A DNA stretch of 64,000 nucleotides, from positions 124,001 through 188,000 of the forward strand of contig JBLDXI010000038.1 of NCBI GenBank assembly GCA_047495785.1, given 5' to 3'. How positions within the stretch are numbered: the first letter of the stretch is position 1; the number at the start of each line of letters is the position of its first letter. The position numbers were made by a program, and so were the translations under genes. The notes under the pieces were generated by a model that saw nothing but the letters and a program-made list of their open reading frames with translations, had not been told where the DNA came from and did no database searches. This document shows, in pieces, positions 1-64,000 of this stretch. This DNA comes from Lepidodermella squamata (Eukaryota; Animalia; Gastrotricha).

Positions 1-69
1 CTGCGAATATACCACGGTCTAAAAGCGTACATATTCGACCGAGCTAACTGTATTGCGAACTATTGTATC

Positions 70-1436
70 ATGGCAACTAGTCGCGAAATGTTCTCCAGTG
101 ACGAAAGTAGCAGTCATAGTAGCAGAGAAATATCAGACGACGATGATCAGGAGGGCCGAGGCACCGACGAAGAGGAGGTTGGCATGCGGCCTGACGAACC
201 GGTATTCAGGTGGTGGGAGGACTGCAGCTTGTATACAGTATATAAATCAGATAGAAAACAGTGCTTTCAATATCAAGTTTTATATTCTATGCAGATGAGC
301 GATTTTGACACCCCCGAATCTGCGCTTGGTGCTTTGAAGAAGCTCAACTTTCCAGCATCGGCTGCTACGATTCTTCTTGGAACCGCAACGGTTGGAAATC
401 GGAGTTTGAACGAGCGGAAGCTTGTCAAATTGCTACGCGAATTCACCAAGTAAAATAAATTTCAGAATTTAAGGAGGATGAGATGATAGCTAGCTAAAAT
501 TCCATTATTATTTAATTCATCAGAAATGTGTTGACTGCGACCGAAGACGACAAAAAGAAGCTGAAAACGCAGCTTCTCACGCGACGCTGTCGCGGAAACT
601 TTTGGACTGCACTCCGACAGCTGTTTCCAAATATTTCACTTGATACGGTACTAAAACGCAAAAATCTTTGTTAGCCAGTACTTTATAATAATGTGTTAAA
701 TTGGTATTCAGAAAAGGCTCAGAAGTCGCATTGGCAATGCTGCTAGGCAATCTCGGCATTTCAGGAAATCCAATAAGGTGCAGTTCAATCGAACAACCTG
801 CAAGGTTCGTCAGATTTTTTGTAATCTTTATTTTATAGTACCAACTGTTTTATAGCGCTCAAATAACTGCTACAAAGGTGAGGAATCAAATGGAGGATCA
901 AATGTGGCATTATAATCGATTACTTTTTATATAGACGACTCGAACAACGAAGTTCCGAAAAAAGCTATGCGATTGGCAGCTGCAGACACCATCGCCTCCC
1001 AGGACAAAGAGCTGACTGATTCGATATGGGACGATATTTTCATTGACACCAATGAATTAACGGGTTCGCTGTTGGCTGATGATGACCATCCAATCGTTGA
1101 GCTCGCCGATGGGATTAGCCGTGAAGCTCCCACGGTGGATTTAACGCGCCTCAAGGTAAGTCCGTGTATCATCGTCAATATAATGATTTCATAATGTTGT
1201 TTTTGGCCAAGATTCCATCCGGTTATCAGCTGATAATATCCGAAGACAATGAGGTTTTAGGTCTCCTGCCGATGGCCATCTCATCAAGTCTCTGCCAGCC
1301 TGAACCTCGACCCTCGACTTCCAACGATGCATCATCTAAATGCTCTTCAATGGCTGAAGATATAATATCAAAACCTGCGTCGCCCAATCTTCTCCCACAC
1401 GACCTTGAGTCAAAATCGAAACCCAGTGTCAAATGA
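70..1436 (+). CDS. Multi-exon protein of unknown function (acidic N-terminus, basic helical middle, Ser/Pro-rich tail)
   Basis: ORF pieces 70-~449, ~524-646, ~712-803, micro-exon ~857-878, ~935-1155 and ~1213-1436 are joined by short GT-AG introns. No family recognised. Confidence 0.55.
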
Positions 1437-1786
1437 GAAGACATTTCATTTCGGCGGAAAATTACTCAAGGTCGATTCCGCTCAATCTCCAAGCTCTTTT
1501 ACTTTGCTCTATTACGCACCTCAAGCCAATTAATCCTTTTTTGCTGGTTTTAATTTGTTCCGTTTTCCATCATTTCTCAATGTTCCGTCCGAATAAAATT
1601 GCGTCTTGTTGCCTATATTTTACCGATATTTTGGAGCATATCGGTACTTAAATAAGTCGTAGAAAAGTTGATCCAAAATGGGTGTAATTACAGTTAAAAG
1701 TGACTCATCTCTGCCCGTATATACAGGGTCCTTGTTTTTATTATATTTAAGCTATAAATAAGCAAAAAATGGAGGCATTGCTTATC

Positions 1787-4171
1787 TCAGTCAGAGATTG
1801 ACACGGTAGCTAGGATCGCATCACTACTTTCAGGGATTGCAGGGGTGTTTTTCAACGAGGTCGGCGATGATTCATTCGCGTTGGCTACTCGAGATCGGAT
1901 CGAAAAATGAAGCAGTGAACGGAAACCATTCTCACGAACAGTAGAGTCGTCAGGCGTCAAAATTTGTATCACCTGACGAGTCATTGGAGCAATAATGTCC
2001 TTTGTTACTACAGCACCTCGAACTTCGGCTTTAAGGCCAGTTGAACCACTCGCGTCTAGTTCGATGTATTGCCATTTTGTTCGGCTTGCATTTTCCGCAA
2101 CAACAACATAAGACCCGGCGATTTGTGAGCATTTGTAAAGGAACAAAGTGTCAGATAGGACGGATTTTTTGCCATGAGCCACAGTGAGTTGAATCAAAGC
2201 TTTACCTAAGAAATTACTCGGAACCGTCAATGTCTCAGCGAAAATCGGCCGTTGACTGTGCACTGAGAGTGCGTAGAGGTCTTCTTTTTGGTTGAAAGCT
2301 GCCTTGAAACTGATAGCAATGACTGCATACTGGCGTTCTGGTAGTAGAAACTCGCCAGCCTGCACAAAGGACCGACCAAATGACCAGTCACTATCGGATG
2401 ATCCAATTATATCAGTTGGAATGATATCAGCCTCTCGCCCAGTTGGGCTATCAACAGCACACACGACAATCGTCAAATCTAATGGGTGACGTTCTGATGC
2501 TTTCTTACTCCTGAGCCCAATTTGATGCAGCATCAAGTCGATTGTAGTCGGCTCAACAATTGTCAAGAGTGTTATCAGGCAGGATTTGGCTGGTTTTCGG
2601 TAAAATGGCGCCGTAAATCTAGCCTCCTGCCAGCTGGGACGTAATTTACAAACGTCAATTGCGCAGAAATAGGTTAGGAAGTCGCGGAAATCAATCCAGA
2701 AAATTCCGTCACTCTGCTGGTCATGCCTCAATTTGACATTCGCCGGGCAATGAGATTGCCACCTAGACGATGAATCATGCCACGCCCCTTTCCAATCACT
2801 TTTACCCCAAGGGTTGCGAAGGCTTAACAGGCGTAAGTTCCTCCCCATTGAATCTAAGCCTGAGTGGAGCTGGAGGACTGAATAGACATGGAAAGATACT
2901 AGTCCGATCTTTTCATACTGCTTCGGATTATCACCCGGCCGGCCACAGGTTGCTCCGATTAAGAACTCGGATTCTATGCAGGAGACCAGCTTAGCCCACA
3001 ACTCGTCTATTTCCTCCGTATTCGCTACATTTTCCAATTTAGGAAGAGAAATGGACTCGACAGGTTCCCCGGTAAGGGTCGAAAGGCCCTCTCGTGGATT
3101 ACCGCTCACCAAAGCTTCATAGCAACCGTAAGCCTTCGCGAGGGCTTTTTCAATCAAGGGCACCCACAACTGATTTTTCGAGGCTCGCGAGAACAGCAAA
3201 TGGTCGTTGAACATAGGGAACTTATCGTCGACCAAGACGACCTTCCACCTGCCGTCGATACACAATCTCAGGGCGTAAGAACCAGTTGGTTGAAAGTCAG
3301 GGGTAATGACGATTTGTTGAAGGGGCAGCTTATGAAGCACAATCAAGGACATTGCGGCAATAAACCAGCAGTTTCCAAGCGTTCCCTGAATAAATAATCA
3401 TTTTTTCATTATAATTTATATTGAAAATTGAAGAATAACCTGGCAAATGTCCAAGGGACTGGTGTCTTCTCTGTAAACACACCAGCAGTTGTTGTCTGAG
3501 CTGGAAGATTGATTCTGAAGCCATTGCCACATGGAAACATTATCATGCTGACTCCGCTTAGCCATGTCTTTCGAATACGGCCTGGTCCATGTTACTTTCG
3601 CCTGGGTAAACTCGGGATTCTTCTTGACGATATCAGCAAACATTTCGGACAGTTCGTTCGGGTTGTAAAGGATTGATCGAAGTGAATGGTTGAATGAAGG
3701 ATCTCTCCAAGGTGTCTTCTCGGATGACTGAGTCATAGTTATCTCACGCCATCTATCCAGCGCCCGCATAAGGTCGTTGTCGTAATCTTCAACAGTTTTT
3801 GTCATTGATTTGATGCGGACTATAGTCGATCCCATTTCGATTGATGGCCGGGGAGCGATGGTCCCCATCATCAAATCATCATAACTAACTCTACGCCCGG
3901 CATTTCGAGGAACCTCGGGCTGGTTATTCTGCTTCTTCGGCTGCTTGTTACTGTCTGAAGCATGCTTGTACCATGTTTTCAGCGTTTGAACCGACGGCAA
4001 GGGCCTGAGAGGCTCCTTACCTTGAAGCCTTAAAGAATCAAAGGCTGCGACTAAATCCTCTTGAACACTAGCAAAAGTCGCCCCTAGCTTGCATCTGATT
4101 TTGATATAGGCCTGAACATCTTGCCAAGTAATGGAATCCTCTGCATCAGAACTAATCTCCTTCTCATCCAT
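1787..4171 (-). CDS. CAPN15: SOL/calpain-15-type cysteine protease (CysPc + SOH domain) with an atypical N-terminus
   Basis: Two exons with a 54-nt intron at 3386-3439. Splicing restores the catalytic DICQ|GTLGNCWF. Catalytic His (FHVYSV) and Asn (LRNPWG) are present. The C-terminal VVAEN...RG...TKDIIAPMTRQVIQILT matches the SOL-homology domain. Confidence 0.88.
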
Positions 4172-4269
4172 TTTGCTAATGCTGCAAATGGTGACAAGTC
4201 TTTATTAGGGCAACAGCAAAATGTTATCTAATCTTGACAAGAATTATGTTGATAAGCAAAGCTGATATT

Positions 4270-4965
4270 TTATTCATTCATGCACGAAACAGATATTTTC
4301 AACACAGAATCTTTGAAATTTATGGAGACGATAGCGTAGTTGAGCGAGTAAAATTCCTCGGCTATGCGATTGAACCATGGTCGAACATTCGGCCAGATTA
4401 CAAAGCCAACATTCGCGCAAATGAATAGAACTTCGGTAGCGATCAGCAGCAGATAACCGATTTCTTCAAAGTGTTCCTTATCGGTCTCAGTCATAACAGT
4501 TTCATCCATGTCTTTGACTTTTGAAACAAATGCAATGCCAACAGAGCCAGCTAAATCGTCTATCAGGGTTAAACTGCAAAATTTCAGTATGGCCAGCGTG
4601 AGGCAGATGACGGCTAATGTTGCTAAACAGGCTCGTTTTATGAAGGATTTCGCATTTTCCGGAAGGCGCCACTGCGAGATAGGACGCCACTGGCGAATTA
4701 CCACAACTTCAAGGCTAGTTTTACATAATTGGCATGTTGTAGAGTGACCGTGTCGTATTGAAGCGCTGAGGCAGTCGAGATGAAGGTAGGCGACAGATCC
4801 CTTGCAGCTGCAAAAGTTCGTGTAAAGGAAAGGATCGCAGGGCGTTGGGGCTTCGTTAGCTAGGCATATGCGGCACGTCGGTGAGTCATCGGTTGATTCG
4901 AGATTTGAGGCTTCAAAATCAGAACCTGGCTTCATCCCATTCGTAAAATATTTCAAATTGCACAT
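4270..4965 (-). CDS. RING-CH (RINGv) E3 ubiquitin ligase, MARCH-type, two TM helices, intronless
   Basis: CRIC...CSCKGS..LHLDC...CQLC (C4HC3) followed by two hydrophobic segments. Confidence 0.85.
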   Translation of the reverse strand: MCNLKYFTNGMKPGSDFEASNLESTDDSPTCRICLANEAPTPCDPFLYTNFCSCKGSVAYLHLDCLSASIRHGHSTTCQLCKTSLEVVVIRQWRPISQWRLPENAKSFIKRACLATLAVICLTLAILKFCSLTLIDDLAGSVGIAFVSKVKDMDETVMTETDKEHFEEIGYLLLIATEVLFICANVGFVIWPNVRPWFNRIAEEFYSLNYAIVSINFKDSVLKISVSCMNE

Positions 4966-5317
4966 CGTAGTTTCACAACTAATATAAGACGTGGGTAAAT
5001 AATGGACACAGGTGTGTCACCAGCCGCGCCATCTGAAAATTACAGCTGACCGTAGAATGAAAGTTTTTGAAGGCAACATGTAGATACGAGCCAAATATGC
5101 ACTTAACGAGAGATCTCAGAACTAATCCGCGTAATTTGCGCTTTTCTCCGCTACTGATCAGCTAACTCTGCGATATCGAAATCCTCCTTAAAAAAATATG
5201 ATTATTGTTGAAAAATGAGCTGCACAATGACTGTGTACTGATCGCATAATAGCCTTTTGCATAAAAATCAATAAATAAATCCACATTGTATTTTTTGAGG
5301 ATCACAGAAGGCACATA

Positions 5318-5494
5318 CAGGGTGGCCAGAAAATTTCTCAGAGCGGGAATTCGCTGTGCATCGATTTAATGAGGAGTTTTAAGTTGAAGAATTTCAAGCA
5401 TTCTTTTGTCAATGGAACTCCTCAATTTCTTGAAACTCCTCATTAAAATGATGCGCAGCGAATTCCCGCTCTGAGGAATTTTTTTGCCACCCTG
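5318..5494. mobile_element. Tc1/mariner-type MITE (177 bp fold-back) with TA target duplication
   Basis: TA|CAGGGTGG...CCACCCTG|TA. Near-perfect inverted arms over ~70 bp (ctcagagcgggaattcgctg / cagcgaattcccgctctgag; ttaatgaggagttt / aaactcctcattaa). Confidence 0.85.
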
Positions 5495-5525
5495 TATATC
5501 ATTCCCAAGGTTCCGTTATTGAGAT

Positions 5526-6179
5526 TCAAAGCGTAGATTTGCATGGAGATTCTTGCTCTGAGCCATCAAGAGACAGTTCGTCCGAAAACTTGATCTCAAC
5601 TACAGGCGGCTGTTTGAATTTCAGAGAAGCTACGTACATGTTCATCCACATGAATTCGTTCCAAATGATGACCAGCTCCGGCCAAAGAATCGGCATTATT
5701 TTTCGCAGGAATATGTATAGGCTAACAAGAAGCAGAAGCATTGAAATCACGGTGGTGCCGATCGCCCTGTATTTTTCAATCTCATCCGTGTCGTAATCGT
5801 AATAACGCCCCGCAATATTGTAGCCGAGAACGAGCGACAAAGTGTTAAGAGCTGGTCGACCAGTAAAAACGATCGGGATAGCAGAAAAACTGATCAGCAG
5901 GGCCGTAAGAAATCGGGCGATTAGAAATTTCGCAACCGCGGGAATGCGCCATCTGAAAAATGGCTTCAACCTCAAGTCAACGACTGCTTGATAGTTGGCT
6001 AAACACAGCTGGCAGGCGAGTGAGTTGCCATGGATCAGTGACTTGGAAAAGCAGGACATGTGGATGAAGCCTATTGTACCCTTGCAGTTGCAGAAGTTGG
6101 TGAACAGCGGCTCATCTTCGCGAAATAAACAAATTCGACAGTGAGCGCTTCTCAACAAGTCGCTATCACTTGAACTCAT
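5526..6179 (-). CDS. Second RING-CH (RINGv) MARCH-type E3 ligase, tandem paralog, intronless
   Basis: CRIC...CNCKGT..IHMSC...CQLC, WRIP motif shared with the 4270-4965 paralog, two TM segments. Confidence 0.85.
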   Translation of the reverse strand: MSSSDSDLLRSAHCRICLFREDEPLFTNFCNCKGTIGFIHMSCFSKSLIHGNSLACQLCLANYQAVVDLRLKPFFRWRIPAVAKFLIARFLTALLISFSAIPIVFTGRPALNTLSLVLGYNIAGRYYDYDTDEIEKYRAIGTTVISMLLLLVSLYIFLRKIMPILWPELVIIWNEFMWMNMYVASLKFKQPPVVEIKFSDELSLDGSEQESPCKSTL

Positions 6180-6684
6180 GAAGTGCGATTCGTATGCAAA
6201 AATAGTAGCTTTTTGATTTTAGCTTCAATATTTCAGCAGTGAAGTACTTGCAAGTCGTAAATGTGAGAGAATTATTGATCGCCCACCGTGCCACGCGGTG
6301 GATAGTGAAAAATATTAAATCATTAATAATTCAGGCATTTCAGGTATATCTCGATCTGTAAACTTCAAATTGCCTCATCGCGAATTTGCAAAAAAACTTG
6401 TAAAATAATGACATCGTTTTATTATTGACCCAATTAATTTGAAGTGCAATTAATAATGAATTATTCATGCTGGCATCAGTTTGGATGAATGTCAAGCATC
6501 ATCACTCATTTTCCCTAATACCATGGAACATCGCAGGAAGAGGCGTGGGAGGTCTCAGACCTGAACCGAATAGATACTCCCATCTGCCTGATAAAGATTG
6601 TACTAACTTGTGTACACGAGATAACGGAAATATAGACTGAAAGACTGAGACGTATCAACAAAAAGCAGAAACCAAATTGTAATA

Positions 6685-7763
6685 ATGTTCTGTCTTATTT
6701 ATATTGTACTTGCATTTTCCGGATGTAGTTTAGCCCAGGACTGGAATTACTATGGTATACCTGTCTTCATTGCCTTCTTCACAAAATATCGGAATTATTT
6801 TTATTGAAAATCAGATTTGAATAACTGGGCTAAAGTAGCGCCAGCTTGTGGAGAAGGAAAAAGCCAGTCACCAATTGATATTAACCCAGAAGTTGCGTCA
6901 TTCACCGACGAATTACTTTCCAAGCCATTACAACTCGACAACCAACTCGTGCAAGTTTGTGGCTCGATGGAAAACAGCGGCAATGGTATTGTGTGGCGAC
7001 GCGACTCAAACGCGGACAAAGCGCCGAAAATGTCTGGGGCCATGTTGTCAGACACCTTCATCCTCGATTCGTTGCACTTCCATTGGGGAGACAAAGACGA
7101 TAATGGGCAGTGCTTCGGCTCTGAACACCTCATAGACTACAAACCTGCACCGCTCGAAGCTCATTTCGTCCACTACAACAGCAAGTATGCGTCGTTGAAT
7201 GAAGCTAGGGATCATCCCGATGGCCTCGCTGTGCTTGGTCTGATATTTCAAATTGTCCCTGATACACCAAAGCCAAGTTATGACTACTCAATTCTAACCA
7301 ATAATTTACACCTGCTAACCATGCCGAGTTCTACAGGTGAGTTCCGAAGCTTTTTTGCCGCTTTTAAAGTCGAATTTTTTCAGTTGAAAAAGTATGTTTC
7401 CAAGCCGGGCAATTAGTTCCGTTTTCCGATCTAATGAATGGTCATATGACGTACTATCGATATCAAGGGTCTCTAACGACGCCAGGTTGTAACGAAAACG
7501 TATCTTGGCTTGTCGCTAGGGACAGGCTAGGCGTCACTCGTGATCAGTTGAACAAGTTTCGAGACGGCTCGCTGAAAAGCGTTGCGAAGTCCAAAGTTGC
7601 CCCTTTTGAAAATCTACCGCTGGTCAACACATTTCGGCCTATCCAACGCCGAAATTCTCGGGCAATCTACACAAATGACAAACCTTTTTCTTCTTCTTCT
7701 GCAAAGCTTTCATTTAGCTGCATTTTGCTGTTTATTGCTGCTATCAACGCTATTCTCGCTTGA
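6685..7763 (+). CDS. Alpha carbonic anhydrase, secreted/GPI-anchored type
   Basis: Signal peptide MFCLIYIVLAFSGCSLAQDWNY; QSPIDI; Zn ligands in LHFHWG and EAHFVH; GSEH; YQGSLTTPGC; hydrophobic C-terminal tail. Introns at ~6755-6814 and ~7337-7383. Confidence 0.92.
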
Positions 7764-7770
7764 AGTTAAT

Positions 7771-9408
7771 TTAGGCAAATGGAAGGTTTTCAATAAATCT
7801 GTAAATAAGGTCAAATGCCTGAAGTGGCTTATCGTATGGAACAGCGTGACTAGCATCGCGAACAACTGCGAAAGTAAGATTCCGGGCTTTGGTGACGTAG
7901 CCGCTGACGTCGTTGCTGTCAGACAGCAAATGCGGTAGGCTAACGCCCGTCCAGACAGTTCGATTAGCGGCTGCTGCTAGAAAGTCCGCTTTACCAGGCC
8001 AGTTTAGTCGTCGCAAAAACGTATCTGTAGCCGGCGTCGGGACAATCATGTCTTTCATACCGCTGAAATACAAAACTTTGACCTGGCTCGAGTTGAGCAT
8101 TTCTTCGACAAGAGGTCGAACACTTTGCGGAACGTCGTCTACCAGGTACTGTTTAACAACCAAATTCAGATGGGTGAATGTTTGATTCCCGACGTGCAGT
8201 TTTAAACGAGTATCGTCCGACGTAACGACGGGTACCCAGCTAGACCAAGATGGAGGCTCAGACTGGAAATTCAAATAAAAATATTTTGAATAAGACTTCG
8301 AATTAATCACCATACCGGGCACATGTTTACAAAGTCGTAGTATATCAGGCATCCAGAGCTGTTTTGATAAAGACTGGGGTATGGGAACAAAATCCCATGT
8401 AAAATGATCTCGTTGAATATTTCGTAAGCTTGGGTCCATTTTTGTTCGTGGATACTAGAAACGAATGACTGGGAGTAGTTTCGGAATGTGAGAAGCTCAG
8501 GATAACTAGCAAGGCCCAGGTTGTAGAGATGCTCGCCAATTTGCGGAACCATCTGTTCACGAAAGTTTAAAATTGAATTCAAAAGAAAAATACCGGAAAC
8601 ATACCGATTCCGGATCACTAAGGCCGTTTCCAACAATAATACCGTTCAGTTTGATGCCACTGCCACCTTGCCATTCTTTCCAAATCCGGTGGCCAAATGC
8701 TGGGACGTATTTACCGCCATAAGACTCCCCGGCGACGTAGACACCCTGCTGATTAGCGTTAGGAAATACCTGCACGAATTGCTTGAGGAAAATGTACAGG
8801 TGATCAGCGACTTCGTCTTCGTTAGTTCTGTAGTCACTGTCTTGAGTTACGAAGCTGTAACCAGTGCCGACTGGGCTGTCGATGAAAATGACGTTGTAGT
8901 ACATGCTCCATGGCAACTGGTCGCGAATCGTCACCTTAAGATATTATATAGGATTATCATTTGATAAGAGGGAAGAATATAACAGAAGAATCTTCACCTT
9001 GTTCGTCGTTCCATCTATCATGTAAGGTCCGATTTCGACGAATTGGCCGAAAAGGCTCGGCGAGCCAGGCCCGCCTTGCAGCCAAACAATGAGAGGAGTG
9101 TCTTGTTCGTAACGCATCGTTGCCGGGAAATACCAGAAATACAGACTGGCTTGCGTCGTGTCATTTACAGTTATATAACCACTGTGGCTTTTGACATCTT
9201 TCCCGGCGATGAACGGCGGAACTTCGCTATCAACCCTAGCTGAAGACCGGAACAGAGTAGGATATTAAGCCTTGCATTTTTTTATATGCTAACCTTCATC
9301 GAACCTTCCGGCTTTAATCAAAGGCGTGAGAAAGAGTGCCTGTCCAGGGTCTGATTGGACCTCGGACGCAAAGGCACAAAATAAGAGGAGAAATCCTGTT
9401 AAAACCAT
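7771..9408 (-). CDS. CPVL: Serine carboxypeptidase S10, CPVL/vitellogenic-like, copy 1
   Basis: Signal peptide plus ALFLTPLIKAG; WLQGGPGS; FIDSPVGTGYS; catalytic GESYGG, GMKD and DASH; four short introns. Confidence 0.88.
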
Positions 9409-9866
9409 CGTTTCTTGTTCTTATTCGAACAGATAAAGTGAGCATTTTATTCCTCACAGTTGATAAAGCGGGATTATCTTGTCTTTGGGTTCAGATAAGG
9501 TTTATTCTTGTCACAGCATTCAGCATGTAAATATTATTTTCAATGTTTTATTTCTGTTCCAATTTTAGAAATTTGTCGACAAGTATAACTCGATACTCCT
9601 GATTATTGTTCTTGCTCACTTTTGCGTATTAATTTCAGAGCACACGTCAGTAGCAATCGATCAAGCTATTTGAAAAACCAACAAATAATTGCGACCACAC
9701 GACTTCTTACGTATGCAGGCGCAACTCATTTCCAGGTCGACCAGCGCTAACAAAAAATAGCTTTTGCGAAACATACAAACTATTCACTAAAAAACGCAAT
9801 CAACCCGAAACCGTAATAGGAATATGGCCGCTCTAATATAAAAGCACTAGAAATATTTTCGGAGAA

Positions 9867-10513
9867 ATGCTACTTATCAACCTCAAAAACTTTCTGTGCG
9901 GCTGGTGCTTGATCGCAATTCGGACAAGCTTAATCAGTTGCTTGAACTGCTACAAAGGCGCGTTCTACTTCAAATGGTTGATGCCAAATGAAAGTTTAGT
10001 CGCGTCAAGAGGCCATGATTTTTGTTTGGTACTCTTTAAAAATTATTTTTTTTACATCAAATTAATCACGAAATTTTTCAGATAATGAAGCAAAATATGA
10101 CGTCGAATATTGTGCCAGCTTTCGACGGCAGCTGGAGCGTGGCTTACAGCGGTGAAAGCGTACCCGGCCTCAAATGCTCTGAATTTACTAACGGATCGGT
10201 CGCCGACACCGGTGTCATGAATGTCACGGTTACAATGTGCGTTTGTTGCACTGATTTGTGCAACAGTCTCAGCTACAACTGCGGCAACACCAACGTCACA
10301 GCCGCCCTCGCTGGCCCGTCTGCACCCCCGGGTGGTGGAAGAATGGGCAGAGGCTCAATGGGCAACGGCACAAACAGCACTAATGCTACGATGGGCGCCT
10401 CGAGGCAAGGCGATTCCACAGCTGCTCATGTTCACCATGGCAACTCGCTGATCCTGCTGCTGTTGATACACCTAGGCATTTGGACGGCTTTCGAGCGCTT
10501 CATGTCCCTTTGA
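9867..10513 (+). CDS. Ly6/Quiver-like secreted GPI-anchored Cys-rich protein (8-Cys variant), copy A
   Basis: Signal peptide, LNCYKG, intron after FCL, CVCCTDLCNSLSYNC, Gly/Ser spacer and hydrophobic tail. Confidence 0.8.
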
Positions 10514-11470
10514 CCAGCCGCGATTATAAAAGCCTTTCCCCCTGATTATCTAGATCTGCAATAAAACCCGTGTGTGCGCTTATATTTTTTGTGTAGCATA
10601 CCACTGATTTATCTCTTACTACCCTCTGGAAAAAAATAAAAGATCTTACGCTTTGTTTACCTAGAATTTTTTTTTTACCGCGGGCGTTATTGAGCTGTGA
10701 AAATAGTACAATACACAAGGTAGCGGATGCTGTAGTATATTTACCCAGGGTTAGCATTTGCTGTCGAGGAAAGACAAGCGTAAATTAGCATTACCATCTA
10801 TGACAATTACACGGCGCGTCGCGAGTCCCCATCGCCATGTACAGTAGAAATCAATAGTCTCAATTTCCCTGATTGCTAAATCACGGGCTCTTAAATTTAC
10901 TACTATCTTTATTAGTGGTTCCTCTATACTAACTGCCTAAGCAGAGAAGAATACGAACGCGATTCTCGGCGCATCCTGTGAAGCGCATTCTTCACTCTGC
11001 GCGCGTGTGGCCTCGCGTCAGCAATACAGGGTGCCCATGTTAATGGCTTGGTGCATGCGGATCTATCTCTTTCTTTTTGTAGTAAGATGATGTATTTTCG
11101 CATCTCTTATCGCAGTCGGCATAGCAGCCTATATCGTTTAGCAGTGCGCGAGGGGCTCACTCTATTTTAAGGCGTTGAGAAAATACGCGCGCAAGAGTAG
11201 CGCGCCGACATCGTTTGTTGATGCGCGTTGCCTTTTCTACACATCTAGGGCAATAATAATGATAAGCCTAGCGCATCATTGCTTGTTTTCTTAATCGAAA
11301 TAATATTAAGAGCATTACGCCAAATTAAGAACAACAAATTTCTAGAGTAAAAATACATTTCAACGCCTGATGTATGGTACATCATCATCTCTCCAACATG
11401 TGTTATACTAGTAACGCATTCATCTCAAGTTTTGTCTGAATCATCTTACATGTAGGTCTGCTGTACTATT

Positions 11471-11996
11471 ATGTTTTGCCGACTTTGTTTACTGGCAATC
11501 ACCACCGTCTCGGCAATCACCTGTCTCGATTGCTACAAAGGTGCCATTTTCTTAAACTGGATGCTACCCAACGACAAGAACGAGTCAATGACAACTATTT
11601 CACACAAATTATTCTGCTTCGTAAGGCTATAACCCCTATATCTAAAACGGTTTTTCAACTCCATTCCTATAGGTTATGAAGCAAGACGTCTCCTCTGAGA
11701 AAGACAAAGCGTTTAACAACGCCACAAGCCTTCGATACGCTGGCGAAATATCTGGGATGGACGTCTGTTCGGAACATAGGAATGTTACTAAATTGACGAC
11801 TAATGTCGCGAATGTTACTGTAACTCTGTGCACGTGCTGCACCGATTTGTGTAACAACCAGAATTTTACCTGCTGGAATTCAGGCGTAAGTAACGGGCGA
11901 AGTGATATTTTAAGTCCCTTCCTATCACTCATTGTTAGCCTGCCTGTAATACTGCACTTAACAGCTTCACGCTCTAGTAGTTCAAATCAAGTGTGA
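11471..11996 (+). CDS. Ly6/Quiver-like GPI-anchored Cys-rich protein (8-Cys variant), copy B
   Basis: MFCRLCLLAITTVSAITCLDCYKG...FCF|VMKQ...CTCCTDLCNNQNFTC, hydrophobic tail; paralog of 9867-10513. Confidence 0.8.
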
Positions 11997-12080
11997 CCTC
12001 GACATATTTATTACGATAATCTCCGGTTGAATAATTATTAAATGTTTTCTTTTGCATAATAAATTTCGAGGATGATACGT

Positions 12081-13842
12081 TTAATCTTTGAACGATTTGT
12101 TCTCGATAAATCGATAAATCATGTCGTAGGCTTCGATAGGTTTGTCAGCCGGAGCAGCGTGACCTGCGTCTCGAATTAGAGCGAAAGTCAAAGTTTCGGC
12201 CTGAACGACGTAGCCGTTGACTAAACGGTCTTTCGACCCATTAGGATCGTCCCGGGTCCAAACAGTCCGGTTGTTACCTCCAGCTGCCGCAAACGCGGCC
12301 TTACCTGGCCAATTCAAATTTCTCATTAGATTGGCTGTAGCTGGCGGTGGTACAATCAAATCGTTCATTCCTGTGTAGTATAAGACTTTGATAGTTGTAG
12401 AATTTAGCAGCTCTTCGACGTAGGGCCGGACGCTCTGAGAGGCGGCTTCCACCAAATGCTTTTTCACTGCTTCTCTCTGCCGATAGTACTTCAACGCGCC
12501 AACATGAAGTTTCATCCTCACATCGTCCCGTTCAACAAATGCCCCGAAATCTTTGTATTCTATTGGCAATTTCTGTATGAAAAAAGTGATAAATTTTATG
12601 GCTAAGAAGCTAGGAGGTAACTTATACCCTGCAATATCGGAAAAAATCAAAGTAGACGAGGCATCCAGAGCTGTTAACGTAAAGGCTGTTGTAAGGGTAG
12701 ACAACGCCGTGATCGATAAGCATGTCGAAAACGGTTGTTGCCTCTCGCCAACGCTCCTGATTGACCAAGCTCAAAAACTCATCTGATCCATTGCGGTAGG
12801 TCAGCAGTTCCGGGTAACTCAGTAGCCCCAGAGAATACAGGTGTTCACCTATATTCGGCACCAGCTGGAAACAAGGTAAATAGCATTTTTCAAAAATGAA
12901 AAGTTTCCAGAAAATCACAAAAACGCAATCACCAATTTTTCGAGGCTTTCAGGAAAGTTTTCCACAAACTATAGGCCTATCCATTGGATGTAACCGCATC
13001 AAAAAATTCCTGATGGTTTTGGAGTAATAGTTGGAAAAATGAGCGTAAAAAAAGTTGCATATGATGCTGTAAAATTTGAAAATAAAATTCTTACTGTTGC
13101 AGGATCACTTAAGCCGTCCCCAACCATGATTCCCATCAGTTGAACAGGACTCGTGCCAGCTTGCATCTCTTTATAAACTCGATGTCCGAAGGCTGGGACG
13201 AAATGGCCTGCAAAAGATTCACCAGCTATGTACAGGCCATTGATAGCTGCATTAGGATACAGTTGCACGAATTGCTTCGTAAATTCCCACAAATGATCTA
13301 CTACGCCATCTACGTCATTTCGGAAGTCATCTTTCGTCACCGTGTAGCTGAACCCAGTGCCGACAGGGTTGTCGATGAAAACCACGTTGTACAAGGTATT
13401 CCATGGAAGTTGATCTCGAAATTTCACGCCCACCGTAGGGTTGCTAGGGTCGATTTCGTACGGACCCATTTCGACGAATTGACCGAATAAACTCGACGAC
13501 CCAGGCCCGCCTTGAAACCAGAAAATCAACGGCGTATTTTCCGCCCTTCTCATGAAAGGGGCGAAGTACCAGAAAAACATTTGGGCATTAGTTGTTTGAT
13601 TCACGGCTATCAGGCCGCTGTAGCTCTCGATGTTAGCACCTGGTATGAGTTGATCATTTCTACTCAGCTCAACCGCTATAACCAAAGAATGAAGAGAGAC
13701 TTCAAAACATTGAAAAATAAATTCTCTTGCCTTCAGCTATTTTTCCAGCATTAATCAACGGAGTGAGAAATAAAGGTTCTCCCGGGTCTGAAAGCACGTC
13801 ACCTAGGATCCCCAAAGTTAGCAATAAGATCTTCAGCAGCAT
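12081..13842 (-). CDS. CPVL: Serine carboxypeptidase S10, CPVL-like, copy 2
   Basis: PLFLTPLINAG; WFQGGPGSSS; FIDNPVGTGFS; catalytic GESFAG, GMND and DAGH. Several intron positions are shared with copy 1. Confidence 0.88.
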
Positions 13843-14003
13843 CGTATTTTTAATTATAATGAATTGAAGATAACAATTAAAAGCTCGGCTATATCTTTTA
13901 TCACCCACAGAAAAAAAGATAATTTTTCGAGGTGCGCATTATTTTTACTATGAATCAAGTAAAAGTGGACTATTATCATTTAATATAACAATAAGTATCA
14001 GCA

Positions 14004-16173
14004 TCAGACATTTATTGTTCCTACTTCAGCCATTAATTCTTCCGGTTTAATTGAGGCATTAGTCTTGCTGTGATGATGGCTTTTTGCAGGCTTAGTTTCG
14101 GAATGACTCGTAGATTTCGCCTTATGTGACTTGGGAATCGGGGCGATGCTATTATCTTTGTTGGCCAAGCTATCGGAATCGACGCTGCCATTAGCTGGCG
14201 CAGATAATCGCATGCTAATACCATCCGTCGATTTATTGTCAGGTTCAGCGGCCGAGGCGTTTGACTTGGACTTCGAAGCCCTACTTTTGCCGCCTTCGTG
14301 CTTAGATTTTCTATCCTTCGGCGTGTCAACCTTATCAGCCGCGCTCTTACTCGAAGCTGATATAGCTGAATGCTGACTGACACTTGCCTTTATCTGGCTA
14401 TGCGACGAACCAACCGCATTTGCCGAAGCGCGAATGCTGGCAATTAAATCGCTGCCCTTCTGTTCGATAGCTGCGGAGTTTCTCGCATCTGCGGCGACGT
14501 CGTTGCCGCTGTTCTGCGAGAATTGTTGTAGCAGGGCCTGGCTGGCATTGCGCCGCGCGATTTCGGCCGCCGCGGCTCGAGCAGCTGTTGAAAGAAGGAC
14601 CCCTCAACATTATGGAACAAGAACAACGAAAAAAAAACATGCTCAAACTCAACATTCAATTAATATTGTGCAAGAGAAAGTAACTAGAAAAGCTAATAGT
14701 GCAGATTGTTGTAGTAAAATTAAATTAATCTCAAAAACGTTGTTTAAAAAGCAAGCGTCAAGACTATCAAAAGTGCAGTTGATATTTATAGGCTATAAAG
14801 TCATTTACATGCTGACTGTCTTCTTTTAACTTTCATGCTTCTGTTAAATTCTTAAGTTTTAAAATAATATTTGCATCACAAAAGCTAAGCTCATGCAAGT
14901 GCATTGTATGGCCTACCTGAAAGCGTTTTCGAAGTTATTTTTGAGCCGATCAAATGCGATTTCAGCTTTTGAGTAATGAATTTAGGCCGCAAGTCTTGCG
15001 ATTTGTATAGCCACGTCCAGGCTGAGGTAAATGAAAGAACAACACAGATCCAGGCGAGCACGAACGACCAACCGAATTCGTAAGTTCGAGCCGCTTCTAT
15101 CACCTCTTTGTAAGGGACATCTTCAGAGCGAATAAATTCGCGTAAATGAATTAGGTGACATTTCGCGTGGAATAACGCAATTGCAACGGTGTAAGATATG
15201 CCTAATATAAAAAGGCTTATTTTTACGAGAAAAACTCGATTATTTAACTCAAAAATCGAACCTGCACCCAGTGAGGCGAAAGAAGCTGTGAGCAAAAGAG
15301 CCCGGTGCTTGACCGAACTTCCATAAACGCCGGCTGAAAGATTAACCAGCATTGAAGCCAGGGCTAACAACGCGAATGCAAATGCAGCGACTTCCAGATC
15401 TAATAAAAACGCGTTATTAAAGTTGAGAATTTGAGGTATCTTACGTTGAATGGCAGGGACATCATGGTCTTCATGGCTAAAGACAAAATGACAAGCGGAA
15501 TGGCCCATGTTCAAACGTGCTCTTACACCGGCTGTGATTACAAAAAAAATTAATAAAAAACAGACCCATGAGATAAGCGCTCACATTCTAGGTTATCACA
15601 ATCTCTGAAAAGATTCCCGTACTCGCGGAACAAAACAAGAAAGACGACTTCGCCGCACATTTTGTTGTTATCATTCGCGATCGAGCAATTCGGAACGCGT
15701 CTGAAGTAGGTTTTCTTCATGAGGCAGGGCGGCTCGTAGATGGTCATCTCGTACTCCTGGAAGAAGGCCGGTGGTTCGTTGACGGCCGGAACCACTGGGT
15801 TATTTTTATTCCGGCCCGGCTTTGTCACGCCATTCGGCGCCGCTGTTGTCGTAGTCTGCACCTTTTGCCGCACTTTGGCCGCATTCTGAAGCAGGGACCC
15901 TTCAATGTTGTAATACCGGGTGTGGTTTATCACAATGTAAGAATCGGTGTCAGGTACTTTGATCAAATCGGTCTGTAAAAATTTGAAAAGTCTACATTTT
16001 AAGGTGGATTCTACGCCCATCCTTACCGGTTTTCCCCTCTGCCGTATTTTTGTCTCAATTTCCGTTTTGTTGAATCCGCGGTACTCCCAGTAATCTGTCG
16101 CTAGGCTTATGACCAGCAAGACGGTCAAGTTACCTGCCAGGATGATGGTACTGTATTGAAGAATGTCGAGCAT
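14004..16173 (-). CDS. Claudin/PMP22-superfamily tetraspan protein with long Ser/Lys/Ala-rich C-terminal exon
   Basis: TM1 plus ATDYW, GNLFRDC...C extracellular motif, three more TMs ending FGWSFVLAW. Introns 15973-16026, ~15533-15583, 15400-15444, 15202-15261 and 14585-14916; the last joins an open 14004-14584 exon in phase 1. Confidence 0.78.
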
Positions 16174-17123
16174 GGCTAATTGTCGCAGTCGCTGCGGTCG
16201 CGGTTAGAATTTGTCAAGAATCTAGCATGATTTTTTAGCTGCAAGAAGCGTCGCTATTCATCATTTTTGTCAGTAATAATCTGTGAATGCGAAAATTACA
16301 ACAATATAAAGGCACAAAGGCGCGACGGCCAAGAGCCGATCTCTTTTTTGTGTGTGACGGAATTCGGTAATATAGTAGCGGTTGAAAGTATAGCCCGCAG
16401 TGCCGCGTAATGCGACAACGAGTAGGCGGAGGATGAGCAGCAAGCGTGCGGCAAACGATGGTTCTTGGGCAGCATTTGGCGGGCGCGACTCAAAAATAAT
16501 AATAATAATAATAATTTACACAGCGCCGGCGATGGCTGAAAATTCGATGCTAGGACCGAAAATTGTTTTATTGTGCACTATTTTGAGAGCGAGAGCTCGC
16601 GACGCATCGATTTTTCGCTGTTTCCTTTGCTGCTCGGCCGCTTCTCGCGTCTATATTTTCGCCATGCCGATTCCTTTTTTTTGCCTTGAAATTTACAGAT
16701 GTCCGCGTGTTGTGCGCTGAGTGCGCTGTTGTTCTGCGCCGATGTAATAATAATACATAATAGTAATGAGTAAATAGTTCTTACCAAACACATAGCCGAT
16801 TATATGCATCTATACACGTCCGTCTAAATGATTTGGTGATTTGGCGCGCTTTTTAACGGGCCGAAATGTTCCTCTTCACCCAACGACTCGCCGTCGATTA
16901 AGCAAGGCGAGAAAGTAAGGAAAACAGACAAAAAGCGATCCTGATCACTCATATTTCAGCTTTATTCTACGTAATTAAGGCGTGCAATTTCAGCTTTTAA
17001 AATCATTTTCTGACGTAGCGCAACAATATTTAGTGTAAAACATGCGTGATAGAAGATTTAAGTGTTCGATTACGTCGCCAAGTTAGGGTTAGGTTTCAGA
17101 TAAAGGTCTAACTTCAATTATAT

Positions 17124-17681
17124 TCATACACTAATCATCGCCAGGAGGGTGTTCTGGCACTCGGGATTTCCGCTCAGAAAGATCACGAACATAAGAGAAA
17201 TAGCTGCAATAAGATGAATCATCGAGTATGGAGAGGAAGCGCCTCCCTTCAACGGACTCTGGTCCACCTTGGCAGGCGCTGCTGGGGGCGGTAAACAGTC
17301 TTGCTTATCAAAGCTATTGCACATGTCGCTGCAACAAGTACAAACCGTAGATGTTCCGTTGTACTTGCCGATTTCTAACGGGACACCAGTCGTACGGTTG
17401 TTACACGGTACGGTTTTATCGACTTTTTCACAATCGAACATTGCAAACGCCAGCTTCGCGCTTGTCACTTTGATCACCTAGGTATACGAGAAAATTAGCT
17501 GTAAAAAACCTTAAAATAAAACGTTGGCTGTCACCAAGCAGGCAAGGCATCCAGTTGTTTTCGATGAGTTGTTGGGCAATTCCGGATAGTTGAAAGTTCC
17601 ACTCGTGCAGTCCAGAGAATAGCCAACAGCCCAAAAAGCAAATGATGCAATGCAAAGGGTTGGCAAAGTTATAGCGGTCAT
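17124..17681 (-). CDS. Ly6/Quiver-like GPI-anchored Cys-rich protein, copy C
   Basis: MTAITLPTLCIASFAFWAVGYSLDCTSG...GCLACL|...CTCCSDMCNSFDKQDC, Pro/Ala spacer, hydrophobic tail. Confidence 0.8.
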
Positions 17682-17996
17682 TCTCTGCGAATTTTCTCGA
17701 AAACTCAGGCATCACTGATGAAATTTTACATTCGAGGGCCAAGTTCGTGACTTTTATTTATAAATATTGAATGAGTCCCTTCGTTTTGAATTGAAAAAAT
17801 CTTGTGTCTCGCTAGATTAGCACGCAATAGGGATCGCTCAAAAATGCGAAAATTTCGCGGTTGGGAATCGAAAAAATACGAATCGCACTTGCGAGAATTG
17901 AACCGAAAAATGAGTTCCGAAAAATGTTATTTTATTTGCTAACATACTTTACATTAATTTTTAACATATTTTATACAGATTTGACGCTGCCTCCTA

Positions 17997-18542
17997 TCAA
18001 GTGAATAAAGCAGCAATCGCTAGGCTGAGCAATGAAGATGATCCTAGGACCCAGTTGTAATAGGCACCTGCAGGCCGATTCGCATCGCACCTGGTGGCTG
18101 TTTGGTTGACCTGTTGTGGCTGCGGCTTAAAGACACACGCGCCCTTCTCGACGCTGTTGCACATATCAGAACAGCAGTAGCAAACGTGCGATGTCCCATT
18201 AACGTTATCATCGTTCGGAGGCGTCGCAACGTTTGACAGTGACTGTTCTTGGCATGGAACTTGAACATCCTTGACGCAATCGAAACTAGCGATGCTTGAA
18301 TTGTCCGCGTACACCGTTTTCCCTACCTGTAGAATTGATCACCCTGAGAGGCTACAAGTCTAACAAAATGTTGGAAATATTACCACGCATAGCGTACAAC
18401 CAGAGTCTTTCCCCATGTTAACGTTACTAAAACCGGTGATATTGGAGTAGATGACGGCTCGATTGCACTCTAAACTCGACACTGTCGCCATAATTGCGAG
18501 AATAGGTACCACCCATTCCATAGCTAGTTCGAAAATCGACAT
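17997..18542 (-). CDS. Ly6/Quiver-like GPI-anchored Cys-rich protein, copy D
   Basis: Signal peptide, LECNRA...GCTLCV|...CYCCSDMCNSVEKGAC, hydrophobic tail. Confidence 0.8.
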
Positions 18543-18674
18543 TTCCTCGATAGAAGAAACTTTCGAAACTTCAGATGAGAAAAAGAAAGCGATTTACAAC
18601 ACTAATTGTTTATTCGTATTTTTTCGCATTCGATTAGTTTGGCTCATGAGAATTTCGCAATTAATTTCTGAGAA

Positions 18675-19122
18675 TTAGAACAAGAAAACTAAGGGGCTTA
18701 GCATAATAGCGGCCGTGATCAAGCTCGAGGTAGCAAATCTAGCGCCGCTATTTTTGCACAACTTCTCCGCCGAATTGCATTTGTCTTTGCAGCACGAGCA
18801 GTAGTAGTAGTTGGTGTTGACGCTCGACGACGTTTCGCTACAAGCATCTTTCGTGTTGCAGCTTAGCTCGATTTTCGTAAACAAGTCTGTCGTCAGCTTT
18901 TTATACTACATACAAAACAGAGTTAAATCGAAGAAAAATAGCCTGATAAGATCGCTATATTACCTCACAAGCGCTGCAGCCTGTAGCGACGACGATTGAG
19001 GAGTTGGCGTATCCGGGTAAAATTTTGCTCATGACGAAAAGATCGGCCGTATTGCAATCGAGGCTGTCAACTGCGGCCAACAAGGCGCCGATCGAGATAA
19101 CGAAAAAGATTTGCTTGCTCAT
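18675..19122 (-). CDS. Ly6/Quiver-like GPI-anchored Cys-rich protein, copy E
   Basis: MSKQIFFVISIGALLAAVDSLDCNTA...GCSACE|YKK...CSCCKDKCNSAEKLC, GPI-type tail. Probable 5'UTR intron (donor ~19236, acceptor ~19127). Confidence 0.8.
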
Positions 19123-19481
19123 GATTCTGTAGAAAAATAAAAGGTATACACACCCGCTTGTATTGTGTTCAAAAGGGTTTTTTCAGCTTCTGAACGTTGA
19201 GCGACAGCTTTTTAAGTGGTTGATGTATAGCCTTACCTGTGATGACTCAAGCATTCTTGAGCGCAGCGTCAGCCAGGTGTGAATGGGGATGTAGCAGCTA
19301 TACAGTAGGCTTAAAACGTTATGACAAATGCATCCTATTGTTTGCTATAAGCTTTTTATGATTCATATCGATCTTATAAAAGGTTTGAATGATTTAAAAA
19401 AACCCAGCATTGTTTGGTAGGCTTTGAAGGCTCTGGAAACGATAAAGTCTGGATTTTTTGCCGCCTTAAAGGATTAAAATT

Positions 19482-19782
19482 AGGTCCTCCTGTCACCGGA
19501 ACCAAATGTACGGTGAGCGGAACCACATTTTGGAATGTTCATTGGGCCTAAAACCAATTTTCTGAACTTCCTAAAAGATGTTTCTATAGACCGTCGTAAT
19601 TATAAATAAATTTATAAATGTATAAATTATTTATAAATTCAGCGTGTAATATTCATTACAGGACGTTCACTTCAGAAATTATATGTTGTCCCAAATTCTT
19701 AGAATATTATTTGAAAATCAACATTTGGCACATTTCGAGTTAGGTTCCGCAACAGAAAATTTGGTTCGGCTAAAAAGGTTCT
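19482..19782. mobile_element. Degenerate fold-back element (old MITE)
   Basis: Left arm ccggaaccaaat...gcggaacc matches the reverse complement of right arm ggttccgc...atttggttcgg. Inner arms tgaacttcct / aggacgttca, and a quasi-palindromic AT-rich centre at ~19598-19639. Confidence 0.5.
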
Positions 19783-20123
19783 GATAAAAACTATTTATAA
19801 CGATTAATTGGGTCGATTAAAAGGGGGAAGGAGATGAATTATACGGGTTGCTCCTAGCGAGTTATTAGGCTTCATAATTCCATAATTTCAGGATTGACTA
19901 GGATCGTATCATCTAATTATACACCGCTCAATTTGAGACATTATAAATAGAAGAATATTTTCTGAGATTCTGTTTTATTCTCATATAAAAATGATTTGTT
20001 CACATTTTTAGTAAAATAACAGAGCAATCATTATTGGCGTGACTGAGTAAATAAATGCATTTTGCAAAAATATTCAAGTATAAAAATTTCGAGACATCAT
20101 TAAACTAGAGCTATTGGATTGAT

Positions 20124-20570
20124 TTAGAGCAGAAGTGCCGTTGCAAGGGCGACGAGAAGAGCTGCGCTAGCGGCCATTGATTGTGCGTCACTGGCTGCGC
20201 TTCGAGATTCCAGAGCTCTGAGGATGTTGCACTCGCCACGGTTGATGTCATTGCAGAAATCAGAGCAGCAGTAGCAGGCATAGGTCAAGGCAGTAACGTT
20301 ATTATCAGCCGGGGCAGGGATAGAAATCATCTGCTCCTGGCATTTTGAGTCGTCCTTAACGCAGACGTAGTCGATAGCAGCGACGGTGTTGCCATTCTTC
20401 ATTGTGCCAATCATGCACATAGAGCAACCGGTTTCTTTCGTCATTGTCTGATTGGTAGCTCCGGGCAAGTTGCCATACACAACGGCTGCTTTGTAGCAAT
20501 CGAGGCTGCTAACGGTGGCGAAAAGAGCCGAGGCTGAGATGATAAGAATCATGGTTGACGAGGCAGACAT
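20124..20570 (-). CDS. Ly6/Quiver-like GPI-anchored Cys-rich protein, copy F (intronless CDS)
   Basis: Single ORF: signal peptide, LDCYKA...GCSMCM...CYCCSDFCNDINRGEC, GPI-type tail. Confidence 0.85.
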   Translation of the reverse strand: MSASSTMILIISASALFATVSSLDCYKAAVVYGNLPGATNQTMTKETGCSMCMIGTMKNGNTVAAIDYVCVKDDSKCQEQMISIPAPADNNVTALTYACYCCSDFCNDINRGECNILRALESRSAASDAQSMAASAALLVALATALLL

Positions 20571-21185
20571 GATGAGTTGATTTTAGTTGTTGAGACTTGT
20601 TCAAGTTGATAAAAACTTATTTAGTTGAGAATGATGTTTAACCAGAAGCGGGTGAGTCGTTTTTATACCATCGCAAGTGATTCGGTCGACAAAAATGCGG
20701 TTTAAGCTCTCCGCCCGCCTACCTTACTTTCATTCTTAATAATAGAAATAGCGATGAATTAAAGCGTACGGTATTTTTTATAGAGAGCGTGACGCAGGTC
20801 GCGTTATGATTCATCGCCATTTCGAACTTATTCATTACGCGGCAAGAGGCAGTAGGGAGAAAAAACGCGCCGCATGAGAGTAAACAACGAAACAAAAAAC
20901 ATTCTAAAGGTGGGAAAATAAAAAAACACTTAAAACCAAATGTGCGAAACCGTCTCTTCACGTTTCCAAAACCGATTCGCGTTATATGGAAAATCAAATT
21001 ATTTCCGTTATTTTATTGAAATATTGTTTATTTTGATCCGCTTGTTTACATCCCATTCAAGAAAACATGAATAACGAAATTACGAGTTTATTATTAGTAT
21101 TCAGTCATGAAATCAAAGTAGTTTTCATCGGGGTCATATCAAACTATCAAAGAATCATGATTTTTTGATCGGTCCTGAACAGAGT

Positions 21186-21650
21186 TTACAGGAGACGTGC
21201 TGCAACAACAATGGCCGCCGAAATTGTGAGGAATCCAGAAGCTGCTGTGGTGGCTCCTGTACCCTTAGCCGTTGTTGTGGCAGGTGCCGCCGCCGAGCAG
21301 CCCTTTTCGAGGGTGGCGCAGAGGTCCTTGCAGCAGGTGCAGGTACCGCTCTGGTTCTGCTCTTGACATGCACTTTTTGTTTGGCACTGAAGAATGTTTT
21401 GCGTATAGTCTGGATTTACAAGACCCTTGATATTCTATAAAACAGATTCGGATTACATGGATCGGTGTTATATACTTCTATAATTTACCGTGCAGGCGCT
21501 GCAGTCCTTTTTGACAACCACTGTTACGTTGGTTATGCCCATCGTAATTTTCGTACCAGTGTGAAGCTGCCCTTCGTAGCAGTCGAGCGCGTTAACTGCC
21601 GACCAAGTCGCCATGAGCAGCGTTGAGGCGAAAATCACAGTCGAGTACAT
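21186..21650 (-). CDS. Ly6/Quiver-like GPI-anchored Cys-rich protein, copy G
   Basis: MYSTV...LDCYEGQLHTG...DCSACT|NIKG...CTCCKDLCATLEKGC-AAAPATTT...AARLL*. Confidence 0.8.
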
Positions 21651-22097
21651 TTCGGTAAAATGGGCCAACTAAACAAATTTAATAATTGAATATAAAATGT
21701 GCTGCAATTATTCGAAATAAATCGTTACAGGCAGAATTTCACGCTACCTTGGCTTTAATGATTTTTACCTAGGCAAACAAAGCGTGATATATTTCGAGCT
21801 GTAATATTCTGTGGTTGAGTTTTCAGCTGTTAGACCTTTCTCGGTGGCTGGGGTTTTTTCTGCATTTAGACCGTTTTTTTTATTCATACGTGTGACTATA
21901 AATCTAGCGTTTAACCAGCCATATAGCGTAGTTGTCAGCTGAGCGACACTTGACAGCATTGTGGTCTGTTAATTTCGCTGCTTCTCACGCAGTGTGATAT
22001 ACTCATAAAAAATAGTACTCCATCGGGATCATTAATCAAACAAAAATAATTAATCATGGTTTTTGATCGTTCCAGAATGTAAGCATATAGCGATATT

Positions 22098-22564
22098 TTA
22101 GATCAGACGCGCTGCGACGACTAAGGCCGCCGACATAGTGAAGAATCCAGCTGTCGCCGTAGTGGCTGAACCTTTAGCATTGGGGTTAGCTGCATCGCAG
22201 GCCATTTCGAAGTTGGCGCACACATTTTTACAGCAGATACAAATTCCATTCATGTTATAGTCGGAACACTCCTCGCTGGTTTTGCACGTTAGGAATATAG
22301 AAGTGAACTCGGTAAATTCACGCTTGGCATACTGAAGTTTCAAGACGAAAACAGGCGTCATTCAAAGACTATATATGTTTAGGTTTTTCTATTCATTACC
22401 ATGCAGGATTTGCAATCATCTCTAACTACAATAGTCACGTTGGCTACGCCCTGCGGAATTTTCTTTCCAGTGTGGAGCTGTCCTTCGTTGCAGTTGATCA
22501 GCGCGTTAACTGTTGACCAGGTCAGCGTCAACAGTATCGAAGCGCCAAGTGCAGGCTTGAACAT
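22098..22564 (-). CDS. Ly6/Quiver-like GPI-anchored Cys-rich protein, copy H
   Basis: MFKPALG...INCNEGQLHTG...DCKSCM|...CICCKNVCANFEMAC...AARLI*. Confidence 0.8.
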
Positions 22565-23217
22565 GACTGATGATTGATGGAGCAACAAAATAATTTATCT
22601 AGGCAGTTAGATTAAAGCAACATAAAACACGCGATCGTGTACATTGTACTTAGTAATGAGAACAGCCTGAATTTCGAAACTCATTTGACTGAATAAATAA
22701 AGAAATTAGTACAATTATTTGAAATAAATAATTTTATGCTGCCTCAGCAGTTGAAAGGATTTTTACCAAGCGCAAACAAACGCAAATTAGCGGACTGTAT
22801 CACGCCAGTTATTTCGAAATATTTTTTCCACCGTTCGACATTTTTCTGTGGCTATTTGACCGTTTTTTATTCATATACGTGTGGTTAAAAATCTAGAATT
22901 TAGCCAGCCATTGCGTAGTAGCCAGCTGGAGCGACAATTGACAGCTCGTTGTTGGCGCTACTTCACATCGTCTAGCGGCGGTCTTACGCCTTGGTAGTAC
23001 AGATTGGCTGACAGAATATCAGTCAGCACTGCGCGGGCGGTGTTGCTACTTTTTCAAGCGCTATCCCCTATGAAAATTCATCTCATATTATATCTAGTTA
23101 TAATATGGGAGTTATCATGACATAAGGTCTAGATCCTCAATATGAAAGTTCTGCCAATCCCAGCAATATTTCCCCTAAAACGCTTTTATATTGCAGTTTT
23201 TATCAACTAGCGGTACC

Positions 23218-23252
23218 AATCAGCAATCAGCAATCAGCAATCAGCAATCAGC
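23218..23252. repeat. (AATCAGC)x5 tandem repeat
   Basis: aatcagcaatcagcaatcagcaatcagcaatcagc read directly. Confidence 0.9.
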
Positions 23253-23857
23253 CGTTGAACTCTCCCAAAATTTCATGCTAGGACATGTGCAAGCTTACCA
23301 CAACACCGCCTTTTGCCAATAGGGTTTAGAATGGAAAACGGCATGCTGGTCATTCGGAAAGTTCCAAGCTTTACGGTGTCTCTATCAGAAGATGCATGAC
23401 CATCTCGAAGGATTGCGCTCATCAGTATCTCTAGACACCAATTACTGCAACTAGCTAATATTCGCCACTCTGAGCTATCTTGAAGTTATAAGCAGTATCT
23501 ATGTTTTCGGAAATGATAGAAGTGTCATGCAAGAGGAGGTTGGAAACCAAGTCGACTCAACCCTTTTGTGAACCTATTCAACGATGGTGATATCGCTCCG
23601 TTTCCCGAGACAAATAACCAAGTTGGAATCAATATAGGAATGGGATTTAAAAAATTCCCCAAGATTCATAATTTTATTCACGTATCTCTGACTGAAATGA
23701 GAAAAATGACAATTTAGATGGACAGAGAAAGGCGCTAACCACCAGACCTACAAAGCATCGGAGATATATTTCGGCTGCGATGTCCGGCCCACTTACTTTC
23801 ATCATGATCATAGGCGATGAAAATAAGAAGCGACTAACGTCAGTGAATTTAGTTTTT

Positions 23858-24284
23858 TTACATCAAACGTGCAGCAGCGAAGACGGCAGAGACGGTGAAG
23901 ATGAGAGCGGCTTGTTGCGTGGACGCCGAAGAGCAAGCCTTGTCGAAGGTTGCGCACAGGTTCTTGCAACACGTACAGGATCCGCTCTGGTTCTGCTCAA
24001 CGCACTTGTCAGCATCGACGCCACAAGAAAGAACATTCTGCATGTAATCCGCGTTGCCGTTTTTCATATTCTATTCAAATAAGTTCTCATAAATAAATTA
24101 ATTAAAGGGCAAGAAGGGTTACCATGCAGTACTTGCAATCTTTCTTTGTCGTCATTGTAACGTTCACGATCCCCATGGGAATCTTAGTCCCGGTGTGCTG
24201 CTGCCCTTCATAGCAGTCGATGGCGTTAACTGCTGACCAAGTAAGAACTATCAGCATCGAAGCAGCAACAGCAAGCTTGAACAT
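23858..24284 (-). CDS. Ly6/Quiver-like GPI-anchored Cys-rich protein, copy I
   Basis: MFKLAV...IDCYEGQQHTG...DCKYCM|...CTCCKNLCATFDKAC...AARLM*. Confidence 0.8.
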
Positions 24285-24984
24285 GATTTATGAAAACAAA
24301 AATAACCTATAAATATATGGGAAATTAAAGAAGAGCTTAATTTTGGGCTTAAATACGAGCTGTTGACAACTTTTTCAAAAATTCTATCAATTTATTGAGA
24401 TTATCGCTTTTTATAGGCAAGTGGCGAGTAATGTTATATATTCTACGGCTGTATATCGCAGGGTGTGCGACAGAAAGCTAGCTTTTTGCATCACCGCCTA
24501 GTTGGTCGCTTGCCTGATCACTAGAACGCCAGTTTTTTCCGTAGATCAAGTGCATTGCGTCATCTGTTTCTATTTTTAGGCGAGTAGTTCTGTCGCCTGA
24601 AGGCTATTAGTTATTCAGGCGTGAGGCGCGGCCGAAGGACGGAATAGCGGGCTGAAGGTATTTGCAATCAAGCCGTGAAATGTACCTGAAATTTAGGTAT
24701 TTTCCTTGGTATTCAACCTAAATATAAATGTTTTTATAACTTTTGACAACGTGAGGTAAAGCAAGTAGCTTGTATTATAGTGCAGACTGTGCGCCTCATA
24801 GTATGATTATTGTCAAATAGTTTCTTCGCACAAGTTTGCGCAAAAAACTCGCCTCATTTTATTCTTGACCGACGTTCCTTCGTACATTAGGGTGAACACT
24901 ACGCATATGCACCAAAATATAATGGCTAATCACTCCTTGCGTGGCTATGTAACAGAATGCTGACTCTCTTAAAAGTCATAAAAA

Positions 24985-25512
24985 CTAATAGCCAGATAGT
25001 TTCGTAACAGCCATCTCCATTACTAAAGTGATGACTATGAAGTAAAAGACGAATGAATCGTGGCCAGCTAACATCAGCGCTGGAGTGGCAAAGCTTTTTT
25101 GGGCGACCGCCATGGCGTTTGATGAATTTGTTCTGCCTCCAAACGCCGTTGCATTGTTGCCGCAACTATTTTCGAAAGTTGCGCATAGATTTCTACAACA
25201 TGAACACGATACATTGGTCGACTGCTCGACGCATCTCCCAGCTGCGTTGCACGACAGTTGCAGCTGCGTGAAATCACGGCTGATAGTTAGGGAAAACTTC
25301 ACATAGGTATGAAACGATCACAATAAGCCAACTTCATGGGAAAATCCTACCATGCAAGTTTGACAAGTTCGGTCAATAGTTAGGGAGACGTTTGAAGTAC
25401 CGGCTGGCACCCTACGGCCAGTCACAAGCGTGCCAATGCTGCAGTCGATTGCGATCACGACCGACCAAGCGGCGATGAGAAGGCTCGAAGCGAAGAAAAA
25501 CGACCTTAGCAT
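24985..25512 (-). CDS. Ly6/Quiver-like Cys-rich membrane-anchored protein, copy J
   Basis: MLRSFF...IDCSIG...TCQTCM|...CSCCRNLCATFENSC, longer spacer, hydrophobic tail. Confidence 0.78.
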
Positions 25513-25776
25513 TCGCGCTTGTCACACTCTTTTAGCTAATGCGAAATGGTATAAATTATAACAAAAATCTGAGGTTCGCAATGGTAAAGTCGTGTTTCCA
25601 ACCCGGCCGGTTCTACTAATGGATATCACACGTAGAGGTCGTATAAAATTGGTATACATTTTATTGTGCCTTGTTCACTTGGAAATGTAATATAACTAGT
25701 ATAACAAATTAACGCTTCACAGGCGATATCGCGCGCCTCCACGGCTTCAATATACTTTTTGAAGAGTTAGCTTCAT

Positions 25777-26118
25777 CTATAGAAGGCGGGGGGCGACGAG
25801 GGCGACGGCGATGGTCACGAGTCCAGACGCGACGACTCCAGTCGCTGCGTTCTTAACCGTTGTCGGACCAGCAAGGGCGGCGTTTTTTGTTGTACCAGCA
25901 GCAACGGTGGTAACGCTGGCGACGGTTGTCTGAGCGGCGCCAGTGGTTGCAGCGACTGTTGTCTGGGCGGCGGCGACTGTGGTTTGGGCAGCGGCAACTG
26001 TTGTCTGGGCACCGACTGTTGTCTTGGCAGCCGTAGTAGCAGCTGGTTTCGTGGTCTGGGCATTGCAGACAACGGCGGACAACGCGACAACGAGCAGAAA
26101 GGAAGTGGCTCTGAGCAT
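25777..26118 (-). CDS. Thr/Ala-rich mucin-like GPI-anchored protein with (AAAQTTV)n repeats
   Basis: Signal peptide, ~21-bp internal repeats, no Cys in the mature part. The C-terminal tail resembles those of copies G/H/I. Confidence 0.8.
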   Translation of the reverse strand: MLRATSFLLVVALSAVVCNAQTTKPAATTAAKTTVGAQTTVAAAQTTVAAAQTTVAATTGAAQTTVASVTTVAAGTTKNAALAGPTTVKNAATGVVASGLVTIAVALVAPRLL

Positions 26119-26718
26119 TTTTTAAACACCCGTTTGTTTAATGAGAATGCAGTATGAAATTAAATCGTGTTTTGTTATAAGCTAGAATTTCCCTAGTATG
26201 TTTATTGTTGACTTGCGCACCGTATTACACCCGGCGCGCCAACCCAAACGCCATGTCTCCGTGAACATAATAGCCCCGGGCGCCGCGGGCCCTTGCCAAC
26301 TTCAGGGCTTTGTTTTTTCATTCACACATACACATACACGGGCCTGCACTGATGCGTTTTTCGAGTTTCATCTATATTTTTCCTGTGGATCATCATCTTC
26401 ATTAATGCTCATCACGAAGTACTGCCGTGTGTTGAATGGCTACCACGTTTTGCCGCTAGGTGCTTTAAGGTCGACACCGCCGGCTTTGCGGTGAAAACGC
26501 CGTGTAATGCGCACGTGAGGTAATTGCGGATGATATTCACTGGTAACGTGAAGCAAACGACGGGCTCCCCGAGCTTTTACCTTGATCAAAGGGCATTATT
26601 TAAGACGTGAGCACGTAGCCTAAATGTTACACACAGATTTTTCTGCGAAGTAAAACGGCGTTCATCGCCTAGGTGAAAATGTCATTAATCATTTAAAAAA
26701 AATATAATTTTAATCAAA

Positions 26719-27161
26719 TTAATAAAACTTCAAGATCACAACACTAGAGAACAGAATAATGCTATAAATCGGATTGAGTTGTAATTTGTTAGCTTCGCTG
26801 CTGCACAACTGATCGGCAGTGTTGCACTTGTCCCAACAGCAGGAGCACGTGAAAACTATGCCTGCCGTTGAGTTCCTTATGCCACAGGGTTCCTTGGTGA
26901 CGCAAATCAGCTCAAAACGGGTAAAAACGGGAGACGTAGTTCGCTTAACCTGTAATCGTATGTCCATGATGATTTTGAAATTCAATATCGGGCAAACTGA
27001 ACCTGACAAGCAGTGCAATCTTTTTGAAGAACTGTAGAATTGGTAACGCCAGCCGGCAGGGTTCCGGCGTAAATGTCCCCTTTGTTACAGTCTATACCAT
27101 TCGCGATTCCCCACAATGACGTGGAAAATATGAAGATTGAAGCAAATAGCAAAACTTTCAT
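26719..27161 (-). CDS. Ly6/Quiver-like GPI-anchored Cys-rich protein, copy K
   Basis: MKVLLF...IDCNKG...DCTACQ|VKR...CSCCWDKCNTADQLC, hydrophobic tail. Confidence 0.8.
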
Positions 27162-28020
27162 GGCCAGGAATAAATTGTCATATCTAATACTGTCTCGAGA
27201 CCTAAAGGCGTAGATTATTCATCATTTTCCCTCAACGAAGGTACGCATTCACAACTCGATCCTTATAGTAGTTGGTTGGTATTTCGAGCTTGGCAACACA
27301 ATACTCCTATTGAACACACTCTCGCCTTGTAAGAAAAACAACACCGTTTTGTGATGTGTAACGAAAAACTTGCCAACGCCTGGCGTGAAATAACCCTGCT
27401 CTCTGCTCATCTGATTCATCATGAAATGCATTGTGGCTTCAAAGGTTACGAATATTTAATCAACGCAGTTCATGTCGACCCGTGGATAGGTATAAAAACG
27501 GCGACATAGGCTGTCTGCATCAATATTGGCGTCGTTTTACAAGGTCAACGTGTGGTACGAAAAATTGATTGCGGAAAATGAAAACATTTTAAGCTCCGAG
27601 TCCGTTCTCATGTTGTATTATTTTAGCTCAGACAAAGCCCTCGTTCGCCGATTGTCCTACGTTGTTCTATTACATTATTTTTTGTCGTTTTCGCACCTTG
27701 TTTTGTACCAATCGGCGCCGTGTATTTATATATTGCGACTATTTAACGACTGGACTCAATGGCGGCGTTTGTGAATAATTTACGATGAAAAAAATTCAAA
27801 GCACCTGTGCTATGCATTCGTGCGCATCGTATTTTACGCTGGCTATTATACAAAAACAGCTCTCGTCGACATGGTGACGCCGCGCATTGACGCGCTCCTA
27901 GTAGAGAAATAATCGCATCTCCGAACAGACTCGAAGTATACACGCACCTGTGAATAGGTATCGCTTATTTAATTTGTATGAACTTCTAGCACTAAATCGA
28001 GTTGACGAATCGCTGCGAAG

Positions 28021-28877
28021 ATGGCTAGTTGGATTCACGAGCGCGGGAACCCTTACAAAATGGAAAATTACCAGCCACGAAATAACCAAGTGCACCGGCT
28101 CACCGGGAACCATGATTACGGCAGTTTCCATGCCGAAAATCCCAAAAAACCGGGGCCGATAATCATTGAAAAAGTGCATTACGGGACATCAAACACAGCG
28201 TACGGGAATTTCAACTCATGGGGTGAGCCGGACAAGATCAGCCTCCTTCAGACACCCGAGTGGCAGAGGCGGTTAGGGCAGCAGTACAATTTCAAGTCGC
28301 GCGAAACCACCTCGAAAGAAATAGGCGTAGCTTACGAAGGTTGGGACCCGCTTGGGACCGACGAGCGTTACACCCTCAGAAAAGCTCTCCAGCAGCGGCA
28401 GGAGCAGCAAGCGAACAGAAATTTGAAGCAGCATCAAATTGGTAAATCTTTTTCACGTACAAAGAAATTAGTATCGATTTCCGATTTCGCGTAGTGACGT
28501 TCGCACCTCAATCACCGGCGTACACACCATCAGTATCGGAACCCGATTCAGCGATGGCGCGGCGAGTGCCTGTTCAGCCAACCGTGAAAATGACGCCAGC
28601 TAGAGATTACAACTCTATGAAAGGACCTGGTCACGATACTTTCGTACAATACCGTGAGCAACAACCACAGCATCGCCAGCAGCAACGCGGCTACTCACCA
28701 GAACCAGCCTTCGCAGGGTCGGACAGCGGCCAAATCACGCCTAAGCCAACCCCGGGCGTTCTCTCGCCTATGATGATCAATATTTCAAGAAACGACAATC
28801 AACGGCACAACGCAGCGCCCAGTGTTACTCGCGAAATGCCTTTCGATGGTCACGTCCCAGTGCGGACGTCATTTTAA
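28021..28877 (+). CDS. Uncharacterised hydrophilic protein (two exons), possibly ciliary
   Basis: ORFs 28021-28441 and 28495-28877 are joined by a 53-nt GT-AG intron (28442-28494). AATAAA at ~28975. Confidence 0.65.
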
Positions 28878-29163
28878 TTAAGGCAGCTCATTTCATTTCC
28901 TCTCAGACATCAACACAAATCCAAAAGCTTCGCGTTGTTCTCTCGATTTTGTGATGATTAATTTCAGAACTTTAATAAAACGCTGTAACATTCGTACATT
29001 TTTTATTCGATTAAACACCGGTGTAAATAATCAGAGATACTATTTTTAAATCGGAAGAGATGACGTGTCACTTCTGAAAGTTGAGATGCGATTTTAAGAC
29101 AAAAATCTTGCCCAAAGCAGTGGTAAAATTTGTCATATTTCAAAGTCATAAATCCTGTTGTAA

Positions 29164-32100
29164 TTAACTAGGCGTGGCTGAAATTTCGACGACCGACTGG
29201 CGGGTGATGTGCGTTTCGCCGCGGTCGTTGCGCTCCAACATGTAAAATTGGTCTGCAAAGTCGCTCAAACGGCCTAGTAGTTCGATAAAATCAGGATCAT
29301 GCGTGATAACGACGAGTTGGAAATTCGAATTTCCAGCCCCGGTTCGAACAGCTCGAATGTTGATGATTTTCACAAGGGCATGAGCCAAGCTAGCGATCTG
29401 TTAAATAAAATAATATATAAAAAAATCGGAAAATTTTGAATTATATCCAACATTTTCTCGATCTAGATTGGTAGTTGGTTCGTCCAAAGCGAGGATGTGG
29501 CAATTTCCAGCGAATGCCTCCGACAAGGCCAGGCGAATGATAATTGAAGCCAGGACTTTCTGGCCGGCAGAACAGCGCCCACGCATGTCCATAACCGCGT
29601 CGCCTTTCTTCATCACAACTCGATAATTGTAGGTACGGCGCTTCGCCGCCTCCGTTGTGCCAACAGTTTCTACATCGGACTGAATTTCAATCGTATCAAT
29701 ATCCCCGCCCTTGTACGTGTGCTGCCAAATTTCGCCAATAATGCGATTGATTTCAGTCATTTTTCGCGTGTGAAATGTAAGCAGCGCCTTGTCAACCAGG
29801 CGGTAGTAGGATTTCAAATCTTCATTCGCCATCAACGTGACCTTCAACTTCGCCTTGACCTCCCGGTATTTACGGTCAGCGTCGCGGTATTCACTGGTCA
29901 GCGACTCGCGGTTTTGCTTCAGTTGCTCGTTCAAACTACTGCGAAGTGTTTCCGCCTCAACTTTTTCGCGCATAAACTCAGATTCAACCTTCTGCAGCTT
30001 GACCTGCCGTTCGCGGATGCTTTTGCCTGGGCCGATGATTTTTCGCAGTTTGTCCTCCAGCTCGTCCTTTTTGCGAGTCACAGCCTCCAGTTGGATGCGT
30101 TTCTCGCCCAACATGATCGCGTCTTGCAGTTCACGTTCCGCCGCTTTCTGCCCATCGACTGATCGGCTAACTTCGTTGAGCTCACGAGTGGCCAAATCTA
30201 AGTCATGAATGACTCGTTCCAGCTCAGCAGCGTTTCGAGTCGCTTCACCTTTTAGTTCCTAAAATATTTATTTGATTTAGAAGTCATTTCGAAATAAGCT
30301 TCAAATCCAAGGCTTTGAATTTTTCGCTGAAAGACAGACCTTGCAGCGGTCAGCAATGGTTCCGAGTCCTCCGATGCCATTGTTAGCCATCAACTTGCGC
30401 ATCTCCTCGTCCGCCTCTTGCAGACGGCTCAACATTTCCTTCAATTTACTACAACGATCAGTCAGGTCCCGAATCTCAGCATCGCGACGTTGTCTGGAAT
30501 TTTAAAACTTAAACAAAATTAAATTATGCCTTCAAATATAGCTACCTAATTGAGCTGCGATTTCTTTCAGCGTCCGCAATCGTAGAGCCGATTGGCAGTA
30601 ATTCAGCGATCGCTGATTCAATGGCTTGCTTCGCGCGATAGATATCACCCTCGATTCGCTCACGGTCGGCTTCGAGTTGAACCCGCCGCTGCTGCTTCGA
30701 GTCGATTTCAACCTTGTCCTGTTTCAACTTGAGCAAACGATCGCGGCATGATTCGACCAGTTCACGGCCTTCTCGCATGCCACGCTGTAGCAAATCGAGT
30801 TGCTGCTCGATATTGCGCAATTCAATGCCCTTTTTCTCCAACCGCTGCGTCAACTGGTTCGGCGTGAGATTGGTCGGAATAGTCGAGTTGGGCACGGTTG
30901 ATTGAAAACGGCTGGCAGCACCTAGAATGCGAGCCATCTCATCCTCAGCCTCGCTAATTCGACAGTTGATGTCGTGCAGTTCAACGCAAAGTTGCTTCAA
31001 AGCAGACGCGTCAGTCATCAAATTCGACACATGGGTAAATTGGTCGCGATCACGGGCCACTTTCTGGCGCAGAGCGTCAGTTTCACGCTTGAGGCGCTCA
31101 CTCTGCTGTTGATTCTCCTCAATTTGCTCTAAAACGCATGAATAAATTCTTAATAAAATTCTACCTTAAAAAATCGCTCACTTTTAATAACGGCAACGTC
31201 GTTCTCGAGACGCTTCCGATCACTGAAGAGCGGTTTCAGAGTCCTAAGGCCGTCTAGCTTCGACTTCGTCGCCGGGATTTCGCGTTTCAGCTGCGCCTGG
31301 CGCTCGGGTAAACTGGACGAAAGTCGAGATTTGATTGAAGTCACAACTTTTGTGCGCTCAACCTCGCTCTGGAACGGCCGTTCACAGAGCGGGCAGCTCG
31401 AATGAGAGCAGGCCGTTGCACTACGGCCTCTCGGCTGCTTCTCCGTACTGGTTTCGATGATTTCAATGTAACCTCGCATCATGTTTTCGTTACTTGAGGC
31501 AGTCGTCAGCTCGTGCTGCAAACCATCCAAATTATCTTGAACATCTTTGATACGAACATCCAGCTCTTCAATAGAATCAACGCCATGCTCTCCGAAGTGC
31601 GTTAACGATGAAGAAATTCGGGTTCGGACTTTCTCCAGATCACGGTTCGAGTCATTCAAACGGCGCTTGGCGGCTTCGAGACTGCCATCGACAGCGGCTA
31701 AATTGCGTTGGGAGGCCTCCAGCTCACGTTCGCTAGCAGTCGAGCTCGATTTCATCGACGCTCGTTTAGCATCCAACGTCGAATAGAAATCAGCCCGGTC
31801 AACGCTGTCGAGGCTTCGATCATCAGAAACGCCGAGTTGATTTCGAATCTTGCGTTCCAACTCCTCGGCTCGTTGCTCCTTACCGTCGCGTTCTTCCTTC
31901 ATGAGGCGAATTTTCGCTTCGAATTCAACCGATTTCGAGACTTGGCTCAATTGCTGCGTCAACATCTGTTGTTCCTGCGTCAACTTGTTCTTTTGATTCG
32001 ACAAGTTTTCGTACTCAGCCTCTGACTCGGCTACATCGTACTGAGCCTCGGCCTGGGCCAGCTTCTTCTCAGCGTCGGAAATGTCGTTTGCGAGTTGACG

Positions 32101-35100
32101 GGCACGCGCTTGGCTCGTATTGATCGCCTCCAAATCATCGGCGAGTCGTTTAACCTCGGCTTCAAGGCGAAGTCTTTCGCGCTCTTTTTCCTTCTTCGAA
32201 TTTTCAAGATACGCCCGACGGCCATTCGCGTCGTTCAACTCTTTCTCAACCGACTCTTCTTCGCGGTTGAACTCCTCAGCTAAAGCGGCCTTTTTGCGCT
32301 GCAACTGAGACAATTCATCGGCTACGTGGCGTCGTAAATTCTGTGAACTCTCAATTTCTTGGCTATTCGAACCACCGCTCAGCTGAACCGCTTGACCTAA
32401 AGAACGGCAAAATTTGCAATCAAACACGTTCCGCCAATTTACAACTTTTCCTACGGGGATTGATGTCCTACAAAAAGGCATTTAACTAAAAAAACTGGCT
32501 CTCGTTCAGTGCAGCCCTCTACAGGCTGTCAGACTGCTTCAAGCTCCGTCAGCTTGACTGTGCACAAATTGTTGGCATGAATCTGCATAACATCGTTGCA
32601 GTTAATGAACGGCTGGCACGAATCGCTGTCGTCTCCGCATCGGACACTGGAAAGGTCGGGTTCAACTGGTATGGACACCCCGACAGTCCATTGGAGCATA
32701 CCACAACGTTTCACAGCAATAAAGATCTGGCCATGCAGTGAGCGGCCTGGATTGTAGATGGCTATGATTTGCTGTGCATGACGAAAGTTAGCTATCAGCC
32801 GTTGAAAAGTGTAAGCTTTTCTTTTAGATTCTAAATTCTATGAAAAAGATAGTAATTCGTCGACGCTACTTATTGGCGGTTTCCTGTGCCTCATGTCTAT
32901 CCCAACTTTGATTGCTGGGCCAGTTTTATCGCAGCCGAGTCATCGCCAGATTGCAGACTACAGTAGTACTGTAGTACGGGAGCAGTTCGAACTCGTCAAA
33001 CGGCTTGTTGTAGGCAACGAAGCTGATTCCGGACCCGGACAAGCCGGACAATCATGCTGCTGGAAAGCCAAAGCCACGGCGAATCACGGGAAAAGCACGT
33101 GAAGCTATAGCTGCTCGGTTGAGATATGAAAAGCCTGCAAAAGTCATGCGACTGTGGATCTGTATTCGCTTATTCACGGTTGCGCTTCGCAAACTGAAGA
33201 TACTTTTTTAGTTGGTCTTTTTTCCACGGCAAACGAGACAAGGGCAAAAATGACTCATGCTGTTAAACGGCAGAACAAGGTGCAGTTCCCGAATGTTACC
33301 GAAATACATGGCCCGGTAATCAAAACCATAAGACCTTCCAATGAAGACAAGTTCCTTCAAGCGGTTCAACTTCTGTACGAATGTTTGGAATATGTTGATG
33401 GCGTCCTGCAACAGCATTTTCCTGATCAGGTCATCGTTGTCTCGGCCAGAATTAGTCAGGATATAGCCTTATCCATATGGATCATCGTCGAATTCAGCAG
33501 CGAGGCAGACGCGATTGATTGGCGGTCGCATCACAGCCACCTCTTGTTTGGTACAACGTCGATAAAAGTCGACCTCTACATTCATGATTCAGGAAACCAT
33601 GATGCCACGTTAAGTATCATACGCCCACCCGGTTTCAGTAGTGACTGTGATGCACGCAATAACACCGTCTGTCTCCAGAACGACGTCATAACAAATACAT
33701 GGGTTCCAATCGTTGCTCGTGCACAATGTGATCACTGGATTGAGGACAACGTGCCATCTTTGCGCCTAAGCCCCACTGATAAGAAGGAAACAGACGATTT
33801 CGCCCCATTCGTGTCGCGCAGCTTGCTGCTGCAGTTTCTTCAATGCGATGTCTCTGAAGAAATTATTGCTGGTAGGCAAAACTTTCTTGCCCACGCGACA
33901 ATCGAGTTCAACGGCACGTCAGGTGAACGAAACGCCGTTTCTGCGAATGTTTTTCTTTGGGTTAGTTTTTCGTGTTACTCGCTATAGACCAATATCGCAG
34001 TGAGAAATTCGTGTTATGCCTCTTTATTCAGCGCATACTGCGCATTTAAGAGGGGTAAATGCAAGAGACGAGTAGTGGCTACAAACCTACCGAGACGTCT
34101 GAATAAACGATTTGCTGCAACTAAAGAAACTCCTCAAAAACACAAAAACGGCTATCGGCTGACGTGTCAATTATTCACTGGTACATTCTACAGTTTCTTT
34201 TTCGATGAATTTGATGCCACTGCAAGCTCGTATGAGATTGGAACTTGTCTCCACTATAGGTTACTGTCATCTTGTGCCTCGAAAGCATCCGAACTGCAAA
34301 AGAACTAATTTCTTGGTGTGTTAGCGGCTCAGGTAAATGAAAAACTTCGAATGAGATAAAAAAGTGCTTGAAATTTGTTGCCAACAAGGTCAATCAAATC
34401 AAGAAAACATGAGTCAATACGTTGTCGTTTCGCTTTTCTATACCTTGTTCCTATCCAAGTTGGAAACAATCTATCAACAGTTTTTCATCCCCGGGCACAC
34501 AATGATGGGATGTGACGCTATGCATTCCTTGATCTAACGGTGCGCAAATAAGCGGCAAATTACCTTATATCTTACTACTCGGATTGGCAATCCACTGCTC
34601 TGTCCGCTCGACCTCTGCAGCCTATCAAATCATCAACTTATCCTATGATGAGTTTTATGATTTTAAAAGATTCCAAATTAAACTTCCCGATTGCGAAAAC
34701 TAGCGAACACCGATAAGACAAGCGTTACAGTCCCACTGAACAAACATAATCCGGATCGATTTTTTGTTCGCGATTGATATGAACCTCACAGCCCTTGGAA
34801 GGTTTCCGTCGCTAAAACCTCGCCTAAACCAATCGGCCTACCCCTACTCCAGAGGTGTGCCAGCCACACTAAATGAGGATTAAATGGACACGTTGGAAAT
34901 GGCTATCATCCCAAAAATTTAAGAGGATATGATCAAGTCCCACAAAGTGTACGTCGATGAGGTCACGGCTGGAAAAGCAAGAAAGACTGCCCGCTCTCGC
35001 AAAAACAAAAAAGCGATCGAGTTGCGTAATAGTCTTTCCGCTTTGGTACATTTTTCTGAAGCCGATATGGGGGCCAACTGCATTAAAAGTAAGTAATTTC

Positions 35101-36423
35101 AAACTGTTTTTCGTGTGTCACGAATGATCGGTAACCGACTTATCCTTGGAAATCGAATGAAAAATCTTAAAAGCTTACCGAGAAGCTCTGTGATCTGAGC
35201 AGCGTATTTCGCCCTCAGCGCCTTTTTATCTTCCAGCTGTTTGTTGACAATTTCCAACTCGCGCTCCCGAATGGCAATTTTCTGCTTCTCAGACTGCAGC
35301 TGTTCAAGTTTCTTCTGCAACTCCGTGCGCTTTCGATTCAAGCGTTCAGTTTCAGAGCGCCAATCGTCACTGCGAGTTTTCAGCCGATCCAATTCAGCCC
35401 GCAAATCGTCAGGGTCAGCTCGCTTGCGTTCAGGCGGGCACACACGTTCGAGATCGGTAACCTGAGTCGTCAGGACTTGATAGTTTCCACCAACTGCAGC
35501 TAACTCCTTTTGCACCTCATACGCCTGCTTTTCAACTTCTTCGAGTCGCTTCAAGTCAGCTTGAATAGGTTCTAGCTTAGTTTCTAACGCCTCGATACCG
35601 CTTTCGGCACGATTAAGCTTCAACTGCAGATCTTCGATTCTGGATTTTATCTGAGAGGCCTTGTCCTTGTTGGCTTTCAAGTAACCAATTTCTGCCTAAA
35701 TGAGAAACAACAATCATTTTTACTAAGCAAGCCATGTTTCAAACTATAGCTATACCTGGAAAACTTTTATTTCAGCTGCGTTCTCCTTTTGCAGCTTCAG
35801 CATTGTGTCCAAAGCTTTGGCGTATCGACCAGAGGCGAAAATATCGTCAAACTTCTGTTTCAAGCCCTTGCCTTCACCCAAAGGCCAGTTTGAGTCTTCC
35901 TGATGGCAAAATATAACATGCTCGAGAACTGGTTTCGACACGCCGAGCATGGCACACATTTCTAAATTAATCGGATTAGCAGTGCTGCCAACGAAAATTA
36001 AGATTATAATATACCCTGATCGAGATCGCCGCATTTCATAGATATGGTTTTATAGTCTTGACCTGGAGCTTTGAACCTCAAGTAACCGTCGATTGACTTA
36101 AAATTCGGCTTGTTGCCTTTCATAGTAACAGCCATCGAGCGGTGAACCGTGCAGTCATAGCCGTTGTTCGAGCCCTTGAACTGCAGTTTGATCTGGCCCT
36201 TGACCTCGGACGTGCGATCAAGTTTCGGGTCGTGGACAAACGCACCGCCCTTGGTACCAGGTGGAAAAACGCCCGTTGTAATGTACTTCAAGCACTCAAT
36301 AATCGTAGTTTTCCCTGTTCCATTTGCGCCTAAAATCAGCGTCAGCGGCGAATAAAACTCGATTCGTTCATCGTGGTCAGCGCCAAAGCTGCGAATTCCT
36401 TGAATCGACAGCTTGGACAACAT
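29164..36423 (-). CDS. RAD50: DNA repair protein RAD50
   Basis: Walker [21 protein letters not shown], long coiled coils, zinc hook CPLC, signature CSAGQK, Walker [13 protein letters not shown]-loop ITHD. Short introns plus one 2782-nt intron (32397-35178). Confidence 0.97.
32510..33987 (+). pseudogene. Nested antisense gene or pseudogene of unknown family inside the RAD50 intron
   Basis: A 277-codon open frame at 33154-33987 is preceded by coding-like stretches (32510-32810, 32850-33150) broken by in-frame stops. Splice-donor-like GT at ~32811 and ~33961. Confidence 0.45.
34150..34920 (+). mobile_element. Degenerate Sola-like DDE transposase fragment
   Basis: Colinear broken motifs: [75 protein letters not shown] and IKWTRWKWL, with frameshifts and stops. 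Confidence 0.6.
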
Positions 36424-36544
36424 TTTTCCTCAAAAACAAGCTGTCTAAAATTGAAAATCAAGTCGAAGACTCAAATTTGCTTTATTTTCGCGTTATATTT
36501 AGTCTTTGAGCAGTTTATTTTTAAGGAAGCACAACAATTCAAGG

Positions 36545-39500
36545 TTAGTCTTCAGCACTTTTCTTTGAGCCTCGCCTCTTATGGCGACCACGACCCCCGC
36601 CACCATCACCATGACCACCACCTCCAATAGCATTGAGCCGGTTTTGCTCGAGCGCTTTGCCTTTCGCCGAGCGGAAGAACTTTTTCTTGAGCTCCTTCGT
36701 GTTTTTGAGCCGCTTCTCTTCGATCGCCTGCGCCAACATTTCTTTCTTAGCCCGGTGGGCGTTGCGATCAGCTTTTTTCGTCTTCTCTCGCTCCGCATAT
36801 AACGCCTTCATTTGCGTCATAAATTTCGCAACTTCCTGCTCGTGCGGCTCAAGAACGACAGCCGGCCGAGCAGCTTCCACCTTATCGCGTTCTTTCTGGA
36901 TTTCTCTTGGTTTCAACTTGAACGGCAACTCTTTTTGTAAAGCGTTCGGAATTTGAAGCGGGGCAAAATACCGCTCCTCGCGCCGTTCTGCTTTTCGGTA
37001 GAGAGAGTCCTTTTTCAACGGGGCTTTCAGGCCACGTTCGGCCCGCAATTGTCCGACCGTTTTCATCCCCTGCCACGTGTCCTTCTGCCCTGGCGGTAGC
37101 AGCAAATTTGTAACTGGGGCACAATATTTTGGGACATCGATTTGATACCAAGTGCGTAGAAACACAATATCACTGAGCAACACTTTGTCCTCAAAAGTTG
37201 CGCGAAAACCGCCAGGGAATTCAGCAGACACTGCCTTTTTAATTTGTCCTCGAATTCCAGACACAGTTCTGATTGCGGCACCTTCGAATTTCGCAACTTC
37301 AAGCGGCGAAGAAAACATGTCCTGTTAAAAAATAAAGACTAAAAATAAGGCCCAAAATAGGTCTTAAAAACCTACCTTAACAAAGGCAGTTTTCTTGTAA
37401 ATTTTATACGGAGCACCGACCAATTTGAGCTTCTTCACAATGCGAATTGAAGCATCAGTTTCGACTATACTGCCAGTGGCAGCAATTCGGAATTCGGGCT
37501 AAAAATTATAGGATTGAAAAAATGCTGAAAATCTTTGAAATAGTTACATTTGAGCCGGAAATGTTTTGAACCGCCAAGATGCCAGTACCTTGAGGCGCGA
37601 TTGGGCCCCAGAAAGTCGCCCAGCAATGCGTATTTTCTGGCGTGTATTTGATCAATCGATTTCGCAGATTGTGGTCTTGAATTGTGTACAACGGAGTTGT
37701 TTGAAACCGCCTCCAGCCAACTGACACGATAATCGGATCGCGATTTTTCAAGATTTTCTTCCCCCAGCGATGCTTCTTGAAACGACACTGCACACACCCG
37801 ACAGCTTCTTCCGACGTTAACAGACCACCGAGGATAACTGGGTAGCGTGGGTCGAAATTTGTGACGAATTCGTGCGGAACTTGGATAAGTTCGATTCTCG
37901 CGTATGTGCCAGGTCGGAAACCTTCCAGCTTATTGCGCACATCTTCGGGCAGCGATGAAAATTCTTCACGGTTGATTTTCGACTGCTCCTCGATTCTCGC
38001 CTTCCAGTCTTCGTAGAATTTCATCTCAGGCCGCATTTTCTTAGGGTCCTCTTCCTCCTCTTCCTCGCCGTCTCCGCCGGTTTTCGAGTTCATCTTACCA
38101 CCGGTTGCGTCGAATTCAGCATCAAACTGCTTCTTTTTCTCCATTTTCTTGCGCAGATAATCGTCATCTGCATCAAGGCTAGCTGCAGGAGGCTGTTCAT
38201 CTACATCATCGGCATCGTAATCATCCTCATCTTCGTTACTTTCGTCATCATCGCCCCCGAAATCACTCCCATTTCCAGCGTCATCACCCAGTTGCTCTAG
38301 GTCGATAAACCCGTCTCCGAGAGAATGATCAGCACGGGCTTTTCTTGCCATGTCGTCAGCTTTCAGCCTTTCCTCGGCGTCTTCGTTTTCCTCCCAAGTT
38401 CCGGTGACAAATAAATTTCCCAGAGCATCATCGTCCACCTCAACGACGCCCGTGCCGCGATAACTCACCGCTGTGTCTTCCAGATTCAACGAATTGTAAA
38501 ATGTGTCCTCTTTCGCTCTGCTAGCGGCCGAAAGTTTGAACAAACCACCAATGTCGCCTTCACCGTCTTCGTCCTCTTCATCTGACTGCTTTTCGTCTTG
38601 GTCAACGGCCTTGCCATAGATGGCGGAATCCAATTTGTGAGCAGTTGATTGAAATTTGTAAAAATCACGATGAGCTTTCTCGAGTAACTCGTTTTTCGAG
38701 GGCAGCAGCTGATCTTCCTCGTCATCACCGTCCTCGTCGTCATCATCGAACATGATTTTCCGCCTTTGCTTACTAGTGCTGTCTTCATCGTTGTTAACCT
38801 GAAGATTCATACCAGGAATGAGAGAAATTTCCGGCATTTCATCCATAGGGGTTATTTTCAAATCAGGTTTTTCCTGCGCCTCTTGATTTTTGAATGAATG
38901 ACTGCCACCGAGTTCAATATAAACGGCATCTCGATCGTAGACAATCCCGGCAAAACCGGAGAACGGGGCGTATAGCAGTCGTTCTTTTTCATTGAGAGAT
39001 CGACGGAGTCTTTTCCCGCTCTTTTCTGCTTCCCGAACAGCTTGCGCAGTGGGACAAGGGTCTGGAAGCTGGTCGATTGACTGAACCTGGAAATCTCCGA
39101 CCCCGGGTATGTGGATGTGAGATTGCGGTCGTAAGTGAGTACCTCGAACGTAACCGTAGATTGAAACATGCCGGTCTACCTTCTTATTTTTGTCGATTTC
39201 AGCCGGGTCGGTGATGTCTTCGATGCGATCAGCAACTAAGTAAGGATGGTTCAGCCGCCAGGTGATCGGGCGGAATTTCATCACCGTGAGAAACCGGGCC
39301 AGATTTTTCACATCTCGCTGGAGGTATTCTTCATTTGAAAAACCGGACAAGTAGAAGAACTTAGCACCTTGAACGACTTCAGACCAGAACCGGTGTTTTA
39401 GCTTCTTTTTCGTATTCTTCATTTTCTTGTCATTTTTAAAAACATCAAGATGGTTCAGCACACCCATAATTTTAGGGAAGCCATGAACTTGTAAAATGTT

Positions 39501-40010
39501 CAAAAACTCAAATGTTTCCATTTCGAAGCCAAAACTGGCGTCAACAAGTAATAACGCGAGGTCCGCAATTTTCCCAATATCGATCATCGCACTCAAATCA
39601 TTGGGGCATTCAATGAAAGTAATACGACGCTTTTTCCCAGCAACCACAGTGATAGGGCCAGTGATATTCGCCATTTTCTGACGGGTGAAATGCCGGACGA
39701 AGTTGCGAATCAACGTACTCTTCCCGACTTTAGGCGGGCCAACGACTGCAACAACAAATGGCGCTGGTTCAACTTGGCTAAATGTTGAATCAACAACCGG
39801 AATGTGAACCTTTCGCTCGATTTTATCCGCAGCTCGATGCACCTCTCTGCGCACTTTATTAACCGAACGAATGGCAAAAGCCTTCGGGTTACGTTGTTTA
39901 GCAGTAAGCACATTAGTAATTCCATCGCCTTTACTCTTCTTATCCTTCTTCTCCGCCTTGCGACCCGACTGCCTTTTACGGTGGGCCTTTTTTACTTCAG
40001 TATCTGACAT
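36545..40010 (-). CDS. BMS1: Ribosome biogenesis GTPase BMS1
   Basis: GPPKVGKST, IADLALLLVDASFGFEMETFEFLN, LEGFRPGTYARIE, FEGAAIRTVSGIRGQIKK. Two short introns near 37500-37547 and 37322-37375. Confidence 0.97.
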
Positions 40011-40112
40011 TCAATTATAATACCTATGAAGAGAGAACCAGCTCAATTAACATAGCGAAAAACTGTTTATTTACAGCACAATTTTTGAATGGAGTAACAA
40101 ATCGTACAATAT

Positions 40113-40536
40113 TTATTTAGTCCAGCTGACTTTCGGAACATCGAAATGCTCAGTTAACGACTCCAAGTGCCGATTGAATTCTACAATTCTTTCTTTATGA
40201 GACTTTTGAGATCGCTCCTCCAGCCATTTCTTGCTCTGCAAATTTTCCCGGTTGAATAAAATTAGCATTCAGCAGTTTGATCAAACTCACATTTCGTTGA
40301 CGAGCTTCTTCGAACGCTATTTCGGCTTTGGTCTTTGTCACTTTGAGCTGGGGCTGCGTGCTGGTAGACGAAGGAGGAGACTCGATTTTCGGGTCATCTT
40401 TCTTCTTCCTGCAATGATAATTATTCAGCGTGAAGAATCAGCTACATGAAAATTTCACTTACTTGGATACTTTACCAGAAGAAACGCCCTTCAGTTTGAG
40501 AGCACTTTTGTTAACGGCTTTATATTCACTCGACAT
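40113..40536 (-). CDS. FAM32A: Protein FAM32A homolog (3 exons)
   Basis: MSSEYKAVNKSALKLKGVS...KTKAEIAFE...SHKERIVEFNRHLESLTEHFDVPKVSWTK* after removing two short introns. Not recovered whole by the ORF track. Confidence 0.9.
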
Positions 40537-42686
40537 TTTAATAATAAAGACTATACAATACGCAACAAGCATTAGGGCATGTTTTTTATCTTTAAACATA
40601 AAAAAGAAATGCCATGCACGCCTCAGTGGTGAAAATTTGAACAATTTTCTGGGGTTGCATGTAAGACACCACTAACTGGCTTTGGTAGTGACAGATTCAA
40701 AAGACAGCTTTGAATATCATCTAAAGAGAGTATATAAAGAAAAGAATGGAGCGAAGTAAACTCAATGTATCAGTTTATTGCTATCGATTGAATCGACCTT
40801 CACATTCCTAACTTTACATGCAAGGGCGCAATTAAATATATTACGGATTTTCAAATAGAATAAGCAATTGTTTGGAAAGACGATAGAGGCATATCGAGTT
40901 ATTCGGCATGCATACTTGTAAAACACCGAATCAAAAAATCTCCAGCCTCCAGCTTTAGGATTAATTCCGCCAACTGGAGTCAAGAAGCTAAGAGATTGTC
41001 ACTAGCAGAAATTTCCAGAAACGATGGAGGAATTTCACGTACAAAGGCTCAGAGCAAATGATTCCGTGGAAAACATAAAAAAACTTACATGATATACATT
41101 ATTCCTAGTCATTAGAGGTTATATGCAATGTTTGGGAAAAACTGGTAGTTCCCTCTCCAGCGGTTTTATGCTGGAAGAGTCTCGAATCTCAGATCTCAGC
41201 GTATTCGCCTCTGCCGGGCCTTCGTTTTCTTTTCAGTCCCCCAACCTTTATATTTTGAAAATAAAATGCTTCTTAATTTGGTTTAGACACTCGTTGTAAT
41301 ACAAACCGTCAACATAAATTTAATGTTAAAAAATAAAAATAATTTTAGATGTTGAAGAAATCTTTCGAAAATAATATGTCCGTCATTTTTCGTCCCACAT
41401 TCGACACTTCATCGAAAGGTTCAGTTCAAAACAAAAACAGTTTTCTAGTATCACGACGTCCTGTGCCAACCTAAACAGCCGGTGAAATTCACGTGAAAGC
41501 AAGCCTAACCTGGTACCATTTAAGGCTATTGAACTAATTTCCTCCTTCTACGCTTCTTTTAAGCAAATACTGGACCACATTCCATTTTGTAACTGAATCG
41601 ATCCATTGATTTATGGTTGAAAACATCCGTTTCATTATAAACTTGATCAATCACTTGTAGAATCTTTGGGGGTGATCTGATGCCTAACTCTTGCGAGCTT
41701 AAATTTTTGAAGTTTGGTTGGTAATGCGCGCCATGTTTGAGCATTGTTTTCGGTTTATTTGAGACTTGAACTGTAAAATTTATTAAAGTCATGTTCCAGA
41801 TATGGACAGAATAAAACAGATTCTGTTCGTTCGTCAGATAGTTTCTGCAAATGCCTTGGTAAAATCATCATTGGTTTTTTACCGCCCCTGATAATTGAGC
41901 ATTGAGCCTCTTGTTTCTAAGTGGCAGGTGGAATAACTTTTCTGCGTAAAATTTGTAATTTCTTGTTGTTGCTCGCCAGGTGTTTGAATGTCACCCGACT
42001 TTGGAGTTTAGAGTCTATTTGTGACTTTTTTTGCTGCGTTGAGCCGATCTAATACATAATCGCTATTTTTGTATTGAAGTATCTGTCAACTGGTACTGTC
42101 CTGTACATTATATGGACCAATTTAAAGTGATCTGAAATCCTTGCATCTTGCATAATTCGCCATATTTTTCTATAAATATCTCATTAATAAACAGCCTTGG
42201 TGAGCACTATTCCTGCAAATGACAGAATGCGCTCTCTTTATGCGCTCTCTTCGTCGATTGATCATTACTATAATACTGCTGCCAAATCGCTATCAAGTAG
42301 TATATTTTAATGCGATGTATTCTGATAAAATAGGTGAATTCTTTTGGCTCCACTTAAATTTGAATATTAGATCATTTGCGCAAAATTTCATTTGAGTAAC
42401 TTAATTCTTCGTTTGATTCTTGATAGGTTATTTGATAAATCACTATACTTATCTTCTTCTTCTGCAACAGATCGGCATGAGAAATTATCACCTGCATGTT
42501 TAAATATTCCTTGTTTTAGATTTTTAAGAAATACGGAAATTACCAATGTGAACCGCCACTTATTACCTCAGTGGCTTTGATATGCGTTCTTACACAGACC
42601 AGCAATCCTTAATTATCGAAAAGCCGACTTGAGAAGCCGAACTGCTTCTCTCAAGTTTATTTTTCTATCCGGATTATTAACTGTTA

Positions 42687-45600
42687 ATGCTCGAACGCGA
42701 CCGCGTGCTTGTGGTACCTCCGGACGGTGGATGGGGTTGGATAGTCGTATTAGCCGCCTTTATGGTATGCGCTATTGTCGATGGCATAGCCATGAACGCA
42801 GCCACCATTTACGTCAACTTTCCATCCTTCATCCGCGCGATGAACGCTGAACACGCTAAACTACCCCCAGCACGATGCATCGCTTACCTGAATGGGTCAG
42901 AGACGGGATTCGACTATTTACCGTGTCCTATATTTAATACTTCTGCCGCGATCACCTTCGGACCAACATCGGTCGAAGGTAGCGCTGACAGTGAATCAGA
43001 ACCCACTTTCGAGCCAATGGCGAATTTCTTCATCGGAGCGACACTAATTTCGATTTACATGTTAATAGGTGAGCTCGTATTTCATATGCCTTAGTTACTA
43101 GGTTTCCTTCAGCACTGCGCAGTTAGGAAGTTGCTAAGTCGTTGCGTGGCATGATCATAACTCATCGAATTTTGAAGCGTGTGCTGAGGGCGTTGATGAT
43201 AATCATTACCGTCACATCGCCATCATGATCATATGTGCTATGCAGTTTCGATATTCATTTCTCCGATTTAGTCCATGCACATTACGCCTTTATTATGATC
43301 CAATAATATAAAGAGATGTGCGGTGGATCAGGATTTTCATCTATCATGCTACTCTCCTTCGTTCATTAATATAACGTTTTGATGTGTATGAGCTGAAGCA
43401 TTCGTGTGCTCAGTGTTTTCGCGTCCTACTTATTGTGTAGCAAAAAAAACGAAAAAACATCAATGCACACAGCTCTTTTACGTTATATTGTAAGTACTAC
43501 GCATAGCGTATATACAAAACGATAGCTCGTCACAATTATGTAAAAAAGGAAATGACAGCCTTGCCAGTATAAAAATACTGTACCATTTGCCGCAGTAGAA
43601 TTTACTGTCTATACTGTCGGTTTACCCTGGATTAATATCCATAAGAAAAAGAACGAAAGAATGATGAAAAAGGTTGATTATTGGATTTATTTGCATTCTC
43701 GTTTTTTCTACAGGTCCGTTCTCGGCCGCGCTCATCAACGTTTACGGTTCGAGACGAATTATTATTATTGGCTCCATTATCGCCGCAATCGGTTTCTCGC
43801 TGTCAGCTTTACTCATTGAGCACGAGCGAATCTTGCTGTTAACTCACGGTGTCGCAGGCGGTAAGACACACCTCCTTAATAAAGTAGAACGAATAAATCA
43901 TCCCATATTTGCTCATGGACAAAAAAATTGATGGAAATGCGTGAATTTTTTATGATCTAAATCGATGAGATAAGTTTATTTTTGACGTAATGGTAATTTG
44001 TCGTTATCTAGGCATTGGACTCGGCTTGATGAACGTCGGCGCTATCGTCTCTGTCGGTCTTTATTTTAACACGCGGCGTTCCCTGGCAATCGGTCTCGCC
44101 CTTTGCGGTTCTGGTGCTGGCATGACGATCGCACCCCTAGTTATCGAGCCGATTCTGACCGAACACGGACTTTACTACGCCTACGTTGTTTTGGCTTGTT
44201 TTTCGCTGCAGGGTGTGGTGGCCGGCGTTTTAGTGCGGCCATTGCGCCCAGTTTCATCGGATAAGAAACTACTCCATCGTCGCAAAGACGTTGTCGACCG
44301 CGTTCTGGAGTGGTCGAAAAATGTTAAACAAATTCGAGAGAGCGAGTCTTTAAACAGTCTCAACGACCCCGACAGCGTATTACGTCGCCGACAGGAGTTG
44401 ATGAAAACAAAGCAACAGCGCATTCTTAAACTGGAAATCGAGTCAGTACCGCAATCTGCTGTCGGTTCTCGGATGTCAATGGAAAATCAGCAAAGCTCTT
44501 ACCCGGCCGCATCTTCAGCGGCGCAAAACGAGGTAAAAAGAGGAACATGCTAATTTGCCCTAGTTTTGGTGCCATACTCAAAGAATGTGTCGATAAAAGC
44601 CGGATAAAAATAGCTACTCCACGTACTGGCTTCCGCTTGCGGACAGGAATTTCATTATTTGTCAGGGGAATACAAAAATTACGGGAATAGTATTAGAATA
44701 TTTTATGCGCGTCCGACTTTCGATTTTTTTCGTTCACACGAGCATTCATAGCAAGTCGCAGAAATAATCTATAAGCTAGATTCAACTCGAATTAAGCCGT
44801 GCGCGAAAATCGTCTACCGTCCCATTTTATTTCGTACGCTGCATAAGGTGTGATGAGCATTAATGTGTCTTAATTATACGGCATTTTCTTATCCGTACGA
44901 TAATAAGATGGTTCTTCAAAAGTGTGTTTTTTCGGAGTACTAAGGAAAATATGCCGCTCTCCGGTGTGAACCGTAAAGATATGAGGCTACTTGGCGCCAT
45001 CCCTATGCATATAATCAATAGCGTAGCCAAATATTGCGTGGACTACTTATTATTGAAAACCATTCAAGTTCTTAGGTGTTTGCTCGCTCCATCTGTATTT
45101 TTTCCAGTACTTGTTTGTGACGAAAATCGATGAGCTGATAAGTCATGTTGATGCTCGGAGACCCACTTCCGCGCTCGGTTTTTGAACATAGAAAATGTTC
45201 CCACCTCAGCGCTCATTAAATATTCATTAAACTAGAGAATTAGGTTAAACCACGCCATTGTGTTCATGTTACAAATAGCGAAAAAAAACAGCGGCGAAGC
45301 TCATCTCGAAAAGCGTGTCTTGAAGTAGTTGAACTGATATTTACAAATGCATAGCACTAGTTGAAAGCAGTTGATGTTAATAAAAAAAATTCATATAAGT
45401 ACTTGGATGAAAGACTAATTGTCTGTTTATCTTTCAGGCGTTGCTGTCACCATCGGTGAGAATAGATCCGGTGTTCTGTCAAGTGTTCGGCTCAGATCTG
45501 CTTTCCCCATTCCCACGACCAAACTCGTCGATCTCGGCATCTCCAGACCCTGGAGTGGGAGGTGCCTCATTTACACCCTCTCCTCCCCCTCAATTCGCCA

Positions 45601-48235
45601 ACTCCTCAGCGTTGATGAGCACATCGTCGGCCCTCGCGGCTGCCGGCATTACTTTCTTGCCAGAGCCGGGCAGCAACCCAGCGCCGCCGGTTTTCTTCCT
45701 CACGCTGCCGATGCCCGCTGCGATCCCCGCAACGGGTATCCAACTAAAGCGCGACGAACTGCCCTATTCTTTCACACGACCAGGTACATGCGTGTGCTCA
45801 GTGTTGCTCGACGGGGGCATGCTCGTCGCTTCGAATCTCCTGACGGCGGCAGCCAAATCTTGCCCAGAGTTGAACGAGAAGCGGCCGCTTTACGCAACGA
45901 CTGAGTTGCGATTGCGCCGCCGTCCAATAACTAGTAACGACGGGAAAGAAGAGGAAAAATCACCAGCAGCCAGCCAGTGTGCTGAAAATCATGAAAAAAT
46001 AAAAGCCGTGCAGAGTACGCCGCAATCGACGCGCCAACAGAGACGGAGGCGGCAGCGTTCATCTGAGAACCGGTTCGTGCCTTCAACGGGGCCGGTTTTC
46101 GAGGAAAGCCACTTCGGTCCGTTTATAGAAAATGAGGAAAGCGAGTCGCTGCTGCCTGTCGTCTCAATATCTCAAGCTCCGTTGCAGCCGCGGCGAATGA
46201 TCCGGCGGCGAACCGGGGCGATATTAGCCGAAGAAGCGGCTGATGCTCAAATAAATGATGACCCTATTTTGTTGGCTAACAATAATAATAACAATAATAA
46301 TGATAATCAGTTCAATAATGTTAATCCCGGACTGGCTCCGGCCAATGACGATGGTCTCGGGCGGGATTCGGGCATTTCTAACTCATCGTCCGGGCAGTCG
46401 GATACGTCGGACAAAGCCTCGCAGAAACAGTTGGCGTTAGACGACAGCACGGTGCTTCAAATGCTACAATTGCCAGCCTCTGCTGCTACGGCTGAGCATG
46501 AGCAGCTGCTGATCGAGGGCGACGACGAAGACGAGGGTGACGAGGATGAACCAGTCGGTGAGGAGCAGACCCAGTCGACCAAATCGTATATAGAAAGAAG
46601 GCGCCGGAGACGGCAGATGGTGTTGCAGCGGCGGGACAATGTCGCGGCATCGCTAGAACCGGCGCCTGATGAACTGCACACGAACGTGTTCAAGCACCTG
46701 CTGTCAGTCCTGGAGGCGATTCTCGATATTAGTTTGCTCAAAGATATCCGCTTCTGGGTCATTCTGTTCGGAAATCTCTTGTTGATGGTCACATTTCTGT
46801 TGCTGCCGCTCAATGCCGACGTCGTGAAAACGATTCGAGCCCTTGACTCGCTGCATTCACAGCATATGGCCGCTCAAATGTCTACCCCACCATCCGCACC
46901 CAACCCAGCCGCGTCTTACGCTGCCATGCCTGCGATGCCGATGACAGGCAACGACAGCATCAGCGATAGCAGCGGCGACTTCTCACTGACTGGCGACTCG
47001 GAACTGGATCTCGCCGAGCCCGCCGAGCCGATTCCGTGGACGCCTGACGACGACGATTTCGGACCTAGTGAGCTCTACGAACCGATGCCGCACATGTATG
47101 CCATACTACTGTCCGTTTGCGGCTGCACTCAGACCCTGGTGCGCGCCGTTGCCGGCTTCTTTGCTGACTACCCTCGCGTCGACGCAACCATAATGGTTAG
47201 TCTTTTTTGTAATATTTTTCAGTTTAATTTATCTGTCTGCACCTTCATTCGTCGTTGACGGGAATTGTCTTCGTGACTCATCATATTATATTTTCAGTTT
47301 TCGCGTAAAATAAGCTCGGTGAGCTTAGGATTACAGAGGATGACGCCCTAATTTTACGGATTGGCATGTACCACTTAGTACGCCGGCGCCTTCCTGCGGC
47401 TAGACGTCGATCGATACTTTGCGTTACGTAGTTCGAGCGCAGGCTAATACTACTGTCTGAGGTCTATAGTGATCTTCACGCTCAGGGGATTCAAAGTGGG
47501 ACGCAGCTAAATAACATAATTATAAAATAAAATAAAATAAGACGGGTAAGCATTTCGTAAAATGTTCTAGTATTCATTCGGTTAATAGATGCATTTCACC
47601 CGTGGTACTTTTTAATTGTAGAATAGAAAATTCATTATGTATTGGTGAAAATTAAGAATTAATGAATAAGCAAATGTAGTAAAAATCAGCTCACTGAAAG
47701 TGTTTAAAATTGAATAATGTGATAACGTTTATTTCATTTTTTCAACCAGGTTGCTGTTGCCATGGCGATTGGCTCAGTCGCATTCTTGCTGCTCGGCCTC
47801 GAGTCAATATTGATGATGGGTATCGGCGTGTTTTTCGCCCTCCTCGTCGTCGTGTCGGCGTGCTCCGGTGTCTTTTTCGCTCTTGCCACAACCGTAATTG
47901 TAGACACATTCGGCGTCGACCGACTCACATCGTGTTTCGGCATGATCACTATGATCCGTGGTCTGGCACCCTACGTCACCATCGGTTTCATGTTATCCGT
48001 GTCGCAGCTGATCGAAAGCCAACAGCTTGACAACTCTAACGACCTACTACCCTTCCGCATAGCCTGTATCCTTTGCGCTGCACTCGTTTTCATCTGCGCT
48101 ATCCTGCACGCCCTGCTCTACTGGCTGCGAAAACAGCCGTCTAAGTCGTTAGCAGTTCAGGCAGAAACAACTGAGGCTGATGCGAATCTCGACCCAATCG
48201 CCCTTCAACAACTGACTACACATCAAATTGAGTAG
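42687..48235 (+). CDS. SLC16 / monocarboxylate transporter family MFS protein with very long loops
   Basis: PPDGGWGWIVV signature, YFNTRRSLAIGLALCGSGAG, 12 predicted TMs. Exons ~42687-43068, 43714-43861, 44012-44532, 45439-47194 and 47750-48235. Confidence 0.9.
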
Positions 48236-49322
48236 TAGCAGTATTTGTTTAATTTGAAGCTTCTCTCCATTTGTTTTATTGCTTACATGAATCCACCTCT
48301 TCTCACTCCTTTACTGGTAAAAAATTGTACAGCATCGCTGTTTACAATAATAATTCGGGTACACAATAGCTTACTTCGGCCATGATAGCCCACCTTGACA
48401 GCAAAAGTTGTGTGTAATTTCAATACTTAAAAATTATTTACAAACTCTAACCTCCTACTACTTCTAAAGAGATGGAACTGGTAAAAACAAGATGGTCTAT
48501 TTACACAAAAACGGGCGGACACGTACTTTTCATCACGCATTTATTGTTTTGCTGTATGTATATATACATATTATAGTATTATACAACACTGTCGTACTGT
48601 TCATATTTTCCTATTTTAAACTTATAATAATCGTGCTCTACACAGAAAGACATCGGGCGAGCAGCTCGATTTTCTTATAATACTTTGATATTCTAGATAC
48701 AAAGAAGGAAATGATAAATGGCGATGGTTGTGCGTGTGTATAAGTCTGTTATTTATAGCTGGAATGTTTGTTTCGTGGGAATTGATGACACATTCGTATT
48801 TCCCTTTCCATAAGAAATTTAACTGCGGTTTACTTGCGTCAGTTGCACCAATTATCAACTGTGAAATTGTGTCGCAAAAATATGAAGTGAACACAAAAGA
48901 GCACCTTCTGATGTGAACTTGTAAACTATGATTGCCACACTTGTGATGGATGGCTGCTTTATCTTGATTGTTTCGATACGGTCGTTACCGTGTTTTCGCT
49001 ATGTAATTTAACTCGAGTTTATATCTTCTCTCCCGTCTCGATGTCTTTTTCCAAGGCGGCATCGAACCATATTGTTCGGGGATTACACGATATTTTTGAA
49101 TTGAGGAAAGAGTGGAATCGGCAAATTTTTGTGATTTCGATGTTTTAGCGCGTGGTGAAGCAAAAAAATTGAGTGAAAGAAAACAACAAAATAAAAATCT
49201 GAAAACATTACATCGCGTTATCATTCACCAACATTTCGTGAGGCAACGCCTAGGTAACAGGCGTGTTAATTGCTGCTTCTATTTATGTCTCGCTCTCCAA
49301 TGATGTGGTATTCGTGAATTTG

Positions 49323-49364
49323 TCTCAGTTACAGGCACTCTCAGTTACAGGCTCTAGTTACAAG
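49323..49364. repeat. Short tandem repeat (ctcagttacaggc)x2.5
   Basis: tctcagttacaggcac tctcagttacaggc tctagttacaagc. Confidence 0.7.
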
Positions 49365-52300
49365 CTTTTGCAAATTGGGCGGTGATATTCTTCTTCTCGA
49401 AGGCAGTGTCGCGAGACAAATGAAAGCAGTTTAACAGCAGTTATGGAGCTAGACTTATTTAGTAACGCATTCGTAAGTAAAATCTTGGATTCTAAAATTC
49501 TGAATCACGTTGGATTCTATGATTATTCACCAAGGAAGACTGTTTAATAACAACAAAATTGGACACCGTTCAGATGCCTTACACAAGGCTTTAGTCTGAT
49601 GCATCTGCCGTTGGAAGCACTACAGTAAAATGTGATAACTTCGGTCATTGATCTATGAACATGGAAGACGGCAGTGGAAACTCATTGATTTGAGGACCAT
49701 TTAGATGGTAAGAAGGATAATCTGGTTTGGACTATTTAGGTTTCTCACTAACTTGGCCGTTTGTCATCAAATAAATTCGTCGGCACATCATTTACGTGCG
49801 TCGCATGGATGTGCATCATTCTACAGATCCGGGTTTGTATCTTTTGTATTTTTGTGGGCTCACCATCGATACCTAGCTCACTCATCAGTCATGAACCCTT
49901 GTCATCTTCGATTTTTTATGGAACAAAGTGGCCCTAATATCGTACTACATGCAGATACCCTATCCTCCATCCCGTATTGTGCGTATGAAAATGTATGCAA
50001 GTTGCTTAACCTACACATAATGAGAGGAATGAGGGAGCCGAAGCAGGAACGACCGAACCGAGAACTAAGGGACCCAGCAAGGAAAAAAAGAAAAAATGGG
50101 CAGGTCCCCGGACTCCTCCGGGGACTGCTGTTAGTCGGAAGACGAGAGTTTGTCCAGGACGCATGCGGCAGACTTCCGTCGATTTCCTTGTTAATCTCTT
50201 GCAAATCTTTTTAACTTTTTTGAATACTTATTCTAATCAATTTTATTTCTATGAATATTCAAATTTATGCAAATTAGGTCTCGCCTAATTTAGAGGAGAG
50301 ACGTCTTAGTGCTCGTGCTGGGTTTACCCTCATCGACAGATTTTGTGTAGAGTGAGAGGCGAAAACTTCGACGAGAGCAGCATATTGTTACACGGTTGTC
50401 GCGCAGTCCTGTTTGAAAACTAAGGAAGCCTTGCGGAGTGGAGTATTAACTGCGCCACACGAGAATAACTTATTGAGGGAGGGTTCTGTTTCAAAAGGAG
50501 GTAGAACAACAAAGCCGCGTGAGATCTACCCCACTCCGCTCGCCCTGCTCGCTCCGTCTCGCAGTCACAATGTGAGAAGAGAAGCAGCGGAGTATTAACT
50601 GCGCCACTGGCGAGACGGTAGGCTCATAACATCACTCCATCGGTATCAGTGAGCGGTGCATAATCACACTGACAACTGATATGCAAAGAACGGTTGAGAC
50701 AATTTCCGTTTCAAAATGAGCTAGACGAACGAAGCCGCGACATTGTGGGATGTCTTTCAATGATTTAGTCAGCTGAGTATTTCACTGAAAATCACTGAAG
50801 CCTGCGTCATTGCAGTTAACAAATGCGATTGCATATAGCTAAATTGACTCTGATTGCGCTTCTGATTCACATACGATACTTTTCCAATGCCCCCCCTCGC
50901 CTTCAATTCAACATTAGTAGGCACCAACATACGATGATCAGAGCAGAACGCCGCGTCACTGATGTGTGTTTTATCACTGTAACACTTATTCACACCGTTC
51001 GATAGTAGTCGATCAAATGTCCTGTGTCGAAGACTTCTGATTTTCACTGATCATCGTTTCATTCGGTCAACTGAGAGTAAATATACTGCTGTCACACGAC
51101 GCCTGCAATGCCATTAAAATGTGATTGTAGACTACAATTCCCGCTTCTCTTGTGCGTATGATTCGCAGATGACACACTCTCAACATCCACACTTTTTCTA
51201 GGTCAAAAGCACGGTTGCCGTTGTTGAGAACAATGTTCAACATTGGTTACATTGTTTATTTTTGTTCAACATCCGAACTCCGAACACATGAATTATAGGT
51301 TTCAGATCATCTGATTTATAGATAGCTAAAGATTGCTGCTCCTTGAGGAATCTCCGGAGTCATTCTAGACTTATTTACAGAATTATGTACTCTTTTCTCA
51401 ATGATAATCACGCTGTGTTATCTTTGAGTTAAAATTAATAACTGATCAGTGATCAGTGATCAATGACATGTGAGTTTCGTATCTAATAAAGAGCAAGTAA
51501 TATCGGAAGAAAGCTTCTCGACGACATAGCTAACCTCTATTCAATACCTTATCATCAGTAATAGTTTAGTTTTGTATTCGAAAAACTATTATCAGAAGAA
51601 CGCTTTTATATGAGAGAGCTAATTCCTCTAAGGGTACGCATTCCGAGATCTAACCTTTACGCATCTAGAGAGATCAGAAGCATAATGCTGAGAGATGAAG
51701 CTACCCTGAGAGGTCTTCGCAAATGGAATAATATTGACATCAGCCATCAGCCACAATCCAATTAGTTTGTGTTAATTTTATTCCACTTGAATAATCTTGA
51801 ACTTCTAGATCTTCTCAGAAATTTACCGGCTGAATTCCTTGGAGATTAATATATCGAGCGCAATTGTGCTTCCAATTTGGATTTTGAGTTTGCATATTTT
51901 TCGTTAGAAGAGTGATATAACCGAGAGAAATTCGGAGTTCAGAATCGTCAATAAGCCCAGAAGTGTAGATGCTTATCATTCATCATTATCCGCGTTGAAA
52001 GATCCTTACCTGAGCATTTGAGCTCAACCACAGAAAGGCACCATAAAAAGCACAGAGAGACATAAGTTTTGTTCTCTATGCTCTCAAGTTGCTCGTTTGC
52101 TAAATGAGTGTTGGCTTTGACTCACTGGTATAACTTCTTTAAAACGAAGGACAAATGCACTCGCTAACTCACAGTTGGAGTTAAAGTTTTGATTCGATTA
52201 TTACAGATGGCCACTGCGGTTACGTAAATGTCAGCGCTCGTGCGAGTTCGAAGTTATCAATTCAATTCAGCATGACATCAACGTGGTCTGTACTAAAACT

Positions 52301-53473
52301 AAGATATTTTAGCTTGACGGCGCAGATAAATCATACCTCTAGAGACTAATTGACATACGCAACTGAGCACAATAAAACTGAATGAAGAATTCCGATGAGA
52401 GCTTGTAAAACTGAGTTGTGGGAACAGCTGATCGAACGCGCCGATACTCGCTGGTGTCATGCAGTGAACACATTGAAAACGCATCGTCACGCTGACTGCA
52501 TGCTTTGATCGTCTAGCTAGGGCTGGGTGACTTACTCAATGCCACGAACATCTGATCGCTGCTCTACTCGAACTCTTGACTCTTTTAAATGGGAGATCTG
52601 ATATTTCAAGCTGGCCGCTGGCTTTTCTAGCCGCTGGCTCTTACTAGACCTTACCTATATAAAACATGAAACTCCTTTTTTCCGCAAGACAACGCAAGAC
52701 AATGGGACCTGCCCATTACGCCACGCTGCAAGCGCAGCGCAGCGGCGTAAGAAAATTAACACATAAATAAATGCGGCAAAGACCATGTGTCAATTTACAA
52801 GAAACATTGTAATAATATTGCTTAGTAGTCTTTAGCAATCAATAATAATTTTTTTATTTATTATATATTTTTCACGGTCGATTGAAAAAATCGCGGGCCG
52901 CCGCAAACTCAGAGCAGGCGTATCTGGTTGCCAAATCCTCGTTCGCTCGGGGCTACTGGGGATCGACTCGCAATATTCTTACTTGCGTAAAGCAAATGTG
53001 CCCTATAAAAAAGAACTCGGTGTTGCAATGGTGTAACATGGACTCTAGAGGTGGAAAACTGTAGAGAGCCGGATGACGGAAGACGGATGATCATCATTTT
53101 TGTGAGACCTTGGAACTTATCTGTAGCTTCAGGTAAGAGCCCCCAACTCACAACTCAATATTTCAGCTTGAGATGTACATTTTCTCTGCATATTCTATCC
53201 TCGCCACTCTTCTCTTTAGTATTCAAAATGGCAAATAGTGTAGACTTTCTCAGGCAACTGTTAAAACAGGGACAATTATTGGGGACAGTTGAAGAACGTA
53301 ACGTAACGGTTGGCTTTATCAAAAACTGATGAATCGTATAATAATTTACTCATTTTTCTTGTTTAAACTATGATGCCCGTAAGTGATCGATTGATCAGTG
53401 CAGACTGCAGCCATAGCTGAATTCACTTATCTTTTATGCTTAGATTATTATTGAAAATTGATCTTGGAACGTG

Positions 53474-56400
53474 ATGAAGTTCGGAGAAGCTTTGAATGCG
53501 CAACTAACATCTGAATGGCGCTCTCAGTACTTTCGATACGACGTAAGTTTTGGCAGTAAAAATGAGCATGCCTGACAATTGCTACTTTTCATCTCTTAGG
53601 AAGGCAAGCAGATGTTGCAAAACTTCAAGGAAAGCATGCCACTACCAGATGGTTTGCATTTATTTGTAAACTTGAATAGCATATATTCTAATTTATATTC
53701 CTGCAGATGCAAATCCCCAGGATCTTGAAGGACTCGTGTCGGACTTTGAGGCGAAATTCTTCGAGTTCGCGGAGAAAGAACTTCGTAAAATCAACATCTT
53801 CTTCCTAGGTTAATTATTGTTGCTATCGGCGATCTGTTTCATAGTTTCATTTATTCACAGAAAAACTTAATGAGGCCAAGCGAAAGCTATCTAAACTCAG
53901 CTCTGATCTCGAGGATTATTTGAGATTTCAGCAGCAAAAGCAGTCGAAGAAGCGAGGTGAACCTGTTCCTGGGACTTTCAATGACACCAAGGCGCTAAAA
54001 TCGTTGAGCATTCATGATTTCCGTCTTGCCTACAGCGAGTACTATTTGAGCTTAACGCTGCTTCAAAATTTCCAACAGCTCAATTTAACTGCCTTCCGTA
54101 AAATTTTGAAGAAACACGACAAAATGCTGTCGACAACTCGGGGTGCCAAATGGCGTCAGGACGTTGTTCTAGTGTCCGAGTTTGCGACATCGAAAGCAGT
54201 TGACGAACTAGTCGCTGAGGTGGAACGTGATGTCACTCAAAAAATCGAGAGCGGAGATCACAAAAAGGCGATGAAGCGTCTCCGCGTTCCGCCTCTAGGC
54301 CAGCCACATCATTCGCCATGGACTGTGTTCCGTATCGGAATGTGGTGTGGTCTGCTAGTTCTGTTTTTATTGATCATCGTTGCCATAATTCCGTGGTCGG
54401 ATTGCAAGCCAGAATCCCGTGGATGCTGGTTGCAAAATGATACTAGGAATGAATCAGAGTACATTTTTACGGATGCACTTGCTGCCAGTCCAGCTCAATT
54501 CTGGGAAATCACAATTCGCCTTTACCGTGGAATTTTCCTGTTTGCACTTATGATTTTCTTACTCGGCGTTAACATTCACGGCTGGCGGGCGAGTGGAGTC
54601 AACCACGTGCTAATTTTCGAGCTGGATCCTCGTGACCACCTATCGTCGCTTCACCTCATCGAAGCCGGTATCGCTTTGCTTGTCTTCTGCTGTGCCTCAC
54701 TCACCCTCTGGCTGCTGCAATTTTTCGTCTCTTATACCTTCGCAATCGATGTGAATGCTATACGATATTTCTCTTTCGCGTTCATGCTTCTGCTAGTCGT
54801 TTTTCTCATCAATCCGATTCCAGTGTTCATGTACAAAAGCCGAGTTTGGCTGCTCAAAGTCTTGGTAAATTCATTTGTTAAAACTGTGGTATGCTTGTTT
54901 ACAGTGAGATTTTTTTACAGTTCCGAATCTTCACCGCACCGTTTCATGCTGTTAGATTTCCGGATTTCTGGCTCGCCGACCAGTTCACATCTTTAGTGCC
55001 TGTATTTCAAGATTTTCTTTTCATTGTGTGCTCATGCGCAGTGACATTTGATCCCACGCGAGTTGAGAGCGTTTGCGATTGGGAACTGTTCGCTTGGAAA
55101 AGCATGATAGGTTGCGTTCCGGCGTGGTTTCGTTTTGCGCAATGTCTCCGACGTTATTACGACTCGGGTAAAAAACACCCGCATCTGACCAATGCCGGAA
55201 AGTATTCGACAACTTTTTTCGTCATTCTTTTCCGAAGTCTGCATAACGCATGGGAAGACGGTCGATTGGGCCCGAACGCTCCAGCAATATTGGCCTTCGA
55301 GACGAATGGTGTTGAGAATGCTACCACCGAGTACAATTTGTCGACTACTTCTCAGCCCTACGCTACTGCCACAACCCCATTGCACCATCTTCACGCAAAC
55401 TATAGCGTTGCAAATCCGTTTTTATACTGCTGGATTATTGCCGGTACCATTTCTACGATCTACACTTACGTTTGGGACGTGAAAATGGATTGGGGCCTTT
55501 TTGACACAAACGCAGGTCTGATAACCGGACATTTTTGAAAATTGGTGTAAAAATAATATTTTTATATTATAGGAGAAAACAGATTTTTGCGTGAGCATAT
55601 TGTATTCCGTTACAAATGGTACTACTATCTCGCCATTGTTCTCGACCTGATTCTGCGTCTTTCTTGGACGTTGACTGTTGCTGATATTCAAATCAGTGAC
55701 CAGGCATACATCACTGATATATTTATCACGTCGCTGACCTTTGTTGAAATGTTCCGTCGATTTGTTTGGAACTTTTTCCGACTAGAGAACGAGCACGTCA
55801 ACAACGCCGGCGAGTTCAGAGCTGTCCGTGACATCTCGATCAAACCAATTTTGAATGAAGACATCAAGGCTGTTGAGCGAATGATGGCCGAGGAAGACGG
55901 TGCTAATTCCGTCCGGCATGAACGTCGAGCTTCATGCCCGACGATGGAATCAGGCACGAAAAATAACAAATTGTAAGTTTTATTTTTTGATATTCTGTGA
56001 CTAGTTTTATGGAATTATGGGGAAATTCTAATATGAAATTTAACATATTATATCTGATAGTCCGGCTGAAAAAAGAAAGTAAGCTTCGACATAGAAATTA
56101 CTCAGAATTAGAAATGTTATCCTCGATTCCTTAATATCGATGAATCCAACTAATATCCTCCACTTCGTCTAACAAAATCTCAATTTTTCTGTTTTTAATT
56201 CAATTTGTTGTTTACAGTGATATCGGAGCAGGCTTCCACAATGCGTTTACCATGACCAGTGCTGCTGCAGCTCCTTTCTTTCGGAAATTTACCAATTTGT
56301 ACCGAGCCCGTGACCGAACTCCTGCTGCTGAGAGTTCTCGCGACCGGCTCGATGCGCCGCAGTCATGCATGCGTGAAGACGAGTCGAGCAGTCAAACGTC

Positions 56401-56617
56401 GACAATCAACCGACGAGCCCTTGTTGCGGAGGATGTGGAAAGCGTGCAGGTAATCACGCCTCTGCAAGTCCCTCGCGCTTTCCACCGCCCAGTCAGCATG
56501 CTGGCGTCTCGTCCGCGTTACGATCGACAAGAAAGTGCACAGGTACACGAGTCGTTTCGGCGCCCTGTTGCCGAGCAAATCCGAACGATTGTCGACCGCG
56601 ATTCAGACGAGGACTAG
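53474..56617 (+). CDS. XPR1: SPX-EXS phosphate exporter XPR1/SYG1
   Basis: MKFGEAL...[24 protein letters not shown] (SPX), [71 protein letters not shown]. Multiple short introns. Confidence 0.96.
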
Positions 56618-56887
56618 CTCTTCTTCTGTTTTTATTTACAAATTTGTCGATTTTTACTCAAGTTTTTTCAAAATTATTATTTTTCGGCATGCCTCTTTTT
56701 ACCACCATGCCGCTCATGCACTAGCCACTTCTGAAGTAGCTCAGTCATCGTGTATTGCTGTTACTCTTTAACTTGTATCAAACCAGTTATATTTACTCGT
56801 TGTTTTCTTACGGCTGAGCTCAAGCAAAGAATAGTGAACAAATTATAAATGAATTGCCTTGTATTTTTTAGGTTTTTTATTTAAAAT

Positions 56888-58263
56888 ATGACGGGATTCC
56901 GAGTTCGATTGTACCTATCCCGAAGTGTTACGCGATTAGCCTCCGATGCTCTGCAGCAAGATGGCTTTTGGTACTATGTTGATCGGAGCAAAATCTCGAC
57001 GATTTCTCAGCTATTCGCCGATGTTTGCAAACATCTGAATCTGAGTTCGAATCTGCAGAAATCGATGCAATGTTACCTCGACGGGCTTTACGTTTTACCA
57101 TCATCGCCTGTGGATGTTCTCGAAAAGGATGACTCGATAAAAATTAAGGTGGCAAAAAACGTTATCAGCAATAACCTCCAAATAAAACATGTGGTGAATG
57201 GATTGACCGCAGCTCAGAATGGCCCTCTAAACGGCGGCGTGATAGCCGCCCCTGTTAAAAACGTCGAAGCTGAGAAAGACTCATCTTCCTCTTCAGAGGA
57301 ATCGGAGGAAAACGACGATGATTATGATAATGATGAGCCTGATAATGGCTTGTCACTAGGAGTTGGACCCAGTTCGAAGAAGAAACGCAGGCGGCGGAAA
57401 AAGAAACCGGCTATGCGTGAAGTTAGAACAACCCTCGGTCAGTGTCTGGCTCAGCTTCGAAATTCCGAAAACACCGCTCCAGAGAAGCCACCAAAGCAAA
57501 AGAGCCCATCAGTGCCACCGCCGTTTAAGCCTACCTTGAAACAGTCGCAACAGCAGCAATACCAGCCTGCTTCGATACCTGCGAAGAGACGTCATATCAG
57601 ATTCGATGAAGACGAGGATCAAGAGGAAGAAGAAATGGAGGTTCAGCAGCCATCATTTCCAGTTTTGTCGAAACAATTCTGCCAGAACGAAAAGCAGCGC
57701 AATGTTTCCACCGTTTTTCAATTATCGAAACAAAATGGCAGTAAAAAGCAGGCAGAGTCTGACGATGACTCGAGCAGTGAGGAAGAGGAGAATCGGCAGC
57801 TGATGGATGCTGATGAGGATGGATTAGCGAGTCCGCCGAATTTCGGCGATCCATGGCGCGAGCTCAACGAAAAATTATCTGCTGCGAGCAAGTCGGCGAA
57901 AAGTAAATCTGGTCAGGCTAAGCAGAGCAATGAAAACGTTGATTCTTTGCCGGCTGCAACCTTTCCTCCGAAAATTGGGGCGAGAATTTCCTTTAAGATG
58001 CTTGAGTTATCAGAAAAATTCAGCCCGGAAATAAGTGCGAGAAAAACGGGTCTGGTCAAATCATTCGATCAAGAAACCGGCGTTGTCACTCTTGAAATGG
58101 TCGAAGGCACTATTTGCGTTCAGGACGAAGATGGTAACAACGTTCCACAACCAGTAAGTCTATGAGTTATGATTAGTTATGATAGAGAATTTCTCTTTTT
58201 TTTGCATAGAACCCCAGTATCAGCTGGTCATCGCTAGTCGATCCGCGTGAAGTTGCCAAATAA
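56888..58263 (+). CDS. COIL: Coilin
   Basis: N-terminal RVRL...W......ISTISQL...YLDG.YV.P...LEKDDSIKIK domain; KKKRRRRKK NLS; KRRHIRF; C-terminal Tudor-like PKIGARISFKMLEL...SPEIS...WSSLVDPR, completed by last exon 58210-58263. Confidence 0.82.
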
Positions 58264-58400
58264 CGGATTATTTTGCTCATTCTAGAACGATCTTTTATTT
58301 TCAATTTTTTCCGATGTTGAAATGTAGCGAGTTTCATCAATTCTAATCTCAAATATTTATGTTCATAGTTTTGTTGGGTTTTAATTTTGTTGATACCAAA

Positions 58401-59594
58401 ATGACGGTGGAAGACGCAGCGGTGCCCCAGACCACGTTCAAATCGCCTTTTGTCGAAAAGAGCGTACCTGTCGATATTGATATTGGTTGCATGCTAGCCA
58501 TGGACACAGCCGATGTCATAGAGGTGAAACAAGGCCAAGATCGCGAAGAATTGATCCGCAATCTGTCCCGAGACAACGCGCAATTACTCATTAATAAACT
58601 GTGGAATCTTCCTACAGAGCGAGTCGACTCAATTGTTGTTGCTACGGTAAGTACGAATGAGGCTAATTTAAGGCGGATTTTTAATGTTCATTTCTCACAG
58701 CTGCCACCACGCACCACAGTTTTACCCCGTGAGAAACCTGTTCCGAAACCGAAAGCGCCTTCAAAATGGGAGGAATATAAGAAAAGCCGTGGTCTTCAGA
58801 CTCGTAAACGAGATAAAATGGTGTGGGATGCTGCTGCTAAAGAATTCCGTCCTCGTTGGGGTTACAAGCGAGCTAACGACGACACAGAAGCTAATTGGGC
58901 CGTCGAACTGCCCGCTAATGCTGACCTCAGTGAGGATCCATTTGAGAAACGGCAAAACGCAAAGCGTGAACGTGTCGCCAAAAACGAACTGCAGCGACTT
59001 CGTAATGTTGCTCGATCGGAGAAGCTCACCATTCCATACCAGCCTGCTCAGATGCAAACGCCTGACCATTTGACGAAAGCGTTTCACGAAGTCACCAAAT
59101 CAACGGCGTCTCTTGGAAAATTCATGGAGAAGGTTCGCGATGAACCGCGAGACAAGCACTCTGGTAAGAAGCAAAAATTCGAATCGAACCTAGTAGATTC
59201 CAAGGTTGAACGAGAGCGACAAATGCGAATTCTGGCTGAAATCTCGTCGAAAAATCCGATTTTGAATGCTGACAAAGCAGCCCGTCGTCAAATTAGCCAA
59301 GAAAATAAAGAGAAGCAACGCTCCAAGGGCGAAAAACCCGGCAAGAAGGGCAAAAAGGGAGGTCGCACATGGTTACCTGCTGATAAATATGCGAAGGTCC
59401 AGAAGAAAGAGCAAGTGCGCGAGGCAAAGCGAGAGGCGAAAGGCCGGCCTACCAAGGCGTCGAAGTTTGAGTCGAAAATCGGGCCTGGCAAGAAGCTGCC
59501 CGGCGGTAAAGGTCTTGCAAAGGGAAAATCTGGTAAAAATGCTGCTGGAAAGGTCGCGAACAAGACGCGGGCCATGCTCAAACGCTCAAAATAA
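58401..59594 (+). CDS. RRS1: Ribosome biogenesis regulatory protein RRS1
   Basis: SRDNAQLLINKLWNLP, LPREKPVPKPK...KWE, RPRWGYKR, ERVAKNELQRLRN, STASLGKF. 54-nt intron 58647-58700. Confidence 0.95.
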   Translation: MTVEDAAVPQTTFKSPFVEKSVPVDIDIGCMLAMDTADVIEVKQGQDREELIRNLSRDNAQLLINKLWNLPTERVDSIVVATVSTNEANLRRIFNVHFSQLPPRTTVLPREKPVPKPKAPSKWEEYKKSRGLQTRKRDKMVWDAAAKEFRPRWGYKRANDDTEANWAVELPANADLSEDPFEKRQNAKRERVAKNELQRLRNVARSEKLTIPYQPAQMQTPDHLTKAFHEVTKSTASLGKFMEKVRDEPRDKHSGKKQKFESNLVDSKVERERQMRILAEISSKNPILNADKAARRQISQENKEKQRSKGEKPGKKGKKGGRTWLPADKYAKVQKKEQVREAKREAKGRPTKASKFESKIGPGKKLPGGKGLAKGKSGKNAAGKVANKTRAMLKRSK

Positions 59595-59712
59595 TAGTGA
59601 AATATCACAAGCTGTTATGATTGATAGCTATAATATCAATAAATGGGTGCAAGTTTTTTTGAAAACTCTATTTTTTATTTGTTTTCTCTAGAATAATAAT
59701 TTCATAACAAAT

Positions 59713-60543
59713 ATGTCACTGCGCAGTATTACGAATATATGCCGGTGTCATTTGAGGACAATTTCAGTATTGGCTACCCGGCGGAATCAGCCTGCGATGT
59801 TGAGCACGATCGCTAGTCAGCCTAAAATGTATGTAAATCAGTTTTCTACCACGACTAGCGTCAATTTGGCTAAGAAAAGCGGTGCAAACCGTGGTTCCAA
59901 GCACAAAACTCATGAATTGAGTGAAAATGAGTTGAATGCGTTCTTTTCCGTCGAAGAAATGACCCAGGAAATAAATAAGACAATCGATCATTTGGGTCAA
60001 ACATACGCAACGCAACTAGCTTTACGATCGAATGTTTCGTCATTCGAACACCTACCCGTTGTCGGCGCTTCGGGGCGATATATATTGTCGAATATAGCGC
60101 AAATCACGCAGAAACCAAATATGGTAATAATCGATTGTTCGACAAAACCGGAAATAGTCGGAGATGTCAAAACCGCCATTGAAAAGTCTGGCATGAATGT
60201 CAACCCTCAGCAAGACGGAACTTCGATATTCGTACCCCTGCCAAAGGTAACGAAAGAACACCGCGAGGCGATGGTGAAAGCCGCGAAAACGCACGCGGAC
60301 AAGGTCAAAGAAAAGTTGCGACAGGTTGGTAGCAAATATGCCCGAACTTTCAAGAAAAATGCCGCTGGTCGCGGTGAAGATTTTGTTAAAAGCGGTGAAG
60401 AAACGGTAAATTTCATATTCTTCTGTTCAATATTTGGTTACCTAATTATTTTTCAGGTCCAAAAAATAGTAAAGCGCTTTGAGCAGCAAGTCGATACCCT
60501 GATGACCTCGAAGCAAAAAGAATTATCCGGTGCCGAAAAATGA
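59713..60543 (+). CDS. MRRF: Mitochondrial ribosome recycling factor
   Basis: Basic transit-peptide-like N-terminus; IEKSGMNVNPQQDGTSIFVPLPKVTKEHRE; SKQKEL C-terminus. 51-nt intron 60406-60456. Confidence 0.9.
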   Translation: MSLRSITNICRCHLRTISVLATRRNQPAMLSTIASQPKMYVNQFSTTTSVNLAKKSGANRGSKHKTHELSENELNAFFSVEEMTQEINKTIDHLGQTYATQLALRSNVSSFEHLPVVGASGRYILSNIAQITQKPNMVIIDCSTKPEIVGDVKTAIEKSGMNVNPQQDGTSIFVPLPKVTKEHREAMVKAAKTHADKVKEKLRQVGSKYARTFKKNAAGRGEDFVKSGEETVNFIFFCSIFGYLIIFQVQKIVKRFEQQVDTLMTSKQKELSGAEK

Positions 60544-60674
60544 ATTGAATACGAAATTTTATGATGTTATAAACCAAGTTATAAAAATGTTTGATTTTCA
60601 AATAGAAAGCTGTATTGTTATGACAGTAATTTAGCGGCGCGTTGTGATTCGTGTGGGGCGGAGTCGTCGGTAAA

Positions 60675-63600
60675 ATGTTTAACGGTAACTTCGGAAATTT
60701 CTTCATCGGAAACGAAGACAGCGAAGATGCAAATGATGCGTCCTATAAAAATGAAGTCAGCGAGCTCATCGAAGCGGCGATGCGAAAGCGGACGTACTTT
60801 TCGAACCGCAAGTACTACGCCACGCTGCGATCGCCAGGTTGCGTACGAGAAGGATTGCTATACGACGTCGAACAGCAACTTGCTCGTTATTCGAAAGAGA
60901 GAATGCGAACAATGAATGGCCTTCTACTTCTCTGCCTGAATTTGGGAGTTGACCCTCCAGATGTGCGGAAACCACCGGACAGCTCTAAAGTATTTACCTG
61001 GATAGGTTAGCCGTCGCATGCGATTTTCTGTGTTTATTTCACTTATTTTTATTACAGATACGACTAACAAAGATGCACGTCGATCGCAAGAGTCGATCGG
61101 AAACCAGCTTCAAGGGTTGTATTCGCAAATGCAACAGCGAGCTCGTTTCCGGCTCCTCGTCGACCCGCACCCGGTCAGCGTGCAAACTTCGTGCCAAAGC
61201 GCGAGAAGAGCGGCCGGGCGGACGGAACGCGTTCTGTTCCATTACAACGGACACGGCGTGCCCTTGCCAACTCTCAACGAAGAAATATGGGTTTTCAACG
61301 AGAAAATGACGAAATACATGCCGTTGGCCCTGAGAGACCTCCAGCAATGGCTGGGCCATCCGACGCTATACGTTTTCGACGGCAACTGCTCCGGCCTTGT
61401 CCTCAGCTCTTTCTACCACCAGTGGCTGAAAGACCCGACGACTGGCCTGGTGCTACCCGACGATTTGAAAGACCCCACTAAACTGGCATCGGCCGAGTAT
61501 CGGAAACCATTGTCAGACCTTGTTTCCGAATGCGTTGTTCTATGCGCGTGTGGCCATGACGAACTGCTACCGATGGATTCCCGTCTTCCAACCGATTTAT
61601 TCACGTGTTGCCTGGTGACACCGATCAAAGCATCGCTGCTGTGGTACGCTCTTCGAACTGAATCGAACCGCCTATTACCGGCACAGTTCGAATTGAACCC
61701 GAGTGAAGTCGTGAAAGATGACTTTATACCCGGTCTTGTTACCGAACGCCGAACCCCGTTCGGTGAGTTGCACTGGGTGTTGACAGCTATAACAGACACC
61801 ATAGCGTGGGACTCGCTGCCTCGAGGTTTATTCCACGGCCTATTCCGCCATGATTTAGTTCTCTCTGCGTTGTTGCGTCATTTTTTGGTAGCCGAGCGTA
61901 TTTTACACAAATTTGACTGCCACCCTCGAACCTTCCCACCCCTGCCTCGAATGCACAACCATCCGCTGTGGGAGGTGTGGGACTACGCACTCGATGCCTG
62001 TGTTCAGCAACTACCCGCTGTCAAGGCCGGCCAGCCATACAAACCACTCACGTTCTTCTTAGACAGCTTGAACGCGTTCGAGCATTGGCTCAGGTGCCAC
62101 AATGGCGAGCCAGCTTTTGCCCTCCAATTGCCGATTTTGCTACAAGTCATGTTGGTGCAGGCTCATCGCGAACGCGCCCTTCAATTGTTGTGTGAATTTG
62201 TTGACCTTGGCACATGGGCCGTGTGCCAAGCAATCACCGTCGGCCTGTTGCCATACATCCACCGGTTGGTGACTAACAACGAAGTAACACTAGCTGATCG
62301 ACTCGTTTTTGTATGGGCGAAAATTGTTTCCATCGACAAGTCATCTCAAATGGAGCTTATCAAATGCCAAACTTTCAAGTATTTTGGAGCGGTACGTTTT
62401 ATTAGTTTTAAGATGGATTCATTTTATCGATTTTTTTCTGTAAATAGCTGCTCAGTCCCGATGTTGCTGTTTCTGGCCTTCCATCGGCGCCTTCAACTCG
62501 CGCTCTTGCCGCCTTTGTCCTAACTGCCGTCATGGTTCGATTCGCCAAGTTGCAATGCGAACTCAGCACTTCAAACCAGTCTCCGGGACCCAATGGGGAT
62601 AGCGCAGCTGAAAATGCGCCGCCTGCTGCCGCTGCTGCAGCGTCATCGTCAACCGGCCATTCTTCAACGGCGAAGGCTGATACTCGGGGCTTGCTGACCA
62701 ACACCATGCTACAAGCCGCTGAACAAGGTTTTGTCTGTTTCGAACAAGACGCTGATTTGAGGCAGTGGTTATGCCTCTGCCTATCAGCCTTGTGGCAGTC
62801 TGATGACGAGGCGAAAGAGGCGGGCAGACGGCGCTTCCTATGTGACACTATGCTGATGGGCCACAATCCGACGAAACATCGACCGGCTGTTCGAGCAGCT
62901 TTGGTCCGGGCCCTAGCCGCGTATCTATCCCCCTCAGCAGCGACGACTCCAATGGCGAGGACGGCGCTAGATTCAATGCGCCAGCTTGCTATTTCGATGA
63001 ATAAATTCCTGGGCGATTCAAGCCCATTGGTGCGGCTTGAATTGGTAGCGTCGCTTGCTTCAGTCGCTCAGCAATTCGAGTTTTTCGTAAAATCGAAAGA
63101 ACAGTCCGACCAGCCTGGTGGCATGGCGAAACGAGGCTCGACTGTCAATTTGCTGTCATCGGCTTCTCATAGCAACCTGCAGAACTTGGCAACGTCTCCG
63201 CCACAACGTTCAAGCCTGCTACCAGGTATGATGACTCAACAAAGCCAACCGGGCGGGGCGGTGTCGCATTTTGATGCGTTTTGCGCAACAATGATGCGTT
63301 ACATCTCTTTCCTGGCGAGTGATCCACACCCTGAGGTGCATACAGCCGCGAATCATCTGCTGAAAATCATCGAAATGAAGCAAAGCGACCCGCAGGTTAG
63401 CTACATTTTGTGTACAAAATTATTCCTATCTCGATTTATTCAGGCCATGGTACAAGCTCGTACGCTGCGATACCAGTTTGCGAGGCGCGACTCGAATTCT
63501 CTGGCTGATGACCAGCAAGAACCGCCCGGGGGTGGTGGTCTGGTTATGAGCCCGCCAGAACAGCGGACGACAATAGGCCAGTTGGCTACCGACACGAACC

Positions 63601-64000
63601 GCCCGCTGTTCGAAACAGGTCTGCTCGACCAGGCGTTCTCGCAGATTCAGCAACCCCTCATGTCGAATAAGACCGACGAGCAAATGTTGGCGGCTGCCGA
63701 AATAAATCAGAGGCGGAGGCGTAATTTTTCGTCTTTCGGCGGCGGCGAGTTGACATTTCGCAGTGGTGTATCTGTCGTTCAGCAGTACACGGCCAATGTG
63801 AGTCGGTATACGCGAGACCAGCTGATTTCGCATATAGCGCTGCATCCTAATTTGGACCTGATGATCGCTGCAACTGCGGAATCGGTTATTCTGATCGATC
63901 TTCTGAATTCGAATGTCGTATCATCGATAAATTTGATCACGTCAGCTCAGAAGGCGCAGTTCAGGGCCGGGGCCCCGTCGGCCTCTCCGGTTGTGCATAC
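60675..64000 (+). CDS. RPTOR: Regulatory-associated protein of mTOR (Raptor), 3'-truncated by the window
   Basis: KERMRT..LLLCLNLGVDPPDV, ERVLFHYNGHGVP, LPTDLFTCCLVTPIK, TPFGELHWVLTAITDTIAW, HEAT-region LRQWLCLCL, DSSPLVRLE, DPHPEV. The frame stays open to the window end. Confidence 0.95.

Follow-up and report, generated by a model that had tools for sequence, protein, structure and literature searches.

The window analysed here, a 64,000-nucleotide stretch of Lepidodermella squamata DNA, encodes a calpain that carries a predicted three-helix head in place of the N-terminal zinc fingers of the SOL/CAPN15 subfamily. This combination of a tri-helical head with a CysPc protease core and a SOL region is a new architecture variant within a known protease family, and the gene itself is an old, lineage-restricted and fast-evolving duplicate that lost its fingers. 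Among solved structures, the best fold match of the head is the first helix-turn-helix (HTH1) of the Mos1 transposase. We give a probability of roughly one half to the explanation as a whole, namely that the duplicate exchanged its head, that the new head descends from a transposase and that it serves a new targeting role.

A SOL-type calpain without zinc fingers

The gene lies on the minus strand and is interrupted by a single short intron (Table 1). Its first-exon open reading frame, 251 aa in length (4171..3416), runs unbroken into the calpain pre-catalytic region, and exon 1 aligns with the database protein P0001 over aa 39-199 (BLASTP, 3e-06) through a conserved VEDYD..W.RP block. P0001 is the best database match and originates from a metagenome contig. 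Exon 2 matches Peptidase_C2 at 4.6e-56 in a Pfam scan, and its alignments with CAPN15/calpain-D proteins bearing PF26741 (CalpD_C, SOL) cover 88-97% of the exon, the CalpD_C assignment of the window gene being made by alignment coverage only; P0001, which is listed with PF26741, gave only Peptidase_C2 in the scan used, whose copy of Pfam apparently lacks a CalpD_C model. Exons 1 and 2 were searched and folded as separate pieces, not as the joined spliced protein.

Table 1. Features of the calpain gene and of its upstream neighbourhood, in window coordinates
Feature	Position	Strand	Remarks
SOL/CAPN15-type calpain gene	4171..1787	-	Two exons, 776 aa in total
Calpain exon 1, 244 aa	3440..4171	-	ATG at 4171 to donor CAG/GT at 3440/3439; ORF and splice sites read
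Sole intron of calpain gene, 54 nt	3386..3439	-	GT..AG, phase 0; splits DICQ/GTLGNCW
Calpain exon 2, 532 aa + stop	1787..3385	-	Rest of CysPc, then SOL-homology C-terminal region
Catalytic triad codons, exon 2	Cys250 3370-3368; His410 2890-2888; Asn435 2815-2813	-	Motif reading, GNCW at Cys250
Acidic N-terminal tail, aa 1-13	4133..4171	-	6 D/E, 1 K/R; low model confidence
Three-helix HTH-like domain, aa 14-75	3947..4132	-	Predicted; helices aa 16-29, 33-49, 61-75
Basic linker, aa 76-125, probably disordered	3797..3946	-	pI 10.6, pLDDT <50, contains KQPKKQ and AGRR
Pre-catalytic region and CysPc start, aa 126-244	3440..3796	-	Homologous to CAPN15 relatives
TTTGCAG, 3' splice-acceptor-like	4182..4188	-	10 nt before ATG; candidate spliced-leader acceptor
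AATAAA, probable poly(A) signal of upstream same-strand RING-variant gene	4201..4206	-	Sequence read
In-frame stop just upstream of calpain ATG	4204-4202	-	Sequence read
MITE, 183 bp	5315..5497		69-nt terminal inverted arms, TA flanks; between two RINGv genes

Exon 1 contains no CxxC pair, and a regular-expression check across the translations of both exons found no finger motif. Moreover, the RanBP2-type W-x-C-x2-C...C-x2-C motif is absent from the entire 64-kb window in all six frames, which makes it unlikely that finger exons are spliced in from nearby.

The first-pass annotation of this DNA had described a SOL-type calpain with an intact catalytic triad, an N-terminal exon in frame with the calpain core and a lack of W-x-C-x2-C zinc fingers, and on these points it holds up. 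The peptide that it had singled out at 3955-4120 is encoded on the minus strand, as aa 18-72 of the first-exon frame; head and pre-catalytic region share one continuous ORF with coding codon usage; and the Peptidase_C2 match, the three triad residues and the alignment with CalpD_C proteins identify the gene, as far as its sequence can tell, as a SOL/CAPN15-type calpain with a predicted Cys-His-Asn triad and a C-terminal SOL region.

A head that resembles the first helix-turn-helix of Mos1

Single-sequence AlphaFold2 predictions for aa 1-100 and aa 1-244 contain the same three helices, with block-mean pLDDT values of 75-94; in the shorter model, the block means across the domain are 77-92. The predicted domain is nearly neutral, with a net charge of about +2, and an 11-residue loop precedes its third helix. 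When the model was compared with solved structures, Mos1 was the first PDB match in Foldseek (E 1.5, probability 0.63-0.66). It also came second in a VIA-align search of 48,161 representative chains, where 53 residues of the head superpose on Mos1 5-57 with an rmsd of 2.3 Å and a Z-score of 5.2, a range in which, according to the guidance for VIA-align (Z <8), a match may mean merely a common arrangement. The 23% identity of this match is the highest in the list (the next values are 17% and 16%, and most rows lie at 2-14%), and SETMAR appears in the same search at Z 4.7. Upon re-ranking, places 1-4 all go to Mos1 (Z 5.2-5.5, rmsd 2.3-2.6 Å, 53-55 residues, 20-23% identity); a Z of about 5 is at the same time tied with unrelated helical proteins, including FF domains as well as phage and membrane-protein helices.

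In addition, four of the nine rows of an Atlas shape search carry HTH_48, and the nearest language-model clusters are those of DUF4817 (0.86) and HTH_48 (0.85), scores that count as leads only by the tool's own level of 0.9. A ubiquitin-binding, UBA/CUE-like reading of the three helices was rejected, as no such fold occurs in any of the fold lists. The signals from fold, language-model and profile comparisons all share one sequence and are not independent of each other.

At the level of sequence, the head is an orphan. The first-pass annotation had proposed an HMM comparison with Pfam HTH_48 (PF17906), and this came out negative: Pfam, HTH_48 included, gave no match at E<=10 for either aa 1-72 or aa 1-251. 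DUF4817 (PF16087) likewise had no Pfam match in the head, and a whole-genome DUF4817 scan does not pick the calpain locus. An exhaustive HMMER search of 1.84e9 proteins with aa 1-80 yielded no genuine relative; its sole match, a bacterial leucine-rich-repeat kinase that matches through the repeat EPLRALTSLQTL, was discarded as a leucine-rich-repeat artefact. A phmmer search of PDB sequences with the head returned only noise at E>=1, and the HTH_48 and Transposase_1 profiles had no match in the L. squamata genome, a weak negative in the latter case, since the Transposase_1 profile was also silent in control genomes.

DUF4817, which represents the HTH of a further group of mariner-like transposases, was found at 27 places in the genome, at least 18 of them above the cut-off, and some of these continue into mariner-like DDE regions; with such transposase relics present, a possible source of the head existed. 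As a database query, residues 1-75 alone of an own-genome DUF4817 relic HTH found no matches, and a tblastn comparison of a DUF4817 relic with plasmids was equally without a match. DUF4817 profiles were built from the genome relics and from 27 database relatives, for which a full-length relic served as query. Against these profiles the head reaches 2.6-3.0 bits in hmmsearch and P 0.003-0.0045 (probability 8-11%) in hhalign, in an alignment of 16-20 columns that spans the loop and helix 3 only (P-x-R-P-x-P-S-x-x-T ... K). Equal or better scores were obtained by 4-10 of 909 real-protein decoys and by 33-39 of 3000 shuffles, corresponding to an empirical p of 0.004-0.013. This profile signal may be called nominally significant for a hypothesis stated beforehand, and is far from proof.

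What the first-pass annotation had seen in the head, a mariner-type HTH, is thus supported in part, as a predicted fold whose best solved match is Mos1 HTH1 at a Z-score shared with unrelated helical proteins, and is not supported as a sequence assignment, with neither an HTH_48 or other HTH match in Pfam nor any sequence relative. A transposase origin of the HTH1 type is plausible, not demonstrated, and in our judgement the odds are even. The head would most likely come from the first HTH of a Tc1/mariner-superfamily transposase, either of the Mos1 (HTH_48) or of the DUF4817 type, and would by now have diverged too far for sequence methods to recognise.

A more tentative explanation is that the fingers were replaced by a lineage-specific three-helix bundle, either newly arisen or taken from a host domain that has not been recognised, which would act as a regulatory or protein-interaction module and whose likeness to Mos1 is convergence in a very common fold. 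In favour of this reading, the head is an orphan in the Pfam, 1.84e9-protein and PDB searches, occurs in its own genome as a single copy with no further copies found, shares its Z-score with FF domains and other unrelated helices, matches the DUF4817 profiles over a short span, and has a near-neutral charge and a long loop between helices 2 and 3. Convergence has to contend, however, with Mos1 standing first in Foldseek and second in VIA-align, with an identity above that of all other rows and an rmsd close to the minimum, and with a structural match that falls on exactly HTH1 (Mos1 residues 3-58). It also has to accommodate Atlas shape and feature searches that likewise yield HTH_48 and DUF4817, as well as the DUF4817 signature in loop and helix 3 at p<=0.01. 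We consider it possible, and hold descent from a transposase as the preferred reading.

Codon usage marks the head as coding

By its codon usage, the head, aa 14-75, is coding sequence. In the gene frame, aa 1-80 have a codon log-likelihood of +8.4 and no stops, and each of the five other frames of the same stretch contains 4-7 stops, their scores lying between -18 and -45. A comparable signal, +12.3, is reached by the conserved pre-catalytic part of exon 1; the linker is neutral at -1.1, and the adjoining intergenic stretch falls to -5. These scores refer to a codon table trained on six ORFs of the window, among them calpain exon 2, two RING-variant (RINGv) ORFs, and a carbonic anhydrase and a serine carboxypeptidase, both so read from their translations.

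Upstream, a RINGv membrane protein gene on the same strand stops at 4270, and its probable poly(A) signal, the in-frame stop and the acceptor-like heptamer follow before the calpain start codon. The nematode SL1 RNA family has no match in the genome, a result that is uninformative since the controls were silent too. Translation probably begins at the first ATG (4171).

It is unlikely that the first ~100 codons are untranslated, with synthesis starting at Met101, Met102, Met113 or Met123 to give a plain finger-less SOL calpain and with the apparent domain belonging to the 5' UTR. Internal methionines do occur at these four positions and the neutral codon score of the linker would agree with such a start, but all 100 codons above Met101 are open, the other frames of the head are broken by stops, and the head scores far above the adjoining intergenic stretch. 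Furthermore, an in-frame stop directly precedes the ORF, the acceptor-like TTTGCAG lies 10 nt before the first ATG, and the segment folds confidently in AlphaFold2.

The miniature element farther upstream, which the first-pass annotation had taken for a Tc1/mariner MITE neighbouring the gene, has arms that are 90% complementary, at least 40 genome copies at 87-94% identity and no coding capacity; its ends resemble those of the Tc1 type. Given its inverted arms and TA flanks, the element is a genuine MITE, as that annotation said; no link to the calpain head is visible, and it is without bearing on the origin of the latter.

A paralog retains the fingers

Whether a canonical zinc-finger SOL paralog and orthologs in related species exist had been raised in the first-pass annotation. 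A paralog is indeed present: searching the genome (121 Mb in 151 contigs) revealed a further SOL-type gene, which is located on contig C3 and is 47% identical to window exon 2. Upstream of its catalytic exons, two exons match Zn_ribbon_RanBP at 3.5e-06 and 3.5e-04, the first of which has the Thr-Phe dipeptide defined as the motif of ubiquitin-binding NZF fingers (PMC12805371). The C3 exon equivalent to the pre-catalytic part matches Peptidase_C2 positions 1-108, and over the 372 aligning residues of its large exon the paralog is 69% identical to P0001. No ortholog of the window gene, by comparison, was found in the public protein collections of 1.84e9 and 5.8e9 sequences.

A quick maximum-likelihood analysis, for which window exon 2 and the large exon of C3 were used, places the window gene as sister to the pair formed by the C3 paralog and P0001 (SH-aLRT 100), and its terminal branch measures 2.47 versus 0.59 for the paralog; because long branches are present and the search was quick, we rely on no more of the tree than this local grouping. 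The tree and the missing fingers belong to the picture of an old, lineage-restricted duplicate given at the outset. A retrogene origin was also considered, since the window gene has one intron and the C3 paralog at least four, and was dropped: the corresponding span of the related P0001 gene has no introns, and intron counts are therefore uninformative on this point.

A functionless duplicate, in decay or misassembled, with a head of junk sequence fused to it by rearrangement would agree with the long branch of the window gene and with the lack of an ortholog in public protein data, yet this reading is very improbable in view of a frame of 776 codons that is split by just one clean intron, an intact triad, full-length alignment through the SOL domain and coding codon usage throughout.

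Possible roles of the exchanged head

The preferred explanation is that a fast-evolving, lineage-specific duplicate of SOL/CAPN15 type swapped the head by which it is targeted. The C3 paralog keeps the ancestral RanBP2/NZF fingers that bind ubiquitin; they are gone from the window gene, where a short acidic tail, a predicted tri-helical domain of ~60 residues and a basic, presumably disordered linker stand in their place within the very exon that contains the start of the protease. In mammals, the zinc fingers of CAPN15 bind ubiquitin and steer the protease to ubiquitinated substrates (PMC12805371). Their replacement should redirect the enzyme. The new head would most likely act as a recognition or localisation module, through which the protease finds binding partners that are not ubiquitin chains.

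Its targets may be proteins or nucleic acid. The near-neutral charge of the head would favour protein binding, and the basic linker leaves room for binding of nucleic acids. Protein targets would find a parallel in Caenorhabditis F-box A2, where localisation to granules requires an N-terminal HTH of the Mos1 type, which acts as a platform for protein binding and not in transcription (PMC12062965). A bolder and quite improbable proposal is that the head is a domesticated mariner HTH which has kept its recognition of transposon ends, or which pairs with the corresponding HTH at the N-terminus of active transposases, and so brings the protease to transposition complexes or chromatin sites in order to cleave proteins there. 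If this were true, the protein would be a protease-based device for transposon control or chromatin processing, its ubiquitin reader swapped for a transposon reader.

The host-transposase fusion that the first-pass annotation had inferred is accordingly retained in part: a new helical head and a calpain do share one ORF, whereas the transposase homology of the former is without significant sequence similarity and stands at about even odds. Should the head be transposase-derived, the gene would count as a host-transposase fusion in which the partner is a protease, parallel to the mariner HTH of F-box A2 in proteostasis; if it is not, the gene would still represent a clear module replacement after duplication, of modest general interest. 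In either case, a finger-less paralog that keeps its protease and SOL domains offers a natural test of how much say the head has in the choice of substrates.

Comparison with known systems

Like other members of the SOL/CAPN15 subfamily, the window gene has a CysPc core, a Cys-His-Asn triad and a SOL region aligned to its end; unlike them, it lacks N-terminal RanBP2/NZF fingers, has a tri-helical head instead and sits on a far longer branch. With the HTH1 of Mos1 and SETMAR and with the DUF4817 HTH, the head shares its N-terminal position and a proline/serine-capped helix 3 with a conserved aromatic residue; its predicted tri-helical fold can be superposed on residues 3-58 of Mos1, at a Z-score tied with that of unrelated helical chains. 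It differs from these in lying below every sequence threshold and in a loop between helices 2 and 3 that is 11 residues longer, from typical DNA-binding transposase HTHs in its near-neutral charge, and from mariner transposases in that neither a second HTH nor a DDE domain has left any trace in the gene.

The closest parallels in architecture are SETMAR and the F-box A2 family (N-terminal mariner HTH, F-box and FTH; PMC12062965), in which a mariner-type HTH likewise precedes a host module, the HTH of the calpain being a candidate only. In the literature searched, no host-transposase fusion with a protease partner was found, and calpain has 0 occurrences in the main text of the F-box A2 paper (PMC12062965). 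The calpain departs from these fusions in having a protease as the partner and in encoding its head within the same exon as host sequence, and it is a single gene rather than an expanded family. Despite these differences, it resembles F-box A2 in that a host proteostasis module follows the HTH-like domain, and the role in protein binding and localisation that we propose for the head of the calpain is the same.

Mariner-like elements of the genome

Mariner-type helix-turn-helix regions matching DUF4817 occur at no fewer than 18 places in the assembly (loci L034-L053), several of which run on into mariner-like DDE regions, and the Pfam HTH_48 and Transposase_1 models have no match in the genome; this places the mariner-like elements resident in this genome in the DUF4817 group. 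A further, apparently intact transposase frame on contig C4 matches Pfam DDE_3 above the cut-off (80.7 bits) and by its look resembles the IS630/Tc1-like type, with near-identical decayed copies on C46, C40 and C4 itself. The MITE in the window belongs to a family with at least 40 copies of 87-94% identity, scored among 188 first-look candidates across the genome.

Features in and beyond the window (coordinates after an L-number are positions within that locus)
Feature	Location	Strand	Basis
RING-variant (MARCH-like) membrane-protein gene, nearer to calpain	window 4270-4965	-	
MITE, 183 bp, 69-nt inverted arms, TA flanks	window 5315-5497		
RING-variant (MARCH-like) membrane-protein gene, farther from calpain	window 5526-6179	-	
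Carbonic anhydrase-like gene, spliced	window 6817-7763	+	translation only
Serine carboxypeptidase-like gene, spliced, convergent with the preceding	window 7771-9117	-	translation only
DUF4817-type HTH, example	L035:1480-2280		
DUF4817-type HTH, example	L047:571-1359		
Transposase frame, 353 aa	L015:1303-2361 (C4)	-	Pfam DDE_3
Canonical SOL/CAPN15 paralog	L012 (C3:1109000-1118999), about 4953-9145	+	
Calpain-domain locus L004	C31:19960-20637		
Calpain-domain locus L005	C48:637607-638284		

Genomic setting and calpain paralogs

The two RING-variant genes lie in tandem on the strand of the calpain, and the nearer ends only 98 nt upstream of the calpain ATG, an operon-like spacing within which both an AATAAA and a TTTGCAG acceptor-like site are found. 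Beyond them, two genes of ordinary appearance with short introns read like a carbonic anhydrase and a serine carboxypeptidase.

About a dozen calpain-like places are present in the whole genome. Loci L004 and L005, on separate contigs, have the same score and identical 653-aa open frames, and may have arisen by recent duplication or be two haplotypes left uncollapsed in the assembly. In the canonical paralog on C3, two exons encode RanBP2/NZF fingers and the gene has four or more introns, whereas its metagenomic ortholog P0001 (L013) is a single unbroken 740-codon frame, so that intron content varies strongly in the lineage.

Follow-up and report, generated by a model that had tools for sequence, protein, structure and literature searches.

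An array of eleven Ly6/Quiver-like genes in the gastrotrich Lepidodermella squamata probably encodes membrane-anchored three-finger proteins with an additional C-terminal cysteine pair

Three-finger (Ly6/uPAR) proteins constitute a major cell-surface toolkit of animals, with roles in ion-channel modulation, cell junctions, complement protection and fertilisation. Ly6 proteins are recognised by an N-terminal C1-x-x-C2, by at least 10 Cys within 60-110 residues and by a terminal C10-N (PMC4492491), and the extra bonds described so far in three-finger proteins lie in loop I, II or III (PMC7582953). A 2026 HMM-based survey of invertebrates counted three-finger proteins phylum by phylum with the Pfam clan models; gastrotrichs were left out (PMC13719153).

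The stretch of L. squamata DNA analysed here (the window, 64,000 nt) contains 11 small genes, A-K, between positions 9867, where A starts, and 27161, where K ends (Table 1). An earlier note, drawn from the letters of the window, had announced such an array; all 11 genes are found where it had placed them, A, F and G being the source of the examples that it quoted. Six-frame translation of the window yields 11 matches to the terminal signature C-x-CC-x-[DN]-x-C-[NA]-x5-6-C, every one of them inside the array, compared with a mean of 0.0 in 200 shuffles, and by hydropathy all 11 genes have a hydrophobic signal region at the N-terminus and a hydrophobic stretch in the C-terminal part; both the signature and the combination of signal peptide and tail that had been proposed are thus borne out. 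Two other elements of that description stand in part. A conserved phase-0 intron of 52-68 nt, one codon past the CxxC, is predicted in ten genes and confirmed by cDNA in C, E and G; F is intronless. The first exon in the form C-x~20-CxxC fits genes C-K but not A and B, where the CxxC is N-terminal and a single Cys closes exon 1. A claudin-like gene lies in the neighbourhood, and no link between it and the array was found.

Table 1. Positions in the window of the exons of genes A-K and of the introns of A and B, with the features assigned to each.
Feature	Position	Strand	Content and evidence
Gene A exon 1	9867..10028	+	Signal peptide, N-terminal CxxC, single Cys before intron
Gene A intron	10029-10081	+	53 nt, GT..AG, phase 0, predicted from DNA alone
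Gene A exon 2	10082..10513	+	CVCCTDLCNSLSYNC; long Gly/Ser/Asn-rich spacer; hydrophobic stretch then 10 residues; 70.5 bits to family profile
Gene B exon 1	11471..11620	+	
Gene B intron	11621-11672	+	52 nt, phase 0, predicted
Gene B exon 2	11673..11996	+	CTCCTDLCNNQNFTC; 85 bits to family profile
Gene C exon 1	17535..17681	-	Signal peptide, C1, C2xxC3; spliced cDNA joint
Gene C exon 2	17124..17477	-	CTCCSDMCNSFDKQDC; tail; profile match, cDNA
Gene D exon 1	18384..18542	-	
Gene D exon 2	17997..18326	-	CYCCSDMCNSVEKGAC; profile match
Gene E exon 1	18964..19122	-	Spliced cDNA joint
Gene E exon 2	18675..18905	-	CSCCKDKCNSAEKLC; poly(A) site near 18593
Gene F (intronless)	20124..20570	-	148 aa, full 10-Cys domain, CYCCSDFCNDINRGEC
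Gene G exon 1	21489..21650	-	Spliced cDNA joint
Gene G exon 2	21186..21434	-	CTCCKDLCATLEKGC; Cys-Ala variant, short third finger
Gene H exon 1	22400..22564	-	
Gene H exon 2	22098..22331	-	CICCKNVCANFEMAC; Cys-Ala variant; profile match
Gene I exon 1	24123..24284	-	
Gene I exon 2	23858..24070	-	CTCCKNLCATFDKAC; Cys-Ala variant; profile match
Gene J exon 1	25351..25512	-	
Gene J exon 2	24985..25296	-	CSCCRNLCATFENSC; Cys-Ala variant; atypical long tail, 3' end of model therefore uncertain; profile match
Gene K exon 1	27003..27161	-	
Gene K exon 2	26719..26949	-	CSCCWDKCNTADQLC; profile match; weak sub-threshold DUF7629 hit only

Genes C-K carry 10 Cys within about 80-95 residues, with a single N-terminal Cys; as read from the sequence, their order and spacing fit the four invariant head disulfides (8 Cys) which, judged by position, would be C1-C3, C2-C4, C5-C6 and C7-C9. 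The loop-I disulfide known from classical Ly6 proteins would be absent. In A and B the mature part has 9 Cys, one of them therefore without a partner, and a C-x-x-C at the N-terminus; both lack C2 and C4, a joint loss that is expected if C2-C4 is the canonical second head disulfide. The terminal motif reads Cys-Asn in seven genes (A-F and K) and Cys-Ala in four (G-J), a further Cys lying downstream in all 11. The replacement of Asn by Ala had been claimed for G-J and is confirmed by reading of the domains; among the roughly 79 such domains read genome-wide, it is limited to these four copies. In this census, about 79 of 79 domains have C8 together with C10, which follows within 2-9 residues in 70 of them and, by inspection, further downstream in the other 9, while both Cys are missing in the 13 QVR-type or unrelated motifs that it also covered. 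The two extra Cys proposed earlier thus co-occur in essentially every family member and are absent from QVR-type genes, and their joint presence is suggestive of a new disulfide between head and C-terminal tail.

The genome contains a suitable term of comparison, an array on another contig (C6) that passes the cut-off of the Pfam QVR model (PF17064), with 34.2 and 28.0 bits against a required 27.3. The genes of the C6 array have 8 Cys in the same layout as the window family and end in C-x-C-x-T-D-L-C-N. By hhalign, the window family aligns with this type over its full length (E 5.4e-5, with a probability of only 66%), C-x-C-C-x-D-x-C-N being set on C-x-C-D-T-D-L-C-N, and a larger profile gives E 1.1e-4 over the motif region; the relation to Quiver put forward in the earlier note is supported by this full-length match to a Pfam-QVR-positive array. 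Common to both are a signal peptide, one LU domain, a hydrophobic tail and tandem arrangement, a single N-terminal Cys in L-x-C-Y-x-G, a CxxC at the junction of fingers I and II, two middle Cys and the end motif C-x-C-x-x-D-x-C-N. Unlike the C6 genes, the window family has a Cys directly after the C-x-C and another past the Cys-Asn (10 Cys versus 8), ends in Cys-Ala in four copies and scores nothing with the Pfam QVR model.

Sequence searches, in which the spliced genes entered one exon at a time, find little else. The Pfam comparison with UPAR_LY6 and QVR that had been proposed as a check did not bring a match: no family of clan CL0117 (uPAR_Ly6_toxin) appears at E up to 10 with F and the nine exon-2 pieces of A-E and H-K, and none at E up to 0.1 with other family members. 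DUF3929, RRM_9 and CAAX_1 are matched by F and the nine pieces at chance level only; DUF7629 reaches E 0.0016, below its own cut-off, and has no real match in the genome. A word-index protein search returns nothing with F alone or with the family alignment, and the family profile retrieves no Ly6 protein or toxin from the PDB sequences, a match to cytochrome c555 being spurious and due to the CxxC only. Among 1.84 billion protein representatives, there is one relative, P0001 (E 1.2e-5), a 225-aa predicted protein from eukaryotic contigs of two ENA metagenome assemblies (L056 and L057). It is unnamed and without a Pfam match; it carries the signature twice (VCSCCSDLCNSKVDFC and ECTCCSDKCNDAHIC) and a hydrophobic tail, but its open frame amounts to one and a half domains and it belongs to another organism, only 153 bp of its contig matching this genome, at 72%.

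Among the 11 genes, the fold was predicted for F. A first AlphaFold model of the F domain has six strands (pLDDT 76, pTM 0.67); a second prediction, based on 16 sequences, gave five models in mutual agreement (pLDDT 74.6-77.9). The C-terminal block holding C10 has low confidence in the models of F (pLDDT 56-62). Exhaustive VIA-align comparison of model 1 with 48,161 PDB chains places three-finger proteins in 35 of the 36 top rows, at Z 4.0-7.4, with TEX101 (7.4), CD177 (7.0), GPIHBP1 (6.8) and a short neurotoxin (6.3) joined by AMHR2, PSCA, Lynx1, uPAR, CD59 and others. The top Foldseek rows for the same model are Lynx1, CD177 and GPIHBP1; matches in the ESM Atlas, at TM 0.54-0.61, all fall in Ly6, QVR or TGF-beta-receptor clusters, and language-model neighbours in Ly6/QVR/toxin clusters at 0.90-0.91. 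Three-finger proteins dominate again among the matches of model 2. Each single structural score is middling (Z below 8, best Foldseek E 0.07); the AlphaFold and Foldseek check of the three-finger fold nonetheless comes out in favour of the claim, two models of F matching three-finger/LU proteins almost exclusively in three independent structure libraries.

With the classical Ly6/uPAR proteins (PF00021; CD59, Lynx1, PSCA, GPIHBP1, TEX101, CD177), the window family shares the predicted fold (Z 5.6-7.4), small size, glycosylation, probable GPI anchoring and organisation as clustered gene families. It departs from them in its end motif, CC-x3-C versus CC-x4-CN, and in having no Pfam match; moreover, neither of two defining Ly6 features, the N-terminal C1-x-x-C2 and the loop-I disulfide (PMC4492491), is present in C-K. 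A C-x-x-C in that position is found in A and B only, whereas the count of at least 10 Cys in 60-110 residues is reached in C-K and not in A and B, which have 9. The extra Cys pair is C-terminal, in contrast to the described extra bonds in loops I, II and III (PMC7582953). By comparison, the short-chain snake three-finger toxins (PF00087) resemble the window proteins in an eight-Cys core without loop-I disulfide and match them structurally (Z 6.3, rmsd 2.6 over 60 residues, Foldseek probability up to 0.98); these toxins are, however, secreted, have no tail and possess 8 Cys ending in CC-x4-CN, while in the window proteins fingers I and III are longer and the tail is of the membrane-anchor type.

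The signature, presented earlier as a feature of the array, is not special to it: a search of the genome with the family profile yields at least 70 matches, and of the 39 QVR and 32 UPAR_LY6 Pfam matches in the genome none lies inside the array. The array would have arisen by old local duplications; its family, with at least 70 domain copies, has several arrays in this genome. For pairs of paralogs, pS ranges over 0.59-0.92 (median 0.80), so that synonymous sites are saturated and dS is undefined or above 1 for every pair; the few dN/dS ratios obtained, 0.27-0.39, are unreliable for this reason. Retention of reading frames, Cys and tails despite this saturation argues for long-term purifying selection on the scaffold. 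A tree of 73 core pieces over 60 columns, with many open forks and a midpoint root, does not separate gain from loss of the extra Cys pair. A regular-expression harvest of complete single-exon domains gave five, all already known, because most members carry the intron, and an alignment mixing full domains with exon-1 and exon-2 pieces was dropped, the exon-2 pieces being misplaced onto the N-terminal half.

The whole is explained with good confidence by a tandem array whose genes belong to a lineage-specific subfamily within the three-finger (LU-domain) superfamily of Ly6/uPAR/Quiver proteins, the products being probably membrane-anchored and most likely bonded through C8-C10. That these are unrelated, small disulfide-rich beta domains merely resembling three-finger proteins by convergence would agree with the lack of any Pfam or PDB sequence match, with the single distant match among 1.84 billion proteins and with the middling Z-scores; it is nevertheless very improbable, as three-finger proteins make up nearly the whole of the match lists, in three libraries and with two models, the profile match to the Pfam-positive QVR genes of the same genome extends over the full length, and signal peptide, tail, Cys order and terminal Cys-Asn are shared. 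Unlikely, too, is a different wiring within the same fold and family, where a vertebrate-like CC-x3-CN would make C7-C8 the classical adjacent pair and the novel bond would run from C6 (or C7) to C10, or the extra Cys would be intermolecular. The sequence of the motif allows both readings, model quality is poor in the C-terminal block, and the odd number of Cys in A and B implies that the family does contain free or intermolecular Cys; against this, in the hhalign alignment with the 8-Cys QVR-type relatives C8 faces a column without Cys, and C6, C7 and C9 are set on their three Cys. If the four canonical bonds are kept, C8 and C10 are the only ones left.

Two further alternatives concern the fate of genes and products. 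cDNA from two transcriptome runs (X1 and X3), with SMART-oligo and poly(A) loose ends, was mapped over six genes, C-H. In both runs, spliced joints skip 57 nt in gene C, 58 nt in E and 54 nt in G; one cDNA contig of C also spans 17000-17473 unbroken. Gene F, with the highest cDNA depth of the six, is covered by a single contig (19958-20610) without joint and with poly(A) at 19958/19996. D has weak RNA cover only, one low-depth contig reading through its intron, and H has no cDNA cover in X1 or X3. These last two genes are what could be expected if part of the array were dead and some copies were unexpressed pseudogenes, but open frames, splice sites, Cys and tails are kept in all 11 despite the saturated synonymous divergence, and we regard this as unlikely. 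As for the products, in D, E, F, G, H, I and K just 0-3 residues follow the hydrophobic stretch, which thus ends the protein, and GPI anchoring fits the tails of these seven genes, as far as sequence can tell; in A, B, C and J, 10-16 residues extend beyond the stretch, and these ambiguous tails may be transmembrane anchors or reflect wrong gene models. It is distinctly unlikely that the proteins are soluble and secreted, as toxin-like, pheromone-like or cuticle and coat components: secreted three-finger proteins are common (PMC13719153) and four tails are atypical, but a hydrophobic end is present in 11 of 11, and in the seven it closes the protein behind a spacer with many small residues, as is usual for a GPI signal. 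A GPI-anchored protein can still be shed.

Under the preferred reading of anchored three-finger proteins, each gene would encode a precursor of about 125-200 residues consisting of a signal peptide, one LU domain, a short spacer and a hydrophobic C-terminal tail; because this tail looks like a GPI-attachment signal in at least seven genes, the mature protein would probably reside on the outer face of the cell membrane. C8 takes the place of the residue after the Quiver-type C-x-C; C10 lies 5-6 residues past the terminal Cys-Asn in genes A-K, and elsewhere in the genome this distance reaches about 16 residues. C8-C10 would most likely be a fifth disulfide, holding the C-terminal tail against the head. 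More speculatively, with this bond in place the otherwise invariant Asn could have become dispensable, and the Cys-Ala of the G-J clade would be accounted for. If other Ly6/Quiver proteins are a guide, the products would most likely be tethered to the membrane and bind other surface proteins, or else form a surface coat; nothing observed speaks for the part as receptor or ion-channel modulator that the earlier note had proposed.

Specialists expect Ly6 expansions that are lineage-specific and show altered Cys patterns, and the array represents no new kind of biology. It does offer a natural experiment on the scaffold, with an extra C-terminal Cys pair, an invariant Asn lost in one clade and a second head disulfide lost in some members. 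The family escapes the Pfam clan models as used in the invertebrate survey (PMC13719153), and its matches, at least 70 beside 39 QVR and 32 UPAR_LY6, roughly double the three-finger repertoire of this genome. Whether it forms an unrecognised three-finger class invisible to these models, in which a fifth, head-to-tail disulfide makes the 'invariant' Asn dispensable and which leaves three-finger counts underestimated, is a matter on which we see the case as evenly balanced. If true, its count of at least 70 domains would make the family the largest three-finger group of this gastrotrich genome; it would also occur in at least one other, unsampled small eukaryote, and three-finger counts in little-studied phyla would be systematically underestimated.

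A six-frame translation of the window yields 11 matches to the signature C-x-CC-x-[DN]-x-C-[NA]-x5-6-C, all within 9867-27161, compared with an average of 0.0 over 200 shuffles; this confirms the array of 11 small genes (A-K) sharing a terminal signature described in the earlier note, whose three quoted motifs are those of genes A, F and G. The plus strand carries A and B, the minus strand the nine genes C-K. In 10 of the 11, a phase-0 GT..AG intron of 52-68 nt, always placed one codon past a cysteine, divides the gene into two exons; the intron, taken at first to be conserved throughout, is missing from F, which is a single open frame with unspliced cDNA. Contigs from two public runs of this organism were placed on 17000-22999, a region covering C-H; these cDNA contigs have SMART-oligo and poly(A) loose ends, and their spliced joints remove exactly the introns predicted in C (57 nt), E (58 nt) and G (54 nt). 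Gene F, which has the highest cDNA depth of this region, is contained whole in one jointless contig with a poly(A) tail and is thus truly intronless. Transcription and splicing are documented in this manner for four copies; D appears only as a weak, unspliced piece, and H has no cDNA contig in the two runs. At window position 21670, just upstream of the start of gene G, a cDNA contig at the 5' end of its mRNA carries 11 letters that do not align to the genome there (TAGACACAAAT in plus-strand reading) and may represent the final part of a spliced leader.

Within the array, a serine carboxypeptidase gene and a claudin-like gene separate B from C, the latter with a claudin/PMP22-like match (Claudin_2, E 4.1e-6) whose 27.1 bits fall slightly below the 29.1 cut-off. 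Septate junctions of flies involve both Ly6 proteins and claudins; the adjacency seen here may be a chance neighbourhood. The Thr/Ala-rich frame between J and K has no Pfam match and encodes a signal peptide, QTTVAAA repeats and a hydrophobic tail whose last residues, VALVAPRLL, are similar to those of the tails of G, H and I (VVAARLL); its product has the look of a mucin-like protein of GPI type and may derive from a member of the Ly6-type family. Many contigs break off at the repeat between E and F, where genomic-run depth climbs from roughly 93 to 2288.

Features of the window (positions without contig) and family loci on other contigs of the same assembly (G000)
Feature	Position	Strand	Description
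S10-like open frame	8944-9117	-	further frame, immediately upstream of gene A
Serine carboxypeptidase (Peptidase_S10) gene	12081-13908	-	two or more exons; E 7.7e-53 and 6.3e-24
Claudin-like four-pass membrane protein gene	14891-16173	-	two adjacent open frames, between B and C
Repeat	about 19400-19750		short, high-copy, between E and F
Gene F	20124-20570	-	single open frame, 148 codons
Thr/Ala-rich open frame	25777-26118	-	113 codons, between J and K
L065	C32:3100500-3107500		insert/multi-domain locus
L071	C42:3125800-3127000		insert/multi-domain locus
L006	C23:558111-561389		insert/multi-domain locus
L055/L073	C32:4.306-4.322 Mb		insert/multi-domain loci
L004	C150:1-3202		intronless family gene
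L005	C13:3270604-3273951		intronless family gene

The mature domain of C-K contains ten cysteines in the order C1; C2-x-x-C3, closing exon 1; C4; C5; C6-x-C7-C8; C9; and C10. Genes A and B have nine, with an N-terminal C-x-x-C, C3 alone closing exon 1 and a glycine at the C4 position, and the proposed first-exon pattern C-(x~20)-CxxC holds for C-K and fails in these two. Ten of the 11 genes have a sequon N-x-[ST] in finger I, at one shared alignment column. The third finger is strongly shortened in G-J, and the replacement of Asn by Ala reported for these four is borne out: they carry Cys-Ala where the other window genes carry Cys-Asn, alone among about 79 domains read genome-wide, and the requirement for Asn may have been relaxed in them.

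With the spliced genes searched as separate exons, no Pfam family matches any copy, including the UPAR_LY6 and QVR (Quiver) models to which the earlier note had pointed, and neither a word-index protein search nor a PDB sequence search returned anything real. Structure prediction with AlphaFold, carried out on the intronless F domain, gives six strands (pLDDT 76, pTM 0.67) from an alignment of six full-length family domains; with 16 sequences, all five models agree (pLDDT 74.6-77.9). In an exhaustive alignment against 48,161 PDB representatives, three-finger proteins take 35 of the top 36 rows, led by TEX101 (Z 7.4), CD177 (7.0), GPIHBP1 (6.8) and a short alpha-neurotoxin (6.3) and including AMHR2, ActRIIB, PSCA, Lynx1, kappa-bungarotoxin, C4.4A, Lypd6b, uPAR, mambalgin and CD59. 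Foldseek also retrieves three-finger proteins, the ESM Atlas matches (TM 0.54-0.61) all belong to Ly6/QVR/TGF-beta-receptor clusters, and language-model neighbours agree with the structural matches. Every individual score is middling; it is the uniformity of the match lists, across three libraries and two models, that supports an LU-type (Ly6/uPAR) three-finger fold as the predicted fold of the array proteins, as had been proposed.

The same genome holds 39 Pfam QVR and 32 UPAR_LY6 matches, none of them in the window array. Genes of an array on contig C6 score above the QVR cut-off of 27.3 bits (34.2 and 28.0), and the layout of this array (L-x-C-Y-x-G; N-C-x-x-C-x-K; two middle cysteines; C-Y-C-x-T-D-L-C-N-S-A; tail) is exactly that of C-K minus two cysteines. 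Aligned over their full length by hhalign (E 5.4e-5, probability 66%), the window family places its C-x-C-C-x-D-x-C-N on the C-x-C-D-T-D-L-C-N of the contig C6 type, so that C8 is the cysteine added inside the motif and C10 the one added after it, in line with the first description.

The case for a disulfide between these two comes from comparison. Essentially every one of the roughly 79 domains carries both C8 and C10, the latter within 2-9 residues in 70 and, by inspection, further downstream in the other nine, and QVR-type genes lack both. Retention of the four head bonds would leave C8 and C10 as the sole unpaired cysteines. Genes A and B have lost both C2 and C4, in agreement with the canonical second head bond, and this supports the positional mapping. 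The extra cysteines might instead be wired differently, and the block containing C10 is modelled in F at pLDDT 56-62. A C8-C10 bond would tether the tail at the C-terminus to the head. The additional bonds described in three-finger proteins are located in loop I, II or III (PMC7582953), and a head-to-tail bond beyond Cys-Asn, if real, would be a new position.

The signature is not confined to the array: across the 121-Mb assembly, an exon-2 profile has at least 70 matches, the 11 genes of the window all being among them and the only ones on their contig, with further arrays on contigs C32 (two), C25, C45, C23 and C42. The loci read, with about 79 domains of the form C-x-CC-x3-C-N, encode some proteins of several domains and some members in which Thr-rich or Trp-rich inserts occur; the insert/multi-domain loci tabulated here have long Thr-rich inserts inside the domain, one member with a Trp/Gly/Ala-rich insert, and open frames in which Thr-rich linkers connect two to four domains. 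L004 and L005 hold the same gene, differing by one residue in the signal region, and are probably an uncollapsed haplotype. In a tree of poor resolution, a single clade unites G-J (97/88) and another pairs E with K (96/85); window copies cluster far beyond shuffled labels, as expected under local duplication. Window copies share 19-62% amino-acid identity and have saturated synonymous sites (median pS 0.80), so the tandem duplications behind the array are old, and the same saturation makes paralog dN/dS uninformative.

Among 1.84 billion representative proteins, a profile search has one match (E 1.2e-5), an unnamed 225-residue product carrying the signature twice, encoded beside the gene for a PTR2 peptide transporter on eukaryotic contigs from two ENA metagenome assemblies (L056, L057); it belongs to another organism. 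The library of papers searched contained none linking Lepidodermella and Ly6, and a 2026 survey of invertebrate three-finger proteins used Pfam clan models and included no gastrotrich (PMC13719153).

The array proteins have a secretory signal region and a hydrophobic tail, both in all 11 products, and the conserved glycosylation sequon; the layout fits GPI anchoring in 7 of the 11, whose products are putatively anchored. Nothing in the results points to ion channels in particular. The original observation stands and its interpretation is partly supported. The array genes belong to a branch of the Ly6/Quiver three-finger superfamily that carries extra cysteines, escapes the Pfam models and has expanded greatly in this gastrotrich; by analogy, their products may be binding modules that are tethered to the membrane and engage other surface proteins, or may form a coat.

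Follow-up and report, generated by a model that had tools for sequence, protein, structure and literature searches.

Gene content and spacing of the run

The window, i.e., the whole 64-kb stretch of Lepidodermella squamata DNA that was analyzed, contains the genes XPR1, coilin, RRS1, MRRF and Raptor in this order, all on the + strand and each with Pfam domains above the curated cut-off. This bears out the identities and the common orientation proposed in an earlier note on this DNA. Gene models were searched exon by exon, and exons were joined solely in a script for the reading-frame check. The best matches of the window proteins in the protein search are to molluscs, and the G+C content, 43–44%, agrees with that of L. 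squamata. RNA evidence is given by assembled contigs from the public runs X1 and X3; X1 is RNA, with contigs that lack five GT..AG introns and carry the SMART cDNA primer sequence.

XPR1 (53474..56617), an SPX-EXS phosphate exporter with the SPX-type start MKFGEAL, has Pfam matches to SPX (46.7 bits) and EXS (72–76 bits) on the open reading frames 53920–54996 and 55587–55976. Its last intron, 55973–56217, is a GT..AG intron whose joint is present in X1, its stop codon lies at 56615–17, and its 3′ UTR extends to at least 56826, where the X1 contig ends. A pyrimidine-rich AG 30 nt before the ATG (53442..53443) is a candidate acceptor, read from the sequence. In the 5.2 kb upstream of XPR1 no gene was found, and the open reading frames tested there gave no Pfam match.

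Coilin (56888..58263; stop 58261–63) is identified by Tudor_Coilin, which at 40.6 bits is above its cut-off; Coilin_N, at 27.2 bits, stays under its cut-off of 32.9. The joint of its intron (58154–58209) is seen in both runs, and the mRNA extends to at least 58342, the end of an X3 contig. For coilin, the AG closest to the ATG on its upstream side (56870..56871) is the candidate trans-splice acceptor; 80% of the preceding 15 nt are pyrimidines, and the site falls in a gap of X1 contigs at 56827–56964 that takes in the coilin 5′ end. RRS1 (58401..59594; Pfam RRS1, E = 5e-49, 166.6 bits) has an in-frame 54-nt intron at 58647–58700, joined in X1, and a stop codon at 59592–94. Its poly(A) signal, AATAAA at 59638–43, and its mRNA 3′ end, which the contigs of the two runs place at 59660 (X3) and 59665 (X1), together span 59638..59665. 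MRRF, the mitochondrial ribosome recycling factor (59713..60543; Pfam RRF, E = 5e-26, 92 bits), has an intron at 60406–60456 with a joint in both runs, a stop codon at 60541–43 and a poly(A) site at 60582..60587, an X3 contig ending at 60587 and continuing with 20 A. The remaining spacer, 60588..60674, holds candidate AGs at 60604, 60608, 60625, 60633 and 60662, followed by 30 G+C-rich nucleotides, and leads to Raptor (60675..64000, extending past the window; Pfam Raptor_N, E = 1e-36, 126 bits), which is covered by a 4452-nt X1 contig and has its first intron, joined in X1, at 61006–61057.

Read from the sequence with the RNA-seen introns, the stop-to-ATG spacers are 270 nt (XPR1–coilin), 137 nt (coilin–RRS1), 118 nt (RRS1–MRRF) and 131 nt (MRRF–Raptor), which are exactly the lengths that had been claimed. 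The AGs named as acceptors are likewise present (56870–71, 58367–68, 59690–91, 60625–26 and 60633–34), as are the branch-like CTAAT (58343–47) and the AATAAA of RRS1. Each spacer contains 4–11 AGs, so that an AG ahead of an ATG is by itself not unusual. What does go beyond chance is that foreign letters occur exactly at two of the predicted AGs, and that the 118–270 nt between genes inside the run are 20–40 times shorter than the stretch upstream of XPR1.

Leader junctions and a candidate source of the leader

At RRS1, an X1 contig fits the window from position 58367 onward and carries nine foreign letters, CGAATTCTA, directly before this position. At MRRF, the fit of an X1 contig starts at 59690, directly after 22 foreign letters, CTGCGAATTTGATTTGTGTCTA, and 59690 is likewise the first base of a contig from the second run, X3. 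Both junctions use the last AG before the ATG, and both are found on downstream genes of the run. The two leader tails are unlike, CGAATTCTA versus ...TTTGTGTCTA, and each has CTA before AG. These data support spliced-leader trans-splicing of RRS1 and MRRF at the acceptors that had been predicted for them. The prediction of a non-genomic leader thus stands for 58367–68 and 59690–91, but not for the Raptor acceptors at 60625 and 60633, which find no support, the X1 contig of Raptor beginning at 60664 without foreign letters.

The contigs also show how closely each acceptor follows the preceding message. The intercistronic stretch between coilin and RRS1 (58343..58368) begins with the CTAAT and brings 24 nt from the coilin mRNA end (58342 or later) to the acceptor AG at 58367–68. 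The MRRF acceptor (59690..59691) lies 24–29 nt past the RRS1 mRNA end and 21 nt before its own ATG. No contig covers 58343–58366, 59666–59689 or 60588–60663. Since the upstream 3′ ends lie ~24 nt from the next acceptors, there is no room at RRS1 and MRRF for a promoter, first exon and donor, as had been argued earlier.

The leader is not a nearby 5′ exon, because the 24-nt leader tail of MRRF has no match anywhere in the 64-kb window, even with up to three mismatches. The nine-letter RRS1 tail plus AG gave in the window just two chance-level matches with one mismatch, both on the other strand, and none in the fetched loci. A scan of the whole window against Rfam at gathering thresholds returned no match, so that no SL RNA gene is located in it; no tRNA genes were found there either.

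An SL-RNA-like gene is known instead from environmental contigs, which are not this genome's own sequence. One of them, L004, matches the leader in 24 of 24 letters, with a GTATGT donor directly after the match and then two hairpins; a 5S rRNA gene follows ~140 nt downstream. In another, L003, leader variants are followed by GTATGTAT inside an rDNA spacer. A UUUGAU..UUU motif is conserved within the leader exon of both SL-like genes. The L004 candidate matches no Rfam SL family, and no clear Sm-binding motif, RAU(3–6)GR, is present between its hairpins. The metagenome scan was run with the longer tail, that of MRRF, the tail of the second leader being ...CGAATTCTAAG. In our reading, the leader is ~30 nt long, ends in CTAAG and would come from a small SL RNA whose gene is located elsewhere, adjoining 5S rRNA genes.

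Gene order in a relative and alternative explanations

Word searches with RRS1 and with Raptor exon 2, in a collection free of proteins from the window itself and from the RNA runs, led to one relative. Although it is deeply diverged, with proteins 40–81% identical to those of the window, different intron positions, and alignable DNA confined to coding sequence, it keeps the order and strand of coilin>RRS1>MRRF>Raptor with spacers of ~104, 148 and 106 nt. The unalignable RRS1–MRRF spacer repeats the layout seen in the window, i.e., AATAAA, ~38 nt, a pyrimidine-rich AG and ~22 nt to the ATG, and the Raptor ATG of the relative is preceded by good pyrimidine-rich AGs at 2 and 24 nt. As a word search with coilin exon 1, a query swamped by low-complexity words, gave no match, the conserved order covers these four genes and not XPR1>coilin.

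We read coilin>RRS1>MRRF as an operon of a known kind, in which the messages are likely resolved by spliced-leader trans-splicing, with XPR1 probably in first place and Raptor possibly at the end. One may object that cDNA chimeras or errors of assembly gave rise to the foreign letters and that no trans-splicing takes place at the locus. X1 does contain chimeric ends, with SMART primer letters at both 59665 and 60522 and a run of T at 59580, and one tail has just nine letters with no source match in the window or the fetched loci. This explanation is nevertheless very improbable, considering that both junctions are exactly at the last AG before the ATG and were foretold from sequence alone, that CTA precedes AG in both tails, that a contig of a second run begins at the same base (59690), and that unrelated contigs in public data contain the 24-letter tail again, next to 5S rRNA genes and with a consensus donor after it. 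A more serious alternative, which we still consider unlikely, is that each gene has a separate promoter inside the 3′ part of the preceding gene, that trans-splicing trims a short outron, and that the tight packing reflects genome compaction. Spliced-leader trans-splicing in other animals also serves single genes, and the SLOPPR paper stresses contamination by trans-spliced single genes (PMC7986045). Separate promoters would also agree with the absence of gene-bridging RNA among the contigs, and with X1 contig depths that vary up to nine-fold across the genes, such depths, however, being unable to rank genes. Against this, the gap between the upstream 3′ end and the acceptor that follows is just ~24 nt at two junctions, and order and tight spacing persist in a relative whose spacers cannot be aligned. 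Furthermore, the working criteria for operons in Ciona and Oikopleura, less than 60–100 nt between genes (PMC7986045), would class these genes as operons.

The downstream limit of the unit is a question of its own. The operon may stop at MRRF, with Raptor transcribed separately from a promoter inside the 131-nt spacer and its 5′ end formed near 60664 in the ordinary way, with no splicing; we regard this as possible, but not as the probable arrangement. The leaderless start of the X1 Raptor contig agrees with it, as do TATAAA sequences at 60568 and 60580, the G+C-rich 30 nt before the ATG, which differ from the other acceptor regions, the weak pyrimidine tracts of the AGs there, and a distance of 76 nt between the poly(A) site and the first base of the contig, three times that at the other junctions. 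However, the end of a contig is not equal to the end of an RNA, and 76 nt would be very little space for both a promoter and a 5′ UTR. The relative, moreover, still has MRRF>Raptor adjacent, with the ~106-nt spacer, and has its pyrimidine-rich AGs 2 and 24 nt before the Raptor ATG.

Operon reading and comparison with known systems

In the operon reading of the run, transcription by RNA polymerase II would begin within the 5.2 kb that precede XPR1 and continue through the genes. Each upstream message would be cleaved and polyadenylated, and ~24 nt further on a branch site, a pyrimidine tract and an AG would receive the short leader by splicing, which would give the next message a capped 5′ end 21–32 nt before its ATG. 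Because the spacing is so short, a single U-rich tract probably acts both as the downstream element of the upstream cleavage and as the pyrimidine tract for trans-splicing. None of the assembled contigs spans two genes, and contigs would in any case be no proof of a joint transcript; joint transcription from a single promoter, with XPR1 and Raptor as members, is what we infer. A bolder version, which we put forward tentatively and hold to be rather doubtful, is that the five-gene run is one conserved transcription unit, built on a ~24-nt cleavage/trans-splicing module with a single shared U-rich tract, and that its downstream genes differ in leader class. To our knowledge, leader-class specialization among the downstream genes of one operon has not been described in tunicates or flatworms. 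The idea of a 'growth operon' in the earlier note, with phosphate export, Cajal bodies, ribosome biogenesis, mitochondrial translation and TORC1 coupled to one another, is speculative.

The run resembles the operons of Oikopleura dioica and Ciona in that unrelated housekeeping genes are arranged in same-strand runs, in that the leader ends in AG and 5′ UTRs are short, and in the very short gap that separates the poly(A) site from the trans-splice site. Its median is ~31–33 nt in Oikopleura and ~1 nt in Ciona (PMC7986045), compared with ~24 nt here. The differences are that the phylum and the leader sequence are other ones, that joint transcription of the gastrotrich run is deduced, and that tunicates have a single leader, whereas two unlike tails are found here on two downstream genes.

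With the SL2-type operons of Caenorhabditis elegans the run shares the addition of a leader to a downstream gene soon after upstream 3′-end formation, and a richness in growth and housekeeping genes. The SL1 RNA genes of C. elegans are linked to 5S rRNA genes, which likens them to the candidate SL RNA gene described above; that candidate, in contrast, matches none of the SL families in Rfam. The spacing also differs: in nematode operons the two sites lie ~100–110 nt apart and enclose a U-rich element, and in the gastrotrich run the distance is ~24 nt.

Leaders of flatworms (Schistosoma, Macrostomum and Echinococcus) are ~35 nt long and end in AUG, unlike the ~30-nt leader with CTAAG at its end, and no sequence similarity was detected between the flatworm leader and the present one. 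A likeness to these animals is seen in short leaders on many housekeeping messages and in some operon-like gene pairs. In animal phylogeny, gastrotrichs usually have flatworms as their neighboring phylum (PMC6468455).

Across the animal phyla, spliced-leader trans-splicing and operons have a scattered distribution, and both many separate origins and inheritance are debated as its cause. If well documented, an operon in a gastrotrich would extend the list by one phylum, usually placed beside flatworms. Our literature search for trans-splicing or spliced leaders in gastrotrichs found no paper, just an unrelated review; the leader string had no match in the literature, and the words operon, trans-splicing and spliced leader are all absent from the L. 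squamata genome paper. With two leader tails, two consecutive junctions that share a spacing of 24 nt, and an order of four genes that a diverged relative has retained, the locus offers a convenient test case for the coupling of 3′-end formation to trans-splicing. It also carries a warning for genome annotation, as genes of this sort may be fused with one another or cut short by gene finders.

Gene content and intercistronic geometry

By the working criteria used for operons in tunicates and nematodes (PMC7986045), namely that downstream genes receive a leader and next to nothing separates the cistrons, the coilin>RRS1>MRRF segment is operonic, and we infer a joint transcript. XPR1 is likely the first gene of this operon, and Raptor is a candidate member. 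All five genes, read as co-oriented in an earlier note, are identified on the + strand by Pfam: XPR1 (coding region 53474-56617) by its SPX and EXS domains, coilin (56888-58263) by a C-terminal Tudor domain above the cut-off, its N-terminal domain lying below, and likewise RRS1 (58401-59594), a ribosome recycling factor (59713-60543) and Raptor (from 60675, extending past the window end). The ribosome recycling factor bears an N-terminal extension of ~95 residues, as is typical of the mitochondrial factor (MRRF). The window is compact animal DNA with introns of 51-56 nt and ~44% G+C, a content that fits its assignment to Lepidodermella squamata, and the coding regions were placed from sequence reading together with RNA-seen introns. 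Their stop and ATG positions reproduce exactly the spacers of 270, 137, 118 and 131 nt, in the order XPR1 to Raptor, of the earlier note, whose acceptor AGs, CTAAT and AATAAA are also all found where it had placed them.

Three public sequencing runs hold window DNA. X2, in which one near-identical contig spans the whole stretch, probably represents the source of the genome. The other two, X1 and X3, come from separate studies and are RNA: five GT..AG introns (55973-56217, 58154-58209, 58647-58700, 60406-60456 and 61006-61057) are missing from their contigs, and X1 also carries SMART cDNA primer letters. The RRS1 intron at 58647-58700 (54 nt) is in frame and stop-free, and its retention would add 18 residues to an unbroken protein.

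Judged by where its X3 contig stops, the coilin mRNA reaches 58342 or beyond, and the 24 nt from there to the RRS1 acceptor AG open with the branch-like CTAAT. The RRS1 mRNA ends at 59660 (X3) or 59665 (X1), ~20 nt past AATAAA and 24 nt (at most 29) from the MRRF acceptor AG, and the MRRF mRNA ends at 60587, followed by 20 A (X3). A promoter, first exon and donor cannot fit in the coilin-RRS1 and RRS1-MRRF gaps, as had been proposed from the sequence. X1 also has loose ends flanking 59580-59665, with 23 consecutive T before 59580 and, after 59665, AAA joined to SMART primer; they may reflect a cDNA artefact or a short antisense RNA.

Leader addition at RRS1 and MRRF

In X1, nine foreign letters, CGAATTCTA, stand before the point (58367) where the RRS1 contig starts to match the genome, and 22, CTGCGAATTTGATTTGTGTCTA, before the corresponding point of the MRRF contig (59690); the X3 MRRF contig starts at 59690 too. 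The junction AGs (58367-68 and 59690-91) are the final AG 5' of the ATG in both genes, and because the genome match includes the acceptor AG, both leaders end in ...CTAAG. Neither tail is encoded anywhere in the window, so the leaders cannot be 5' exons joined by cis-splicing from anywhere in the 56 kb upstream. The tails differ between the two genes, CGAATTCTA+AG at RRS1 vs ...TTTGTGTCTA+AG at MRRF. Leader addition at the AGs of the earlier note is thus seen for RRS1 and MRRF; its Raptor AGs at 60625 and 60633 find no support, the Raptor contig starting at 60664 without foreign letters.

RNA contig coverage is interrupted at 56827-56964, which includes the coilin AG (56870-71), a good-looking candidate acceptor, and at 60588-60663. 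A G+C-rich stretch precedes the Raptor ATG, with TATAAA boxes farther upstream, and Raptor may therefore have its own start. No contig joins two genes, and a shared transcript is in any event more than assembled contigs can prove.

Putative SL RNA genes in environmental contigs

A scan of public metagenome contigs with the 22 letters of the longer (MRRF) tail matched two, L003 and L004. In L004 (715-812, - strand) the 24 leader letters run directly into GTATGTAT; two hairpins with a short single-stranded stretch between them come next, and the end is T-rich. A 5S rRNA gene lies ~140 nt downstream of the element, which also adjoins the 3' end of a large-subunit rRNA. The rDNA spacer of L003, which includes a 5S rRNA gene, holds the 3' half of the leader in four tandem copies, each followed by GTATGTAT, and beside them a second complete SL-like gene (2590-2690; whole array 2444-2690, - strand) with a different leader, which starts with AACCATC and ends in CAG before GTATGTAT. 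Judged from sequence, these elements have the anatomy of SL RNA genes, and the environmental contigs would belong to the window's own animal or to one closely related to it. The elements match no Rfam family, their hairpins have no clear Sm site between them, and no DNA source of the RRS1 tail was found. UUUGAU(A)UUU is retained in the leader exon of both SL-like genes; it resembles an Sm site but sits in the exon, not the intron.

This type of system is already known; the phylum, Gastrotricha, would be new, since we found no literature that connects gastrotrichs to trans-splicing or spliced leaders, and neither is mentioned in the L. squamata genome paper.

Conservation and genomic surroundings

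In a protein collection search, the best RRS1 relative is 65% identical, followed by molluscs at 45-48%. A 4.7-kb environmental contig of this best relative, L001, has coilin>RRS1>MRRF>Raptor all in one orientation, with exon-wise protein identities to the window of 40% (coilin), 66% (RRS1), 79% (MRRF) and 61-81% (Raptor). Intron positions differ at several places (L001:1242-1303, 2811-2854 and 3800), with additional introns in the relative's RRS1 and MRRF and no first intron in its Raptor. Its spacers measure ~104, 148 and 106 nt, and that between RRS1 and MRRF runs from AATAAA over ~38 nt to a pyrimidine-rich AG lying ~22 nt from the ATG, vs 21 nt in the window. The DNA alignment is confined to coding sequence (68-75% identity) and leaves out the spacers, so that order, strand, closeness and layout have outlived the sequence. 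Such conservation would fit constraint by joint transcription; plain retained synteny may also explain it, as a single relative is compared, two further contigs (L002 and L005) deriving from the same one.

XPR1 has a pyrimidine-rich candidate AG 30 nt 5' of its ATG. Upstream lie 5.2 kb of A+T-rich DNA (48236-53441), likely the promoter region of the cluster, with no Pfam match among the ORFs tested. The nearest gene beyond, an MFS transporter (42.6-48.2 kb, + strand) ending at 48235, contains between its MFS-domain parts an ORF of ~600 residues (45441-47258), mostly of low complexity and without Pfam match. An intact gene for the ribosome-biogenesis GTPase BMS1 (37506-40010, - strand) places a further ribosome-assembly gene near the cluster, on the opposite strand.
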